A model generated the notes under the pieces. The model saw nothing but the letters and a program-made list of their open reading frames with translations, was not told the DNA's origin and did not search any database. The position numbers were made by a program, and so were the translations under genes. 64,000 bases of DNA from Candidatus Latescibacterota bacterium (GTDB lineage: Bacteria > Latescibacterota > UBA2968 > GCA-2709665): positions 1-64,000 of the forward strand of contig CAXXJS010000037.1 of NCBI GenBank assembly GCA_963662665.2, given 5' to 3'. Positions 1 to 64,000 of the stretch are shown here, one piece after another (the stretch's first letter is position 1; every line of letters begins with the position of its first letter).

Positions 1-1
1 G

Positions 2-736
2 CGCCTCCACAACCGCTGCGTCCGCAACGGCATATCCGATTCGCGCCCCTGCCATCCCGTGCGCCTTGGAGAATGTACGCATGCGAATGACGCGTGGCCG
101 GATCGGCGCCATTGGCGGCGGCGGGTCCTGTGTGGCGAATTCCGAATATGCCTCGTCCAGAACAAGCAGACAACGTTCGCCGAGTGTTTTTTCAAATGCA
201 GTGATATTCGTTGGCGTATGCCAGGTGCCCGAGGGGTTGTCCGGATTGGACAGATACACCAACCGGGCTTCGGTTTCCGCGGCAGCTTCGGCCAGTCCGT
301 CCAGGTCATTTCTGTCGTCCCGGTAAGGCACGAAATGCAGGTGGCCGCCGAACCCGTTCACGTGGTAGTTGAACGTTGGATAGGCCCCAAGGGACGTCAC
401 GACCGTCTCACCGGGCTCCACAAAAACCCTCACGACAAGCCCCAGCAGGTCATCGATTCCGCTGCCCACGCTGACGTTTTCAAACGGAACTCCGTGGAAC
501 CCGGCAATTGCGGCACGGATTTCATAGTTCTCCGGATCGTTGTACCAACTGACCCTTTCAATCGCCCGGAACATCGCCTCGCGCGCCAGCGGCGAAATCC
601 CGAAAGCGCTTTCATTTGCCCCGACCCTCACCCTGAAGGCCTCTCCGCGTTGACGTTCCAGCGCTTCAGGCCCCACAAACGGCACGATTGCGGGCAAACC
701 GCGCACAATTCGCGTAAAAGAAAACCGGTTATCCAT
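2..736 (-). CDS. PLP-dependent class I/II aminotransferase (histidinol-phosphate aminotransferase-like), 3' end runs off the window
   Basis: Not in the ORF track; manual minus-strand translation from ATG 736 gives MDNRFSFTRIVRGLP...GANESAFG...YLSNPDNPSG...LVLDEAY...RTFSKAHGMAGARIGY (PLP-lysine motif). Confidence 0.85.
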   Translation of the reverse strand, partial: MDNRFSFTRIVRGLPAIVPFVGPEALERQRGEAFRVRVGANESAFGISPLAREAMFRAIERVSWYNDPENYEIRAAIAGFHGVPFENVSVGSGIDDLLGLVVRVFVEPGETVVTSLGAYPTFNYHVNGFGGHLHFVPYRDDRNDLDGLAEAAAETEARLVYLSNPDNPSGTWHTPTNITAFEKTLGERCLLVLDEAYSEFATQDPPPPMAPIRPRVIRMRTFSKAHGMAGARIGYAVADAAVVEA

Positions 737-775
737 TTTCCGGACTCCGTGAACACGAAGATTTCGTGGCGCCCG

Positions 776-1270
776 TTAGAAGCGGATTCGGAACCGCATA
801 CGGAATTCCAGGCCTTCCTCACCGGATCCGTGCGGTTCTCCCCAATCGACCTGATCCAGATGTGCATCCACGTACGCATCGCCCATACTGAACAGGATAA
901 GGCCAATCGTTGTATACAGAAAGATATTCCGTTCGGAAGGCGCATCGTCCAACGGGCGGCGATTCAATTGGCCTCGACGAACAAAAAATGCCACCGTGGA
1001 ACTCACCTGCGCGGCGGCGATTACGCTTCCCTTTATGGTACGACGGTTATAGAACTGTCCCCAACCCGGCAGCGCCAGCGACCGCAACATGGCCCCTCGC
1101 GGGGGCCGGGTTTCGAGGATACTGTCCACGACAGTGGAATCCGGGCCTTCGGCGGCCGCCGGAGGGCACCACGCGGAAAGCGCCATTCCCGCCGCAAGCG
1201 CCATAATCTTTGCGGCGGAACCTCCCCATTCCGTATTCGCGGACCACCGATTGCAGAACTTGCGTCTCAC
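776..1270 (-). CDS. DUF5683-type membrane protein
   Basis: AMLRSLALPGWGQFYN motif, hydrophobic segments, DAYVDAHL. Confidence 0.65.
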   Translation of the reverse strand: MRRKFCNRWSANTEWGGSAAKIMALAAGMALSAWCPPAAAEGPDSTVVDSILETRPPRGAMLRSLALPGWGQFYNRRTIKGSVIAAAQVSSTVAFFVRRGQLNRRPLDDAPSERNIFLYTTIGLILFSMGDAYVDAHLDQVDWGEPHGSGEEGLEFRMRFRIRF

Positions 1271-1273
1271 GGT

Positions 1274-2212
1274 TCATGCTCCACTCGCCAATCTTGCCGC
1301 TCCCAGAATCCCCGCGTCGTCTCCCAGCTTACCCGCCACGATTTGCACACTCTCCTTCACGCCAACCGTACCGCGCTCCTGAAATGTCCTTCTGGCAGGC
1401 TCAAGCAGCCGTTCTCCCGCGCGGGAAAGTCCGCCGCACAACGCCACGACCTCCACGTTCGTCACGCTCACCAGACTCACGAGCCCTATTCCGAGCAACT
1501 TGCCGGTCTCCTCAAACATGGCGCACGCAAACCCGTCACCTGTCTCCGCCGCCTCGAACAGCGCTTGTGTCGTCAGTCCGTCGGAGATCAACACGGTTTC
1601 CGGTGTTTCCGTTTCCAGTCGTTCACGCGCCCGCCTCACCATCGCCGTGGCGGAAACGTAGAGTTCCAGACAACCAAAATTCCCGCAAGGGCAACGGGGT
1701 CCGTTCCAATCGATCGTGATGTGGCCAATCTCCGCCGCATTCCCGTTGAACCCGTGCATCAATTCGCCGTTGCACACCCAACCGCCGCCGACGCCGGTAC
1801 CCAGCGTCACACACAAAAAATGAGGCGCCTTCCTGCCGGCGCCCAGCCACTGCTCGCCAAAAGCCGCGAGATTTGCATCGTTGTCCACGACCACCGGCAT
1901 TTCGAGTGCCGCCTCCAGCCGGTCTTTCAGGCGTACGCCGTGCATGCACGGCATGTTTTCGGGAGAAATGATGACGCCATTGAACGGATCCAGCGGACCC
2001 GGGGCGCCCACGCCCACGCCGCGTACATTTGTCCCGCCCGCCTGTGGCAGCACCTGACGGACGCACCTCGCAATTCCAGCAATCACACGATCACTGCCCA
2101 GATCGGGCCGGGTGGGGCATTGGTATCGCGCCGCGATCTCGCCGGTTTCCGTTACCAGACCCGCGCGGGTGTTGGTTCCGCCCAGGTCGATGCCAACGGT
2201 AAACGCGCTCAC
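1274..2212 (-). CDS. ROK family sugar kinase (glucokinase-like)
   Basis: GIDLGGT, DNDANLAA, TLGTGVGGG, EIGH..CPCGNFGCLE zinc motif. Confidence 0.92.
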   Translation of the reverse strand: MSAFTVGIDLGGTNTRAGLVTETGEIAARYQCPTRPDLGSDRVIAGIARCVRQVLPQAGGTNVRGVGVGAPGPLDPFNGVIISPENMPCMHGVRLKDRLEAALEMPVVVDNDANLAAFGEQWLGAGRKAPHFLCVTLGTGVGGGWVCNGELMHGFNGNAAEIGHITIDWNGPRCPCGNFGCLELYVSATAMVRRARERLETETPETVLISDGLTTQALFEAAETGDGFACAMFEETGKLLGIGLVSLVSVTNVEVVALCGGLSRAGERLLEPARRTFQERGTVGVKESVQIVAGKLGDDAGILGAARLASGA

Positions 2213-2850
2213 ATTTCTGCCCGCGCCCGTCTAACGGCGGCCACGAACGCACTGGCGGTCGCCGTCAGTGCTGCCCAATCCCTGTCTGCCACGGCCCGTT
2301 TATCCACCATTGCGCTTCCGGCCCCCACCGCGCACGCGCCTGCTTTGATAAACTCAGGGGTCGTTTTGGCGTCCACACCGCCCGTCGGCATCAACCGCAC
2401 CTGGGGCAGCGGACCTTTCACGTCCTTAAAATAGGACGGGCCGCCGACGCCTGCCGGGAATACCTTGACCACGTCCGCCCCGGCCTGCCATGCCGCAAGA
2501 ATCTCAGTGGGCGTAAACCCGGCCGGCATCACCACCTTTCCGTAACGCTTGGCCATTGTGATGACATCCACGTTCAACGTGGGCCCCACCACGTACTCCG
2601 CGCCCGCCAGGATGGCAGCGCGCGCAGTCTCCGGGTCCAGTACGGATCCAACGCCCACAATCGTATCCTCCATTTTCGCGGACGCTTCCTCAATGACCTT
2701 GAGTGCTCCGGGCACCGTCATCGTTACTTCTATGGCAACCACGCCGCCATCCCGCAGTGCTTTGGATACATCCATCAATTCCACGGGCGAATCCGCCCTC
2801 AGCACCGCCACCACACCGCAGTCGATAATTCGATCCAGCACACCGGCCAT
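2209..2850 (-). CDS. eda: KDPG/KHG aldolase
   Basis: VVAVLR, IEVT, GVGSV, TPTEI, VKVFPA, MPTGGV. Confidence 0.92.
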   Translation of the reverse strand: MAGVLDRIIDCGVVAVLRADSPVELMDVSKALRDGGVVAIEVTMTVPGALKVIEEASAKMEDTIVGVGSVLDPETARAAILAGAEYVVGPTLNVDVITMAKRYGKVVMPAGFTPTEILAAWQAGADVVKVFPAGVGGPSYFKDVKGPLPQVRLMPTGGVDAKTTPEFIKAGACAVGAGSAMVDKRAVADRDWAALTATASAFVAAVRRARAEM

Positions 2851-2888
2851 GGATTACTCTCCTCTGTCTGTCCGATCGGAACCGAACA

Positions 2889-3932
2889 CTACCGCCTGAT
2901 TCTGGCTGCCGCGCCCTTCATGGCGGACTCCGCCTCCGCCCGGGTCGCCCAGTTTACATCGCCCGGGAAGGTGTGGGCAAGCGCCGAATACGCGCCGGCG
3001 AAATCCACGGCCGCCTGAGGATCCTCCCCCTCGATCAACCCGGCAATCAAACCGGCTGAGAAACTGTCTCCCCCGCCCACGCGGTCGACCATTTCCAGAT
3101 TCTCGTAGATTCGAGACAGGTAGAACGCGTCACCGTTGAACAATAGCGTCCGCCAGTCGTTCAGCAGCCCGGTCCTGGCAACCCGCAGGGTTGTGCCCAC
3201 GTAGTCCACGTCCGGATAACGTTCAATCGCCCGCCGCGCCACATCCTTGTAGCTGTCCGGATCCAGTCGACTGTAGTCATCCTTCGATCCCTCCGCTTTC
3301 AACCCCAGCACCTTCTCGAAATCTTCTTCATTGCCAATCAGTACCTTTACCAGCGGAACAATCCTGCTGGAGGTTTCCTGGGCTTTCTCGGAACTCCACA
3401 ACTTCGACCGGAAGTTCAAATCATAGCTTGTCGTTACCCCTGCCTCGCGAGCCGCCTTCAGGGCTTCCAGTGTCGTATCCGCTGCATTGTCCGAAAGCGC
3501 CGGCGTGATGCCGCTGACGTGAAACCATTTCGCGCCTTCGAAGATGGAACTCCAGTCCACCATGCCCGGCTCGATCCTGGAAATCGCCGTATGTGCCCGG
3601 TCGTAGGTCACCGCGCTGGCCCGCGGCCCGACGCCCAGTTCGACATGGTAAAATCCATTCCGTTCGATACCGACCCCGTCAAAATCCACCCAGTGTATAT
3701 TGGACATGTCCACGCCGTGTTCCCGACCCCGGTTCCGGATGACCCACCCCGTCCAATTGTCCACCAGCCGGGATACCCACGCCGTACTCAGCCCCAAATG
3801 GGCGCAGGCTACCGCCACGTTGTACTCGCCTCCGCCAACCTCAACGTCCATACTGGTGGAATTCTCCATCCGGCGGTATCCCGGCGACGACAATCGGATC
3901 ATCGCCTCTCCGAACGTAACCACGTCGAACAT
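2889..3932 (-). CDS. kdgK: 2-dehydro-3-deoxygluconokinase (PfkB family)
   Basis: VVTFGEAMIRL, GGGEYNVA, FHVSGITPAL, SYDLNFR, DRVGGGDSF; adjacent to eda; start placed at the ATG after GGAGAG. Confidence 0.85.
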   Translation of the reverse strand: MFDVVTFGEAMIRLSSPGYRRMENSTSMDVEVGGGEYNVAVACAHLGLSTAWVSRLVDNWTGWVIRNRGREHGVDMSNIHWVDFDGVGIERNGFYHVELGVGPRASAVTYDRAHTAISRIEPGMVDWSSIFEGAKWFHVSGITPALSDNAADTTLEALKAAREAGVTTSYDLNFRSKLWSSEKAQETSSRIVPLVKVLIGNEEDFEKVLGLKAEGSKDDYSRLDPDSYKDVARRAIERYPDVDYVGTTLRVARTGLLNDWRTLLFNGDAFYLSRIYENLEMVDRVGGGDSFSAGLIAGLIEGEDPQAAVDFAGAYSALAHTFPGDVNWATRAEAESAMKGAAARIRR

Positions 3933-3976
3933 TGCTTCTCTCCTCATAGAATTCAACGGGCTGCTAAGCCAGGTTT

Positions 3977-4672
3977 TCATTCATCGCTTCCGCCCAGAAG
4001 GCCGGAAAGAATCAACATCCGGAACAGTTGAAGAACCGCCACAAGCGCCGACGCCACGTAGGTCCACGCCGCCGCATTCAACACCTTCCGGGCCGCGGGA
4101 ATTTCCTCCCGGGTCAGATAACCGCCGTCACGCAGAATGGCAATCGCGCGGCTGCTGGCATTAAACTCCACGGGCAACGTGATGAGCCCGAAGAGAACGG
4201 CGAAAGAAAAGAACACGATACCCAGTTGAAGCATCAGTTCGGATTGAAAGAGAAATCCAATAAAGAACAGGGGCATACCCAGCCAGGAACCGAAATTGGC
4301 CACCGGTACGATATTCGTCCGCAGGCTTAACGGGAAATACCCGTGCGCGTGCTGAAAGGCGTGACCCGCTTCGTGCGCCGCCACGCCGATGGCCGCAAGC
4401 GACGGTGATCCGTATGTGCTGTCGGAGAGACGCAACGTATAATCCCTCGGATCGTAATGATCGGTCAGGCTGCCGCTCACGCTCTCCACCTTCACTGAAA
4501 CCCCGCCCCGCCGCAGAATATCGCGGGCTATCCGGTCCGCGGTCCACCCGCTTCGGGAACCGAATTCATCGTACCTGGCGAAGGTTCGCTTGACCTTGAA
4601 GTGCGCCCACAACGCAAGGATGAACCCGGGAATCACGAGAATCAGTGTCGGGTCCCAGAAGAGAGGAAACAT
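3977..4672 (-). CDS. Putative neutral zinc metallopeptidase (YugP / Zn_peptidase_2)
   Basis: LTDHYDP, AAHEAGHA, TLPVEFNASSRA, VLNAAAWTYVA; GGAGGT SD. Confidence 0.9.
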   Translation of the reverse strand: MFPLFWDPTLILVIPGFILALWAHFKVKRTFARYDEFGSRSGWTADRIARDILRRGGVSVKVESVSGSLTDHYDPRDYTLRLSDSTYGSPSLAAIGVAAHEAGHAFQHAHGYFPLSLRTNIVPVANFGSWLGMPLFFIGFLFQSELMLQLGIVFFSFAVLFGLITLPVEFNASSRAIAILRDGGYLTREEIPAARKVLNAAAWTYVASALVAVLQLFRMLILSGLLGGSDE

Positions 4673-4734
4673 AAACGCAACACCTCCTTCGCTTCTTACC
4701 GAAAATACTTGCGAAAAGGGTCCTGTGACGACGA

Positions 4735-5664
4735 TCAGGAATCCCCGAGAACCTCGCCGGCTTCAATCCGATACCCGCGCACCAGTTCGGCGCCGCTCAT
4801 CCGCCCCTTGCCCGCCGGTTGCACTTCTGCAAGTGCAACGGTCCCTTCACCCGCGGCCACCACACATCCCTTTCTCCCATCTGCCACGACCACCTCCCCG
4901 GGCACTCCCGATCCGTCGGCGACCGACGTTCGATGCACCTTCAGATATTCACCCCGCCACGTAGTAAACGCCCCTGGAAAGGGGTTGGTTCCGCGGACCA
5001 GATCGCGGATCGAAGCCGCGCTGCATGCCCAGTCGATCCGCCCGTCTCCCTTCTCCAGACGGGGCGCCGTGGTGACGCCTGCTTCCGGCTGCGGCATTGA
5101 TGTCAATTTGTCTCTTTCCAGCCCTTCGACGACCGTCGCCAGCGCATCCGCCCCCAACGTCTGCAATCGCCCCGAAAGCTCTCCGGCCGTCTCGTCCGGG
5201 TTGATCTCCACAGCCTGCTGAAACAACAGATCCCCCGCGTCCACCCGCCTTGTGAGCCGGAATACGCTTATCCCTGTTTCAGTTTCACCCCGGATTATCG
5301 CCCAGTTGACCGGGGCCGCCCCCCGATACTTAGGTAACAGGGACGGATGCAGGTTTACCGAGCCGAGACGCGGAATTCTCAACACGACCCCGGGCAATAT
5401 TACAAAGGCGACCACCACGAAAAGATCCGCGTCCAGGCGCCGAAGCCGTTCCAGAAAGTCCAGGGCTTCCAGAGCGTGCGGTTGCATAACCGGAAGCCCC
5501 AATCTACGGGCGGATATCTTCACGGGAGGCGGCGCCAGCTTCCGACCTCGCCCCCGCGGCCGGTCAGGTCGGGTCACGACCGCGGTAATCTCGTGGCCGC
5601 ACGCCGCCAGACGCTCCAGAGACGGCACCGCGAAATCGGGCGTCCCCATAAACACCAGCTTCAC
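4735..5664 (-). CDS. fmt: Methionyl-tRNA formyltransferase
   Basis: KLVFMGTPDFA, RPDRPRGRG, NLHPSLLPKYRGAAP, VQPAGK; GTG start after GGAG chosen (ATG at 5700 is an alternative). Confidence 0.95.
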   Translation of the reverse strand: MKLVFMGTPDFAVPSLERLAACGHEITAVVTRPDRPRGRGRKLAPPPVKISARRLGLPVMQPHALEALDFLERLRRLDADLFVVVAFVILPGVVLRIPRLGSVNLHPSLLPKYRGAAPVNWAIIRGETETGISVFRLTRRVDAGDLLFQQAVEINPDETAGELSGRLQTLGADALATVVEGLERDKLTSMPQPEAGVTTAPRLEKGDGRIDWACSAASIRDLVRGTNPFPGAFTTWRGEYLKVHRTSVADGSGVPGEVVVADGRKGCVVAAGEGTVALAEVQPAGKGRMSGAELVRGYRIEAGEVLGDS

Positions 5665-5731
5665 GACCGTCTCCAGTCGGGGAGCCGTTTCCGCCGGCAT
5701 CCCGCGAGAACCGTCCGGACCACGTCCCTGA

Positions 5732-6058
5732 TCACTTTTCTTCCACAACCCGGGAAACCGATCCTCTGGCAACCTCGACGCGCACTTCCCTGGCAATCTG
5801 AACGACCAGAATACCCGCCTCCTCTTTCACGCCCACTATCGTCCCATGAAGTCCCCCGGACGTCACGATTTTATCGCCCTTTTTCAGGGCATCGATCATC
5901 GTCTGCTGTGCCTTCTGCTTTTTGATCTGGGGTCGAAAGATCAAAAAATAAACGACGACGACCATTAGCAGCAACGGGAAAATCTGCATCAGAAATCCCG
6001 ACTGAGACCCATCGGCCGGCTGGCCACCCATAGCAAATGCTTCGCTTACGCCAAACAA
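5732..6058 (-). CDS. yajC: Preprotein translocase subunit YajC
   Basis: YFLIFRPQ.KKQK, LKKGDKIVTSGGLHG; downstream of tgt as usual. Confidence 0.95.
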   Translation of the reverse strand: MFGVSEAFAMGGQPADGSQSGFLMQIFPLLLMVVVVYFLIFRPQIKKQKAQQTMIDALKKGDKIVTSGGLHGTIVGVKEEAGILVVQIAREVRVEVARGSVSRVVEEK

Positions 6059-6147
6059 GAGAACCCTCCTTGAAGGAATCAGAAATATGAATTGAACGGT
6101 AAAATCGCTACACTTGCTGTTTCCGGACTGCTAACCTTGATTCGCAA

Positions 6148-6903
6148 GTGCGCCGTGAAAAGGCGCGGAACTTCAGTGGGTGAGAGTCCCACCCGACAGA
6201 TGTTGCCACAGTCGGAAGCAATCGGAGCGGAGACGTAGGTAACGACATCTCCGAAGCCTCCGGTGTAGAGGGTCGCCAGGCGACTCGGCGAGTATGTGGG
6301 CTGAAACGTGAGTAAACGCTGAGCAGGCCTCGAAAAGGGTAATGCGGGAGCCGACCCGGCTTGCGAACGGGGAAGGCCGCCGTCGTTGGGGAAGCAGGCA
6401 ACGAGAGCACCCAACGGTCCCGCCGGGGTAATGGCGGAGGCACGCATACAAGGAGATCCGACGCAACACGGGAAGCCCCAGCGGTGGTGGAGAGCCACCA
6501 ACCGGAAGCCCGTGAGGGCCAGGCCGGGCCGTATGGGGTGGCGGACAGGCTCGTAGTACCTGTGATGCCGGGTAACGCCGGCGGAGGAAAGGGGCCTGAC
6601 TTCGGATGTGCTTGTGAAGGGGACAACTGTCGGGAGAGTGGCGCAAGCCTATAACCTCCTCCAGAATAAGACGAGGCGACTCCAGATCAAGCTAAGGTTT
6701 CAGGTGAAGCTGTCCGGGCAGATCGGGCAGTGTGTACCTGAAGGCGATGTCCGTCGGAGAGCCGGATGCGGTAACTCCGCACGTCCGGTTCGACGAGCGG
6801 GATGTGGAAACGGAGCACGGAGGGGCTATTGAGGCACCGCCAGACGAAAGGGGCGGGAACAGACAGGCCACTCCTAAACCACCGCGCCACATCTCGACTC
6901 TAC
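6148..6903 (+). mobile_element. Group II intron lacking an intact ORF (intron-encoded protein internally deleted)
   Basis: 5' GTGCG; domain III-like TAGTACC..GCCGGGTAACGCCGGCGGAGGAAAGGG; domain V GAGCCGGATGCGG..CCGCACGTCCGGTTC (6759-6791) with AGC triad; domain VI with bulged A6897; 3' end ..CTCTAC; EBS1 TTGCGAA (6361-6367) complements 5' exon TTCGCAA (6141-6147). Confidence 0.93.
6638..6750 (+). pseudogene. Remnant of intron-encoded reverse transcriptase/maturase in domain IV
   Basis: Short ..NKTRRLQIKL segment resembling IEP N-termini (KIRxLQRKL), followed almost directly by domain V; no RT core or YADD. Confidence 0.6.
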
Positions 6904-7081
6904 TTCTTCGGGGAAGTAAAACCGAATATATGCAAGTAGATAAAGGCGAATTGACTTCGGATTACCAGGATACACCAGGTCACTGGACGTGAACTGAAAA
7001 AACGTCCTTTTTGACGACCGTTACGCCCCGTTTCAGGGGTTTTCGTCGCGTCGCCGTGTTGCTGTTTTTTTCGAATTGGGG

Positions 7082-8275
<1,194 letters not shown>

Positions 8276-8470
8276 TTATTGTACCGAAGACTTCGTTACG
8301 CGATTTCCGCAGTGCATTGAATTCTATCGCCCTATCTCGTCAGGCAGAAACGGTTCGCGGCCCGGGAGCAGCCCAAATATACCAAGCGTTCAGATGCAAG
8401 TCAACGGGTAATGAGTTTCGAACAGGGTCGGATGTTTACAGCACGCTTCGGTGCAATTTTTGCCGATCGC

Positions 8471-9706
8471 TCACCGGACAGCTTCTCTTGCATCAATGAA
8501 TTCGAGTCCGCGTTTCTCCAGTTCCGGCAGCATGTGTTCGAGCGCGGCAAGCGTGGCCGGCCTCGCGCGTCCAATGCCGATCACGGTCCCGGCGATGCCT
8601 GCCATTTCCGCCAGTGTCTCCATGGAAGATTCGACTGACTCCCGGGTTTCCTTTCGGTCCAGAAACATCGAGTTCCGGCCGGCCCGCATTCCCATTTCCT
8701 CCGCAACCGACCAGGCGAGTGACCGCGGACTGGTGAAGCTATCCACGAAAAAAAGACCGAGACGGTCCACTTCTTCCAACACCCGGCCGATTGCCGTGCG
8801 GTCCTCGGTCAACCTCGACCCCATGTGGTTGTTCAATCCCCTTGCCTGAGGCACGGTCATACGCGCCATCCGAATCAGCGTCCGGATTTTTTCCGGTGGA
8901 TGTTCCACCAGCACAGCGTTGGGACCCGGGTCATTGTGGGGATAGTTCAAGGGTTCCATCGGCAGATACACCATGACTCCGTGCCCGGCCGCGGCCGCCT
9001 GTTCAGCGATCCAGGCTGTCTTTTCGAGACCCGGAAAGATCGAGAACGTAATGGTCTGTTTCAACGCGCAGAATCCTCGAATCAATGCTTCGTTCTGATG
9101 CCCAAAATCGACCACAATAATGGCGATTCGGCCCGGCTTTCGATCGATCCTGGCGTTTCGTTTCAACGTGAACTGATTCGTTCGCACACCGTCCAATCCC
9201 ACAAACATCGACAGCCTGGCGCCTTTCCGGTCCTCCACGGCTTCAAGGACCTCACCGCCCAGTCGCCTGGCAAGGCGGGTCAGTTCCAGGTTGCAGACCG
9301 CCAGCGGCAGCCCGCCGGGTACGTTGGAGTTCAACACCCAGCGCACGGTATTATCGGTCTGTACCGGCGACCGCTTCATTGACACGGCCTCTTCCGGGAC
9401 TCCGAGCTTTACCAGGACCTCTGGCGCTTTTGATGCCACGGAATCCCCAAACGCCAGTACACCCGCCGGAAGCGTCCGCCTTTGTACCTGCTGGCTGACC
9501 GCGATTTCCTGTATGTATATAGAGGCGTCCCTCGTGCGCCATCTCATCCATCCCGCCAGGCCGCCCACCAGCACCAGTACTGATGCGAGGGTCCAGAGCC
9601 GCAAGGACGTCCGGCGGCGCCTGCGGGCCATCTTCTTTCGGCGGAAACGCCTGGGCTGTTCCGGCACGCCGAGGGTGCCGGTGGACCTTCCGGGTGTTTT
9701 TGCCAT
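8471..9706 (-). CDS. Membrane-anchored divergent polysaccharide deacetylase family protein (YibQ-like)
   Basis: Basic N-terminus plus a TM helix; LPMEP, GLNNHMGS, FFVDS, MFLD motifs. Confidence 0.8.
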   Translation of the reverse strand: MAKTPGRSTGTLGVPEQPRRFRRKKMARRRRRTSLRLWTLASVLVLVGGLAGWMRWRTRDASIYIQEIAVSQQVQRRTLPAGVLAFGDSVASKAPEVLVKLGVPEEAVSMKRSPVQTDNTVRWVLNSNVPGGLPLAVCNLELTRLARRLGGEVLEAVEDRKGARLSMFVGLDGVRTNQFTLKRNARIDRKPGRIAIIVVDFGHQNEALIRGFCALKQTITFSIFPGLEKTAWIAEQAAAAGHGVMVYLPMEPLNYPHNDPGPNAVLVEHPPEKIRTLIRMARMTVPQARGLNNHMGSRLTEDRTAIGRVLEEVDRLGLFFVDSFTSPRSLAWSVAEEMGMRAGRNSMFLDRKETRESVESSMETLAEMAGIAGTVIGIGRARPATLAALEHMLPELEKRGLEFIDAREAVR

Positions 9707-9885
9707 GGGTACCTGTGGAAATGCGAAATGGGTGGAGAAGACCGGAAGACATGGCGGCACGGCGAAACAGCACCGGGTTGGTTTCCGGATCAACCGCTGA
9801 GGGAAGTGTAAGCGGAATCAACCGAGGGGAGAATTGTAGAGCCAGTATACCGCTGCCGGGGAGATAGATCCAGTCCTTGAGTTAT

Positions 9886-10881
9886 TCAAGGAACGGCAAA
9901 ACTGATGGGCCGCGGCACAAAACAAAGCACGAAAACGACCAGGGAGACATATCCCATCAGTCGTCGATACGGATCGAGGACCATGTCAGGGTCGCCAGGC
10001 GGGGAATGCCGGCGCCCCAGCATCAACGCGATTACTATCCAGATCAGCCATCCCGGCCAACGGGTATTGAACCAGGACGAAAAACCATATTGTACGTAGA
10101 GCCAGTCATACGGCGGCCCCAGCGCCCAGAGGGCGCCAAGGACGACCAGCGCAACCTTCGATGCCAGCCCGTGAACCCGTGCTCCTCCGAAGGCATACAG
10201 AATGTGTCCGCCGTCGAACTGCCCCACCGGCATCAGATTCAGAGCGGTCACAAAGAGACCCAGCCAGCCGGCCACGAAGATCGGATGGTCGTAAATTGCG
10301 AATCCTTCGGGAAGTTCTCCGATGATTTGATTCGTCAGCCAGCCGCCCAGAATGGAATTGCCCAGTGAAATCCCTCCTGCGGCGAACGTTGAGACGGGCA
10401 CGATTTCCGACAGATGTAGTCCCGCGACCAGGGCAAGCAGGGCGACGAAAAAGCCCGCAAGCGGACCGGATGCTCCGATGTCCATCAGCGCGCGCCGGTT
10501 CGGAATGCGGGACTTTATCTTGATTACCGCACCCAGGGTACCAATCATGGACGGAAAGGGAATAAAATAGGGCAAGGTTGCGCGCACCATCCAGCGGCGC
10601 GAAGCGAGATAGTGCCCCATCTCGTGGATACCCAGGATCAGAAGCAGTGTTCCGGAAAACGGAAGTCCGAGAATCAGGTATTTCGGATTCCATAACAGTG
10701 CAGCTGAAAGGAATTCCGGCGTTAAGGATTCGGGCGAAACCGCCATACGCATGGCAACCGCCATCTGTGTACCCGCCGCCGTCGTCGTGTACGCGGTGAG
10801 GGCGAACAACAACACGTTGAGCCAGATCCGGTCTCCAGTGTCCCGTCCCCTGAATATGTTACCATTCATCCGACGATTCAT
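9886..10881 (-). CDS. Site-2 protease (M50) family intramembrane metalloprotease
   Basis: HEMGH, PYFIP, GTLGAVI, GASGPLAG, NLMPVGQFDGGH. Confidence 0.92.
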   Translation of the reverse strand: MNRRMNGNIFRGRDTGDRIWLNVLLFALTAYTTTAAGTQMAVAMRMAVSPESLTPEFLSAALLWNPKYLILGLPFSGTLLLILGIHEMGHYLASRRWMVRATLPYFIPFPSMIGTLGAVIKIKSRIPNRRALMDIGASGPLAGFFVALLALVAGLHLSEIVPVSTFAAGGISLGNSILGGWLTNQIIGELPEGFAIYDHPIFVAGWLGLFVTALNLMPVGQFDGGHILYAFGGARVHGLASKVALVVLGALWALGPPYDWLYVQYGFSSWFNTRWPGWLIWIVIALMLGRRHSPPGDPDMVLDPYRRLMGYVSLVVFVLCFVPRPISFAVP

Positions 10882-10909
10882 CCCATTGCGCACGTATACT
10901 TCAGGCCGG

Positions 10910-11830
10910 TCACCGGAGTCCGAATTCCAGCCGATGAGAACCGGCCAGGCCCAGTGCGGCAGGGACATAGGCATATTCAATTCGCCAGCCGCCGGGTTGA
11001 ATCCCGATTCCGAAAGACCAGTCCCGGATGTCGATTCCCGAGCGGTATCCAGCCCGCAGACACAGGGCTCCTTTCAACCTGAATTCCAGGCCAGTATGCA
11101 GTCCGACGGAGCCGCGCCTGGGTGCGCTCAGATCGAAGGAACCCGTCAGTCGTCTGGTCTGCCAGGCAATACCGGCTCGAAAGGTCTCCGGTAACGGCGT
11201 CCTCTCGACGTCCAGCGCTTCCATCCGGCCCAGGTTCCTATAGCTGGCGCCCACCGTCAGGCGTTCGCCACTGAAGCGGTAGAGCACCCCGAGATCCACG
11301 CTGAAACCCGAAGCCCGTTCAGGGCCGATGGCTTCATGCAGAACCCGCGCGGTTGTTCCCCCGTAAAGTCCCTTTTTGATTCGCTTCGCATAGGATAACC
11401 CGGCATTGATTTCGTAGATGCCGAACGTACCGGACGGTTGCGCGGATGGCCCCGTTCGCGCCTCTATTCCTCCCACCGAATAGATCCCCAGGCTCAGCGC
11501 CACTCCGGCGCGCGTATTTCCGTAGGCCCACCCGCCGTAGGTCTGCTGGATTTCCTGGAACGAACTGTGATGGGTCACCAGAAAGTCTTTCCCCTTCAGC
11601 GCACCGAGGCCAGCCGGATTCCAGGACGCAGCCGTCTGATCGCCGACAACCGCCGTATACGCCCCGCCCATTGCCTCCGCGCGCGCGCCCACCCCCTCAC
11701 GAAGCAGTACAAAACCTGCTCCCTTTCCGGATGCCTCTTCCCAGCCTGCCGATCCGAAAGCCAATACAAGACCGCAGACCCGGAATATTATCGGTAAGGA
11801 CCTCACGACAAACTCCCTGACACCTGACAA
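10910..11830 (-). CDS. PorV/PorQ-family outer-membrane beta-barrel (T9SS-associated)
   Basis: Signal peptide; GVGARAEAMGGAYTA..WNPAGL; amphipathic strands; C-terminal EYAY..LAGSHRLEFGL. Confidence 0.75.
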   Translation of the reverse strand: MSGVREFVVRSLPIIFRVCGLVLAFGSAGWEEASGKGAGFVLLREGVGARAEAMGGAYTAVVGDQTAASWNPAGLGALKGKDFLVTHHSSFQEIQQTYGGWAYGNTRAGVALSLGIYSVGGIEARTGPSAQPSGTFGIYEINAGLSYAKRIKKGLYGGTTARVLHEAIGPERASGFSVDLGVLYRFSGERLTVGASYRNLGRMEALDVERTPLPETFRAGIAWQTRRLTGSFDLSAPRRGSVGLHTGLEFRLKGALCLRAGYRSGIDIRDWSFGIGIQPGGWRIEYAYVPAALGLAGSHRLEFGLR

Positions 11831-11912
11831 GCTTCTGTATTCAAGCCCATGGAACTTTAAACAAAGCAGACGAAAGAGTCAACCTCCAAAGGCGCGCGTG
11901 TGCGCAGATCTT

Positions 11913-12929
11913 TTATCGTAGAACGACGTCGTGCCGTTTCTCGTCGGCGGCTTTCTGAATCCTGAGTACCGTCCTTGCGGCTCGAATCACCGACCAGGTG
12001 CAACGCTCACCCGCTTCGGCCTCACCCTGGATATCATCCAGGAATGCCTGCAGATATCCTCCGGACCGGTCTTCAGGAATCGATCGCGATTCCACCCGCT
12101 CCGAATCCTTCCACGCAACCTGAATTGTATTCAGCGTGGTACCGGCCTCGAGCACGCCATCCCGCCCCCAGAACGTGTACCGCCAGTAGAACGGCAGTGA
12201 ATATCCCGCCTTGTCGGGCATGAAGTACGACACGTCTCCAAGCACGCCGCAACCGTTGTCCATTGTCAACATCATTTGCGCGCCGTCCTCGAAATGCGGG
12301 AACTCCGGCGCAAAGGCATTCCAGCACCTTGCGGCATTGACCGTTTCGAATTCCAGGCCGGTGATCCAGGGAAGACAGTCAATTGCATGGATGGCAAGGT
12401 CGTTTATCGTTCCGCCGTGTTTGCCCTTCTCGAAATACCATCCCGGCCGCGACCCCAGCATCAGCGGGTGCTGACCGCCGAATGAAATCGCGTGGACCTC
12501 CCCGATCGTTCCCTCACGAATCATATTCCGCGCGCCTATCGTCTGTCCGTGATCCCGCATCGACAGCATGCACCCGACCTTAAGACCCCGCTCGCCGGCG
12601 ATTCGTTCGATTTCGTCGAGTTCGTCAAGGTTGGTGCACAATGGTTTATCGACGATGACATGCTTCCCCTCATTCAACGCATGAATGGCAGCGGCGCCGC
12701 GTCTCGCGAAATACTCGCCGATTGCAACGACGTCGCAGTCCACTTCGTCAAGCATCCGCGCGGGGTCGGAATGCGTGACCTTAACCCCGGCCCCCGCCGC
12801 CGACGCACGCGCCGTTTTATCCGCTTCGCAGGAAGCCACCACCTCCACGTCCGCCCGCGCGACGGCCCGCTTGTATAGATCATGAATGTGCGCATGGCGA
12901 AATCCGACAAAAGCAAACCGAACCGACAT
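11913..12929 (-). CDS. Gfo/Idh/MocA family oxidoreductase
   Basis: GKHVIVDKP, GG.INDLAIH.ID; GGAGGT SD. Confidence 0.9.
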   Translation of the reverse strand: MSVRFAFVGFRHAHIHDLYKRAVARADVEVVASCEADKTARASAAGAGVKVTHSDPARMLDEVDCDVVAIGEYFARRGAAAIHALNEGKHVIVDKPLCTNLDELDEIERIAGERGLKVGCMLSMRDHGQTIGARNMIREGTIGEVHAISFGGQHPLMLGSRPGWYFEKGKHGGTINDLAIHAIDCLPWITGLEFETVNAARCWNAFAPEFPHFEDGAQMMLTMDNGCGVLGDVSYFMPDKAGYSLPFYWRYTFWGRDGVLEAGTTLNTIQVAWKDSERVESRSIPEDRSGGYLQAFLDDIQGEAEAGERCTWSVIRAARTVLRIQKAADEKRHDVVLR

Positions 12930-12962
12930 AACACCTCCCCGTTAATTTAGTAGCGGGATTTA

Positions 12963-13010
12963 ACATGGATGGACAGCATAAAGACCAAAACCGACCAGGA
13001 TTAACAGGAT
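12963..13010 (+). repeat. Intergenic ACATGGATGGACAGGATnAACAGGAT repeat (interrupted copy)
   Basis: ACATGGATGGACAGCAT...CAGGATTAACAGGAT; similar to copies at 15536, 30010 and 53574. Confidence 0.6.
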
Positions 13011-13365
13011 CAGAAACCACAAACAGGACAAATGCTCACTTTTCCGGGCCGAATCGATGAGTCCTTTCGCCATAGACCGACGAGGATCACGCTGAGCGAC
13101 CCGACTCCGCAATTTCAAGATTTACCCTTGTATTCTACACTAACGTTATCGGCAAACAACCGATTTTCTCGATTAATTCAAGTTGAAGTATTCGAGAATC
13201 ATCTATCCTCAGGTTTCCCTTTCGCCTTGCCTCTACTTGCGTTAATATTTATAGAAACCACCACGCGAGAAACTACCGGGAAAAGAACGGTGAAGGATCG
13301 CTGTCCGCAAGTGGAACGGGAAGGGATCCTTTCCCCAACCCGAATCATTCGAAAGAGGTGCCGAT

Positions 13366-14205
13366 ATGCCGAAACTGCTCACGCGGCAGCAACTCGCTTT
13401 TTTCGACACGTTTGGCTTCTTGTGCCTGACTGGGCTGATGTCCGACGTTATCGAAGACATCATCGGTGCATTTGAGCAGGTCTGGACGAACCGCGGGGGC
13501 GGCCACCACGGCAAGCCGCACGACGGAGAACGGCGGTCCTGCATCGTGCCGTTTATCGACCAGCACGAGCGTCTCAGCGCATTGCTGGACGACCACCGCA
13601 TCAACGGGCTGCTCACCGATCTGCTTGGCCCCGACTACAACTATGTCGGTTCCGACGGCAACTATTACGCCGGCGATACCGTCTGGCATTCCGACGGTTG
13701 GGGCAAAACTGTACGCTTTGTCAAAATCGCCTTCTACCTCGATCCCGTCTCGCGAGACACCGGCTGCCTTCGCGTTATCCCGGGAAGCCATATCCTGGAA
13801 GATCGCTTTGCGCAGGCCGTCCAGGAACAGGTCCGGGAATCCGAGCGAAACTGGGGCGTCCAGGGCGAAGATCTGCTTCCGGGGGTCGCTTTGGAAACCC
13901 GGCCAGGAGATATCGCCGTGTTCAATCACAACCTCAAACACGCCGCCTTCGGCGGGAGCCCCAGAAGACGCATGTTCACCATCAACTGTTCACAGCGCTT
14001 TCCCGAGGAAAGAATCGAAGACTTCAAGAATTACATTTCCGGCCATGCCCGATTCTGGATTGACCGTCTTTACGGCGAGACCATGGTCGCAACCGCCGGC
14101 CCCGGACGCAGAATCCACCTCGAGCAGGGCCTGGCGCACGACGGCCACCTGGCCGGACTTGCCGCTAAAGCACGGAAGGAGATGCCCGAGCCTTCCAGGG
14201 GATGA
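13366..14205 (+). CDS. Phytanoyl-CoA dioxygenase (PhyH) family Fe(II)/2OG oxygenase
   Basis: LTRQQLAFFDTFGFL, WHSD, GCLRVIPGSH, PGD..F...LKHAA. Confidence 0.88.
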   Translation: MPKLLTRQQLAFFDTFGFLCLTGLMSDVIEDIIGAFEQVWTNRGGGHHGKPHDGERRSCIVPFIDQHERLSALLDDHRINGLLTDLLGPDYNYVGSDGNYYAGDTVWHSDGWGKTVRFVKIAFYLDPVSRDTGCLRVIPGSHILEDRFAQAVQEQVRESERNWGVQGEDLLPGVALETRPGDIAVFNHNLKHAAFGGSPRRRMFTINCSQRFPEERIEDFKNYISGHARFWIDRLYGETMVATAGPGRRIHLEQGLAHDGHLAGLAAKARKEMPEPSRG

Positions 14206-14246
14206 GCAGCGCGAGCGGCGATATAGACAGCCGGAACGCCGCTGTT

Positions 14247-15509
14247 TCATTCGATATATCCCAGGTTTCTCAATCTTGCCGCCAGAATGTCCGCCTCAGC
14301 CTGAGTGGTCTCCTGCGCCTGGAGGTGCTTGTAATTCGACCCGCCCACTATCTCGTTCCGGACACCCCTATAGAGACCCGGATCTCCGCACTGCATCGCC
14401 GCGCCGCGGAACACGTCCCGAAGCACGTATTCCTCACTGTCAAGTTGTTCTCTGTAAAAGACCCGTCCGTCCGTAACCGACCACATGCGCAGACCACGCT
14501 CGTCCCGCTTCAGTTCCACGCCGTCCATCGCCACGCGTGAAGTCACCCGATCGCGGTCGGTCTCCAGATTGCCCGGGTTCAGGAATCCGACGCCGTAGAG
14601 GTTGTCGAGTTCCGTATACACCCATCGACCTCGAATAGAACCTCCGTTGTCACGCAGGTCACGGCCATATCCTTTATAGTCTACCGTAAGCCCGGCGAGA
14701 CTTATGATGGTTGGAAACAGGTCGATCGTGGACAGGGGCCCCTGCGGCAATTCCAGTCCATCGTGTCCGGGAAGGGATACCAGCAGCGGAACGTGGATCA
14801 CGTTCTCGTGCAGCAGGTCCCCGTGCGCCAGCCCCTCCTTGCAGAACCCTTCCCCATGATCGCCCAGAATAAACACCGCCCAGTCGTCAGGATTCACACG
14901 CTTCAGAATTTCCACGAGCAGGAATTCCTGCACGTGCGTTACCGCCGCGTAGTAAAACCGGAGCGCCTCCTCCACCCTGCCGGCATCCACCAGCGCTTTA
15001 AGATCCGGCGTTCCCGGAATTCCCCTCGTCCCGTATCCGCCATGCGTATACCAGAAATGCAAGAAACAGAACCGCGGCCGGTCCTCGCCTTCGAATGCCG
15101 AATACAACAGGTCTTCCAACGAACCGAGATGCTGATCCGTCGCATTGGGATCCATGGGTCCGATAAAACGCGCGTAGTCCAGAAAACGGAACACGTCCAT
15201 CCGCTCGGAGCGGCCATGTATTTCAAAGCCCGCGTCGGAGAACAACTGAAAAAGATCAGGAATACCCGCGAACATCTTCAAATACGTCTGCCCGCACAGT
15301 CCGTGCTCAAACGGGTACAGCCCTGTAAACATGGATGTGTGAGACGGGCGCGTTGCGGGCGCCGTTACGAAAAACCGCTCGGCGAACGCATAATTCCTTG
15401 TCAACAGGTCGAATTTGGGTGTATTCAGCCGGCGATTGACCCGGCTTACCGCATCGTACCGGAGGCAGTCGACGGATATCAGCAGAAACTTATCGACATG
15501 ACGGCTCAT
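14247..15509 (-). CDS. Alkaline-phosphatase superfamily (sulfatase-like) hydrolase/transferase
   Basis: LISVDCLRYD, ATRPSHTSMFTGLYP (Thr where sulfatases have Cys/Ser), GDHGE, HG..LHENVIHVPL, LRNLGYI. Confidence 0.85.
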   Translation of the reverse strand: MSRHVDKFLLISVDCLRYDAVSRVNRRLNTPKFDLLTRNYAFAERFFVTAPATRPSHTSMFTGLYPFEHGLCGQTYLKMFAGIPDLFQLFSDAGFEIHGRSERMDVFRFLDYARFIGPMDPNATDQHLGSLEDLLYSAFEGEDRPRFCFLHFWYTHGGYGTRGIPGTPDLKALVDAGRVEEALRFYYAAVTHVQEFLLVEILKRVNPDDWAVFILGDHGEGFCKEGLAHGDLLHENVIHVPLLVSLPGHDGLELPQGPLSTIDLFPTIISLAGLTVDYKGYGRDLRDNGGSIRGRWVYTELDNLYGVGFLNPGNLETDRDRVTSRVAMDGVELKRDERGLRMWSVTDGRVFYREQLDSEEYVLRDVFRGAAMQCGDPGLYRGVRNEIVGGSNYKHLQAQETTQAEADILAARLRNLGYIE

Positions 15510-15535
15510 AGGCTCTTTGTTAAATACCTGAACTT

Positions 15536-15561
15536 ACATGGCTGGACAGGATCAACAGGAT
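15536..15561 (+). repeat. 26-nt intergenic repeat
   Basis: ACATGGCTGGACAGGATCAACAGGAT. Confidence 0.7.
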
Positions 15562-15642
15562 GGAAACCGGAAAGCCTGGAGACTCCAATTAAATCCAGAA
15601 TTCAACTTTTGGCAAGTACATCAGTTCCGATTTATTCATAAG

Positions 15643-15670
15643 TTGACATCCGCCGGATCGCGTTTATCAT
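15643..15670 (+). promoter_or_regulatory. Putative sigma70 promoter of the 15692-26475 cluster
   Basis: TTGACA-N16-TATCAT, 21 nt upstream of ATG 15692. Confidence 0.5.
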
Positions 15671-15691
15671 GTTGCAGGCCCCTCATTCCCG

Positions 15692-16780
15692 ATGACGAAT
15701 GTGAACTCAATTAAGCGTGGCTTTGACCTGCGCGGCACCCTCGAATGCGGATGGAACCTCTTTTTTCGTAAGGGATACTCGAATCATCCCCGGGACATAT
15801 CTGTCAACCACGCCCACGTAGACCACCTCGCCGAGTCCGGCCTGAATCGGCTTGTGGTATTCTGGACCAACGCACGGGGCTTCAACGACGCCTGGCATGA
15901 AGCGGTCGAATATGCCCATAGTGTCGGCCTCAAGCTCATTCGTGCGATGTACGGGTTCAGCGGAGGCGGTTCCGAGTACACCATGGCCGAACCGGACGCG
16001 CCGCCGCACCTGCTCAAACACAGCGCCAAAGGACCGGACACGGCTCTCTGTCCCCACGACGCCGAGACTCGAGCGTGGATGGGTCGGATTGTCGCCGAAC
16101 GCCTCGCGCCGGGCGTGGACGGCATCGATATCGAACCCGCGCGGGAAATTGGCCGCAACTGTATCTGCGGGAGCTGCCGAGCCCTCCGCCCCTTTCAGTG
16201 GGACGCGCTTGTCGTTGATATTCTCACGGAGCGCATCAAGGCCATAAAGCCGGACGCCGAAATCCTCCTGCACCTGAGCATGCCGCCCGACAAACCCGGA
16301 AAACTACAAATGTCCCGCGACCTCCGGAGTCTCCCGGAATCCATCCGCCACGTCTTCGCGTGGGGTGCAGACGGCGAAGCAAGCCTTGTCGACTGGCTGG
16401 ACGCGGATTCCAGATTCGAGCACTTCGCCAAACTCGGTCGCGTCCTCCTCTTTCCGGATGGCACGTCTGCCGGAATTCCCGTACACGAACGTGTCGCCCG
16501 CACCTTTCGCTGGTGCAGGATGGCAGCGCAGCGAGGCAAGACCGGATACATGTTTGATTACCGTATCTTCGGCGGAAGAGAATGGCAGGGGCACGAGACC
16601 GATGTTCCGCGTACCCGGCATACGAGCAAACGACCCGCCTCCTTAGCCCTCATGGGTGAGGCCATGAACAGTCCCTACCTGGATGAGGACGACCGGCGCG
16701 AACTCATTTTCCGGCTGAAGTCCGAATGCGACTGGGACCTGGAAGATCCCGCCCGCTTCTACAACTCACCCATCGCATAG
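15692..16780 (+). CDS. Hypothetical protein, possible TIM-barrel glycoside-hydrolase-like
   Basis: 362-aa ORF; LCP..., VDGIDIEP, CICGSC motif as seen in GH-like barrels. Confidence 0.55.
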   Translation: MTNVNSIKRGFDLRGTLECGWNLFFRKGYSNHPRDISVNHAHVDHLAESGLNRLVVFWTNARGFNDAWHEAVEYAHSVGLKLIRAMYGFSGGGSEYTMAEPDAPPHLLKHSAKGPDTALCPHDAETRAWMGRIVAERLAPGVDGIDIEPAREIGRNCICGSCRALRPFQWDALVVDILTERIKAIKPDAEILLHLSMPPDKPGKLQMSRDLRSLPESIRHVFAWGADGEASLVDWLDADSRFEHFAKLGRVLLFPDGTSAGIPVHERVARTFRWCRMAAQRGKTGYMFDYRIFGGREWQGHETDVPRTRHTSKRPASLALMGEAMNSPYLDEDDRRELIFRLKSECDWDLEDPARFYNSPIA

Positions 16781-16788
16781 TAATCTCA

Positions 16789-18756
16789 ATGCCAGCAATG
16801 TCCAATCCACTTACCGCCTCCCAGGTTGCACCGGCACGGATGCCGGCGGGCCGGGGCGTCACGCTCCGATCGATCCTTCTGGCCGTGCTCGTTTCCCTGG
16901 CCGCGTGCGTCTGGGTCAACTACGTCGAGTACGTCATCCACGCCTCCCGCATGACCCTCAGCCACTTCCCGATGGGTTCGCTGATGGTCTACCTCACCCT
17001 TGCCCTGATCCTCAATCCGCTGTGCAAGAAACTCGCCGCGAGATATGCGCTGTCGCCCACGGAACTCAGGGTTATCCTGGCCGGCGGCCTGGTTGGCGGC
17101 GCCATCCCTTCGGTCGGTCTTACGGGCTATTTCCTGGGCGCTATCGCCGCGCCGTATTATTTCGCAACACCGGAAAACCAGTGGGGCGAGTTCTTCCACC
17201 CCTACATTCCCCAATGGCTGGCGCCGCGAAACGTCAACCATGCGCTGGACCATCTGTTTGAAGGCGGACCTCCCGGCATGGATATTCCCTGGGAGGTCTG
17301 GTACATCCCCCTGGCAGCGTGGATAGCGTTGATCACGGCCCTCTTTGTGGCCTCCATAAGCCTGTCTGTCATTCTCCGGCGCCAATGGGTGGAAAGCGAG
17401 CGGCTCAGCTATCCGATCCTGCGCCCGGTCCTGGATCTTACCGATCCGGAGAGGCCGGGTTTTTCGAGGCGATTCTGGATCGGTTTCGCCATTGCCCTGG
17501 GGATTATCAGCTGGAACATGATCCATTACTTTGTGCCCGGATTTCCGCAGATTCCCAATATCCGCTGGGGACCATGGGTGCTTTTTGAACGCTATTTTCC
17601 GGGCATCTGGACCCGGATCAATATGTTCACCATCTCCTTCGCCTATTTCGCCAATATCGACGTACTCTTCAGCCTCTGGTTCTTCTGCGTTCTCTTCATC
17701 CTGCGGAGCGGGGTCCTCAATCGATACGGCTACAACGCCAGCAGTATCTATACGACTTCGGGCGAATTTGCGTGGCTGCAACTCGGCGGATTCGTCACGC
17801 TGGTTTTCTGGGGATTGTGGATCGCGCGACACCACCTGAAATCGGTCGCGAAAATCGCCATCGGCCGCAGTGCGCCGCTGGACGATGCCGACGAAATGAT
17901 GAGATACCGAACGGCCGTACTGGGTTTCATCCTGAGTACCCTCTTTGCCGTCTTCTGGTTCTGGCGCGCCGGCATGGGGTTCGGGGTTGCGTGTCTTTCT
18001 GTCCTGGCAACCCTTGTCATTTTTCTCGGTGTATCCCGCATCGTGGCCGAGGTCGGCCTGGTCTTTGTCTGTACGCCGGTCGGTCAGCAGGAAATCGTCA
18101 CCCGGCTGATCGGCCCGCGAAATCTGTCCGGTCCGAGCCTTACCGTGCTGGCTTTTTCGAACGCCCTCACCTCGTTTGGCAAGGGCCTCTTCATGCCCGC
18201 CGTTGTTCATGCCGCCAAGATCGCGGATCTGTGTCCTCGCGAAGACCGACCCCGCGTGCTGACCGCGATCTTCCTTGCGTTTGCGGCCGGTGTGGGCGCA
18301 TCCATCGCGTACACGCTCTACCTGGGATACACCCACGGGGCCTACAACTTCAACGATTTTCCGTTCACAAGATACAGCCGGAGCGGCTTCGCGAACGCGC
18401 TATCGAAAATGAAGGATCCCGCCGTTGAAACCAGCATCCGCCCGATTCTGCTGGGCATCGGCGCGGCCCTCATGTCCATCCTTACGTTCCTGAAATACCG
18501 CTTTCCCTGGTGGCCCCTTCATCCCGTTGGCTTTACCATTGCCGGCATCTCGTACGTCCACTTTTCCACTTTCTCGGTATTCATCGCGTGGTGCATCAAA
18601 TTCATCATCCTGCGCATCGGCGCCGCGGCCCTCTACCGGCGCTATATCCCATTTTTTCTGGGCGTACTGACGGGCTATACGGCCGGCGTGGGGCTTTCCC
18701 TCGTCGTTGACATCATCTGGTTCCCCGGCGCCGGCCATTCGATTCACGGATATTGA
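16789..18756 (+). CDS. Polytopic membrane protein, DUF6785/DUF6784 (OPT-like putative transporter)
   Basis: GVTLRSILL, ILRRQWVESERLSYP, RIVAEVG, WWPLHPVGF, YRRYIPFFLG; many TM helices. Confidence 0.8.
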   Translation: MPAMSNPLTASQVAPARMPAGRGVTLRSILLAVLVSLAACVWVNYVEYVIHASRMTLSHFPMGSLMVYLTLALILNPLCKKLAARYALSPTELRVILAGGLVGGAIPSVGLTGYFLGAIAAPYYFATPENQWGEFFHPYIPQWLAPRNVNHALDHLFEGGPPGMDIPWEVWYIPLAAWIALITALFVASISLSVILRRQWVESERLSYPILRPVLDLTDPERPGFSRRFWIGFAIALGIISWNMIHYFVPGFPQIPNIRWGPWVLFERYFPGIWTRINMFTISFAYFANIDVLFSLWFFCVLFILRSGVLNRYGYNASSIYTTSGEFAWLQLGGFVTLVFWGLWIARHHLKSVAKIAIGRSAPLDDADEMMRYRTAVLGFILSTLFAVFWFWRAGMGFGVACLSVLATLVIFLGVSRIVAEVGLVFVCTPVGQQEIVTRLIGPRNLSGPSLTVLAFSNALTSFGKGLFMPAVVHAAKIADLCPREDRPRVLTAIFLAFAAGVGASIAYTLYLGYTHGAYNFNDFPFTRYSRSGFANALSKMKDPAVETSIRPILLGIGAALMSILTFLKYRFPWWPLHPVGFTIAGISYVHFSTFSVFIAWCIKFIILRIGAAALYRRYIPFFLGVLTGYTAGVGLSLVVDIIWFPGAGHSIHGY

Positions 18757-18788
18757 ACGTCTACCGCAATGGACTGTGGGGAAATCTG

Positions 18789-20105
18789 ATGAAACCCGGC
18801 GACGCTGGTGGCCGGGCGCCCACCTGTGGCGGCGCATGTGACGACCCGGCATTCGGAGAATCTGTTATGGTTGACATCCGTCAGGCGTTCAACTGGCACG
18901 ATATCCACGGGAACCAGGACTACGTTTTCGGCGAAGACGGGTACCTGAAGATGGACGGATCCAGGACACCCGTCCAGTGTTTCCGTCAACTTAAAGAGAG
19001 GGTCACCGGCCGTGCCGGCTCGCTTGAGCTGGCCATGCGGGTTGTACTTGACGAGCCGGAGTACCACACGCTCTACACCCTTCGACTGTATGACAGCGCG
19101 GACCGACCGGCCATCGTATGTCATATCCGGAGGGACGGCTGTCTGCTGTTCCAGGGCAGGCATGAACTGATGGATTCCGGTAGCGTGCTCACGTTCCAGG
19201 GCAACTGTCGCTTCAACGATCGCGCCATGCGCAAATGGTACGTCGTCGAATCCGACGAACACGTTTACACATTCGAAGACTTCGACTTTTTAAAACAGAC
19301 TGCCGTCTTTCTTCTGGACGGCGAACGACCGGTCACCGTACCCTTCACCAACCGGGTGCGGGACATCGCAAGACTGGAACTCCAGACAGGCGGTATCGGA
19401 GTCGGCCGTTATATCCGCGTAAAACATGTCAAACAGTTCGCCGGCGGCGAACAGATCGACGGGGAAGACCACCCGCTTTACTGGAGACCGACCCCGCCGC
19501 CCAGGGATGGGGAACCGGACGACAATGTTTGCGAGAGCAAGCTCAGACCCGTTCAGAATCGCTGGCTTGAGCTCACCACCCGGTACGGGTTTGTAACCAC
19601 AACCTTTCCCGTCATTCCCAGGGGCACGCTGGAATTCGACGTCAAATCTCAGAACGTATCCGCGGAAGCCTGCATCCTGCTGGGCGAATACGACGGGTCC
19701 ATCAAATGTTTCCGAAAGATCCAGACGGGTATCCTGACAAACCGGATGACCGTTGCCACCGGGCATCCCGGGCCGGGTTTCAATACATTTGACAACTCCG
19801 TTGTTCCCGAAAACGACCGGGCGTACCGGTTCAAAATCGCGTGGGACGCGCGAACCAATAAGCAGCAGATCTGGATAGACGACGTCCCGCAGCGATACCA
19901 GGGCGAGACGGAAATCGAGATCGACGGGCTCTGGGGTAAAGAAAACCGCATGACCCGCGGCATCGACACCATCTCCTTACATCCCGGGCTGCTTGGTACG
20001 GCTCGCCTCACTTCGATCCAGAAAGCCGAAGGCCGAACACTCGAGAAGCAACCGGACCCCCTCCGGACCTGGTGGGGAAACTTCAGGCTTCGCGCCCTGG
20101 ACTGA
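18789..20105 (+). CDS. Hypothetical protein (beta-rich, possibly lectin/ConA-like)
   Basis: Long co-oriented ORF with typical codon usage; no diagnostic motif; start uncertain. Confidence 0.6.
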   Translation: MKPGDAGGRAPTCGGACDDPAFGESVMVDIRQAFNWHDIHGNQDYVFGEDGYLKMDGSRTPVQCFRQLKERVTGRAGSLELAMRVVLDEPEYHTLYTLRLYDSADRPAIVCHIRRDGCLLFQGRHELMDSGSVLTFQGNCRFNDRAMRKWYVVESDEHVYTFEDFDFLKQTAVFLLDGERPVTVPFTNRVRDIARLELQTGGIGVGRYIRVKHVKQFAGGEQIDGEDHPLYWRPTPPPRDGEPDDNVCESKLRPVQNRWLELTTRYGFVTTTFPVIPRGTLEFDVKSQNVSAEACILLGEYDGSIKCFRKIQTGILTNRMTVATGHPGPGFNTFDNSVVPENDRAYRFKIAWDARTNKQQIWIDDVPQRYQGETEIEIDGLWGKENRMTRGIDTISLHPGLLGTARLTSIQKAEGRTLEKQPDPLRTWWGNFRLRALD

Positions 20106-20295
20106 CCTTGATTCGAAATTCTTCCGGGACATAAAATCGAATATAGGCAAGTAGATAAAGGTGATTTGACGGCTGATTACCAGGATACACCAGGTCATTG
20201 GACGTGAACTGAAAAATGTCCTTCTTGACGACCGTTGCGCCCCGTTTCAGGGGTTTTCGTCGCGTCGCCGAGTTGCTGTTTTTTTTGAATTGGGG
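20106..20295. mobile_element. MITE family A copy 2 (190 bp, intron-free)
   Basis: CCTTGATTCGAAATTCTTCC...TTTGAATTGGGG, flanked by CTGA/CTAA; collinear with 6135-6147 + 6904-7081. Confidence 0.8.
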
Positions 20296-20347
20296 CTAAC
20301 TGCCAGTCTGCCGCACAGGGACGCTGGCGGTCAAAAAAGAGGTTGAT

Positions 20348-22696
20348 ATGCAAACGCATCAATATCCATGCACGATGTACAAGCCCGATGACCTTGCCCG
20401 CGCCAGGGAGAATATAGACCGACACGCTTGGGCAAGGAAACTCTACGGGCAGATCAAATCGCAGGCCGCTTACTATCTGACAATGGACCGGGACCGGATG
20501 CGGTCCTTCATCAGCGACCAGACGCCGCTCGTGACCGTCGTATGTCCCAGCTGCGGCTGCGGACCCTGGTACGCCTACAGGCTAGTCAACCAGGGCGACA
20601 CCCTTCAATGCACGGACTGCAAAACGACGTGGGACTGGCAACCGGAGGACACGTCCGAAACCTGGAATATCCAGGCGGTGGTCCGTACATATCGTCTGAA
20701 GTACATCCTTGGCGGCCTGGAGAGCGCCGGCATTGCGTACGGTATCGAAGGCGACGTGCAATACGCCGAAAAAGCCGCCATTCTGGTCGAACGTTTCGCG
20801 GAAGTCTTCGAGAACTACCGGCTGAACCAGGTCAACAAAAACGTCTGGCACGATCAGAACGATCCTTTATACGGCAAGGTCGACGGCTGGAAACAGCGGG
20901 ATGCATGGTGCGCCCGAAACGTGCTGATCGCCTATGACCTCATCCGCGGCTCAGGCGCACTTAACGGCGAACAGCAACGGCTCATCGATGCCTTTGTGGA
21001 ATACGTGCGGGACTATTTCGTGGAGTCCTTCAACAACCCGGGTTCCTCGACGCTTGAGGGATATCAATATACCGATGACTTCTCACCCTACCTCTCCCAC
21101 TTCTCCATTCAGGACCATGGAGGCGCGTGGTGGTGCATCGCGGCTTCCGCCGCGCTGGCGGGCGACCGGGAAATCCTGCAATCCGTGGTCACGCTTTATG
21201 AGGACATGCTGAAGCCCGAGGCCGGCGTCTTCTTCCAGGATGGCGCGTTTTACGAATGCACGCCGGACTACACCCTGGGATTGCTCCAGACCACCACCGG
21301 CATTCCGGAAATCATCCGCGGCAACCTGGACACCGACGTGTACGCAAATCCCCGATGCGCCCTTCTGGAGAAGTGTTACACCTGGTTCCTGGATGCCGCT
21401 TTTCCGAACGACACCAACCCGGCGATCAATGATTCGCACGTCGGCAGTCCGCTGCGTCCTTTCTGTTCGGAAATCGCCTATATTGTCTACAATAACCAGA
21501 AGGCGCTGCGTCATCTCAAGACCGTCTGGGGTGCGGAACTGAACGGCGGTACCGAATACTCACTCTTCTACAGAGATCCGGAGGCCGCGGTCGACAGCGA
21601 CGGAGAACCCTACGCTGCGGCGAGCGTCCACCTGCCCGATATCGGACTCATGATTCTTCGTCACGGCGACGACAAGCCGTCACGGACCATGGCATTCATC
21701 GACTACGGTCCCTATATTCCGGCCGCTCACAAGCAGAAAGATTATCTCAATTTCGTCCTCTGGTCGTGCGGACAGGAACTGGTGACAGAAATGGGATACA
21801 ACTGGAATCCGGAATGGGCGCGCCTGTGGGAACGGAGCCCGCTATCGCACAATACCGTCCTGGAATGCGCGGAACAGGGCGAGGGCGGAAAACCGCTCCT
21901 GTGGTGCGTGACCCCGGGTCCAAGGCTGGCCGAGGCAGGCCTGCCGCCGGCCAACGCGCGCCTGATCGCGCTGCTGCCTCGACGTTCGGGCGAACCCCTC
22001 ATTGCCGACGTCTTCCGCGTCTCTGGAGACAGCAGTTCGTACACGTGGATGCTACACGCCCGATCCGGAGACCTGAAGGTTGCGGGTCTGGGCGACCTTT
22101 CGCCCACAGACGTCCCCAAACCCCTGCGTTCGGGCCGGTCGGCCCGCGCGATAGACGACGTTACCGCCACGTGGACCATGGGCCGCTGCGGTTTGCGGAC
22201 GACCATCCCGAAAATCCGCGACACCGCGGTTACGATCTCCGAGTGTCCTCCTGAAGAGGACGCAATCGAAGACCTGCACGCCGATGGCGGCACCCTGAAA
22301 CCAGGCGCCGTTCTTCCGTACCGCGGCTACCTCCAGGTCTCCCGGTCCGGTCCGGACGCAATATTCGCAGCCGTTCACGCGCCGTTCCGTGACAGCCCGC
22401 CCGCGGTAGACGTTTCATGCCGCATCCTTTCCAACAACACGCTTGCGCTTGGAATTACCACGGAGCAGGAACACTTTCTCCTCTTGCATAGCCTCACGCA
22501 GGACGAGGCGCATGTGGACGGGCTCACCCTGAAAGGACGCGCCGCTGTCGTGACGCTGAAAAACGGTGTGCTCCAATCGCTATGCCTCGCCGGGGGCACA
22601 TGTCTGGCTTACGGGGAAACCGAAATCCACCTTGAGAAAGCCGGAAATGCATACGCCGAACGGTCCGGAGACACGGTCAAAAGGCTGGAGCTATAG
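20348..22696 (+). CDS. Heparinase II/III-family (alginate/GAG lyase-like) protein
   Basis: Helical N-half; DG.FYECTPDY, PAINDS, HKQKD.L, EMGY, SHNTV in the C-terminal beta domain. Confidence 0.75.
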   Translation: MQTHQYPCTMYKPDDLARARENIDRHAWARKLYGQIKSQAAYYLTMDRDRMRSFISDQTPLVTVVCPSCGCGPWYAYRLVNQGDTLQCTDCKTTWDWQPEDTSETWNIQAVVRTYRLKYILGGLESAGIAYGIEGDVQYAEKAAILVERFAEVFENYRLNQVNKNVWHDQNDPLYGKVDGWKQRDAWCARNVLIAYDLIRGSGALNGEQQRLIDAFVEYVRDYFVESFNNPGSSTLEGYQYTDDFSPYLSHFSIQDHGGAWWCIAASAALAGDREILQSVVTLYEDMLKPEAGVFFQDGAFYECTPDYTLGLLQTTTGIPEIIRGNLDTDVYANPRCALLEKCYTWFLDAAFPNDTNPAINDSHVGSPLRPFCSEIAYIVYNNQKALRHLKTVWGAELNGGTEYSLFYRDPEAAVDSDGEPYAAASVHLPDIGLMILRHGDDKPSRTMAFIDYGPYIPAAHKQKDYLNFVLWSCGQELVTEMGYNWNPEWARLWERSPLSHNTVLECAEQGEGGKPLLWCVTPGPRLAEAGLPPANARLIALLPRRSGEPLIADVFRVSGDSSSYTWMLHARSGDLKVAGLGDLSPTDVPKPLRSGRSARAIDDVTATWTMGRCGLRTTIPKIRDTAVTISECPPEEDAIEDLHADGGTLKPGAVLPYRGYLQVSRSGPDAIFAAVHAPFRDSPPAVDVSCRILSNNTLALGITTEQEHFLLLHSLTQDEAHVDGLTLKGRAAVVTLKNGVLQSLCLAGGTCLAYGETEIHLEKAGNAYAERSGDTVKRLEL

Positions 22697-22776
22697 GTAT
22701 TGGCTCCTTATATTGTGCCCTGGTGTTCCGGGATGGAGCACCGGGTTGCGCTTAAACTTCAATCCAGGAGATTCGC

Positions 22777-23721
22777 ATGCCGTCCAACTTTCTCGACCGG
22801 GTCACCGAGGGCCACGTGCTCTGCGATGGCGGTTACTATCTCGAATTCGAACGCCGTTGCCTTGGCAGCTATGCCTCGAAAATCCCCATGGGCGTGCTGG
22901 ATTATCCCGAGGGCGTACTCGAACTCCACAAAGAATTCGCCCGGGCGGGTGCCGAAGTCCTTCAGGCCATGGTCTGGGGCGTGCGGCCGATGGAACGCGA
23001 GGAGGAACTCCACAGGAGGGCCGTGGAACTCGCGCGGGAAGCGGCCGGGCCGGACCGGTTTGTGGCAGGCACCCTCAGCCCCTACGTTTATTCGGGCCGC
23101 TCCAAATGGGACCCCATGACCGAAGAAGACAGGACCCAGGCACGGGCATTCTTCGAGCGGCGCGTCGACCAGCAGACCTCGGCCGGCGTGGACCTCTTCA
23201 TTGTCGAAACCTTCTATTCGGTGGATGAAGTCAGCCTGGCCATTCCCTTCGTGAAACAGGCGGGGATTCCCGTTGTCGTGACGATGACCTATCGCGACGC
23301 GGAATTTACCCGCGAAGGATACCGCCCCGGTGAAGCCGCCAAACGCCTCGTGGACGCGGGCGCCGACGTGGTGGGCATCAACTGCATGCGCCCCTGGACC
23401 ACCATGCGCCCGCTGATGTACGAAGTCAGGGAAGCCGTTTCCGTACCCCTGTGCGCCCAGCCCACCGGCTATGAACTTGAACCGGGCGAGACTTTCAACC
23501 GTCCCCTGAGTGTCGCCAACCTCTGGACGCAGGTTGAGCCCCGCGTTGTCACGCGTTTTTCCATGGCTGAGTATACCGCGGAAGCCAGGCACATGGGTAT
23601 CGGCCTGATCGGCTCATGCTGCGGCGCCTTGCCGTTCCACGTCCGTGCCATGGCGGAGGCACTCGACATAGCCACGGACCTGCCCGACGTTGACCGGGGT
23701 TACCGCGGGCTTGCGGGGTGA
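22777..23721 (+). CDS. Homocysteine S-methyltransferase family protein
   Basis: VLCDGG, LHKEFARAGA, GVDLFIVET, VVGINC, IGSCCG zinc ligands. Confidence 0.88.
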   Translation: MPSNFLDRVTEGHVLCDGGYYLEFERRCLGSYASKIPMGVLDYPEGVLELHKEFARAGAEVLQAMVWGVRPMEREEELHRRAVELAREAAGPDRFVAGTLSPYVYSGRSKWDPMTEEDRTQARAFFERRVDQQTSAGVDLFIVETFYSVDEVSLAIPFVKQAGIPVVVTMTYRDAEFTREGYRPGEAAKRLVDAGADVVGINCMRPWTTMRPLMYEVREAVSVPLCAQPTGYELEPGETFNRPLSVANLWTQVEPRVVTRFSMAEYTAEARHMGIGLIGSCCGALPFHVRAMAEALDIATDLPDVDRGYRGLAG

Positions 23722-23783
23722 AACGCGGTCACGTGATTCAGGCCGCTCACCGACCGGGCCACGCCAACGGGAGGAATCCATCA

Positions 23784-25466
23784 ATGCTGAATGAAATCAC
23801 CGCGTGCCTCGAGAAAGGGTTTGAAGTCGGCGTGGGGTGGACGGATGATAACGGCGTCCTGAACGACGCCTATGAAAGCAATCGGCCGGAGAACTTCGCG
23901 CCGGCCTGCTGGGCCGTCATCGGCGCCTCGCTCTACCGGCTCACAGGCGAGGACGTTTATCTGGACTGGACCGATCGGTGGATGAACCGCACCGCCGAGA
24001 TCATGGAAGGCGCCGGAAAGGCGCCCGGTTTTCGAGAATACGTGATGGGGTACGGCGTGATGGTTTTTCCCATTCTTTCGGACGTCGTGGACAGGGATAT
24101 CCTGAAACGCTGGGAAACGGCTTTTGCCGCTTCCTATACCGAAGACGCCGGACTTTCCGACTGCCATGTCTCCGCCGCCTCTCTGTTGTGCGACCTCGTC
24201 CTGGACAGCGGGCGGGAGGAAAAAGCCCGGAAGCGGTCCGAAGAATTCATCGCCGTGTTCAACAGGCGCCTCACGTCCGGAGGTTTTCTACGTGACGACG
24301 ACGTGAACGGGCACTCGGTTGCGCACGTCTACCTTACAGGCACCTTCCTCGCCGCTGCCCTTCTCAATAGCAAATCGGATGCCTTCGCAGTGTCAGAGGG
24401 CGACCGGAACAAGGTCGAACAGCTCCTCGAGACCATATGCACGTGGTTCAAACAAGCCAATGGCCAATTCCATCTTCCATTCCTGGCCAGCCGGAGTATT
24501 TACCAGATGTACGTGTATCCCATGGTCGCGCTTCTCTCCTACATTGGCGAAGGTGAAGCGGCCAGCGATAGAATCCGTGCGCTGCTTGCCTTCTGCCAAT
24601 CGTTCAATCCGGAAAGGAACGTGTTCTCCCATACGCCCAACCACCTGTCGCCCTATGCCCTCGCAGGCCTGGAGTGGACCTATAATCGTCTGAACACCGA
24701 CCTGGGCGCGGGCCTCGTTGCCTGGGCGCTGCTCGCGCTCCTGATCGATCAGAAGTGGCCCGGGTTCGACCCGGTCGCCGCCACCCCGGTGGAAGACGTG
24801 GTCGATACCGAAGCGGGGTACGCGATTCTGCACGGCGGGAAGTCCCGCGTGGCCCTGGCCCTGTGCAACCATGACTGGGGGTATCATCTTCCGCTCCAGC
24901 CGCTTTCGGTCAAACTCGGCAATACGCCAATGATCGAGCCCATCGTAGACGCCAAGCGGGACGGCGTCAAACATGCCTTTTACCAACAGGTCGCCGAGCC
25001 AAACAAGGCCGATCCGCTGCAGGAGCCATACTTCGGGATTCTTGTCAGCGAGGCCGGCGGCGCCTACCGCATCATGGAAGGCAACGCGGAGGTGTTAGCC
25101 CAGGACGAATACAGACTTACCGGTCCGCTCTCGCTGAACCTTAAACTCGATCTGGAAAACGAACTCATCCGGCTGACGTACCGGGCCACGGACCTCAAAG
25201 ACGACGACCAGGCCATTTTCTCCCTGCCCATCCTCCTGTGGGACGGTAAGGAGGAACTGACCTACAGTATCGACAACGGTACGATGGTCCTGGGTTGGAG
25301 CGGCGCGGCCTATCGCATATCGATAACCGGCAACAGCGGCCCCTGGGATTTGCACATGGCGCGCTATCTGCACGCGGGGTACGGTGTTACCGCGAACATG
25401 ACCATTCCCGTGTCCCGCGGCTCGTCTCAGCTCCACACCGGGGTCACCATCGAACGGACGGCTTAA
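23784..25466 (+). CDS. Hypothetical protein (possible alpha/alpha-toroid lyase-like)
   Basis: Long ORF, GGAGG SD before ATG 23784; no firm motif. Confidence 0.6.
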   Translation: MLNEITACLEKGFEVGVGWTDDNGVLNDAYESNRPENFAPACWAVIGASLYRLTGEDVYLDWTDRWMNRTAEIMEGAGKAPGFREYVMGYGVMVFPILSDVVDRDILKRWETAFAASYTEDAGLSDCHVSAASLLCDLVLDSGREEKARKRSEEFIAVFNRRLTSGGFLRDDDVNGHSVAHVYLTGTFLAAALLNSKSDAFAVSEGDRNKVEQLLETICTWFKQANGQFHLPFLASRSIYQMYVYPMVALLSYIGEGEAASDRIRALLAFCQSFNPERNVFSHTPNHLSPYALAGLEWTYNRLNTDLGAGLVAWALLALLIDQKWPGFDPVAATPVEDVVDTEAGYAILHGGKSRVALALCNHDWGYHLPLQPLSVKLGNTPMIEPIVDAKRDGVKHAFYQQVAEPNKADPLQEPYFGILVSEAGGAYRIMEGNAEVLAQDEYRLTGPLSLNLKLDLENELIRLTYRATDLKDDDQAIFSLPILLWDGKEELTYSIDNGTMVLGWSGAAYRISITGNSGPWDLHMARYLHAGYGVTANMTIPVSRGSSQLHTGVTIERTA

Positions 25467-25491
25467 CGAATACCCGTCCGACGGGGCAGCC

Positions 25492-26475
25492 ATGAACCTC
25501 GGATTCATCGGTCTGGGCAACTACGCTGCAAACCACCAGCGGGCCGTCCAGGAGAATCCGGACCTGGTCCTGGTATCCGTCTATGACATCGTGCCCGAAC
25601 GCGCAGATAAGGCAGCCCGGGAGTTCGGCGCAAAACGGGCGTCAGGTATCGAAGAACTGGCTGGCGATTCCAACGTGGACGGTGTGGTCATCACCACACC
25701 CAACCCGCGCCATTACGACGACTTCAGGATCTGCGCGGTCCACGGGAAGCATATTTTCGTCAACGTGCCAGTTACGACGAGCCGTGCGCAGGCCGCGGAA
25801 ATGATGCGGCTTGCGCACGAAAAAGACCTCACCTATATGGCCGGCCATAACCTCCGCAGGAACCCGGCCATTTCCCATCTTAAGAAGCGTCTGGACGCCG
25901 GAGATATTGGCACGCTGCACTCCGTCCAGGCATCGGTTGGCGGCGCCTCCGCGTACAGTCTCACGCCGGACAACTGGCGGTATCACATCAGAAACGCGCC
26001 CCTGCTGCCCTTTGAGCAGATGGCCGTTGTCTTCATCGACCTGATTCTGCACATCATGGGCGCACCCGAAAGAATCGCCGCCTTCATGTCCAAGCGAGAC
26101 GGGGCTGGAGAGTCTCCGGACCTGGGCGCCGTTCTCGGCCGCTACGCCGATGGACGCCTTTCCTGCATCGGGGCGTCGTACGTTTCTCAACTGGGCTACG
26201 AAATCACATTCGCGGGCAGCGAAGCCAGAATCACGTGGGACAGCCACGACGAAAACGCCGTCACCCTCATCGGCCCCGAGAGCAGCCACAGGGAGGCCTT
26301 CGACCGGATCGACGAACAGTACGAGGAACTCGCCGAATTCGCGCGCTGCGTCGAAACCGGCGCCACCCCCTCAGTGAACGGCCTGGACGCCTTCAACGTT
26401 GCCGCCTACTTCGAAGCCATTGCAGAATCCATCCACACCGGGCGCGCCGTTCGCTTCAGGTCACTGGATGAATAG
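25492..26475 (+). CDS. Gfo/Idh/MocA family oxidoreductase
   Basis: GFIGLG, VDGVVITTPN..H, GKHIF, GHNLR. Confidence 0.85.
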   Translation: MNLGFIGLGNYAANHQRAVQENPDLVLVSVYDIVPERADKAAREFGAKRASGIEELAGDSNVDGVVITTPNPRHYDDFRICAVHGKHIFVNVPVTTSRAQAAEMMRLAHEKDLTYMAGHNLRRNPAISHLKKRLDAGDIGTLHSVQASVGGASAYSLTPDNWRYHIRNAPLLPFEQMAVVFIDLILHIMGAPERIAAFMSKRDGAGESPDLGAVLGRYADGRLSCIGASYVSQLGYEITFAGSEARITWDSHDENAVTLIGPESSHREAFDRIDEQYEELAEFARCVETGATPSVNGLDAFNVAAYFEAIAESIHTGRAVRFRSLDE

Positions 26476-26476
26476 G

Positions 26477-26505
26477 AAAAGCCCCGGAGATCGCGTCTCC
26501 AGGGC
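26477..26505 (-). terminator. Intrinsic terminator after proS
   Basis: Minus strand GCCCTGGAGA-loop-TCTCCGGGGC-TTTT. Confidence 0.55.
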
Positions 26506-26534
26506 CATGGTCGACTCAATTCGGCGACAGTTAT

Positions 26535-28271
26535 TCAGTTTGCTTCCTGCCCTTTTTGGCTGATTTCTTTCACGTACCCAACAAGCGCGTCGATTGCGAC
26601 GTTATTTCTTTCCTGCTCGTTTCTCATTTTTACCTCCACCTCACCTCTTGCCAGCCCCCTGGAACCCACCGTAATCCGAATTGGGATGCCGATCAGGTCC
26701 GCATCGTTGAACTTCACGCCGGCCCGCTCGTCCCGGTCATCCAGAAGCACCTCGATCTTCTCCGCTTCGAGATCCCGGCAGATCTGCTCGGCTGCCTCCA
26801 ACTCTCCCTTCGGTCGATTGCCCGACAGCACAACGATATGGACGTGGAACGGCGCGACCGAAATCGGCCAGACGATGCCCTGATCGTCGTGGTGTTCCTC
26901 GATCACGCAGGCCAGCAGGCGCCCGACGCCGATCCCGTAGGAACCCATAACCAGCGGACGGGCTCTACCGTTTTCATCCAGGTAGTTCGCGCCCAGTTTT
27001 TCGCTGTACCTCGTGCCCAGCTTGAAGATATTTCCCACCTCGACCCCGCGCGCCGACTGCAGCAAAGCGCCGCATGAAGCGCATGGCATCCCCGCTTCCA
27101 CCGCCACCAGATCGGCGACCAGGTCCGCTTCGAAATCCCTGCCCACGTTCACGTTCAGGCAGTGATAATCCACCTTGTTCGCCCCGGACACCAGGTTGCT
27201 CGATGCCGCCACCCGTTCGTCCACAATGACCATCGTATCCTCCGCGACGCCGATCGGGGATCCGTATCCGGGCTCAGCGCCGATCGCCCGGATTTCGTCC
27301 TCGGTCGCGGGCCGCATCTCAACGGCCCCGGCCGCGTTGGCCAACTTCGTTTCACTCAGCTCGTGGTCTCCCCGCACCAGCGCGAAGATAAACCGTTCCT
27401 CTCCCTGTAGGGAACCTGTCATAAACACCGCCTTGGCCGTTCGACTGGCGGGAACGTCAAGGAACCGTGCCAGATCTTCAATGGTCGTGCATCCCGGCGT
27501 AGCCACTTCACGGAGCGGTTCCGGTGTCTCCTTAGTCGCGTCGTCTTTTCTACACACGGCAATCTGCCGGTTGGCGCGGTATCCGCACCCGTTGCAGATC
27601 AGCAGCGTATCCTCACCCACGGGATTCAGATACATAAACTCGTGCGCCCCGGTTCCGCCCATCATGCCCGTGTCGCTCTCCACTGACACGACCTGGTCCG
27701 CCAGCCCCACGCGCCGGAATATATCCTCATAGGCTCGGTACATGTCCTGATAGACCGACTCCAGGCCGTTTTCATCCAGGTCGAAACTGTACGCGTCCTT
27801 CATTGTGAATTCACGAACGCGAATCAGACCACCCCGGCTCCGGGGTTCGTCACGAAATTTCGTCTGAATCTGAAACACGCACATCGGCACCTGCCGATAG
27901 CTTCTGATCACGTGCCGCGCCAGGTCCGTTACCGCCTCTTCGTGGGTCATGGCCAGGCACATGTCCCGCTGCGACCGGTCGTGCATCCGGAGCATTTCCG
28001 GACCCACCTCGTTCCACCGCCCGCTTTCAAGCCACAACTCCGCGGGCTGCACAATCGGCATCAGCAGTTCCACGCAGTTAATCGCCGCCATTTCCTCGCG
28101 AAATATCGCCTCGATTTTCCGCGCGACCCGGAGTCCCAGCGGCAGCGCGCTGAAAATGCCCGCCGCCAGGGGACGGATCAGCCCCGCCCGAAGGGCGAGT
28201 TGGTGGCTGACCAGCTCCGCGTCGGCAGGCGCCTCACGAAGCGTCTGCGTAAACAGGCTGCTATACCGCAT
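26535..28271 (-). CDS. proS: Proline--tRNA ligase (with INS editing domain)
   Basis: SHQL.LRAG, THEE, FRDEPR.RGGLIRVREF, TPGCTTI, EVGNIFKLG, MGSYGIG, GVKFNDADLIG. Confidence 0.97.
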   Translation of the reverse strand: MRYSSLFTQTLREAPADAELVSHQLALRAGLIRPLAAGIFSALPLGLRVARKIEAIFREEMAAINCVELLMPIVQPAELWLESGRWNEVGPEMLRMHDRSQRDMCLAMTHEEAVTDLARHVIRSYRQVPMCVFQIQTKFRDEPRSRGGLIRVREFTMKDAYSFDLDENGLESVYQDMYRAYEDIFRRVGLADQVVSVESDTGMMGGTGAHEFMYLNPVGEDTLLICNGCGYRANRQIAVCRKDDATKETPEPLREVATPGCTTIEDLARFLDVPASRTAKAVFMTGSLQGEERFIFALVRGDHELSETKLANAAGAVEMRPATEDEIRAIGAEPGYGSPIGVAEDTMVIVDERVAASSNLVSGANKVDYHCLNVNVGRDFEADLVADLVAVEAGMPCASCGALLQSARGVEVGNIFKLGTRYSEKLGANYLDENGRARPLVMGSYGIGVGRLLACVIEEHHDDQGIVWPISVAPFHVHIVVLSGNRPKGELEAAEQICRDLEAEKIEVLLDDRDERAGVKFNDADLIGIPIRITVGSRGLARGEVEVKMRNEQERNNVAIDALVGYVKEISQKGQEAN

Positions 28272-28320
28272 TCAAGCTCCTTTCAATGTCTATCGATCCT
28301 CACCACCCGCGCCGCGTTTT

Positions 28321-29070
28321 CTAGAAACTGAAGAGCCTCAGGGCGGTGCGGCCCATGATCCACTCAAGTTCGTTTTCGGACATAAACGTCCAGCGGCGCG
28401 GCATCTTTACCGCCATCTCGCAGGTTTCGTGAAGACTCACGGGCGGGAAATCGCTCCCCCACATCATCCGCTCTGCGCCGAACCGCTCCAGCGCCCGTTC
28501 GATGAACGGCGTTGCTTCGTCGTAGGGATACCCCTTTCCGAATCCATAGAATCCCGAGAGCATGAAAACAGTGTTATCGTAATTTGCGTACCCCATCAAT
28601 CGGTCGTATTCCGGCTCGTCCGGGGTCTTCTCCACGTCCGGGAACCATCCCATGTGTTCGATGCGAAACATCGCGTTCGGATACCGCCGAATCCGTTCCT
28701 CCATCGGCGGACGAAGCATGTCTGCCATGCCTCCGCTCAGACTCGCCATGATACCGAGTTCGCCGACGGTGTCCCAGACCGCCTCATTGTCGACAGAAGC
28801 CGGTATCCGCAGTCCCGCGAGATCGAACTCGGCTACTTCGCGCCGGATTCGGTCGCCCGCTTCTGCGGCGTCATAGTCCACCGCGCCCAGAGAAGCGAAC
28901 CGGCCCGGATAGCGGTCCATACAGTCTTTCAAGTAGGCGTTATCATGACATCCGCCGTACTGCACAAGCAACGACCTGTCGATTCCGGCTGAATCCATCT
29001 GCGCCAGCAGCACTTCAACAGCGACGTACTTAGTCAGACCCACGTGGACGTGGCCGTCGACAATGGTCAT
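28321..29070 (-). CDS. Amidohydrolase-2 family protein
   Basis: IVDGHVH, EHMG, FGAERMMWGSDFP. Confidence 0.88.
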   Translation of the reverse strand: MTIVDGHVHVGLTKYVAVEVLLAQMDSAGIDRSLLVQYGGCHDNAYLKDCMDRYPGRFASLGAVDYDAAEAGDRIRREVAEFDLAGLRIPASVDNEAVWDTVGELGIMASLSGGMADMLRPPMEERIRRYPNAMFRIEHMGWFPDVEKTPDEPEYDRLMGYANYDNTVFMLSGFYGFGKGYPYDEATPFIERALERFGAERMMWGSDFPPVSLHETCEMAVKMPRRWTFMSENELEWIMGRTALRLFSF

Positions 29071-29142
29071 TCCGTCCCTCCCCGGATTGTATGGGATATC
29101 CTGTATCTTCCGTTCTGTTTGACCAACGGTCCTGTCCCGAAA

Positions 29143-29964
29143 TCAGATCTCCACCACCATTCCGTCTTCGGCCACAAGCACTTCGCCACCGTAAACGTCC
29201 CTGATCTGTTCCGCCATCTGGTAAGGCGACGTCCGGTCTCCCGAAATGTCTTCGATCACCAGGTGTTTTATCATGACGCGCTTCACTTCGGCTTTCCGCG
29301 CAATATCGGCAATATCCGCGGGCGTGATGTGCCACGCGCCCCAGGGCTGCGTCTCCAGGAATTCCGGCGTGCCCGAACACTCGATGGCGAGGAGGTCCGC
29401 GCCCTTGCAGAATGCCGGAAAGTCCTCATCGGGGGTGCCGTCTCCGGTAATGATTACCCTGTGATCGCCCGCTTCCACACGGTAGGTCAGGGTCGGAATA
29501 TTTCCATGGTCGGTAAACACGGCGGAAATCCGGTAGTCCTCCCGTTCCAGAAAACAGTGATTTCCATCCACTTCGATCACCTCGGGATCGAGCGGATGGA
29601 TGTCCTTTCCGTGACTCAGCCGGCTGCTGATGTCCTGTTGAAAGGGCGGCCGGATGATACGCTCCACGAAGTCCCGTGTGCCCTCGGGCCCATAGATTTT
29701 CAATCGACGATTCCGCACCTTTACCCATCCTACGAAAACCAGATAGGGCACATCCACAATGTGATCGAAATGCAGATGCGTCAGAAACAAACGGTCGACC
29801 TCCTCGCACCCCACACCCGCGCGCGCCAGATTCGTACTGGCGCTTCGCCCGCAGTCGAACATCAATACCTCGCTGCCGATCCGAAGCATCTGCGCCGGGC
29901 CGCCCCGGAACGGGTTGTCCCGAACCGCGCCGCTGCCCAGCATCACGAACGTCATTCCGGCCAT
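29143..29964 (-). CDS. MBL-fold metallohydrolase (RNase Z/arylsulfatase-like)
   Basis: LGSG, FDCG, THLHFDH, TGDG, H..P, KH. Confidence 0.88.
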   Translation of the reverse strand: MAGMTFVMLGSGAVRDNPFRGGPAQMLRIGSEVLMFDCGRSASTNLARAGVGCEEVDRLFLTHLHFDHIVDVPYLVFVGWVKVRNRRLKIYGPEGTRDFVERIIRPPFQQDISSRLSHGKDIHPLDPEVIEVDGNHCFLEREDYRISAVFTDHGNIPTLTYRVEAGDHRVIITGDGTPDEDFPAFCKGADLLAIECSGTPEFLETQPWGAWHITPADIADIARKAEVKRVMIKHLVIEDISGDRTSPYQMAEQIRDVYGGEVLVAEDGMVVEI

Positions 29965-30009
29965 CTTTATTGCCTTCGACTAAGGTTTTCAATTCAACAA
30001 CAGAGGTCT

Positions 30010-30035
30010 ACATGGATGGTCAGGATCGAAAGGAT
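30010..30035 (+). repeat. 26-nt intergenic repeat
   Basis: ACATGGATGGTCAGGATCGAAAGGAT. Confidence 0.6.
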
Positions 30036-30063
30036 TGAGACGGAAATGCCGGAAGAATGCTCG

Positions 30064-31140
30064 CTATTCCGGAGTTTGGGGCCCAAGCTGATACGCGTCG
30101 AGAGTCTTTTCCGCTATTGCTTCCCACGACAACGCTTTCGCCCGCTGAAACGCGTTTTCCGAAAGGGCCGACAGGTCGCGCCTCCGGACCTCCTCCATCG
30201 CCCGCTCCAGGCCATCCGTATCGTCTGCGTCGTAGATGATTCCGGAGCCATCATCCAGCAGTTCCGGAAGACAGCCGATGCCGGGCGCGATCACGGGCCG
30301 TGCGAAGGACATGGCTGTTATCGCCGATCCCGACGTCAGCATATCCACGAAAGGCAGCACCATAACGTCTGCCGCGTTAAAGAAAAGCTGGAGCTCTTCG
30401 TCAGGGAAAAATTCGGCCGTTTGCATAAGAATCCTTGGATCTCCGGCGCGCGCCCGGGCGACCAAGTCCGCGCTGTATTTGCTGTTCACCTTGGCGGCGA
30501 GGAGCAATCTCAGATTTTCTCCCTGCAGACGGGAAAAGATCTCGAGCAGCCTCTCGACGCCTTTGTAGCGTTTCACGTTTCCAAAGAACAGATACACGAA
30601 CGCTTCGCGGGCAATGTCCAATTTTCGCCTGGCCTCGTCGCGTGACGTCGTATTGTCGTAAACATCGATAAAGTGACCATGGGGAATTGTGAATACGTCA
30701 TCGGTCCGGTGAAAATGTTTCAACACCTGCACGCGTCCGTACTCGCAGTGCACGATCAGGGCCGTTGCAAGCTGCGTTATCGCTAGGCGCGCAAGGCGGT
30801 CCAGGCCCGGATGCGGGCGTTCGTGAGGATACAGGTTGTGGACGGTCCACACAACCCGGTAACCCAGGAACCGGGCAAGGGTCAGATGGCCGATGAGTTC
30901 TGCGCACTTCTTGACGCTCTGGCCGGCATCGTCCGTGTTGTACATATAGGAGGGCCAGTTCAGGTGCAAGACGTCTACGCGGCTCCGGTTTTCCATCAAC
31001 CACGATTCGCTCAGATCCTCGTCGTATCCGGCCTCCAGCGCCACCCCGATCCCGGCCATCGCCCGGGCGAGCAAGGGGCCGTAGGGGTTGTTTTTTTCGA
31101 AACCGAGCCCCGCCCTGCCCCAGTAGAATACCGCGCGCAT
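30064..31140 (-). CDS. Glycosyltransferase family 4
   Basis: NPY, VWTVHNLYPHE, IPHG, FFGNVKRYKG, ADVMVLPF, TSGS. Confidence 0.9.
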   Translation of the reverse strand: MRAVFYWGRAGLGFEKNNPYGPLLARAMAGIGVALEAGYDEDLSESWLMENRSRVDVLHLNWPSYMYNTDDAGQSVKKCAELIGHLTLARFLGYRVVWTVHNLYPHERPHPGLDRLARLAITQLATALIVHCEYGRVQVLKHFHRTDDVFTIPHGHFIDVYDNTTSRDEARRKLDIAREAFVYLFFGNVKRYKGVERLLEIFSRLQGENLRLLLAAKVNSKYSADLVARARAGDPRILMQTAEFFPDEELQLFFNAADVMVLPFVDMLTSGSAITAMSFARPVIAPGIGCLPELLDDGSGIIYDADDTDGLERAMEEVRRRDLSALSENAFQRAKALSWEAIAEKTLDAYQLGPQTPE

Positions 31141-31202
31141 ACATGTCTCCCGGTGTCCTGTCCCGGAATTTGCAGCGTCGTTGGGAACCGGACGCCACGC
31201 CC

Positions 31203-33161
31203 CTACAACAACACTCTCTTAACGGTCTGGCTCCATTGCTTCCGGAAAAACAGATCACCGTTCAAATATACGTTCAGTCCCAGGTTCATCACAAAACAAT
31301 CCGCGTCGCTCGTCAGTGATCCGGTCGCTTCGGACCGCACCTCGCACCCCGGCCACGCCACCGACGCCGTCTTTTTCGAACGGGTCCAGGCCTCCTCGGG
31401 CGTTCGGTTCGAGACCCCCATCTCACCTTCTCCCCCGAACAGAACCAGGCGGTACCGGTCTTCCAGAACGTCGTGTACCACCTGCCAGGGCGTGTCGCCG
31501 GATCCGGTCGGCCTCGCGGCATGCGGTGACGGGAGGTACGGATATTCCGGATCGCTCCCCCCGTTCCAAACCGGCAATGTGATCCTCGACGGGAACTCCG
31601 GTCCCCAGTGAACCGTGATGCGACCCGACCGCGGCGTGGGCCAAACGTTGGGGAAATCCGATCCGTTGATGCTGATCCCGATGCGGTGTCCCTTCGTGAA
31701 TCTCCACGCCGTTGCTTCCATATGAAACGCGACAGTAGAAACTTCGCCCGGAGCCATGGGAACAACCCGGTCCATCCCCTCCCGCCGGGTCGCGTTCAAT
31801 ATTCCCTTTGTCACGAGTACGCTGGCGCCGTCCGGCGCAATCTCCAATAGCCGGACGGCCACCGGTATCACCTCCGCGTCAGAACTGATACAAAGGCTGA
31901 ACGCCGGTGTTCCCAGGATCGACATCGGCTCCGCAAGCGGCGGTGAAACAAAATTGATCGCCCGCGCCGAATCCTCCCGCTGGTCTCCCGGCAGCGTGAA
32001 AGGCGTCCCGCCGTCCCACAACCCGCCATGCCGGCATGCGGCCGGCAGATATGCTGCTGAAGTTGCCCCCGCTTCTTCTGCAGGACCGCCCGTCAGGTTT
32101 TCGCCGTGAAGATAGAATGCCGCCGACGCCTGCCGGGGAAGGTCTTCGGCCATTCGCCATCCACCAGCTATCATGGTGCGATCCGTCACCGGTTCTTCAT
32201 GTTGTCGCTGGTATATCTGCACGGGGGGTTCTTCCGCAACGCCGTTGTCCATCTCCTTCAGCCAGCAGTCCCACCAGCGCAGCAATTCATAGAAGACGTC
32301 GATCCGGGGTCCACAGTGCGACTGGTCTCCGTACGAATGCGACCATGGCCCCATCAGCAGGCGTTTGGGCGACCGCAGCGCCCGGTATACCCGCAGCGGC
32401 GGCGTGGGGTATCCGTCGTGCCAGCCGCCAATCAGCAGGGCGGCCGCCTGAATATGATCGTAGCGCCCGGATATGGAACCCACCGCCCAGTAGTCATCCT
32501 CCACCTGATGGGAAATCCACTTCAGCAGATACGGCTCGTTCTGCTCCAGCCTCTGCAGCCAGAGTTCGCTCCACCGCTCGCCGACGGCTTCGCGAAACGG
32601 GGGAAGGCCGTTGCGCGCCACCATATTCAGGCCGTAGGTCAGCATGTCATAGAAGCCTCTCAGGCATCCGCCTTTGTAGTGACAGTCATCGGTATACCTT
32701 CTGTCTGTAAAATAGGCAGGCGCGATCGCTTTCAGCGCAGGCGGCGCCATCGCCGCCACCTGCAGGGTGGTGAATCCGCTATAGGACGTACCCAGCATTC
32801 CCACGCGACCATCGCACCAGGACTGATCCGCCAACCAGGCGATTGCGTCAAATCCGTCCTGCGTTTCCTCCGCCATATACTCATCCTTGCTTACGCCCTC
32901 AGAATTACCTGTTCCCCGTGCATTCAGATAGACAAAGGAATATCCGCGCCTTGCGAAGTAACGTGCAATCGGCGCGGTGGATCCGTCCGACCCGCCGCGG
33001 TACGGGTCGTACCACACCAGTGCCGGAAACTCATCTTCGGTCAACGGCCGGGTTATCGTGGCGCCCAGAGAGATCCCGTCGCGTGTTGGGATGCGATATT
33101 GATTACTCGTCCGGAAACCGTATTCAGGCGTCGAACAGATTTGCCTCTTTGACAGATCCAT
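31203..33161 (-). CDS. CocE/NonD family serine hydrolase
   Basis: RDGISL, PY, RGTGNSEG, WCDGRVGMLGTSYSG, GGWHD, GPWSH; C-terminal beta domain. Confidence 0.92.
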   Translation of the reverse strand: MDLSKRQICSTPEYGFRTSNQYRIPTRDGISLGATITRPLTEDEFPALVWYDPYRGGSDGSTAPIARYFARRGYSFVYLNARGTGNSEGVSKDEYMAEETQDGFDAIAWLADQSWCDGRVGMLGTSYSGFTTLQVAAMAPPALKAIAPAYFTDRRYTDDCHYKGGCLRGFYDMLTYGLNMVARNGLPPFREAVGERWSELWLQRLEQNEPYLLKWISHQVEDDYWAVGSISGRYDHIQAAALLIGGWHDGYPTPPLRVYRALRSPKRLLMGPWSHSYGDQSHCGPRIDVFYELLRWWDCWLKEMDNGVAEEPPVQIYQRQHEEPVTDRTMIAGGWRMAEDLPRQASAAFYLHGENLTGGPAEEAGATSAAYLPAACRHGGLWDGGTPFTLPGDQREDSARAINFVSPPLAEPMSILGTPAFSLCISSDAEVIPVAVRLLEIAPDGASVLVTKGILNATRREGMDRVVPMAPGEVSTVAFHMEATAWRFTKGHRIGISINGSDFPNVWPTPRSGRITVHWGPEFPSRITLPVWNGGSDPEYPYLPSPHAARPTGSGDTPWQVVHDVLEDRYRLVLFGGEGEMGVSNRTPEEAWTRSKKTASVAWPGCEVRSEATGSLTSDADCFVMNLGLNVYLNGDLFFRKQWSQTVKRVLL

Positions 33162-33351
33162 CTGTTATTCCTCACCTTTGTGTTGACAGCGCCATCCGGA
33201 TTGTTTACTTAAAAACTGCGGGTTCCCGAACGTAAACTCGGTCTCATCGTACGTTAACGGAATTTACGGATGTTTACGTCAGGGTCGGCGACGGGGCATT
33301 TGCCTGAACCTGCGACAATCGATCCGTTCACTCGCTTTGCCTGGAGAAACG

Positions 33352-35181
33352 ATGCGCTACAAGAGCATGCGCCACTGCGTCCACGACCTGGAAAAACACG
33401 GCCACCTCGTCCGGATCAGGGATGAAGTGGATCCCAACCTTGAAATGGCCGAGATTCACCGCCGCGTCTACCAGTCTCGCGGCCCTGCCCTTTTTTACGA
33501 GAACGTCAAAGGCAGCGCGTTTCCGGCGGTGTCGAACCTGTTCGGCACCCTTGAGCGTTCCAGATTTATCTTCCGATCCACCTTCGAGTGGGTCAGGCGT
33601 CTTATTGAAATCAAGGCCGACCCGCCCGCCTATCTCAAAGCGCCCTGGAAAGCCGCGGGTATCGCCCGCATCGCGCCGACTATACCGCCCCGAAGGGTCC
33701 GGTCCGGTCCCGTTCTCAGACACAGGACCACAGTCTCCCGCCTGCCGCAGATCAAGTGCTGGCCTGACGACGGCGGCGCCTTCATCCTGCTTCCCCAGGT
33801 TTACACCGAAGATCCACTGAATCCAGGTATTCTCAAGTCCAACCTGGGGATGTACCGCGTTCAGATGTCGGGCAACCAGTACGAACCGGACAAAGAGGTC
33901 GGGCTGCACTACCAGATCCGGCGGGACATCGGCATCCACCATACAAATGCTATCGCAGAGGGCGAGCCACTTCGGGTCAGCGTTTTTGTCGGGGGGCCGC
34001 CCGCCCACACGTTCGCGGCGGTTATGCCCCTTCCCGAAGGCCTGCCCGAAGTCGCATTCGCGGGAGGCCTGGCCGGCCGCCGGTTCCGTTATACACAAAA
34101 AAACGGCTTCACCATATCCGCCGAAGCCGATTTCTGCGTTACGGGCGTCGTAAACCCGGGTGAAACCCTGCCCGAAGGCCCGTTCGGCGACCACCTGGGA
34201 TATTACAGTCTGGCCCACGAATTCCCGGTGTTGAACGTAGAGGCCGTCTATCACCGCAAGGACGCGGTCTGGCCCTTCACCGTCGTGGGACGGCCGCCGC
34301 AGGAAGACACCGCCTTCGGGGAACTCATCCACGAGTTGACAGGTCCCATGGTCCCCGTCGAACTACCCGGCCTCAAGGCCATCAACGCCGTCGACGCCGC
34401 CGGCGTTCACCCTCTGCTTCTGGCCATCGGCAGCGAGCGTTACGTGCCCTATCGCGAACGGCAGCCGCAGGAAATCCTCACCATTGCCAACGCCCTGCTG
34501 GGATTCGGCGCGTGCTCGCTCGCCAAGTTTCTATTGATCGTCGCCGGCGAAGACAATCCGCAACTGGATATTCACAACATCGGCAGTTTTCTCGGCCACC
34601 TGCTCGAACGCGTCGACTGGACTCGCGACCTGCACTTTCAGACCCGAACGACCATCGATACCCTGGACTATTCCGGCACCGGCCTGAACGAAGGTTCCAA
34701 GGTTGTGATCGCCGCGGCAGGTGAAAAAAAACGGGATCTGCCCACCGGGATTGCACACAATCTGATCCTGCCCGAAGAACTGAAGAATCCTCGGGTTGCG
34801 CTTCCGGGCATCCTGGCCGTAGAGGCGCCCCGCTATATTACTCCTGCCGACGCGGAAACGGCCCAACGGCTGACAGCCGCCCTGGAATTGGTGGACCGGG
34901 TACGGGATTTTCCATTGATTCTGCTCGTGGACGACGCCGACTTCACCGCGCGCACGCTGAACAATTTCCTTTGGGTTACGTTTACCCGGTCCAATCCCTC
35001 GCACGACATTTACGGTGTCGGGAGTTTCATCGAAAACAAACATTGGGGCTGTCACGGACCCTTGATCATCGACGCCCGCCTCAAGCCCCACCACGCGCCG
35101 CCTCTGGTTGAAGATCCGCACGTCAGGCGGAAAGTGGATCGTCTGGGCGAGCCCAACGGCCCCCTTCACGGCGTCATTTGA
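33352..35181 (+). CDS. UbiD family (de)carboxylase, possibly menaquinone biosynthesis
   Basis: WPDDGG, NLGMYRVQ, PEGPFGDHLGYY, VVGRPPQED, DTLDYSG. Confidence 0.9.
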   Translation: MRYKSMRHCVHDLEKHGHLVRIRDEVDPNLEMAEIHRRVYQSRGPALFYENVKGSAFPAVSNLFGTLERSRFIFRSTFEWVRRLIEIKADPPAYLKAPWKAAGIARIAPTIPPRRVRSGPVLRHRTTVSRLPQIKCWPDDGGAFILLPQVYTEDPLNPGILKSNLGMYRVQMSGNQYEPDKEVGLHYQIRRDIGIHHTNAIAEGEPLRVSVFVGGPPAHTFAAVMPLPEGLPEVAFAGGLAGRRFRYTQKNGFTISAEADFCVTGVVNPGETLPEGPFGDHLGYYSLAHEFPVLNVEAVYHRKDAVWPFTVVGRPPQEDTAFGELIHELTGPMVPVELPGLKAINAVDAAGVHPLLLAIGSERYVPYRERQPQEILTIANALLGFGACSLAKFLLIVAGEDNPQLDIHNIGSFLGHLLERVDWTRDLHFQTRTTIDTLDYSGTGLNEGSKVVIAAAGEKKRDLPTGIAHNLILPEELKNPRVALPGILAVEAPRYITPADAETAQRLTAALELVDRVRDFPLILLVDDADFTARTLNNFLWVTFTRSNPSHDIYGVGSFIENKHWGCHGPLIIDARLKPHHAPPLVEDPHVRRKVDRLGEPNGPLHGVI

Positions 35182-35188
35182 ACGGTGT

Positions 35189-36622
35189 TCAATAAAGATC
35201 GTCCGCCGTAGTCACCGCACACCACCGTGCAATAATCAGCTCGTCGATCAAGGCCTTCCGGGCTCTGGGTGTGCCAATGCGCCTGAGCGCCATTCCCGCA
35301 TAAAACCGGTTGTAGCGATTTTCGTCCCCCAGCACGTCAATCAGGTCATCCACCGCAGGGTCTCCCGCTTCGCCAAGGTTGCAAAGCACCAGGGCCGCAT
35401 TGCGCCGAACACGGTAATCGGGATCCGCTACCGCCCGGAACACCGCAGGCAGTACATCTTCGGAATCCGCCCCCATGGAGCGCAACGCTTCCAGCGCGTT
35501 GCGACGGACCCACCAGTGATCGTCGGCGACCCTCCCGACAAGGCCGGATACCGCGGCGCGCGCTTCCGGGCCCATCCGGGCGAGCACGTCCGCCGCCATA
35601 GCGCGAATCCACCAGTGATTGTCCTCCAGCACTTCCAGAAGCGCGGGGACAACCGGCGCACCCATGGTTGACAATGCCCGCGCGGCCGCTCCCGGCGTGG
35701 GATTGGTGCCGTGAGCGTTGTCGGCCGTCGTTGCCGTGGTTTCCTCGATAGCCGCCAGTGTCTCCCTGCGCATTGCGTCTACGAGAAGCGGTACTGACGT
35801 TGTGTCGCCAGCCAGCGCATATGCCGTATTGATACGCACGCACTCGTCCTCGTCGAACAGCCCCTCCTCTTTGACATCCCCTATCGCGTCCGAACGCCCG
35901 TTGACCTCCTGTCCCCGCAGCCAGCGCCACACATCCAGGGATACGGCCGGATTGGCGTCTTCGACGGGGGGCGTCCAGGCTTGCTCCTGATGGTTCCAGT
36001 TGGGCGCCAGCGGAGACCTCATACGCGTAAACTGAAACTTCAGCATGTACCGTTTTCTGCCGCTCACGTTAGGCGTTGCCCGGTGCCAGGAGTCAAAATG
36101 CATCAATGTCACGATCCCGGCGTCGCCGCAGATGGCATACTCGGGTTCGCGGGTTTCTTCCGGGTTGGGATCGGAAATGGTCTTATAGTTCTGCCAGCGC
36201 GGAATAACTCCTGACGGCCCCATGTCTTTCGTGGTATCCTGCGGATAATAGAAAGCCAGGACCCACTGAAAACGTGGATGCCGGATATTGTGGTCGAATA
36301 CATAACAATCCTTGTGCCAGCTCTGCCCCCGGTTACCCGGCGGATTCAGATGGCAATGACGGTGGGGGTTCATGATGTAATCGGGTCCGAGAAGGCTCGC
36401 CAACGCACCACGCACCACCGGCTGATCGAATACCTGCTGAATCCGGGGCACGCGCGGCAGAATATTGTTGCCAACATTGCCTTCCTTTTCGAAAACGGTT
36501 TCAATCTCGTCGTAAATCTTACCGTGTACGTCGGTGATCCCATCCGTCTGTACCGTAATGTATCCGTCCAGAATAAATCGCTGGATCTGAGTGTCCGTCA
36601 GAAGATGATTTGTCGCCGTCAT
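35189..36622 (-). CDS. PhyH-family dioxygenase fused to HEAT repeats
   Basis: LLTDTQIQRFILDGYI, QSWHKD, SWHRAT; C-terminal repeats D..WWIRAMAA / WWVRRNA / YRVRRNAA. Confidence 0.8.
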   Translation of the reverse strand: MTATNHLLTDTQIQRFILDGYITVQTDGITDVHGKIYDEIETVFEKEGNVGNNILPRVPRIQQVFDQPVVRGALASLLGPDYIMNPHRHCHLNPPGNRGQSWHKDCYVFDHNIRHPRFQWVLAFYYPQDTTKDMGPSGVIPRWQNYKTISDPNPEETREPEYAICGDAGIVTLMHFDSWHRATPNVSGRKRYMLKFQFTRMRSPLAPNWNHQEQAWTPPVEDANPAVSLDVWRWLRGQEVNGRSDAIGDVKEEGLFDEDECVRINTAYALAGDTTSVPLLVDAMRRETLAAIEETTATTADNAHGTNPTPGAAARALSTMGAPVVPALLEVLEDNHWWIRAMAADVLARMGPEARAAVSGLVGRVADDHWWVRRNALEALRSMGADSEDVLPAVFRAVADPDYRVRRNAALVLCNLGEAGDPAVDDLIDVLGDENRYNRFYAGMALRRIGTPRARKALIDELIIARWCAVTTADDLY

Positions 36623-36648
36623 CGTTCAACCTCCTCGTACGCCGGTCT

Positions 36649-38505
36649 TCACCGTGTTGCCGGAAGTCCGAAACCGAGCTTTCCCCGGGCTCTATTCACC
36701 GCCGTCACCACTTGTTCAACCGTGTAAAAATCGCTCTTGAAGACCTCCCGCCCGTCAGACGCATAGATCACGAGCAACGGGATGGTCAATCGGCCGGTAT
36801 TTCGCAGCTTTTCCTTGCCAACCGGGTTATTGCCCGTTATATCCACCTTGATCGCGGCCACGTCGGGCCGCGCCAGCAATTCCACGACTTCCGGGCTTTG
36901 CAGCACGTTGTGTTCCAGCACTTTACAGTTCAGACACCACTCCGCGGTAAAGTCCATCACCACAACCCGGCCCTCCTCCAGCGCCGCTTCCAACCGAGCG
37001 GGTGTGTAGAAAATCCAATCGATCGGCCCTTTATCCGTGAATCGGACGGCGCCCACCGCGGAAAAAACGAAAAGGGCCGCGCCCAGACAGCCGAAAAACG
37101 CGCGTCGTCCCGCCCGCGCGGTAATCCGCAATGTACCGTAAGCCAGCCAGAACCCGGCGGCAGCGCCAAATGCCATTACTGCCCACCAGTATCCCGTCCC
37201 CGGCGGGTCCGGCGGTGTGACGGCAAGCGCGCTGAGCCCCACGCCCACGAAATAGGCCGCCGCCGCCAGCATCAAGAGGCCCATCACCTGCTTGATCAAC
37301 TCGCTGGCCGGACCCGTTCGGGGCATCCGTTCCACAAGCGCCGGAAAGATCGACAACGCCATATATGGCGCCGCCATCCCGGCGCCGATCGAGGCGAACG
37401 TAAGCAGCGTGGTTGCCGGATATTGGGTGGCCGCCCACGCGGCGGCGGCCCCCATGAAAGGCGCCGTGCAGGGGGTGGAAAGCACTGCCGTCATAATGCC
37501 GAAGCCGAACGAACCCGCGAGGCTGTCCTGGCCGGGATTGATCCGGTAAACCGTTTGCGGCAACCGGACGTAAAACAGCCCGCACATGCCAACGGCCATA
37601 ACGGCGATGATCAGCCCGACGAAAATCGTAAACATTGGATACTGGAAAAGTTGATTGGTGGCAGTAAACCCGCTGACACCCGCGATCATCGTCCCCAGCG
37701 CCAGCCAGAAAGCGACCACGCCCAGCGACATTGACGCCCCCAGCACGAGACGTCGCGTCTGGTTCTCCGACGCCTGCGCCAGCCCGATAATCTTGATGGG
37801 AATCACCGGAAGCACGCAGGGCGTAAGATTCAGCAGCCCGCCGCCGAATGCTGCCACAAGAAGAAGCAGAATCAGACCTGCTCCGGATGACGTATCGATC
37901 GAAAATGTCCAGCCGAACAGATCGAAACGCACACCGCTTGTTTCAGAAACGGCGCCCGTGGCGCTATACCCTTCGAACAACGCTGAATTCACCCTGTTTA
38001 CAGGTTGGCCGGCGTCCACGATCCCGATCGACGCTTCCATTACGACCGTTTTTGGTATGAAACACGTGTACGCATCGCAGGCCTGATACTCCACTTCGAG
38101 TTTAAGTCCCTGAGATCCGGGTTGTACCTCGTCGCCCACCTTAATGGGGAGGAAGAAGACCGTTCGACCCTCGAAAACCATAAGATCGCCGTCCGCGTAA
38201 TCGGCCTGTATGGGATGCGGCTCAGGGAAACGAACGGCTTCCAGCGTCAGTCCGCTCGCCGCTTCGAGGATCCGTACGTCTGTAGGATACGGTTCAAAGT
38301 CACCGACGACCAACACCTGAGCCGGATCGGGATTGATGTGAAATCCTTCGTCGATATCCACCACGATGGCCAGCGCCACGAGGTCGCCCGGACGCGCCCC
38401 ATCCACGGGCCAGGCCGTACTCACCCTGACTTTGTCCTGCGCGTGGGCCGGCGCCGCCGCGATGACAAACGCTACCAGCAGGATCCATTTATCCATGTCT
38501 CGCAT
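36649..38505 (-). CDS. dsbD: Thiol:disulfide interchange protein DsbD
   Basis: N-terminal Ig-like YQAC...C; TM domain NLTPCVLP and TPCTAPF; thioredoxin DFTAEWCLNC. Confidence 0.88.
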   Translation of the reverse strand: MRDMDKWILLVAFVIAAAPAHAQDKVRVSTAWPVDGARPGDLVALAIVVDIDEGFHINPDPAQVLVVGDFEPYPTDVRILEAASGLTLEAVRFPEPHPIQADYADGDLMVFEGRTVFFLPIKVGDEVQPGSQGLKLEVEYQACDAYTCFIPKTVVMEASIGIVDAGQPVNRVNSALFEGYSATGAVSETSGVRFDLFGWTFSIDTSSGAGLILLLLVAAFGGGLLNLTPCVLPVIPIKIIGLAQASENQTRRLVLGASMSLGVVAFWLALGTMIAGVSGFTATNQLFQYPMFTIFVGLIIAVMAVGMCGLFYVRLPQTVYRINPGQDSLAGSFGFGIMTAVLSTPCTAPFMGAAAAWAATQYPATTLLTFASIGAGMAAPYMALSIFPALVERMPRTGPASELIKQVMGLLMLAAAAYFVGVGLSALAVTPPDPPGTGYWWAVMAFGAAAGFWLAYGTLRITARAGRRAFFGCLGAALFVFSAVGAVRFTDKGPIDWIFYTPARLEAALEEGRVVVMDFTAEWCLNCKVLEHNVLQSPEVVELLARPDVAAIKVDITGNNPVGKEKLRNTGRLTIPLLVIYASDGREVFKSDFYTVEQVVTAVNRARGKLGFGLPATR

Positions 38506-38708
38506 TGCAAAAGGCTCCTCAAAGGTACATCATTCTGAATGCCTGCTCTTTCCCGTAAAGGAAGTGAAAAGATGTCTTGATGGCAACGCTTTTTTCTTTG
38601 CAAACAACCGGGGCCGTCCTTAATTTAGGCCCGCAAAATCAACATCCCTGCGGCCATTCCATGCGGGCCCGAATTTCAGTTCTGAACCGCTATTGGAGAC
38701 TCCCTTCA

Positions 38709-39257
38709 TTGCATTTCCTGCGTGCCTACGTCCGCTTTGCGAATCGGTTGAATGAGCGCGTCGGCGTTGCCGTATCGTGGCTGACGACGGTCCTGGTGGC
38801 TGTTGTCTGTTACGACGTATTCACGCGTTATTTACTGCAAAGCAGTCTGGTGGCGGTGCAGGAGCTGCAATGGCACCTGTTTGCCGTTATTTTCCTGATC
38901 GGCGCGGCGTATACATTGAAACATGGCAAGCATGTGCGCGTGGACGTCTTTTACAATCGTTTCCCGGAAAAAACCAGGGCATGGGTGGATTTCGCCGGAA
39001 GCCTGCTCTTTCTCATACCCTTCTGCGTGGTCGCCATCTGGTGTTCCCACGCGTTTGTCATTAACGCCTTCATTATCGGGGAAGGTTCGCCGGATCCCGG
39101 CGGACTGCCCGCGCGGTTCATCCTGAAGGCCGCCATTCCCGCGGGGTTTTTTCTGCTGACCCTGCAGGGCCTGGCGCTGGCCGCTGGTTCGCTGTTTAAA
39201 ATTGCGGGCAGCCAGCCGATCGAACCTGAAACCGAACGACAGAGGGCGAACGCATAA
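38709..39257 (+). CDS. dctQ: TRAP transporter small permease (DctQ)
   Basis: YDVFTRY, QELQWHLF, GAAYTL..HVRVD, GEGSPDPGGLP; TTG start after GGAG. Confidence 0.9.
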   Translation: MHFLRAYVRFANRLNERVGVAVSWLTTVLVAVVCYDVFTRYLLQSSLVAVQELQWHLFAVIFLIGAAYTLKHGKHVRVDVFYNRFPEKTRAWVDFAGSLLFLIPFCVVAIWCSHAFVINAFIIGEGSPDPGGLPARFILKAAIPAGFFLLTLQGLALAAGSLFKIAGSQPIEPETERQRANA

Positions 39258-39418
39258 CAGCCCGTTGGAAAAGTCCATCCGGGCTGCGTCCGGCCCTTGT
39301 GGCCGAATGACTGCGTTGCGCTCCCTCCCCGAATCCCCCGATTCGACGCGGTCGCGCGCCTTGTCTTCGGCCACAATGACTCGGCCTCGCCTGCAGAGCG
39401 ACTTTTTCAACGGACTGA
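39257..39418. mobile_element. MITE family B copy 1 (160-bp core 39258-39417)
   Basis: TIRs CAGCCCGTTGGAAAAGTC / GACTTTTTCAACGGACTG; TA on both flanks; apparently identical to inverted copy at 62829-62988. Confidence 0.88.
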
Positions 39419-39420
39419 TA

Positions 39421-40737
39421 ATGGAAGCCATGCCGCTCATCCTGTTCGGGGTCCTGTTTGTACTGCTGCTGTTCGGTTTCCCGGTGGCATTCACGCTGGG
39501 CGGCGTCTCCTTCATCCTGGGTTATTTCACGTTCGGCATCGAATTCTTCAATTTGTTGCCCCTGCGCATATGGGGCGTGATGACGAATTACGTACTCATC
39601 GCGGTCCCTCTGTTTGTCTATATGGGCGTCATGCTCGAAAAATCCGGGCTTGCCGAGGAACTGCTGGAAACAATGGCGCTGCTCTTCGGCAAGTTGCGCG
39701 GCGGGCTCGCGGTTTCGGTCGTCGTCGTCGGCGCCCTTCTGGGCGCTTCGACCGGCATTGTCGGGGCAACCGTTGTTACCATGGGTCTCCTGAGCCTGCC
39801 GACCATGCTCCGACGCGGCTATCGCACCGAACTCGCCACGGGTATCATCTCCGCGTCCGGCACGCTGGGTCAGATCATCCCGCCCAGCATCGTCCTGGTG
39901 CTGCTGGGAAGTATCCTGAATATTTCCATTGGCGACATGTTCATTGCCGCCGTCATCCCCGGCATGTGCCTCGTAGGCCTCTACCTGACCTGGATCGTAA
40001 TTGTCGCCCTCACAAGGCCGGACTCCGCGCCGGCGATGCCCGTAGAGGACCTGGACCGGTTTGTGGGCTCCGTGAGAATCAAGCAGACCATCCACGCGTT
40101 TCTCCTTCCGGGCATGCTGATAGCGGCCGTCCTGGGCTCCATTTTTGCGGGCATCGCCTCCCCCACAGAGGCCGCCGCCGTGGGGGCACTCGGCGCCACC
40201 GTCCTCACGCTTTGCAAGCGAAAGCTATCGCTCGAAACCCTCAAGTCCGTTATGGCCGAGACCACCCATCTCACCTGTATGGTCTTCATCATACTGGTCG
40301 GCGCCACAGCCTTCGGCCTTGTATTCAGGGGAATGCACGGTGACGCGTACCTCACGCGACTGATCGTGGAAGCAGACCCGGGGCCCCACGTTTTCCTCGC
40401 GCTGGTTATGGTTGTCATTTTTGTCGCCGGGTTTTTCATAGATTTCATCGAGATTACGTTTATCATCGTTCCTGTTGTCGCGCCGATATTCGCACACCTG
40501 GGTGTCGACCTTCTCTGGGTAGGCGTCCTCATCGCAATGAATCTGCAGACCTCATTTCTGACACCGCCGTTCGGATTCTCCCTGTTCTACCTGAAAGGCG
40601 TCGCGCCGCCTGAAGTTCGGACCGGACACATCTATCGAGGCATCGTTCCCTTTATCATCGTCCAGCTAATCGGCCTTACCCTGGTGATCGTTTTTCCTGA
40701 AGTGGCCACGTGGCTGCCCCGATACCTGGCGTCCTGA
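39421..40737 (+). CDS. dctM: TRAP transporter large permease (DctM)
   Basis: GFPVAFTL, AVPLF, STGIVGA, SGTLGQIIPPS, SPTEAA, NLQTSFLTPPFG. Confidence 0.93.
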   Translation: MEAMPLILFGVLFVLLLFGFPVAFTLGGVSFILGYFTFGIEFFNLLPLRIWGVMTNYVLIAVPLFVYMGVMLEKSGLAEELLETMALLFGKLRGGLAVSVVVVGALLGASTGIVGATVVTMGLLSLPTMLRRGYRTELATGIISASGTLGQIIPPSIVLVLLGSILNISIGDMFIAAVIPGMCLVGLYLTWIVIVALTRPDSAPAMPVEDLDRFVGSVRIKQTIHAFLLPGMLIAAVLGSIFAGIASPTEAAAVGALGATVLTLCKRKLSLETLKSVMAETTHLTCMVFIILVGATAFGLVFRGMHGDAYLTRLIVEADPGPHVFLALVMVVIFVAGFFIDFIEITFIIVPVVAPIFAHLGVDLLWVGVLIAMNLQTSFLTPPFGFSLFYLKGVAPPEVRTGHIYRGIVPFIIVQLIGLTLVIVFPEVATWLPRYLAS

Positions 40738-40749
40738 TGAAGCAGAATT

Positions 40750-40778
40750 AAAAAAGGGACGCGCCTTTCGCGCGTCCC
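40750..40778 (-). terminator. Intrinsic terminator between convergent dctM and dctP
   Basis: AAAAAA-GGGACGCGC..GCGCGTCCC hairpin; U-tract on the minus strand. Confidence 0.65.
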
Positions 40779-40809
40779 ACTGAAACACGACTTTCGAAGT
40801 AAACAACCG

Positions 40810-41931
40810 CTATCCGCCGATAGCGGAATAATAGAGCTTCTCCGAGAGCGACGCCCATGGGGTGATTTTCTTCCTGAACGCGTCAAAGGAACCGTATACC
40901 TTCTTGCTCATCGGGTCGGCTTCCGCCACCTCGTTTTCGACCTCCACGGAGAACCGGCGCAGCGTCTCGAGGACCTCGTTGGAAAACCTCCGCAACTCAA
41001 CGTTGTGTTCTTCGGTGAGCTTTCGGAGATAGACGCTGTTCCTGGCCTCGAATTCGGAAAGCATCCATGCGTTCGATCGGGCCGCGGCAGCTTCCACAAT
41101 CTGTTGAAGATCGGATGGCAGTTGCTCAAATGCGAGCTTGTTGACGATCAACTCAAGCGCGGTACCGGGCTCGTGCCATCCCGGATAGTAATAATATTTC
41201 GCCGCCCGGAAGAAACCCATCAGGAAGTCATGGTAGGGTCCGATCCATTCGGTTGCGTCGATGACGCCTCGTTCCAGGTTGGTGTAGATCTCGCCTCCGG
41301 CAGAAAGCACGGCGGATCCGCCGGCCTTTGCGATAACCTTGCCGCCAAGCCCCGGGATGCGCATCTTCAGGCCGTGAAAATCGGCGATACTGTTCATTTC
41401 CCGATTGTACCAGCCGCCCATTTGAACCCCGGTATTGCCCACGGGCATCGCAATCAGGTTGAACGGGGCATACAGTTCCTGCCAGAGCTCCAGCCCGCCG
41501 CCACTGTAGATCCAGGCGTTAAGCTGTTGCCCGTTCATGCCAAATGGAACCGCCGCAAAAAACTGCGTGGCGGGCGCTTTGCCGGCCCAATAGTACGCGG
41601 CGCCGTGGCACATCTCAACGGTACCCTGGTTCACAGCATCGAAACCTTCGAGCGCCGGAATCAACTCGCCGCCACCGTAAACCGTAATTTTCAGTTGTCC
41701 GCCGGACATCACGTCGATCCATTTGGCCAACAAGTCCGCGCCTTCGCCAAGAATAGGAAAATGCGGCGGCCAGGTCGTTACCATTTTCCATTCGAATTTT
41801 CTCCTGGTATGTACGGCGGGCGCGTCTGACTCTTCCATTGAGGCGGGGCTGCAACCGGATAGAGCCGCTACGCCTCCGGCAACTCCGACGGAGGCCTTCT
41901 TGAGAAAATCACGGCGTTCGAACTTCTCCAT
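40810..41931 (-). CDS. dctP: TRAP substrate-binding protein (DctP/TakP-like), Tat signal
   Basis: RRDFLK twin-arginine signal, WKMVTTWP, GNTGVQMGGW, GLKMRIPGLGG, YYPGWHE. Confidence 0.92.
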   Translation of the reverse strand: MEKFERRDFLKKASVGVAGGVAALSGCSPASMEESDAPAVHTRRKFEWKMVTTWPPHFPILGEGADLLAKWIDVMSGGQLKITVYGGGELIPALEGFDAVNQGTVEMCHGAAYYWAGKAPATQFFAAVPFGMNGQQLNAWIYSGGGLELWQELYAPFNLIAMPVGNTGVQMGGWYNREMNSIADFHGLKMRIPGLGGKVIAKAGGSAVLSAGGEIYTNLERGVIDATEWIGPYHDFLMGFFRAAKYYYYPGWHEPGTALELIVNKLAFEQLPSDLQQIVEAAAARSNAWMLSEFEARNSVYLRKLTEEHNVELRRFSNEVLETLRRFSVEVENEVAEADPMSKKVYGSFDAFRKKITPWASLSEKLYYSAIGG

Positions 41932-42075
41932 TCAACTCCTCCGTGGAAGAATCCGTCGTCAAGTAGAACGGAAGTCAATCAACCAGACATGGTAGGTCGC
42001 GCAAGCGTCTATCGCAAGAAGAATGAGGACCCCTGTTCTCCTCCTTTTCGGAGAGACGGGGTTCGGGAGAAAGCA

Positions 42076-44811
42076 ATGAGCGAAACAGAAAAGAAGCTCT
42101 ACCTGCTGGACGGAATGGCGCTGGTTTACAGGGCTCATTTTTCCATGATCCGCAACCCCCGCATGTCCTCCACCGGCCTGAATACTTCCACCGTATTCGT
42201 TCTGACCAACACCCTGCTGGATATTCTGAACAATGCGGACCCCACCCACATCGGCGTTGTCTTTGACACGCCCGAACCGACCCACCGCCACAAGATGTTT
42301 CCCGAATACAAGGCCCAGCGCGAGGCCATGCCCGAGGACCTCAGTACGGCGCTTCCTTATGTTTTCCGCCTGTGCGAAGCGTTCAACCTCCCGGTTGTCC
42401 GCGTTCCCGGATGGGAAGCCGACGACGTGATCGGTACGCTCGCCAGGCAGGCGGAAGAATCCGGCTTTAACACCTATATGGTGACGCCCGACAAGGACTA
42501 CGGTCAGCTGGTTTCGGACCGCACTTTTGTCTGTAAACCGGGGCGTACCGGCGACGTGGAAGTTCAGGGCGTCAAGGAAATTCTGGATAAATGGAAGATC
42601 GAACACGTGGACCAGGTGATAGACGTCCTGGGCCTGATGGGCGACAGTTCGGATAACGTGCCCGGTGTGCCGGGTGTGGGTGAAAAAACCGCCCAGAAAC
42701 TGATCGGAAAGTATGGAAGCATTGAAAACCTGCTCGACCACGTGGACGAACTCAAAGGAAAACAGAAGGAACGCGTCGAAGAAAACCGTGAACAGGCTCT
42801 ACTCTCGAAAGAACTGGTCACGATAGACCGCGACGTGACGCTGGACGTCAAACCTGACGACCTGGCGCGCACGGACTGGAACGAAGAAAAACTGAAATCT
42901 CTATTTATCGAACTCGAATTCAATACCTTGGGCCAGCGCTTGTTTGGTGAAGCGTTCACAGCGGGTCCCACGTCCGCCACCGACAATGGCACAGGCGAAG
43001 TCCGAACCATCGAAGACGTGGAACATGACTACAGACTAATGGACACTCAGGAATCCCGTCGCGAACTCATCGCCGCGTTGAGCGAGCAATGCGCGTTCTG
43101 TTTCGACGTCGAAACCACCGGCCTGAATTCCAAGACCTGTGAGCTGATCGGCCTGGCTTTCTCGTATGAGGCGTACAAGGGATTTTACGTACCCCTTCCC
43201 CAGGTTCGGGACGAAGCGCTCGCGATTCTGGAAGCGTTTCGCCCGATTCTGGAAAATCCTGGAATTGAAAAAATCGGCCACCATCTGAAGTTCGATCTCA
43301 GCGTATTGCGCTGGAAGGGCTTCCGAGTTAATGGACCGCTGTTCGATACCATGCTTGCGGCCTATCTGGCCACGCCGGATCTCCGCCGCACCATGGACTA
43401 TCTTTCGGAAGCGCTGCTGGGATACCATCCCATTCCGATTTCGGATCTCATCGGTGAAAAGGGCGAGGACCAGCTGAGCCTGACGGACGTGCCGCTGGAT
43501 CAAGTAACGACCTACGCGGCGGAGGATGCGGACATTACCCTTCAGTTGAGCGAAGTCCTGAGATCCAGGCTTGAAGAAATGGGCCAGGTGCGGGTGTTCA
43601 GGGACGTGGAATGCCCGCTCATTCCTGCCCTTGTGGAAATGGAACACGAAGGCATCCGATGTGAAGCCGGCGTGCTTCGAGACCTGTCAGAAGGGCTTTC
43701 CGGTGAAATCGAACGCGCCAGGGAGGATATCTTCCAACTGGCGGGAGAGCACTTCGATCTCAACTCCCCGAGACAGTTGGGGGACATCCTCTTCGACAAA
43801 CTGAAACTCGATCCGAATGCGCGGCGCACAGCGAGGACCAAACAGTACCAGACCACGGAACAGGTTCTGCGACGGCTGGCGTACAAACATGAAATCGTGG
43901 AAAAGGTGATGTTCTACCGCATGTGCGCGAAATTGAAATCGACGTACGTCGACCAATTGCCCGGATCGATTTTCAAACCCACGGGCCGCGTCCATACAAA
44001 CTACGAAGCGGCGGTTGCCGCCACGGGCCGGCTGCAGTCTCACGGACCGAACATGCAGAATATCCCCATTCGAACCGAAATGGGCCGGGAAATCCGAAAA
44101 GCGTTTGTGTCTAGAGACGAAGACCATGTGCTGCTTGCCGCCGACTATTCGCAGATCGAACTCCGGGTGGCGGCCGAACTCAGCGGAGACGAAGCCCTTA
44201 CGGAAGTTTTCAGACAAGGCGGCGATATCCATACCGCGACCGCTGAAAGAATCTACGGCATCGAAGGGGCAACCGAAGATATGCGGCGACACGCGAAGAC
44301 CGTCAACTTCGGTATCATCTACGGGATCTCGGCGTTCGGCCTCGCCGATCGCCTGGACATTTCGCGCAAGCAGGCCGCGGAGCTCATCACCCACTACTTC
44401 GATCAGTTTCCGGGCATTCGTACCTACATGGACGAGACCATCGAGTTCGCCCGGGAAAACGGTTACGTGGAAACGGTCACCGGCCGCCGCCGCTATCTGC
44501 GCGACATCAACTCCCGAAACGCCACCACACGCAAGGGAGAAGAGCGAAACGCCATCAACTCACGTATTCAGGGCACGGCTGCGGATATGATTAAAATCGC
44601 GATGGGCCATATCCATCGCGAGATTCTGGAACGCGGACTCAGATCGCGAATGCTCCTGCAGGTACACGACGAACTGGTTTTCGATATGCACAAAGACGAA
44701 GCGGACGTCCTCCCGGGCATTGTGGAGAACGGGATGAAGACCGCCATTCCGATGCAGGTCCCCATCGTCGTGGAGATGGGTACGGGGTCCAACTGGCTGG
44801 ACGCGCACTGA
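42076..44811 (+). CDS. polA: DNA polymerase I
   Basis: 5'-3' exonuclease (LLDG, EADD, GDSSDN.PGVPGVG), 3'-5' exonuclease (FDVETTG, YAAEDA), polymerase (ADYSQIELR, KTVNFGIIYG, QVHDE). Confidence 0.98.
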   Translation: MSETEKKLYLLDGMALVYRAHFSMIRNPRMSSTGLNTSTVFVLTNTLLDILNNADPTHIGVVFDTPEPTHRHKMFPEYKAQREAMPEDLSTALPYVFRLCEAFNLPVVRVPGWEADDVIGTLARQAEESGFNTYMVTPDKDYGQLVSDRTFVCKPGRTGDVEVQGVKEILDKWKIEHVDQVIDVLGLMGDSSDNVPGVPGVGEKTAQKLIGKYGSIENLLDHVDELKGKQKERVEENREQALLSKELVTIDRDVTLDVKPDDLARTDWNEEKLKSLFIELEFNTLGQRLFGEAFTAGPTSATDNGTGEVRTIEDVEHDYRLMDTQESRRELIAALSEQCAFCFDVETTGLNSKTCELIGLAFSYEAYKGFYVPLPQVRDEALAILEAFRPILENPGIEKIGHHLKFDLSVLRWKGFRVNGPLFDTMLAAYLATPDLRRTMDYLSEALLGYHPIPISDLIGEKGEDQLSLTDVPLDQVTTYAAEDADITLQLSEVLRSRLEEMGQVRVFRDVECPLIPALVEMEHEGIRCEAGVLRDLSEGLSGEIERAREDIFQLAGEHFDLNSPRQLGDILFDKLKLDPNARRTARTKQYQTTEQVLRRLAYKHEIVEKVMFYRMCAKLKSTYVDQLPGSIFKPTGRVHTNYEAAVAATGRLQSHGPNMQNIPIRTEMGREIRKAFVSRDEDHVLLAADYSQIELRVAAELSGDEALTEVFRQGGDIHTATAERIYGIEGATEDMRRHAKTVNFGIIYGISAFGLADRLDISRKQAAELITHYFDQFPGIRTYMDETIEFARENGYVETVTGRRRYLRDINSRNATTRKGEERNAINSRIQGTAADMIKIAMGHIHREILERGLRSRMLLQVHDELVFDMHKDEADVLPGIVENGMKTAIPMQVPIVVEMGTGSNWLDAH

Positions 44812-44894
44812 CCTGGCGAAGCGCCCGTGTCAGGTTGTCGGCACGGCAACGCACCGATCAGACACCGGCGCATGCACGTTCTGCAGGCTGCCGG

Positions 44895-44922
44895 TTGACA
44901 CCGGCTGTTTTTGGTTTAGATT
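44895..44922 (+). promoter_or_regulatory. Putative sigma70 promoter
   Basis: TTGACA-N16-TAGATT upstream of the 45092 gene. Confidence 0.45.
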
Positions 44923-45091
44923 TCCTATTGAGAACAAACGTAGTGGAGAAGCGGCCCCGGCCCGGGTCATTGCGACGAAGAGCCATTCGAACAGGCATAC
45001 GGCAACGGATCGGGGACAGGGGACCGAAGGCGGCGAAGATTCGGCCGGGTCTCCTTCACGACGCCTTTCAACTCGAGATCAGGTAAATTTC

Positions 45092-46321
45092 ATGAAGCCC
45101 ATCGCCTACATTGCCCTATTGGGCTGTCTCCTGTGCCTCACCGCGGTCTGTTCAGACGTGAACCCGGCAAATGCACAGGAAACGCCGGCAACCGCCGGCG
45201 ACGTCACGGACCCTGCATCCCTTCGGGCGTTCGTGGAATACGCGAAAGCGCAACTGGATGACATCGCCGACGCCGCCGAACTGGCCGTCCTTTGGGGCAG
45301 CATGCGCCTCGAGGGAGACTGGAAGTCAGGGAATACCTACCTGATCGTTCTCAACAGCCGGGGGTCGGTGCTGTTCCACGCCGATCAGCCCGACGCCGAG
45401 GGAAATACCCTCCGGGGCATTGTCGACGCCAGGAGAGACAGCATTGGAAAGAATCTCCTCACGGAAGCAGCTGCCGGGGGCGGTTTTGTCGGGTACTATT
45501 GGGACGATCCCAACGTTGAGGGCGACGATGGCGGCCACCCCAAGGTGGCCTATGCCACGCAGTTTTTCTCGGAGCTAACCGACGAAAACTATATTCTGGT
45601 CGGCGGGTTTTACCAGGACCTGTCGAATCTGCCCGCCGGTGATCCCGTTTCCGTACCCCGCCCCGACGTCACGGCCGGCGAGGTGGTGGACCGCGAGACC
45701 CTGAAGGCCTTTGTCGAAAGCGCCCTCAAGGCCTTTTCCGTTGCGCTTGAGCGAATCGGACTGGAGAAGCTTACGACCATTCAGGAGGTCTTCAGAGTCG
45801 AAGGCGGGCACTGGAAGCACGGCTCGATCTATGCCTTCGTTTTTACAACCGGCGGGTACCTGGTCTTTCACGGGGCGGAACCCGAGCGCGAGGGGAGAGT
45901 CATCAACGTGGATGTTGAAGACGCCAACGGCGTCAAGATCGTACAGGAAATCATGAAAGCTGCGCGGGAAGGCGGTGGCTACGTCGAGTACGTGTGGGAC
46001 GATCCGACGGTTGATGAGGACGGAGACGGCGAGTTGCTGGGCGATACGGTGGGCTCATTCAAGGTGAGTTACGCGCTGCTCCACACCCATCTCGGCGAAG
46101 AATACATTATTGGCGCCGGCATCTACCGGCGCGGGCCCGACTTCGACGAGGACGGTGCGGTGGGTTTCGGCGACTTTCTTCTGTTTGCCAGGCATTTCGG
46201 GTTGAACAGGAACGACGCGGATTTCGACGGTCTGTACGATCTCAATAGCGATGGCGAAATCGGGTTTCGGGATTTCGTGCTCTTTGCGGCGGACTTCGGC
46301 AAACGGGTACGGTCGAATTGA
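45092..46321 (+). CDS. Secreted protein with two Cache-like domains and a C-terminal dockerin-like EF-hand pair
   Basis: Signal peptide; duplicated L.AFVE.A...G.WK.G..Y...FH...GGG.V.Y.WDDP...KV.YA; DFDEDGAVGFGDF and DLNSDGEIGFRDF. Confidence 0.8.
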   Translation: MKPIAYIALLGCLLCLTAVCSDVNPANAQETPATAGDVTDPASLRAFVEYAKAQLDDIADAAELAVLWGSMRLEGDWKSGNTYLIVLNSRGSVLFHADQPDAEGNTLRGIVDARRDSIGKNLLTEAAAGGGFVGYYWDDPNVEGDDGGHPKVAYATQFFSELTDENYILVGGFYQDLSNLPAGDPVSVPRPDVTAGEVVDRETLKAFVESALKAFSVALERIGLEKLTTIQEVFRVEGGHWKHGSIYAFVFTTGGYLVFHGAEPEREGRVINVDVEDANGVKIVQEIMKAAREGGGYVEYVWDDPTVDEDGDGELLGDTVGSFKVSYALLHTHLGEEYIIGAGIYRRGPDFDEDGAVGFGDFLLFARHFGLNRNDADFDGLYDLNSDGEIGFRDFVLFAADFGKRVRSN

Positions 46322-46495
46322 CGGCCTGTTTGACCGCGGGTTGTTGCGGCGGTGCTGAGCAAGAAAAAAAGGGAGGCGGCGAAGGACAGATTCACGGATT
46401 GGAAAGTGGCGACGCGAAGGGCGAATCGTATCGCCGTTTCGTCATTTGATCCCGGAACTGCCGTAAAATAAAACGGTCGGGTATTTAACACGCAT

Positions 46496-46532
46496 AAAAA
46501 GAAGGGCCGTGTGACTCACACGGCCCTTCTTT
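46496..46532. terminator. Bidirectional intrinsic terminator
   Basis: AAAAAGAAGGGCCGTGTG-ACT-CACACGGCCCTTCTTT between convergent genes. Confidence 0.8.
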
Positions 46533-46574
46533 CGTTGGTGATAGTGGAGCAGAGAATCCCCGAAACCATGGCTC

Positions 46575-48932
46575 TCAGTTTACCGTAAAGGTGTTCTCGC
46601 TGGCGTACGTTCCCCTTTCACCGTCAATCGTTATCTCGGCGACCATCCGGTATTCCCCGGCGCTGGTTGTCGAGTAGGGGCACAGCCCCACGCGCAGCGT
46701 TCGTTCAATATCGGCCCATGAATCGCCCTCTCTACGTTGCCACTTCGACGTGTGTGTCGTGTACGCCGAACCCTCAATGGATATGCCAATCAGCGTGATG
46801 CATTGCTCGGTTGTGGATAGTGCCAGGAATTGAACCCCTCCGTCCGACACCAGAAGCCCGGCCAGCGGTTGAATTTCCACGGGCATGGTTGTGGCTTCCT
46901 CGCAGTTTTCTCCGGTGGTTCGGTCGATGCCCTCCAGCCACAACTGAAAGCCCTCGTCAAGAGGCGCGCACAGCCCGGTGGCGTGAAACTGGATATCTTC
47001 CATGCCGTTCAGATTGGTCAGGCTGAACGGCAGCGCGCCCTTCAGGTCCGCATTATCGTTGACCCACAACTGGGCGAGGTCGGACAGGTTTCCAATGGAT
47101 TCAGGCAGTTCGCCGCTCAACGTATTCTCGGACAGGTCCAGCCATACCAGGGTGGACAATCTGCCCAATTCCGAGGGAATCGGTCCGGTCAGCTTGTTGG
47201 CGGCGATCCAGGCCACTTCCAGGGAGGCCATATCGGCCAGCGAACCCGGTATCTCGCCGGTCAGTTCATTCTTGTCTAGTTCCAGCCACCTGAGTTCGTC
47301 GAGGGCGCCGAACTCGGACGGAATCTCGCCCGTCAGCTTATTTTCGTTAAGCCTGAGCACTTCAAGGACGGCAATATCGGCCAATGTGGGTGGAATGGCT
47401 CCGGACAGGTCGTTTTCGTTAAGGTAGAGCCGTTGGAGGTGGGGCAGGTTGCCAAGCGCCCCGGGAATCTCACCGGACAGTCTATTCGAGCTTAGCCAAA
47501 TCATATTCACGTTGGTCATGTCGCCCAGTTCGGCCGGTATGGCGCCGGACAGTTGGTTTTCCGAGATATCCAGAAATAACAGGTTCGTCAGCTTGCCAAA
47601 TTCCGCGGGTATCTCGCCACTCAACGCATTCTTCCAAATCCACAGGATCTTGAGATTGGACAGATTTCCCAGTTCGGCAGGCATCTCACCGCTCAACTCG
47701 TTTTCGTCGAAATTCAGCCAGCGCAGTTCAGAAAGGTCTCCAAGTTGCGCGGGTATGGTTCCGCTCAACTGGTTGGCGTTGAGCGCCAGCCATCTGAGAC
47801 TGGACAGGTTTCCCAGTTCGGCGGGTATCTCACCGCTCAACGCGTTCCGGTGCAGATAGAGCGCTTCATTACGGGTAAGACTCCCCAATTCATGTGGAAT
47901 GGGACCGGAAATGCCATTCCGTTGAAGGTAGAGCCGTCTGAGATGCGAAAGGCTGCCCAGTTCAGAGGGGATTTCACCGGTCAGATTGTTCTCGCTCAGG
48001 CTTACTACCGAAACGCGACCGTCGAATGTGATGACGCCATGCCACGTGGAAACGTGTTTGTCGGTCAGCCAGTTGGTCCGTTCATTCCAGCTGTCTCCAC
48101 CCGTCGACCTGTATAGCGCCACCAGGGCGTCACGTTCCGCTGGGTCCACAAGCGGGGCGGGCGGCGGGAGTTCCTTTCCGAACTGAGCGGCGAATTCGAG
48201 AAAATCGCCGAGACCGACCGTCCCGTCGCCATCCAGGTCGAACCGTCCGTCGAAGGAATCCTCCTCCCGCTGAGCGCCGAAATTGCTCGCGAGCAGCAGA
48301 AAGTCGGAAAATAAGACAGTACCGTCGCCGTCGAAGTCGGCACGGTGTACGTCAAGGCCGGGAGACGGGGCCGCCGTACTGTCCTGCAGGGAAAGATCGA
48401 CGTCGAACGACGCGGTTTTCTCCCGGTATCGCCCGAGTTGAATGTCACCCCGGGCCAAACGGATCGTTGTGCTCGAAAAAGACTCGGACGTTCGAAAACG
48501 TATGGTGCCCACAAGGCCGTCTCTGGGCGTGGTGCGGCTCGCAAACGGCCAGACCGAAACCTCCACGGACTTCGGATGCGTTTCTTCCTTCGTCGTCGCC
48601 ACGGCATGGGTCATGATTCCGCCAACGTCGAACCTGTCGAAGAGGACCTGCCGAGCGTCGTATTCGAAGCGCATGGACACGACGGTCGCCCCCTGGATGT
48701 CATCGCCGAAGACCTGTATGGAAACGACGTCCCCGGCGGAGACTTCAAGTGACGTCGCGCCCTGATCGCCCTCCGCGCCATCCAGATCGGGAGAAAGCGA
48801 AAACAGACTCTGGGAAGAAACCGGCTGCGGGCCAATCCACAGGGCAATGGAAATGGTGACAGAGATCAGCAGCGCCGCCCCGCGGAAGTATCGGGCGGAC
48901 CAAAGCGATGGAGGAGTTCTCGATTCAGGCAT
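46575..48932 (-). CDS. Secreted cohesin-like + dockerin-like + plant-type LRR protein
   Basis: Signal/TM segment; cohesin-like VSIQVF..MRFEYD..GTIRF; DFDGDGTVLFSDF / DLDGDGTVGLGDF; ERDALVALY..W cap; about 14 LxxLxLxxNxLSGxIPxxLG repeats. Confidence 0.88.
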   Translation of the reverse strand: MPESRTPPSLWSARYFRGAALLISVTISIALWIGPQPVSSQSLFSLSPDLDGAEGDQGATSLEVSAGDVVSIQVFGDDIQGATVVSMRFEYDARQVLFDRFDVGGIMTHAVATTKEETHPKSVEVSVWPFASRTTPRDGLVGTIRFRTSESFSSTTIRLARGDIQLGRYREKTASFDVDLSLQDSTAAPSPGLDVHRADFDGDGTVLFSDFLLLASNFGAQREEDSFDGRFDLDGDGTVGLGDFLEFAAQFGKELPPPAPLVDPAERDALVALYRSTGGDSWNERTNWLTDKHVSTWHGVITFDGRVSVVSLSENNLTGEIPSELGSLSHLRRLYLQRNGISGPIPHELGSLTRNEALYLHRNALSGEIPAELGNLSSLRWLALNANQLSGTIPAQLGDLSELRWLNFDENELSGEMPAELGNLSNLKILWIWKNALSGEIPAEFGKLTNLLFLDISENQLSGAIPAELGDMTNVNMIWLSSNRLSGEIPGALGNLPHLQRLYLNENDLSGAIPPTLADIAVLEVLRLNENKLTGEIPSEFGALDELRWLELDKNELTGEIPGSLADMASLEVAWIAANKLTGPIPSELGRLSTLVWLDLSENTLSGELPESIGNLSDLAQLWVNDNADLKGALPFSLTNLNGMEDIQFHATGLCAPLDEGFQLWLEGIDRTTGENCEEATTMPVEIQPLAGLLVSDGGVQFLALSTTEQCITLIGISIEGSAYTTHTSKWQRREGDSWADIERTLRVGLCPYSTTSAGEYRMVAEITIDGERGTYASENTFTVN
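47000..48014 (-). repeat. Diverged 72-bp tandem repeats encoding 24-aa LRRs
   Basis: 24-aa periodicity of the LSGEIP..LG motif. Confidence 0.8.
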
Positions 48933-49189
48933 CGGGTTCTTTCTCCCTATTTGGTGCAGGAGTTCTCATTTTCCAGATATTATAAAACATAATTAAATAC
49001 TCTGATTTCAACAAGGGTATCGCGGGTCGTATTTATGTATCCCAGGTTTGCGCATGTGCGGCGCACAATTGACGGCCGTCAGCCAACTTTAGGACAATAG
49101 AAGGCCGCTCCATCGTCGCATTCATCGCGGAGACCCACACGTCCCTTCGACTTCCAGCGGTCTCAGTATTCACTGCTTAGTCGAATTAT

Positions 49190-49230
49190 ACAACATAAAC
49201 GTTGACAACAGAATTGTTGTATGATATATT
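49190..49230 (+). promoter_or_regulatory. Sigma70 promoter with two overlapping palindromic operators
   Basis: TTGACA(49202)-N17-TATATT(49225) with extended TG; ACAACA-N4-TGTTGT (49205-49220) and ACAACA-N4-CGTTGA (49190-49205). Confidence 0.7.
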
Positions 49231-49262
49231 TGCCTCCTATTCATCAAAAAAGGAGCGTACTA

Positions 49263-50504
49263 ATGAACTCATCCACGGGCCGCTGGGTTTGCGGCGATGA
49301 CTTTTTCAACCGTGATCGTGAATTGAAGATTCTGGAAACACTGGTCCGAGACGGAAACCACGTGCTGTTGACCGGACAGCGGAGGATGGGAAAGACCAGT
49401 ATCGTCAGGGAACTCGGTCGCCTACTCGAAGCCGACGGTTGGATCTTTCTCTTTGCCGATGTTGAAGGAGCGGCATCTCCAGAGGATGCGATTACTGAGA
49501 TTGCGAGGGCCGTGCTCCCCGTTCGTCCGGTAGCTGCCCGTTTTGCCGTTGGAATGAAGCGTTTCTTGACTGAAAGCTTAGAGGAAATCAACGCGCTCGA
49601 ATTTGCCGTGAAAATCCGTGCAGGGCTGAACGCCGGCAATTGGAAGCATCATGGTGAGCAGATGTTTAGTGTATGCGCCGAGCAGGACAGGCCGGTGCTC
49701 CTGGTCGTCGACGAACTACCCATATTTCTCAAACGAATGCTCCAAGCCGACGGCAACGCACGTCGTGTGGACGAATTCCTGAGTTGGATGCGCGGAGAAT
49801 TACAGATTCTTGAAGAAGGCGCTCCAGTTCTCATTGTGTCCGGCAGTATCGGTCTCGAACCACTCGTGCGGAGGCTCGGAATACCCGACCGCATCAACCA
49901 TTTCTATCCGTATCGGCTCGCGCCATGGGACCGTGCAACAAGCGTGAAGTGCTTCAACCGCCTTGCGGAAAGTTACAAGTTACCCCTGGAGGACGGAGTG
50001 GCCGATGCAGTGTATACTGCACTCGGGATCGGCATCCCCCACCACGTTCAATCATTCTTCACGCGTCTGCGGGAATTCGCCACCATGCACGAACGTAAAA
50101 GGGTGACGGTGAAAGACGTGGACCAGGTCTATCATAACTCACTCCTGGGACCTTCCGGCCAAAGCGACCTCGTGCACTACGAGACGCGCCTCATGGATGT
50201 GCTGGAAGATGAGAGCTACTCTATTGCGATGGAGATTCTCGCCGAAGCGGCGGTTGAGGGAGTGTTCACACCAGACGCGTATAGCTGTCTTGGCCAAATG
50301 TATTCCAGGCTCGTAAATGATGCACCTGCACGCATCGCCGATGTTCTTGATGTCCTGGAACACGACGGGTATCTCAAAGGCAGTGCCGACGGCCACCGTT
50401 TTGAGTCGCGTGTGCTCAAGGACTGGTGGGCATCCCGATTCAGAGATCACCATATCCCGATCCTGCGCCGCGAAGACAAAAGAGATTCAAAGGAGGCAGT
50501 GTAA
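49263..50504 (+). CDS. STAND/AAA+-like P-loop ATPase (archaeal-ATPase-like)
   Basis: FFNRDRE, Walker A GQRRMGKT, Walker B LLVVDE, SGS sensor, GIPHHVQ (GxP motif); AGGAG SD. Confidence 0.85.
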   Translation: MNSSTGRWVCGDDFFNRDRELKILETLVRDGNHVLLTGQRRMGKTSIVRELGRLLEADGWIFLFADVEGAASPEDAITEIARAVLPVRPVAARFAVGMKRFLTESLEEINALEFAVKIRAGLNAGNWKHHGEQMFSVCAEQDRPVLLVVDELPIFLKRMLQADGNARRVDEFLSWMRGELQILEEGAPVLIVSGSIGLEPLVRRLGIPDRINHFYPYRLAPWDRATSVKCFNRLAESYKLPLEDGVADAVYTALGIGIPHHVQSFFTRLREFATMHERKRVTVKDVDQVYHNSLLGPSGQSDLVHYETRLMDVLEDESYSIAMEILAEAAVEGVFTPDAYSCLGQMYSRLVNDAPARIADVLDVLEHDGYLKGSADGHRFESRVLKDWWASRFRDHHIPILRREDKRDSKEAV

Positions 50505-53275
50505 TGACAGCTTCCAAACCATCGCCGCTGAGCCCCAATCGCAGGATAAGGAAGTTCAACCCCGGCACGCATCAATCTGACGAAGAGATTGTCGAGCAGT
50601 TTGTCGTTCGCAAACGCGAACTGGATGCCGTACTCGAGGTTCTCCGTGAAAACGTGAATTCACCCTCCTGCCAGCACATAATGATCGTTGGCCCTCGCGG
50701 TCGGGGAAAAACCATTCTCCTGGTTCGGGTCGCCGCGGAGTTGCGGACCGACAAGCAACTCTCAGAAAGCCTGTTTCCAGTCCGGTTCATGGAAGAGAGC
50801 CAGGAGATCTTCAATCTGGCCGACTTCTGGCTCGAGGCGCTGTTTCATCTCGCAAGGGAGACCGAGGAGCAGAATCCTGTCCTTTCGCGGAATCTGCGTG
50901 AAACGCATGGCGACCTTTCCTCGCGGTGGCGTGAACAGTCGCTCGAAGCGCTCGCCCGAGCCGCGGTTCTGGAAGCGGCGGACCGGCTGGACCGAAAACT
51001 CGTGCTTATGGTTGAGAACCTGCAATCGCTATGCGAAAACGTGGATGACAACTTCGGCTGGAAGCTTAGAGAGGCACTTCAGTCCGAACCTCAGGTCATG
51101 CTGCTTGCGTCCGCAACAAGTCGATTCGAGGGTCTTGACGACGTGGAGCAGCCCTTTTTCGAACTGTTTCGAAACATCAACTTGCAACCGCTGGACACAG
51201 ATGAGTGTCGCCGCCTGTGGCTGGTCGTGAGCGGAGATAAAGTGAGTTCGCGGGAGATCAGGCCGATCCAGATCCTGACCGGCGGAAACCCGCGCCTTCT
51301 GGTCATCGTCGCGGAGTTTGCGAGACACCGCTCCCTGCGCAGGCTGATGGAAGAACTGGTAACGCTGATCGACGAGCACACGGAGTATTTTCGCGGACAT
51401 CTGGAGGTCTTGGCGAAGACTGAGCGACGGGTGTACGTCTCGGTGATAGACCTCTGGAAGCCGTCGAGTCCCGGCGAAATCGCGGCGCGCGCTCGTACAG
51501 ACGTGCGCATCGTATCGACGATGCTGGGGAGATTGGTCGAGCGGGGGGCTGTCACCGTGGAAGGCCGGGGACGAAAGAGACTATATGCCCCCGCGGAACC
51601 TCTCTACAGCATCTATTACAAGCTGCGGCGCGAGCGCGATGCGGCGGCCGTCGTGGAGAATCTGATACACTTTATGGTGGCGTTCTACGACATTGGCGAG
51701 TTGGACGGAATTCGTGAACAGTTATATTCCGAGGCAATCGGTTCAGATATCATCCGCGCCGGATTAGACCGCGCGCTAGCGAAAATTCCACCTGCCAACG
51801 ACAGTTACACGAAAAAAAAGTGGGATTTCGTCAAAGACGCTGCGGTTAAGGTTGAAGTCTATCATCAAGGAGTGGCTGAAAGACGGCTTGACAAAGATAT
51901 CGAGGACGCGTTTCAGGTACATGCGTGGCAGAAAGTCATCGGAATCATCGATGAGGTGTTCACGTCCAGGAACATGGAATCTCGGAAATTGTCAGAAGCA
52001 TTCATTGCCCGAATTATGCATGCGAAGGCCTTTGCGTACGAGCAACTTCGAGATTTTCACGCGGTGATCACAGCGTGCGACGAGCTGGTCAAGCGCTTTG
52101 GCGAAAGCAGTAAGCCGGAAACTCAGACGAGGGTCGCTGCTGCGTTGTTGGATAAGGGCAGAGCGAAACAACAGATGAATGATCTGGAGGGAGCCACGTC
52201 AATCTACGATGAGGTCGTTGAGCGCGGTAGGGAAGGCGACATATCAAGTCTTCTGTGGTTGGCCGTCGCTGCATTACATTACACGGGAGAAGCCAGAAGG
52301 GAACAGGGTGATCTGAGGGGAGCCATTGTGGCGTTCGACGAAGTGGTCGAACTCTATAGCGAAAACAAACCACCAGATCTTCAGTTCTGGGTTGCAGCGT
52401 CGTTGGTTCGCAAAGCAGAAGCATTCAAGGAACAGGGCGATTTTGAGGAGGCCCTTTCGTTATGCGAGGAAGCAGTCAGGCGATTTGGCGAAAGCGTCGC
52501 GCCGGATGTTCAAAGCTGGATTGCCGGGGCACTGATCGATAAGGGAAGATTGAGAAAGGATCAGGGCCATCTGGAGAAAGCCCTTGTAAACTTCCAGGAT
52601 GTGGTCGAGCGTTACGGCGACGACGATGAGCCTGAACTCCGGAGGTATGTCGCTGGGGCGTTGATCGACATTGGAAGAACGAAAGAGGAACTGGGTGATC
52701 TTGTAGGAGCTATGGCATCATGGGATGAGATGGTCTCGCGCTATGGCAATAGCGACGAGACCATTGTTCAAAGGCTTGTCACCGGTGCGTTGCTGGAAAA
52801 GGGCCGATGTCAGTCCGAAATGGGACATGCAGATGAAGCGCTACTGTTGTGTAAGGACCTCGAAAAAAGGGTTCGTGCTCTGGCCGGAAATGGAAATTGC
52901 CAATTCGCGTGGCAGATTTTGTGTATACGAACTCTGGCGCTGGCGGTCCGAGATGAGAATGTAGCTGCTATGAATGTGTTTTGCTCGGTGTATGCCTCAT
53001 TGCCTTCTGACAGCGAAGTTGGAATGAACTGGATGATAAGGCTCGTGCCCAACCTGCTCGCAGCCGGGGCCTCAGAACAGGAGCTCGTTGCAGTTCTTCT
53101 GACCGATCCCTCGAAATCCAGTACGCTGGCGCCTCTTGTCGTCGCGCTTCGCGAACGGCAGGGCGAGAGGGTTTATGCACCAGCGGAGGTTCGCGAGGTC
53201 GCTGCGGATGTGCGCAAGCTAATCGTCGACCGTGTGAAGAGTCGGGCGAATGCGACAGCAGATTCTCCGGCTTGA
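50504..53275 (+). CDS. STAND-like NTPase + winged HTH + 43-aa TPR-like repeats
   Basis: FVVRKRE, Walker A GPRGRGKT, variant Walker B LMVEN, TGGNPR, EIAARAR..VSTMLGRLVERG wHTH, about 7 repeats of 43 aa; GGAGG and TAATG overlap with the upstream gene. Confidence 0.85.
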   Translation: MTASKPSPLSPNRRIRKFNPGTHQSDEEIVEQFVVRKRELDAVLEVLRENVNSPSCQHIMIVGPRGRGKTILLVRVAAELRTDKQLSESLFPVRFMEESQEIFNLADFWLEALFHLARETEEQNPVLSRNLRETHGDLSSRWREQSLEALARAAVLEAADRLDRKLVLMVENLQSLCENVDDNFGWKLREALQSEPQVMLLASATSRFEGLDDVEQPFFELFRNINLQPLDTDECRRLWLVVSGDKVSSREIRPIQILTGGNPRLLVIVAEFARHRSLRRLMEELVTLIDEHTEYFRGHLEVLAKTERRVYVSVIDLWKPSSPGEIAARARTDVRIVSTMLGRLVERGAVTVEGRGRKRLYAPAEPLYSIYYKLRRERDAAAVVENLIHFMVAFYDIGELDGIREQLYSEAIGSDIIRAGLDRALAKIPPANDSYTKKKWDFVKDAAVKVEVYHQGVAERRLDKDIEDAFQVHAWQKVIGIIDEVFTSRNMESRKLSEAFIARIMHAKAFAYEQLRDFHAVITACDELVKRFGESSKPETQTRVAAALLDKGRAKQQMNDLEGATSIYDEVVERGREGDISSLLWLAVAALHYTGEARREQGDLRGAIVAFDEVVELYSENKPPDLQFWVAASLVRKAEAFKEQGDFEEALSLCEEAVRRFGESVAPDVQSWIAGALIDKGRLRKDQGHLEKALVNFQDVVERYGDDDEPELRRYVAGALIDIGRTKEELGDLVGAMASWDEMVSRYGNSDETIVQRLVTGALLEKGRCQSEMGHADEALLLCKDLEKRVRALAGNGNCQFAWQILCIRTLALAVRDENVAAMNVFCSVYASLPSDSEVGMNWMIRLVPNLLAAGASEQELVAVLLTDPSKSSTLAPLVVALRERQGERVYAPAEVREVAADVRKLIVDRVKSRANATADSPA

Positions 53276-53324
53276 GCAACTTCAGCACGGGCAACTGATT
53301 TCGGTTTGTCTACGCCCAATGGGG

Positions 53325-53353
53325 TTGACAGTTGTGGATTTATGCAATAGATT
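53325..53353 (+). promoter_or_regulatory. Putative sigma70 promoter
   Basis: TTGACA-N17-TAGATT about 290 nt upstream of the 53643 gene. Confidence 0.45.
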
Positions 53354-53573
53354 TCGGATATGAATATCCGTTGTGACGCGAAGCGAGGCATTCGAAGTGG
53401 ATTATTCACGAAAGCCAGTGCTTTTTGTTGAATAATTGGCTGTTTTTCGACAATGAACCGGCAGTTCTTGCAGCTGTGGGATCGAGTTGGTCGTCGCTGT
53501 GTCGCGCGGTAAATGGTCGAAGGTTCATTGCCGTCGTTCATATCCGGGAGCACTATTCCCGCATTTGGTCTTT

Positions 53574-53599
53574 ATCCTGTTTATCCTGTCCATCCATGT
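53574..53599 (-). repeat. 26-nt intergenic repeat
   Basis: Reverse complement is ACATGGATGGACAGGATAAACAGGAT. Confidence 0.7.
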
Positions 53600-53642
53600 A
53601 AGGTCTGTATTCTGAATTTAACGGTGTTTAAGGAGTGTCGGT

Positions 53643-54725
53643 ATGCGGAAGATAATCCTCCCGGCCGTCTGCGGGGCGCTGGTTTCAATCGGACCGGCCC
53701 TTGCCGATGAACTGACCACGGACAACGGGAAGCGCGCTATTGCCAATCCGAAGGCGCGGCAGCTAAGTGTCCTGGATGCGGGCAAGAGTTCACTACAGAA
53801 GCCCACGCCGATGTCGGGGGAAGGGACGTTGAAGGGATACGGGCTTTCGCTGGAACACGTTCCCTCCAGGTACGAAATGGTAAACGGTCGCGCGTTGAGC
53901 GGGAACCCGCTGGAAGCCGGGGACGGCAAACGGCCGCTGCCCTTGCCGACATCGGATTTCGGGGACGGAAGATCCAACGGAAGACTGACGAGGGGATTGA
54001 ACATAACCGGGGGCCGGAACGCGTTTGCCACGCTCAGGCTGGAAAAGGTTGAAGACTCGAGCGCAGACAACGGGCTCCTGAAACTCCACGTCTCACTGGC
54101 CCGCGTGAAGGACCTGAAAGGGTACGGGTTTTCACTGCACTACGACCCGACGAAGTACGAGCTGATGGATGCCACGGAATTGGAAGAGAACCTGCTCAAA
54201 TCCGGCTTGGGGCGGCAGACGCTGTTCGTATCGGCAAACCACACACCGGGCAGGCTGGATGTGGGCGCGGTGAAGGTGGATGGTCAGGCGGTCAGCGGCG
54301 ACGGAAGGCTTGTAGAACTCACCTTTAAGACAGTCGGTACGCCAGCTTCCGGCGATTTCAGAATTTCGGAGGGTGTGCTGGTCGGCCTCGATGGCGCCAT
54401 CGACCGGCTGGCGAATGTTGATTTCGCCCGCCTGACGCCACAACCCGGCAAATATAGCCTGGACCAGAATATGCCGAATCCGTTCAACCCCTCCACCGTT
54501 ATCGGATACACCCTTCCCGAGGCCGGCCCGGTACGGCTGGCCATCTACAACCTTCTGGGCCAGGAGGTCCGCGTTCTGGTCGACCGTCATATGGAGGCAG
54601 GTTCCTTCTCGGCGACCTGGAATGGGAAGGACGAAATGGAGCGGCCGGTGTCCAGCGGAATCTATCTCTATCGGATACAGGCCGCCGATTTTACGGCGTC
54701 CAAACGGATGATGTTCCTGAAATGA
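53643..54725 (+). CDS. Secreted cohesin-domain protein with FlgD-Ig/T9SS type A sorting C-terminal domain
   Basis: Signal peptide; DLKGYGFSLHYDP..SGDGRLVELTF cohesin-like; L.QNMPNPFNPST.I.Y.LP...IYNLLGQEVR..WNG..SSGIYLYR..KRMMFLK. Confidence 0.85.
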   Translation: MRKIILPAVCGALVSIGPALADELTTDNGKRAIANPKARQLSVLDAGKSSLQKPTPMSGEGTLKGYGLSLEHVPSRYEMVNGRALSGNPLEAGDGKRPLPLPTSDFGDGRSNGRLTRGLNITGGRNAFATLRLEKVEDSSADNGLLKLHVSLARVKDLKGYGFSLHYDPTKYELMDATELEENLLKSGLGRQTLFVSANHTPGRLDVGAVKVDGQAVSGDGRLVELTFKTVGTPASGDFRISEGVLVGLDGAIDRLANVDFARLTPQPGKYSLDQNMPNPFNPSTVIGYTLPEAGPVRLAIYNLLGQEVRVLVDRHMEAGSFSATWNGKDEMERPVSSGIYLYRIQAADFTASKRMMFLK

Positions 54726-54752
54726 ACCAGGCTGGACGTCGCAGCGGGATAG

Positions 54753-54785
54753 AAGGGCCGCCCCGAACGTGAGGCGGCCCTTTCC
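54753..54785 (+). terminator. Putative intrinsic terminator
   Basis: AAGGGCCGCC-loop-GGCGGCCCTT-TCC. Confidence 0.5.
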
Positions 54786-54819
54786 ATTCCAGTCGATCAC
54801 CCAATGGAAGGAAGGAAAC

Positions 54820-55725
54820 ATGCCCCGATTTTGCGCAATCGCCCTGGCGGCCCTTACTGCGCTCGGATTCGTCCAGAAGGTTGTCGCGGAGACGCCGGAC
54901 TTCTACGCGCACTGGGCGGACGGCAAGGCGGAGATCTCCAGCTATCGCGTGGCGCAGCCTCGTTACGGAGAGTCACGCGAGGGATACGGCGTCCTCATTT
55001 TCGTCACCGAAGACGTGAATCGAAATACCTACATTAAAGTCGAGTCGCCAACGCCACCGGACGAGAAGGTCTACGTTCTCAAACTGAACAACGTGTTGAA
55101 GTTCACCACCGGCATCTACGACTATTCGGTAATGACATCCGTCTTCAGCGCCGTTGAGGGTCTGGACGGTTCAAACCCGTTTGAACTGATGAAAGTGAAT
55201 CTGAGTTCGCAGGAGTGGTGCGGACATATTTTCGATGAAATTCGCGTGAATGGAGGCAAACTGCGCGGCACCCTGAACAGTTACTTCGAACGCGAAGGCC
55301 TGCGTACATACAGTCTGGACAAGCCCGAAGGCTTTCAGAGCGAAGACCATCTTCTCATACAAATCCGGGAGCTCAAAGGACCCATGATGCAGACGGGCGA
55401 ATCGCGGCCGGTCCGGCTTCTGCGCAGCCTCTGGTCATTCCGGACGCGCCACCGTCCCCACGCCCTGGTGGACGCACGGTTGAGCAAAGGACTGCCTGAG
55501 ACGATCACCGTGTCGAACGAGAGCCACAACGCCATTCCATGGCGCTGGGAAACAGACGGGTGGAACACAACCGTGTGGGTGGAAACGGCGTACCCTCGCC
55601 GCATTCTGAAATGGGAGGACACGTTGGGCGGCAGTGCGGAACTGATGGTGACCGTACGCGAACCCTATTGGCAGCAGAAAGCATCGCGGGACGAAATCTA
55701 CCGGCAGCGGCTGGGGATACCCTGA
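54820..55725 (+). CDS. Conserved hypothetical secreted protein
   Basis: Signal peptide; W.DGKAEISSY..Q.RYGE.REG..VLIFVTE, KF.TGIYDYS, QEWCG. Confidence 0.7.
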   Translation: MPRFCAIALAALTALGFVQKVVAETPDFYAHWADGKAEISSYRVAQPRYGESREGYGVLIFVTEDVNRNTYIKVESPTPPDEKVYVLKLNNVLKFTTGIYDYSVMTSVFSAVEGLDGSNPFELMKVNLSSQEWCGHIFDEIRVNGGKLRGTLNSYFEREGLRTYSLDKPEGFQSEDHLLIQIRELKGPMMQTGESRPVRLLRSLWSFRTRHRPHALVDARLSKGLPETITVSNESHNAIPWRWETDGWNTTVWVETAYPRRILKWEDTLGGSAELMVTVREPYWQQKASRDEIYRQRLGIP

Positions 55726-55747
55726 AATATAAATTGGAGGACCGAGA

Positions 55748-56497
55748 GTGACGACAATCGAAAAGGCGCGAGAAGCCATAGAACAGAGCGACATCGGGAG
55801 GCTGGAGGGTTTAATCACATCCTTTCCCGATCTGCCCAATCTCAGATCGGGAGACAACGATCGCACGCTTCTGCATACCATCGCAGATTACCCCGGGCAC
55901 AAACCGAAGGGCGTGGAAATGGCCAGACTGGTCATCGACGCGGGAGGCGACGTTAACGGGCGTTTTCAACACGGGGAGGTTGAATCGGTAAAGGAGACGC
56001 CATTGCACTGGGCAGCCAGCAACGATGACGTCGATCTGGCGGACCTCCTGCTCGACGCTGACGCGGACATAGATATCGATTGCGGCGTCATCGCGAATGG
56101 GACGCCGATATGGAATGCCGTTATTTTTCGATGTGTGAACGCCGCACGGCTGTTGATCGACCGTGGCGCGGCATCGAACCTCATGACGGCCGCCGGCGCA
56201 GGGCGACGGGACCTCGTGGATCGGTTCTTTGACGACGACGGAAACGTGACGGAAAACGCCGGGGCCCTGCCATGCTGGGATGAACCGAGGCCGCCGCAGA
56301 CGGCCCTGGACAGCGCTTTCGGCCTGGCGTGTCGAAACGGCCATACGACGATCGCCAAAATTCTTTACGAACGGGGCGCCGATCCGGATTGGGTCAACCC
56401 GGCCGGCGAATCCGCGTTTCTTCAGGCACGGAGAGGCAATCACAGGATCGTCATGGACTGGATGAAGGCGCGCGGCCTCGCACCGGATGACGCTTGA
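55748..56497 (+). CDS. Ankyrin repeat protein
   Basis: RTLLH, ETPLHWAAS, GTPIWNA, LACRNGH; GGAGG SD. Confidence 0.85.
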   Translation: MTTIEKAREAIEQSDIGRLEGLITSFPDLPNLRSGDNDRTLLHTIADYPGHKPKGVEMARLVIDAGGDVNGRFQHGEVESVKETPLHWAASNDDVDLADLLLDADADIDIDCGVIANGTPIWNAVIFRCVNAARLLIDRGAASNLMTAAGAGRRDLVDRFFDDDGNVTENAGALPCWDEPRPPQTALDSAFGLACRNGHTTIAKILYERGADPDWVNPAGESAFLQARRGNHRIVMDWMKARGLAPDDA

Positions 56498-57077
56498 CGT
56501 GAATCCGGACGCATCTTCTCTCGTAATTCTGGGTAGTGAATCGCAGGGCGGGTCGTATATATTGAGGATTCGCCTGGCGGAGCCTACCCCGCTCTCGTTC
56601 GGCGGATTCAAGCGCGGAAAGATCATATCGCTGCCTGCGGGAGAGTACGTCTACGTCGGGTCGGCGACGTCGAAGAAAGGCGCCGCGTCGCTGGCCAACC
56701 GCCTGGTCCGCCATGCCACCCGAAGCGGCAGGAAGGAACCTCACGGAATCCGGTGCGAATTACTCCGGCGATTCAACCCCATCGGTCTGGGAAACGAAAA
56801 CCTCGAGCCAGCAACCCAAAAGAACCTGCACTGGAATATCGACTATCTGCTGGACCTGCCGGCTGCCGAGCTGACCGGCGCCTGCATCCTTCGAACTCCG
56901 GAGTATCTCGAAGAACGTCTGGGTAAATTCCTGGAGCGCGATCCCCAAACCATCGTTGTTGAAAAAGGCCTGGGCGCAAACGATGCGCCCGGCAACACCC
57001 ACGTTCTACGCCTCGCGGCCGGAGAGGCGTGGTGGACGTCCCTTCCTGAACGGCTCAGAGGCCATTTTAGCATTTAA
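56487..57077 (+). CDS. DUF123 / Uri (GIY-YIG) superfamily endonuclease-like
   Basis: GSYIL, G.YVYVGSA, RL.RH, HWNIDYL. Confidence 0.8.
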   Translation: MTLDVNPDASSLVILGSESQGGSYILRIRLAEPTPLSFGGFKRGKIISLPAGEYVYVGSATSKKGAASLANRLVRHATRSGRKEPHGIRCELLRRFNPIGLGNENLEPATQKNLHWNIDYLLDLPAAELTGACILRTPEYLEERLGKFLERDPQTIVVEKGLGANDAPGNTHVLRLAAGEAWWTSLPERLRGHFSI

Positions 57078-58107
57078 ACCCCGCACCGCCCTCCCCCGAG
57101 ACTTCCTCAAACCGTTGCAGCACCTGGTCGGGTGACGCGGTGCCCGTCGTACCGATCTGCTGGATGGTGATGGACGACACCAGAACGCCGACCCGTGCGG
57201 CATCGACGTACGAGGCACCCGCGCAAAGCGCCGAGACAATCCCCGCGGAAACGCTGTCCCCCGCGCCCACAATATCGATGGGATCGGGCACCGGGATACC
57301 GGGAACCTGGTCTGTTGCCTCGCCGTCGGCGCAGAGGATACCCTCGGGACCAAGTGTAACGTAGACGGGCCGCCCGGTGCGCTCCAGGAAAGACCGAACG
57401 GCGGCGTTCAGACACGTCGCCCCTTCCGTCCCGGAATCCCGGGAAGCCGCCTCGAACGCCTCTTCGCGGTTGACCTTGACAATCACATTGCGGAAAAGGC
57501 CGATGTGCGAACGGGAATCGGCAAGAAACACGACGTCGGGATTCTCAGCGGCGAGCCGCGCGATACCCGCCCGTACGTGATCCGTGATGACGCCGCAATT
57601 ACGTTCCTGGACCTGGTCGAGTACAATCACACCGTGAACCTCGCCCGACAGATTCTCCATGGCGGCGAGGATATGGTCTTCAACGTCTCGCGGGAGTGGC
57701 GCACGATTCTTAATATCCAATCGTTCCATCTCCTGACCGGTCGTGCTGAGAACAGGTTTTGTATAAGTTGGCGTAACGCGGTCCGAAACCTCAATCAGAT
57801 GCTCCGTTCCCACGCCCGTCGCACGAAGGCCGACCTTCAGATCGTATCCCTCTCCATCTTTGCCAATCGCCCCGAGCGCACGGATTTGCCCCACGCCCAG
57901 GGCATTCAGGTTGCCGGTCACCGTTCCCGCCGCACCCGGCCGGTTTCGGACCTGTACGACCTGCCGGGCCTCCATCCCGGTCTCCAGAGATCGTTCAGCG
58001 AGGCCAGGATCGACTATGAGATAGCGATCCAGGAAAAAGTCCCCGACAACCAGGATAACAAGGTCCGAAAACCTTCCCAGCAGATTTTGAAGATCGGAAT
58101 GGGTCAT
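57067..58107 (-). CDS. PfkB-family kinase (HldE/RfaE kinase-domain-like)
   Basis: VVGDFFLDRY, PGAAG.V..NL, TLGPEG, DIVGAGD. Confidence 0.85.
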   Translation of the reverse strand: MTHSDLQNLLGRFSDLVILVVGDFFLDRYLIVDPGLAERSLETGMEARQVVQVRNRPGAAGTVTGNLNALGVGQIRALGAIGKDGEGYDLKVGLRATGVGTEHLIEVSDRVTPTYTKPVLSTTGQEMERLDIKNRAPLPRDVEDHILAAMENLSGEVHGVIVLDQVQERNCGVITDHVRAGIARLAAENPDVVFLADSRSHIGLFRNVIVKVNREEAFEAASRDSGTEGATCLNAAVRSFLERTGRPVYVTLGPEGILCADGEATDQVPGIPVPDPIDIVGAGDSVSAGIVSALCAGASYVDAARVGVLVSSITIQQIGTTGTASPDQVLQRFEEVSGEGGAGFKC

Positions 58108-58149
58108 GGAGAAATCGGGCCACCCCGGATTGCGGGCGGCGACCGGATT

Positions 58150-58962
58150 TTACGTATTCAGGAGAAAGTCCACGAGTAACTCCTGACGCCGAAAATCCGG
58201 TACTATCAGATCCGCTCCCGCTTGAATCAGACGTTCGCGTTTCCAGGCATTCACGCCCCGCCGGCGAGCCTCATCCGACGCGACGCCCACGGCCGTACCG
58301 CCCGCCGACTTGACGTTCTCAATTTCCACGTATCCATCGCCAAAGCCCAGCAACTCCCCGCCCTCGATCTCCTGCGAGGCGATAAGATCCCGGATTACCC
58401 GTTCTTTGGAGAAGTCCTGATATTGGTCCAGTGCGCCGTAGATACGTTCTTCAAAGAAGGGCGTCAGCCCCAGCAGGGCGGCCTCTTCTTTAACGTACAT
58501 CTCGTCTGTACCACTTGCCAGATAAAGCGTAAGTCCACGGCGTTGCAGGTTGCGAAGAAGATCCAACGACTTCGGCACCATCAGTTCTTCCGCGTTGACC
58601 GCTCTGGAACGGAGGCTTTGAACGCGATCCCGTATATGACCATTGAGCCGTTCGTGATAGCTGTGTTTGTAGGCGACCGGATCCGGTGGCGTCCCTCCGC
58701 GTTTTCGCACTTCCTCGGCAAGCTGGATCATCTGGTAGATGGTCTGTTTTCCGGTAAGCCGGTCGACAAAGTCAGCTACAACATGTTCAAGTTGGGTTTC
58801 GGTTTCGCCGGTCTTGCACTCGCCAAGCGTTTCAACCATCATCGGCACCATGATTTCCCGCCAGCCCTGGCGAATCAGCGAGAGGGTTCCGTCGAAATCG
58901 AAAAGCACCGAGCGGAAACGACCCCGGGTCATTCCGTGGTTCACGCATTCTATTTCAGCCAT
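58150..58962 (-). CDS. HAD-superfamily hydrolase
   Basis: FDFDGTL, LASGT, FGDG.VE. Confidence 0.88.
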   Translation of the reverse strand: MAEIECVNHGMTRGRFRSVLFDFDGTLSLIRQGWREIMVPMMVETLGECKTGETETQLEHVVADFVDRLTGKQTIYQMIQLAEEVRKRGGTPPDPVAYKHSYHERLNGHIRDRVQSLRSRAVNAEELMVPKSLDLLRNLQRRGLTLYLASGTDEMYVKEEAALLGLTPFFEERIYGALDQYQDFSKERVIRDLIASQEIEGGELLGFGDGYVEIENVKSAGGTAVGVASDEARRRGVNAWKRERLIQAGADLIVPDFRRQELLVDFLLNT

Positions 58963-59210
58963 TCGCAGGCAATCGGAGCTATTTGGAGCGACCACTGATT
59001 ACCTCATTTTCGAGAAAAACCGAACATTTGTCCGGCTGCACCGCGCAATCTAATTGTGCAACTGAAATTGTCAAGACGTTTAACCTTTCTGAACCATATG
59101 GTTTTGGATTTAAATCTGCTTGTGAAATTTTAATTCTACATTATCTTAATATTGTATCTGTTTTGTCATCGATAGTGAGGGAGGCTGAACGGACGTTTCA
59201 GGGTCCGGAT

Positions 59211-59879
59211 ATGGATCGGCGAGTTGTGCAGCGTTCAACCACCCGTAAGGGTGAATTGCAGCTTGCGTCCGTTCAAGACGGCACGGTCACCCATTTCGAA
59301 CTCATTGTCAACGATGTCTTCCTGATGGCAACGTACAATGCCTCGTCCAACCGGGCATTGGCGGACACCGTTATGGAAACATCGAAGTCCCGCAAGCACA
59401 TCAACCTTCTCATTGGCGGGTTGGGGTTGGGAATCTCGCTTCGGCAGGCGCTCGGCTATTCCAACGTGGATTCCGTGTGTGTCGTGGAACTGGAATCGCG
59501 GATTGTAAACTGGAATCGCGAATACCTGGGCAATACCGATATTCTGGACGATGCCCGCACAGAAGTGGTGGTGGGCGATTTTTTCGATTACATTCAGGGG
59601 AATCCCCGAAGCTATCACGGCATCGCATTGGATATCGACAATGGTCCCGACCGGGTCGTGCATTCGGAAAATCGCCGCGCGTATAGCGTTTCCGCACTGC
59701 ATACGCTCAGGACACGGTTGCGTCCCGGTGGAACCCTTGCGATCTGGAGCCACGCCGTCAACAGTTCGTATGAACGCGCGCTGGAGAGAGTCTTCGGGGG
59801 GATGACTAGACGGCAAACGTGCGACCACAACCTGACCGGGAAACCGCTCGATAGTGTGATATACGCGGTTCGGGCCTGA
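59211..59879 (+). CDS. Spermidine-synthase-like SAM-binding protein
   Basis: FLMAT, LIGGLGLG, VVELE, LDIDNGP, LRPGG.LAIWS. Confidence 0.8.
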   Translation: MDRRVVQRSTTRKGELQLASVQDGTVTHFELIVNDVFLMATYNASSNRALADTVMETSKSRKHINLLIGGLGLGISLRQALGYSNVDSVCVVELESRIVNWNREYLGNTDILDDARTEVVVGDFFDYIQGNPRSYHGIALDIDNGPDRVVHSENRRAYSVSALHTLRTRLRPGGTLAIWSHAVNSSYERALERVFGGMTRRQTCDHNLTGKPLDSVIYAVRA

Positions 59880-59915
59880 CCGGCTGGTAAAGACGACCTG
59901 AAAGGAATTGTCTGG

Positions 59916-61220
59916 ATGAACAAAGACTCACTCACGATTACGGATAACCGCACCGGCAACACTTACCATGTTCCGATTCTGTACGGAACGTACCCTGAAT
60001 ACGGCGCCGCCGTTCGGACGGCCGACTTGAAGGAGATCAAGGTTTCCGAAGACGATTTCGGGTTGCTCGGATACGATCCATCGTATCTGAATACCGGCTC
60101 CTGCCAGAGTTCAGTGACATTTATCGACGGTGAGAAGGGAATCCTCAGGTACCGAGGATATCCGATCGAGCAACTCGCTGAGCACAGCACCTATCTGGAG
60201 ACCTCGTATCTGCTGTTATATGGAGAGTTGCCCGGACAGGCGGAACTGGATGCCTGGAACGAGTCGGTGATGACGTACGTGAGGACCGAACCGAAGTTGA
60301 ACGAATTGGTGAACGGTTTCCGCAAGGGTTCCCACGCAATGGGTATGATGGTGGGCGCGTTGGGATCTTTGTCCACGTTCTACGAAAACGCGAGAGAAAT
60401 CGGTTCCGAAGAAGCTCAGGAACAGCACATCCGCCGGTTGATCGGAATGGCTTTAATGGCGGCGGCAGCGGTGTACCGCCGAAGCCAGGGGCTGGATTTT
60501 GTGGAACCCGATCCGTCATTGGGGTTTTGCGGCAACTATTTGAAAATGCTGTTTGGCGGAACGACCGCATATACGCCCGATCCGGCGCTGGAACGGGCGC
60601 TCGAAGTCCTTTTGATTCTGCACGCCGACCATGAACAGAATTGCAGCGCCAGCACGATGCGCGGCGTTGGCAGCAGCGGGGCAGACCCCTATTCAGCCGC
60701 CGCCGGGGCCGCCGCCGCACTGTACGGACCGGCGCACGGGGGCGCAAATGAAGCCGTGCTGAAGATGCTGAACGAGATCGGGTCAGTTGACAATATCCCG
60801 TCCTACATCGAGCGGGTCTATAACAGGGAAGTACTCCTGCAGGGCTTTGGGCACAGGGTATACAAGAACTACGATCCCAGAGCAGCGATCATCAAGAAGA
60901 CCGCCGAGGAGGTGTTCGAAGTTACCGGAAAGAATCCGCTCATCGACATCGCGGTGGAACTTGAGCGCATCGCGCTCGAAGAAGAATTTTTCGTATCTCG
61001 CAGACTCTATCCGAACGTCGATTTCTATTCGGGCATTATCTACCAGGCGATGGGCCTTCCAACGGACATGATGACGGTAATGTTCGCGGTGGGCAGAATG
61101 CCTGGCTGGCTGGCGCAATGGAAAGAGTTGATGCACGATTCGGAGCAACGCATCGCGCGTCCGCGGCAGATCTACATAGGTGAAGACATCCGGGACTATA
61201 CGCCGATGGGAGAGAGGTAG
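59916..61220 (+). CDS. gltA: Citrate synthase
   Basis: DGEKGILRYRGY, LHADHEQNCS, GPAHGGANE, GFGHRVYK, YPNVDFYSG, RPRQIY. Confidence 0.97.
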   Translation: MNKDSLTITDNRTGNTYHVPILYGTYPEYGAAVRTADLKEIKVSEDDFGLLGYDPSYLNTGSCQSSVTFIDGEKGILRYRGYPIEQLAEHSTYLETSYLLLYGELPGQAELDAWNESVMTYVRTEPKLNELVNGFRKGSHAMGMMVGALGSLSTFYENAREIGSEEAQEQHIRRLIGMALMAAAAVYRRSQGLDFVEPDPSLGFCGNYLKMLFGGTTAYTPDPALERALEVLLILHADHEQNCSASTMRGVGSSGADPYSAAAGAAAALYGPAHGGANEAVLKMLNEIGSVDNIPSYIERVYNREVLLQGFGHRVYKNYDPRAAIIKKTAEEVFEVTGKNPLIDIAVELERIALEEEFFVSRRLYPNVDFYSGIIYQAMGLPTDMMTVMFAVGRMPGWLAQWKELMHDSEQRIARPRQIYIGEDIRDYTPMGER

Positions 61221-61250
61221 GAGACGGATCCCAAGCGACAAGGTTCTGAG

Positions 61251-61298
61251 AAGACAAGCGCGCAAAAGCCGCCGGCTTTTGCGCGCTTGTCTTTCTTT
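61251..61298 (+). terminator. Strong (probably bidirectional) terminator after gltA
   Basis: Perfect 20-bp stem AAGACAAGCGCGCAAAAGCC / GGCTTTTGCGCGCTTGTCTT followed by TCTTT. Confidence 0.8.
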
Positions 61299-61343
61299 GG
61301 CTGTTGGCAGGGAAGTTGAGAAGGGTAAGAACCCCTTATATTG

Positions 61344-61634
61344 CTAATTCAATGGATGTGCATCCATGTACTCGCGCACGGCATTCTTGATGACTGTCTG
61401 AATCCCTCCACCGTGTTTCCTGCAGTATTCAAAGGTTTCCCGGTCAATTGGAATCTGCGCCAGCATGTCGGTCTTTTTCCAATCTTCACCGCTCATGAAA
61501 GGTGGCGCGTCCGGGTCGGAAAGCGCGGCCGCGTTCAAGTCAGCTTCCGACAACCCCTTGACCCGACCCCAGTCTGTCCGTGAATCTATTGGCAGGTCAT
61601 CACGGGAATATCTCACGATATTTTCTTCGTTCAT
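61344..61634 (-). CDS. BrnA-family antitoxin
   Basis: TDWGRV..LSEAD...A.SDPDAPP, ID.ET.EY.RK.G.G.QT.I...VREYM; ATG 61634 overlaps the brnT tail. Confidence 0.7.
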   Translation of the reverse strand: MNEENIVRYSRDDLPIDSRTDWGRVKGLSEADLNAAALSDPDAPPFMSGEDWKKTDMLAQIPIDRETFEYCRKHGGGIQTVIKNAVREYMDAHPLN

Positions 61635-61680
61635 TTCGATTGGCTCTCCGTGCGGAAATGATTCGAAGGCGTCTGTTGCG
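61600..61680 (-). pseudogene. 3' remnant of BrnT-family toxin
   Basis: Alternate frame reads RRLRIISARRANRNERRKYREIFP*, the typical BrnT C-terminal motif; 5' part absent. Confidence 0.75.
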
Positions 61681-61844
61681 CCCACGGCGTCCAATGCGCC
61701 GTCGATGACGGTTTCGGCGCCGCCCTCAACGAATCCGAATCTCTTGAGGGAACTGTGAAAGAGAAGGGCATCGCCTTTCCGGAGGCCGAGAGCGGCGAAG
61801 CCTTGAAGGACGTCGTCCTTGTGAATGGAATTCCGGTTTGCCAT
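61681..61844 (-). pseudogene. 5' fragment of AAC(3)-family N-acetyltransferase, fused in frame to brnA
   Basis: LGLRKGDALLFHSSLKRFGFVEGGAETVIDGALDAVG, truncated before the GT.VMP motif. Confidence 0.75.
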
Positions 61845-62043
61845 TGAATTTGGTGGAATCCGATCGACGACCATTGCTTCGCCAGACCTAAAAGAAAAAA
61901 TAAACCGGCGATATTACTTCAAACCGCCGAGGCTGAAAGACACTTATAAGCCTTCACGAACTACAGAATACAGAAACTTTCTGTCTGATCAGCCTCCGGC
62001 GTGAATTGTTGGCGGGTCATATCAATGAATATGAGATTTCAAA

Positions 62044-62259
62044 TCAGAGCTTGGACTGTATGCGCACTTTCTTGATCTCATTGACGATCTCGTCCAATGT
62101 CATATCCTCGAAGATCCGCTCCCGCTCCTGGGTATAATCTCCGTAACCCATCGTAAATTGATTGATGAAACGTATCGTGTTCGCGATACCGATCTCTTTG
62201 GAAAGCACTTCGAGGGCTTCTTTGGTTATTTCGCTTAAAGCTTTCTCCTGAACTGTCAT
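62044..62259 (-). CDS. Small putative antitoxin partner of the PIN protein
   Basis: 71 aa; RFI.Q...GYGDYT.ER motif; ATGA overlap with the PIN gene. Confidence 0.65.
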   Translation of the reverse strand: MTVQEKALSEITKEALEVLSKEIGIANTIRFINQFTMGYGDYTQERERIFEDMTLDEIVNEIKKVRIQSKL

Positions 62260-62696
62260 TCGCTAATCTCCGAAATGAGTTCGGTGGGTGAAACTATCCG
62301 CACTCGAAGACTTCCCAATGCCTCCGATCGGCTCAGAATTCTATCATCACAAGTACAAAAATAATCAGTTCCTGCTACTTCTGCGCTTGCCAAATGCAAT
62401 GCATCCATTGGTTTGAAACCTGATTCAACCAGGTCGCGTGATCTGTCCTCAACCCGGTCGTTTATTTCAACCGAAATTGACGCCTTTGACATTACTCTGA
62501 ATGCAAACAACCTTCGAAGAATATTTGGATTTCTAAATGCCTCGTAAAGAAGCGTTTCAGATCCTACCAGTTCAAGTTCGCCCGATTCACAAAGGCCGAT
62601 CAATCCCAATACCGCCTCCGATTCAATAGTTATACGAATCTGAGTCTTACTGTCCAGGGGACGTTGCAAGCTACAATTATCAAGATATATCTTCAT
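62256..62696 (-). CDS. PIN-domain (VapC-like) ribonuclease
   Basis: KIYLD.C...RP.D, E, DALHLASA, F.TCDD. Confidence 0.85.
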   Translation of the reverse strand: MKIYLDNCSLQRPLDSKTQIRITIESEAVLGLIGLCESGELELVGSETLLYEAFRNPNILRRLFAFRVMSKASISVEINDRVEDRSRDLVESGFKPMDALHLASAEVAGTDYFCTCDDRILSRSEALGSLRVRIVSPTELISEISE

Positions 62697-62827
62697 AGTT
62701 TACAATATCATATCGGATATAACCGGGTCTTCTCCACCAAAAATACCGCTAACAAGGTCAATAATCAAGGCAAAACATCCAACAAAGCAGGAGCGGAGAG
62801 AAAATGATGATCTTGCAGCGTGCCTTA

Positions 62828-62989
62828 GCAGTCCGTTGAAAAAGTCGCTCTGCAGGCGAGGCCGAGTCATTGTGGCCGAAGACAAGGCGCGCGACCGCGT
62901 CGAATCGGGGGATTCGGGGAGGGAGCGCAACGCAGTCATTCGGCCACAAGGGCCGGACGCAGCCCGGATGGACTTTTCCAACGGGCTGT
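62828..62989. mobile_element. MITE family B copy 2 (inverted)
   Basis: Reverse complement of 39258-39417; TA flanks at 62826-62827 and 62990-62991. Confidence 0.88.
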
Positions 62990-63152
62990 TAGATCTTCAA
63001 GAGTGTCAGGTACACGTTTCCCGGTTCCCCCGACATGCGCTCACGGCCCTTCAGTTCTACGAAATCCTTTCAATAGACAACTTTCTTCTCCGTGCGACAG
63101 TACTTGTCAGCGGCTTTCGCTTTTTGGGTGCCGCTGTCGAAATCGTCGTTCG

Positions 63153-63998
63153 TCAACCCTTCGATTCCGCCAAATAGCCGGCAACCTTGTCTTGTCCTGC
63201 AAAACGCGCCCAGTCTTCTGCGGTGCCATCGTATCGATGGTCTCTTATAGTCACGTCGATTCCTTTGTCAACGAGATATACAACCTGTTCCATGCGGCCG
63301 GCGAAGGCGCACTCGTGCAGGACGCTGGCCGGTTCGTGGGTACTCCATCTCGTGTTGATATCGGCGCCGTGATCCAGGAGATAATCCGCTATTCGGAAAT
63401 TGCCGTTCCGGACGGCCCAGGCAAGCGCACGATCGACGACCTCCTGAATGGTTGTCAGAGATGATTGCCCCGGCTGAGAGAGGTACACGGATGGATCGTC
63501 CAACCGCGGATAGCCGTTGGCGAACCTCTTTGCGATCGCTTCCAGGTCGCCCAGACCGGCAGCATGGGGGAGATCGTCCGGCACCTGCCAGACCTGCGAC
63601 AGTGCCGGAACGTAGTCGGCATGCCCGTATTCGAGAGCATACGAGATAGCGCAAGACGACGGCGGTTCAGCCGCGGATGCAATGGCAGCGCCACTGCCGA
63701 TCACGACCTCGATCACCGGCAGCGTTCCCTCGGAGTAGGCAGCGACCTCAAGCAGCCTTTTCTGGGTATCGAGATAACGAGGGCCCAGGAAAAAGGGTTC
63801 GGCAGATAGCAGATCACCGATGGCCTCTGCGTCGCCCTCGTCCAGTGCGGCGAGCAGGCGCAACTCCACGGCCCGGCTCCAGATCAGACCGTGGGCGTCG
63901 CCTGCCTCCCGGTAGGAGCGAACGCGCCTTCTGGACTCGGGCTGTTTCTCCAGCAGGAAATCGATGAACGCTGCTTCCCCCTGCCAGGCCTCGACGCG
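63153..63998 (-). CDS. Ankyrin repeat protein, 5' end outside the window
   Basis: Frame open to the window edge; ALAWAVRNG..IADYLLDHGADIN, SVLHECAFAG, YDGTAEDWA. Confidence 0.8.
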   Translation of the reverse strand, partial: RVEAWQGEAAFIDFLLEKQPESRRRVRSYREAGDAHGLIWSRAVELRLLAALDEGDAEAIGDLLSAEPFFLGPRYLDTQKRLLEVAAYSEGTLPVIEVVIGSGAAIASAAEPPSSCAISYALEYGHADYVPALSQVWQVPDDLPHAAGLGDLEAIAKRFANGYPRLDDPSVYLSQPGQSSLTTIQEVVDRALAWAVRNGNFRIADYLLDHGADINTRWSTHEPASVLHECAFAGRMEQVVYLVDKGIDVTIRDHRYDGTAEDWARFAGQDKVAGYLAESKG

Positions 63999-64000
63999 GA

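Follow-up and report, generated by a model that had tools for sequence, protein, structure and literature searches.

Two genes lie in tandem on the forward (+) strand of the window, by which we mean the whole stretch of 64,000 nucleotides that was analysed. Gene 1 (49263..50504) reads from an ATG at 49263 to a TAA at 50502-50504 and encodes a 413-amino-acid AAA+ ATPase of the Arch_ATPase/Orc1-Cdc6-like type, which carries a C-terminal winged helix and is free of a sensor or effector domain. Gene 2 (50504..53275) begins with the ATG at 50504 and encodes a 923-amino-acid STAND-like NTPase, in which a winged helix, a TPR array and a conserved helical C-terminus follow the NTPase module. A longer frame of gene 1, starting from an ATG at 49221, is possible; the start at 49263 is preceded, at a distance of 7 nt, by the Shine-Dalgarno sequence AAGGAG (49250..49255, + strand), and in a comparison in which homologue L014 was aligned from residue 4, 19 of the 20 aligned homologues began at the equivalent residue.

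The stop codon of gene 1 and the start codon of gene 2 are shared in the sequence TAATG, which follows a further Shine-Dalgarno sequence, AAGGAGG, at 50490-50496, the whole junction occupying 50490..50506 (+ strand). Judged from this arrangement, which an earlier note on this DNA had correctly read, the two NTPase genes are translationally coupled by overlapping stop and start codons. The overlap occurs at 13 of the 21 loci compared, and a spacer of 5-17 nt is found at the remaining 8. The promoter of its own that had been ascribed to the pair was located as a sigma-70-like site at 49202..49230 (+ strand; TTGACA-17 nt-TATATT with TG before the -10 element, 11/12 matches). The number of promoter-like sites in the region is unexceptional (4 versus 2.8 +/- 1.8 in shuffled sequences); this site is the best of them and is correctly placed for gene 1, and a homologous stretch is retained in front of the remnant at locus L036. 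The GC3 values of gene 1 (0.60) and gene 2 (0.61) are below those of 12 of the 14 other genes measured (0.67-0.74; the remaining two have 0.62 and 0.58), and the neighbours in the window, namely polA and genes for a Cache protein, an LRR protein, an FlgD_ig protein, an ankyrin protein and DUF123, are unrelated to the pair, both as previously stated.

The two NTPases

Gene 1 contains a Walker A motif, GQRRMGKTS (49374..49400, + strand; aa 38-46), of which G38, Q39, R40, R41, M42, K44, T45 and S46 are invariant among 21 sequences, a canonical Walker B motif, LLVVDE (49698..49715, + strand; aa 146-151), and a GxP-like motif, GIGIPHH. The Walker B residues D150 and E151 are invariant in 21/21 sequences, and the D-E pair was present in 10/10 when distant homologues were included. 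Pfam AAA_16 (PF13191) is matched at 37.3 bits versus a cut-off of 32.6; the score against ATPase_2/Arch_ATPase (PF01637), 27.5 bits, lies under the gathering cut-off of 33.2, and a precomputed match to this family is present in many homologues of the window proteins. The best fold matches of the predicted model (pLDDT 74) are 2qen, 2fna and Orc1/Cdc6; TnsC is also among the matches, no better than other AAA+ proteins. The description that suits gene 1 best is that of an Arch_ATPase/Orc1-Cdc6-like AAA+ protein with a winged helix, not of a typical STAND, and the earlier label of a STAND-like pair needs correcting to that extent. The gene 1 family comprises 558 representative clusters at E <= 1e-30. 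Its mean column identity across phylum labels is 68%, which is unusually high for a defence gene.

In gene 2, the Walker A motif GPRGRGKT (50690..50713, + strand; aa 63-70) is followed by a variant Walker B motif, LVLMVEN (50999..51019, + strand; aa 166-172), where Asn replaces the catalytic Glu, and by GGNPR (51281..51295, + strand), a GxP-type motif of the helical lid within TGGNPR (aa 259-264); all three had been named in the earlier note. E171 and N172 are invariant in 23/23 sequences, and T259, G260, G261, P263 and R264 of the lid motif are invariant too; N172 is kept in 10/10 homologues at 25-45% identity, and the homologue on a Clostridium plasmid has VENL at Walker B. The winged-helix domain (51404..51703, + strand; about aa 301-400), suspected from the outset, is indicated by matches of the wHTH families TrmB and Penicillinase_R to aa 304-366, below the Pfam cut-off, by a match to the MarR structure 2fa5 (E 7e-4) and by a helix-strand pattern in the model, and MarR_2 or TrmB matches occur in 6 of 10 distant homologues scanned.

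The TPR-like array (51995..52999, + strand; about aa 498-832) consists of about seven to eight 43-aa repeats, in keeping with the original count of about seven, and is a fast-evolving, presumed sensor. TPR families pass the Pfam cut-offs, self-similarity has maxima at lag 43 (1.08) and lag 86 (0.93), and helix pairs in the model begin at residues 538, 581, 624, 667, 710 and 753, that is 43 apart, and then at 798. The helical C-terminal region (53000..53272, + strand) bears the conserved motif AGASE ... PLIVALR.R.GE.VRAP.EV.EVA and has no match to any known family.

AAA_16 is matched by gene 2 at 40.3 bits (cut-off 32.6); scores against PF01637 (30.6 bits, gathering cut-off 33.2), nSTAND5 (24.5 versus 34) and NACHT (17.4 versus 26.7) fall below their cut-offs, and a distant homologue, L030, passes nSTAND1 (37.4 versus 27.1 bits). 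In Foldseek, the model (pLDDT 83.5) retrieved 6mfv first (E 1.3e-9) and Avs3 (8dgc) second, then 2qen, 2fna, Orc1, Apaf-1 and CED-4, with a TM of 0.66 for 2fna over the NTPase module. Like that of gene 1, the gene 2 family is sizeable, with over 3000 hits for the module. Motifs and model give gene 2 the P-loop core, the lid with GxP and the winged helix by which the STAND superfamily is recognized, and Pfam, the 43-aa period and the model add the C-terminal repeat array.

Scans with Pfam, NCBIfam and PADLOC detected no nuclease, protease, SIR2, TIR or similar effector domain in either protein, which accords with the view of gene 1 as a stand-alone ATPase and of the pair as one with no recognizable nuclease or TIR effector. 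Only weak P-loop similarity was found to PADLOC models (mad8, E 3.5e-4; PDC-S01, E 0.0076). No description of the pair was found in the literature searched and no PADLOC or NCBIfam family covers it, so the initial impression of a system not yet described stands.

Co-conservation and distribution

The gene pair is strictly co-conserved, so that one of the refuting outcomes named in the earlier note did not occur: gene 2 directly follows gene 1 at 33 of 34 loci, down to 24% identity. This includes 22 of the 23 loci from genome_contigs (the exception, L015, stops at its contig end), all 9 distant loci with gene 1 25-45% identical, and both plasmid matches at 24% identity, which come from cultured Clostridium estertheticum and Segatella copri. 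There is no third conserved gene; after these two, the ORF clusters with the widest spread were seen in 4 of 24 sources. Across the family, Walker B of gene 1 is always D-E and that of gene 2 always (E/D)-N.

Conservation within gene 2 is uneven. Identity among homologues is 59-89% in the NTPase core and 51-89% in the NTPase and winged helix combined, versus 16-52% in the linker and TPR part, where gap totals are mostly near multiples of 43 aa. Homologues vary in length from 515 to 1267 aa atop the conserved N-terminal module, and distant ones have other TPR types, a TPR_MalT match among them, or none.

The cassette is accessory and patchily distributed. In four genomes of the same genus the LRR and FlgD_ig genes enclose an empty site, where homology to the window ends at 48932/48946 and resumes at 53296-53310, which gives an approximate span of 48947..53295; a fifth keeps a gene 2 remnant. 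Matches were present in 9 of 14 other genomes of the genus (2 of them remnants only), in 43 of 168 genomes of the window's phylum, and, for the phylum to which L005 belongs, in only 3 of 400 other genomes sampled, all distant. In the gene 1 tree, phylum labels, which are taken from the titles of MAGs whose bins can be wrong, are scattered, with 9 changes versus a minimum of 5 and a shuffled mean of 10.4. Such a distribution is consistent with horizontal transfer.

An association with defence genes, which the earlier note had proposed to look for in the form of defence islands, is suggested elsewhere in the family and not in the window itself, where the pair has no credible defence gene among its neighbours. 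Counted as single HMM matches in PADLOC, not as called systems, strong defence genes lie within three genes of the pair at 6 of 23 loci: a type IIG RE-MTase at L002 and L003, an MTase-HNH at L005, a type IV REase, DRT RT_UG21 and PDC-S26 at L008, HmaA at L013, and PDC-M24B and PDC-S39 at L020. The other 17 loci have no strong PADLOC match in this range. At the distant locus L026 a complete Septu system directly follows the pair, and WYL, DUF262 and IetA-like genes are near it on the Segatella plasmid. Several sites are of housekeeping character (adenosine deaminase, guanylate kinase and SpoT; RND efflux; polA). The enrichment is suggestive and depends on the baseline assumed (P = 2e-5 at 1.5%, 0.004 at 5% and 0.06 at 10%).

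Comparison with known systems

With the Pyrococcus horikoshii TPR-STAND (6mfv) and MalT-type proteins, gene 2 shares the order of NTPase, GxP lid, winged helix and TPR array, but it differs from them by its constant upstream AAA+ partner and its (E/D)-N Walker B; a MalT/LAL-type regulator was rejected, as neither gene has a LuxR-type HTH match. The nearest solved relatives of gene 1 and of the gene 2 NTPase module, by profile and fold, are 2qen and 2fna (PF01637), for which we know of no function, together with Orc1/Cdc6; an AAA+ base, lid and winged helix are common to them all, whereas the window proteins score below the PF01637 cut-off and have no origin or replication context.

Avs proteins such as Avs3 (8dgc) resemble gene 2 in joining a STAND-like NTPase to a large, rapidly diversifying TPR-like C-terminal sensor, and, as with the Avs families of PMC13581612, the cassette is accessory in its spread and lies in defence neighbourhoods in some copies. 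It consists, however, of two genes and carries no N-terminal or other effector, and any anti-phage activity is putative; Avs proper was rejected, since there is no fused effector domain and no Avs model of PADLOC matches the window proteins. MADS was likewise set aside, the mad8 match being partial (18 bits) and MADS genes being absent among the neighbours scanned. A parallel in composition is a predicted conflict system, iSTAND-MoxR-vWA, in which, according to Kaur et al. 2020 (PMC7159879), a catalytically impaired STAND-type NTPase is encoded beside a separate active AAA+ ATPase. Our cassette has the same combination, but its partner is not MoxR, and it has neither a vWA gene nor a conserved third component; no MoxR or vWA domain was found in 118 neighbour ORFs of the 23 loci.

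Septu (PtuA/PtuB) is a similarly compact two-gene ATPase cassette; here, in contrast, both genes encode NTPases, with no nuclease partner and no PADLOC PtuA match. In plant sensor/helper NLR pairs, the sensor bears the variable part used in recognition and can cope with degenerate nucleotide motifs, while the helper has canonical motifs and executes the response. By analogy, the cassette may also divide work between two NOD-type NTPases, but homology does not extend past the superfamily, the two bacterial genes run in the same direction with translational coupling, and the putative helper is without a known executioner domain.

Discussion

Receptors of the STAND/NLR type have a central place in the immunity of all domains of life and, to our knowledge, the bacterial examples described so far have sensor and effector fused in one protein. 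The pair, widespread and strictly coupled, is unusual in that a canonical ORC-like ATPase and a TPR-STAND devoid of the catalytic Glu are encoded by separate genes, with no recognizable effector. We favour, with slightly less than even confidence, the interpretation that the two genes form a self-contained NTPase switch of the STAND/ORC-Cdc6 type that is exchanged horizontally, most likely an anti-phage or anti-mobile-element conflict system. In its favour are the co-conservation, the Walker B asymmetry, the folds, the diversified sensor, the accessory and patchy distribution and the defence neighbours of some copies. Points against it are the lack of a recognizable effector domain and of a PADLOC model for the pair, the 17 of 23 loci with no strong defence neighbour, the baseline dependence of the enrichment, the high conservation of gene 1, the lack of finds on viral contigs, the rarity on plasmids and the 391 of 589 STAND clades that PMC13581612 did not classify as defence-associated.

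Mutual binding of both proteins, the nature of the trigger, the defence role and the output are what we infer for such a switch. The sensor role would fall to gene 2, whose hypervariable array of 43-aa TPRs would bind a trigger, probably a foreign protein; its NTPase module would bind nucleotide and hydrolyse it poorly, since Asn stands in place of the catalytic Glu. Gene 1, produced in fixed proportion to gene 2 via translational coupling, would serve as the catalytically competent helper or executor and co-assemble with gene 2, once the latter is activated, by way of the AAA+-type modules. As to the output, its source would be either the ATPase/winged-helix assembly or the conserved gene 2 C-terminus, and not a classical domain of the nuclease, TIR or protease kind. 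The two-component sensor/helper arrangement suggested originally gains support from the Walker B asymmetry seen in the sequences of the whole family; taken as a whole, the earlier interpretation is partly supported. If the pair is immune, a division of labour between sensor and helper NTPases would exist in bacteria as well, with an uncatalogued output mechanism; as plasmids of two bacteria in culture, Clostridium estertheticum and Segatella copri, carry members, the hypothesis is directly testable.

A more specific and rather doubtful version would make the pair a bacterial counterpart of sensor/helper NLR pairs, in which a hydrolysis-dead TPR-STAND receptor recruits an Orc1/Cdc6-like AAA+ effector upon encountering a foreign protein. 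The AAA+ partner might then load on DNA, or remodel or block a replication or transcription complex. If true, this would represent a class of immune NTPases free of effector domains, encoded by a 4-kb cassette moving between phyla.

It is also conceivable, if unlikely, that the TPRs of gene 2 sense an endogenous or environmental ligand and that the pair has a signalling or regulatory, non-immune function, controlling DNA-bound processes (transcription, replication, chromosome handling) via its winged helices in the manner of MalT-type STANDs or Orc1/Cdc6. Winged helices with MarR/TrmB-like matches in both proteins, DNA-binding Orc1/Cdc6 among the nearest solved folds, the lack of an effector domain in either protein, the many loci among housekeeping genes and the highly conserved core of gene 1 would all suit such a role, as would the 391 of 589 STAND clades mentioned above. 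Within one genus, however, the cassette may be present or absent, and empty sites and decayed remnants occur; its gene tree does not follow phylum labels. No neighbouring target gene is conserved, neither protein has an HTH of the LuxR or another dedicated output type, the sensor array differs between homologues by indels of whole repeat units and even in the kind of TPR, and restriction, DRT and Septu genes are found around some copies.

Improbable, in our opinion, is a selfish maintenance or addiction module, or a mobile-element accessory such as a TnsC-like AAA+ regulator with an adaptor, rather than host defence. The patchy occurrence, the presence or absence of the cassette at one site, the TnsC fold match of gene 1 and the proximity of some copies (L013, L012, L034 and L035) to a recombinase, a group II intron RT or IS elements agree with it. 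On the other hand, TnsC fits no better than other AAA+ proteins, the pair has no transposase or integrase as a conserved companion, and neither flanking repeats nor a tRNA borders the cassette in the window; it was not found on the viral contigs searched, and a distant homologue occurs in 2 of 72,556 plasmid records.

A host-association factor of symbionts, in which a 'eukaryotic-like' TPR protein and a chaperone-like ATPase would act on host or symbiont proteins, is very improbable: the cassette of the window does lie between an LRR protein and FlgD_ig/ankyrin proteins, all 23 close loci are uncultured or MAG records (one titled Candidatus Poriferihabitaceae), and matches are common in the window's phylum and rare in the broad sample of another, but both proteins are predicted cytoplasmic NTPases in which the Pfam scan showed no domain related to secretion, distant pairs reside on the plasmids of C. 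estertheticum and S. copri, and the LRR and ankyrin neighbours remain in genomes that lack the cassette.

Organization of the two genes

Gene 1, coding for a 413-aa AAA+ ATPase of the Arch_ATPase/Orc1-Cdc6 kind, and gene 2, coding for a 923-aa STAND-like NTPase with a winged helix and a TPR array, form a translationally coupled cassette on the plus strand, and the two-gene description made in the earlier note was borne out. Gene 1 extends from the ATG at 49263 to the TAA at 50502-50504, with AAGGAG 7 nt upstream of its start; gene 2 begins with the ATG at 50504, so that the stop and the start share TAATG, is preceded by AAGGAGG at 50490-50496 and ends at 53275. Longer versions of the genes, starting at ATG 49221 and GTG 50426, respectively, were rejected in favour of the starts at 49263 and 50504, because the starts of homologues and the positions of the Shine-Dalgarno sequences favour the shorter forms.

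A promoter of its own and a GC3 lower than that of the neighbours had also been ascribed to the cassette, and the sequence agrees with both. A promoter-like TTGACA-17-TATATT element with TG, at 49202-49230 (+), is the best of four such sites in the region (2.8 +/- 1.8 in shuffled sequences), and GC3 is 0.60 in gene 1 and 0.61 in gene 2 vs 0.67-0.74 in 12 of the 14 other genes measured. Another promoter-like element, TTGACA-17-TAGATT at 53325-53353 (+), precedes the FlgD_ig gene and is conserved in four related genomes whose site is empty. The neighbours in the window are polA, a Cache protein, a leucine-rich-repeat (LRR) protein, a FlgD_ig protein, an ORF without assignment, an ankyrin-repeat protein and DUF123. 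The LRR gene (46575-48932, minus strand, 785 aa) and the ankyrin gene (55748-56497, plus strand, 249 aa) flank the cassette, and the end of the latter is overlapped by the DUF123 gene (56487-57077, plus strand).

Predicted structures and active sites

The motifs previously read from the two proteins were all found: Walker A GQRRMGKTS, Walker B LLVVDE and the GxP-like GIGIPHH in gene 1, and Walker A GPRGRGKT, the variant Walker B LVLMVEN and TGGNPR in gene 2. In Pfam, AAA_16 was above the cut-off and ATPase_2 slightly under it in both proteins. For gene 1, an alignment-based model (pLDDT 74.0) matched best the archaeal Walker-type ATPases 2qen and 2fna, followed by Orc1/Cdc6, TnsC and RuvB; 2qen and 2fna also ranked first in a sequence profile search. 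According to the model, the protein has no parts beyond the AAA+ base, the lid and the winged helix. Its family comprises 558 representative clusters at E <= 1e-30, 1744 at 1e-10 and 3536 at 1e-3; in the ESM Atlas it matched only generic clusters (ATP-binding, AAA_22, AAA_16, AAA_35).

The model of gene 2 (pLDDT 83.5) was most similar to the TPR-sensor STAND protein 6mfv and to Avs3 (8dgc), and its NTPase module to 2qen, 2fna (TM 0.66), Orc1, Apaf-1 and CED-4. Families of TPR scored above the Pfam cut-off, and residues 304-366 were weakly matched by wHTH families. The 43-aa TPR-like repeats proposed earlier were recovered both as a self-similarity period of 43 residues (1.08 at lag 43, 0.93 at lag 86) and as helix-pair starts spaced by exactly 43 residues from 538 to 753 in the model. 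No match above 0.85 was obtained for the gene 2 C-terminus in the ESM Atlas. The view that neither protein bears a recognisable effector likewise held in the Pfam, PADLOC and NCBIfam scans, which detected no effector-type domain; PADLOC, checked for an already described system, gave weak P-loop matches only (such as mad8, E 3.5e-4), and NCBIfam none above cut-off. When gene 1 was compared directly with gene 2 by BLASTP, the P-loop region alone aligned (E 0.024). Their NTPase modules thus appear only remotely alike, and origin of the pair by recent duplication was rejected on this result. Prediction of a complex between gene 1 and residues 1-430 of gene 2 gave a score of 0.27 (mark 0.32), which was not counted either way.

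The active sites of the two proteins differ in a conserved manner. For hydrolysis, P-loop and AAA+ enzymes activate water through the second acidic residue of Walker B. Gene 1 has retained the hhhhDE pattern in 21/21 close sequences and in 10/10 of a set including distant ones. In gene 2 the acidic residue is followed by asparagine; E171 and N172 are invariant (23/23), and N172 also in 10/10 sequences at 25-45% identity. Because of the role of the second acidic residue, gene 2 would be expected to bind nucleotide and hydrolyse it poorly, and gene 1 to be the active ATPase.

Conservation of the pair

Co-conservation of the homologues, on which the original proposal had been staked, was found in 33 of 34 loci overall. 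When one genome per species was scanned, 23 close loci were obtained (gene 1 identity 47-78%), and a gene 2 homologue follows gene 1 immediately in 22 of them; the sole exception, L015, ends at a contig end. Gene 1 is broken in two of the paired loci, in L022 into two pieces and in L023 to residues 1-107 only. The pair is also kept in all of nine more distant loci drawn from the window's phylum (gene 1 identity 25-45%). Among 72,556 plasmid records, two carry a gene 1 relative (24% identity), both with an overlapping partner: a 943-aa TPR protein retaining VENL on Clostridium estertheticum pCF003-70 (hhalign probability 99.9, E 2e-34), and a 298-aa protein devoid of TPRs in Segatella copri DSM 18205 (probability 97.8). 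The genes overlap in 13 of 21 loci and are spaced by 5-17 nt in the remaining eight. Clustering of all flanking ORFs disclosed no third conserved gene, the next clusters being present in 4/24 sources.

Several loci contain additional copies. A second gene 2 lies in tandem in L009, where one gene 1 is followed by two gene 2 paralogues (9242-14401), and in L023, where the truncated gene 1 is accompanied by two gene 2 copies, one short and one full (8307-13276). A second, decayed pair is inverted on the opposite strand of L021 (11852-14830).

Relative to the window protein, gene 2 homologues are 59-85% identical in the NTPase and 51-89% in the winged helix, 16-52% in the linker and TPR regions, and 22-70% in the C-terminal region; the NTPase part is thus well conserved, and the presumed sensor part evolves fast. 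The length of homologues that are 71-94% identical across residues 1-430 varies from 515 to 1267 aa, and the gap totals in the TPR region are mostly close to multiples of 43 (43, 86-87, 90-91; also 201 and 247). Distant members bear TPR_12/TPR_10 of the NPHP3 kind, classic TPR_1/TPR_17, or no TPRs.

Genomic neighbourhood and possible function

In the 23 close loci, 118 ORFs lie no more than three genes from the pair, and six loci have strong matches to defence families among them. In the syntenic L002 and L003, a DUF7689 gene and a gene for a 1785-1790-aa protein with Mrr_cat_2 and ResIII (type IIG RE-MTase in PADLOC, E 1e-86) are located immediately upstream (1783-7576 and 1757-7565, respectively); DUF7689 may belong to this restriction system. 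The other matches are an MTase-HNH in L005; a type IV REase (1e-63), DRT RT_UG21 (2e-118) and PDC-S26 in L008; a truncated HmaA (1.5e-235), adjoining a group II intron RT and a serine recombinase, in L013; and PDC-M24B (1.5e-97) and PDC-S39 (4e-110) in L020. Matches given by PolA, adenosine deaminase, SpoT, RecG and a sigma-54 activator were discounted as housekeeping look-alikes; weak hits in L022 and the RT in L012 were also left out of the count. A complete Septu system (9808-11582; PtuA 8e-115, PtuB 8e-35) lies directly downstream of the distant pair in L026, and WYL, DUF262 and IetA-like genes are near the pair on the Segatella plasmid. With five independent loci out of 22, the binomial test gives P = 2e-5 when the baseline is set to the 1.5% stated in PMC13581612, and 0.004 and 0.06 when it is set to 5% and 10%, respectively; the enrichment depends on the baseline and is only indicative, because single HMM hits and not called systems were counted.

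Toxin-antitoxin-type domains (MazE, PIN, ParE) adjoin L009, L017 and L022. The one in L009 is a small divergent MazE/AbrB-like ORF upstream of gene 1 (about 7508-7735, minus strand; Pfam); it clusters with ORFs in the equivalent position of L010 and L023, of which the L010 one has no Pfam hit, and the cluster is not conserved in other loci.

No credible defence match was found among the window's own neighbours. A regulatory STAND pair with no immune role is an alternative that we consider rather unlikely. Plant NLR pairs are split into a sensor and a helper, and their likeness to gene 1 and gene 2 is a functional analogy only. Our preferred reading, held tentatively, is a conflict system in which two NTPases act as sensor and helper, and for it we infer binding between the proteins, a trigger, an output and a phenotype. 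The TPR array of gene 2 would bind a putative trigger; nucleotide-bound gene 2 might then recruit or activate the hydrolysing gene 1; and the output could be delivered by the assembly of ATPase and winged helix, or else by the conserved C-terminus of gene 2.

The predicted working of gene 2 is like that of TPR-STAND and Avs receptors, yet the protein cannot be classed as Avs, since it lacks an effector and matches no Avs model. Gene 1 resembles Arch_ATPase and Orc1/Cdc6 proteins, whose function is unknown or replicative. The nearest logic described elsewhere is that of the ternary iSTAND-MoxR-vWA system of PMC7159879, with an inactive STAND beside an active AAA+ protein; the pair differs from it in that MoxR and vWA are absent. 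No description of the pair was found in the literature searched, including the available parts of PMC13581612, PMC7159879 and PMC13069673, supplementary tables being outside its scope; the 589 STAND clades of PMC13581612 may therefore include gene 2.

Distribution and probable transfer

The cassette is accessory. At E <= 1e-20, a match was obtained in 43 of 168 genomes of the window's phylum: in 11/21, 10/31, 1/3 and 20/76 genomes of families f1 to f4, and in 0/36 of ten other families. Within the window's genus, nine of 14 other genomes match, seven at full length (72-78% identity) and two retaining just the first 57-58 residues. In the five genomes with no match, PolA is 89-92% identical to that of the window. 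Four of these have the genes from polA to citrate synthase in the order of the window, with 0.46-0.70 kb between the LRR and FlgD_ig genes vs 4.7 kb in the window; homology to the window ends at 48932/48946 and restarts at 53296-53310. In the fifth, L036, the LRR gene, gene 1, FlgD_ig and most of gene 2 are gone; a deletion remnant is left, made up of a stretch resembling the gene 1 promoter and the final 111 residues of gene 2 at 84% identity (2330-2816). L002 and L003 have the pair at a different position of this neighbourhood, in the interval from polA to the Cache gene.

In a maximum-likelihood tree of gene 1, phylum labels require nine changes, against a minimum of 5 and a mean of 10.4 in 200 shuffles, 20 of which needed as few, and differently labelled rows are separated by short total path lengths. 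An even sample of 400 other genomes of the L005 phylum contained only three with any match, each distant. Judged from these sequences, horizontal transfer of the cassette across phylum labels is likely but not proven, because the labels come from MAG titles and the bins can be wrong.

Maintenance of a mobile element by the pair would be another explanation, and an improbable one: of the 72,556 plasmid records only two carry relatives, no mobile-element borders were found around the window's cassette by inspection of tRNA genes (none in the window), flanking repeats (none meaningful) and alignment, and none of 26 pattern matches in viral contigs was confirmed. A 42-nt similarity of 49180-49221 to 53318-53359 was rejected as a border repeat on alignment, the two stretches being distinct promoter-like elements with only GTTGACA and the spacing in common. 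The sole Rfam match in the window is a group II intron domain, D1-D4-4, at 6174-6311 (+) (89.7 bits, E 2e-18).

A role of the pair as a host-association factor seems very improbable; the LRR and ankyrin neighbours are also retained in genomes of the genus without the cassette. The records of the 23 close loci are all uncultured or MAG entries with many phylum labels, one of them titled Candidatus Poriferihabitaceae; these titles and the LRR and ankyrin neighbours may hint at host-associated consortia of the sponge type. Two genes downstream of the Clostridium plasmid pair lies a gene annotated as a GIY-YIG nuclease, and its co-occurrence with DUF123 in the window is probably a coincidence.
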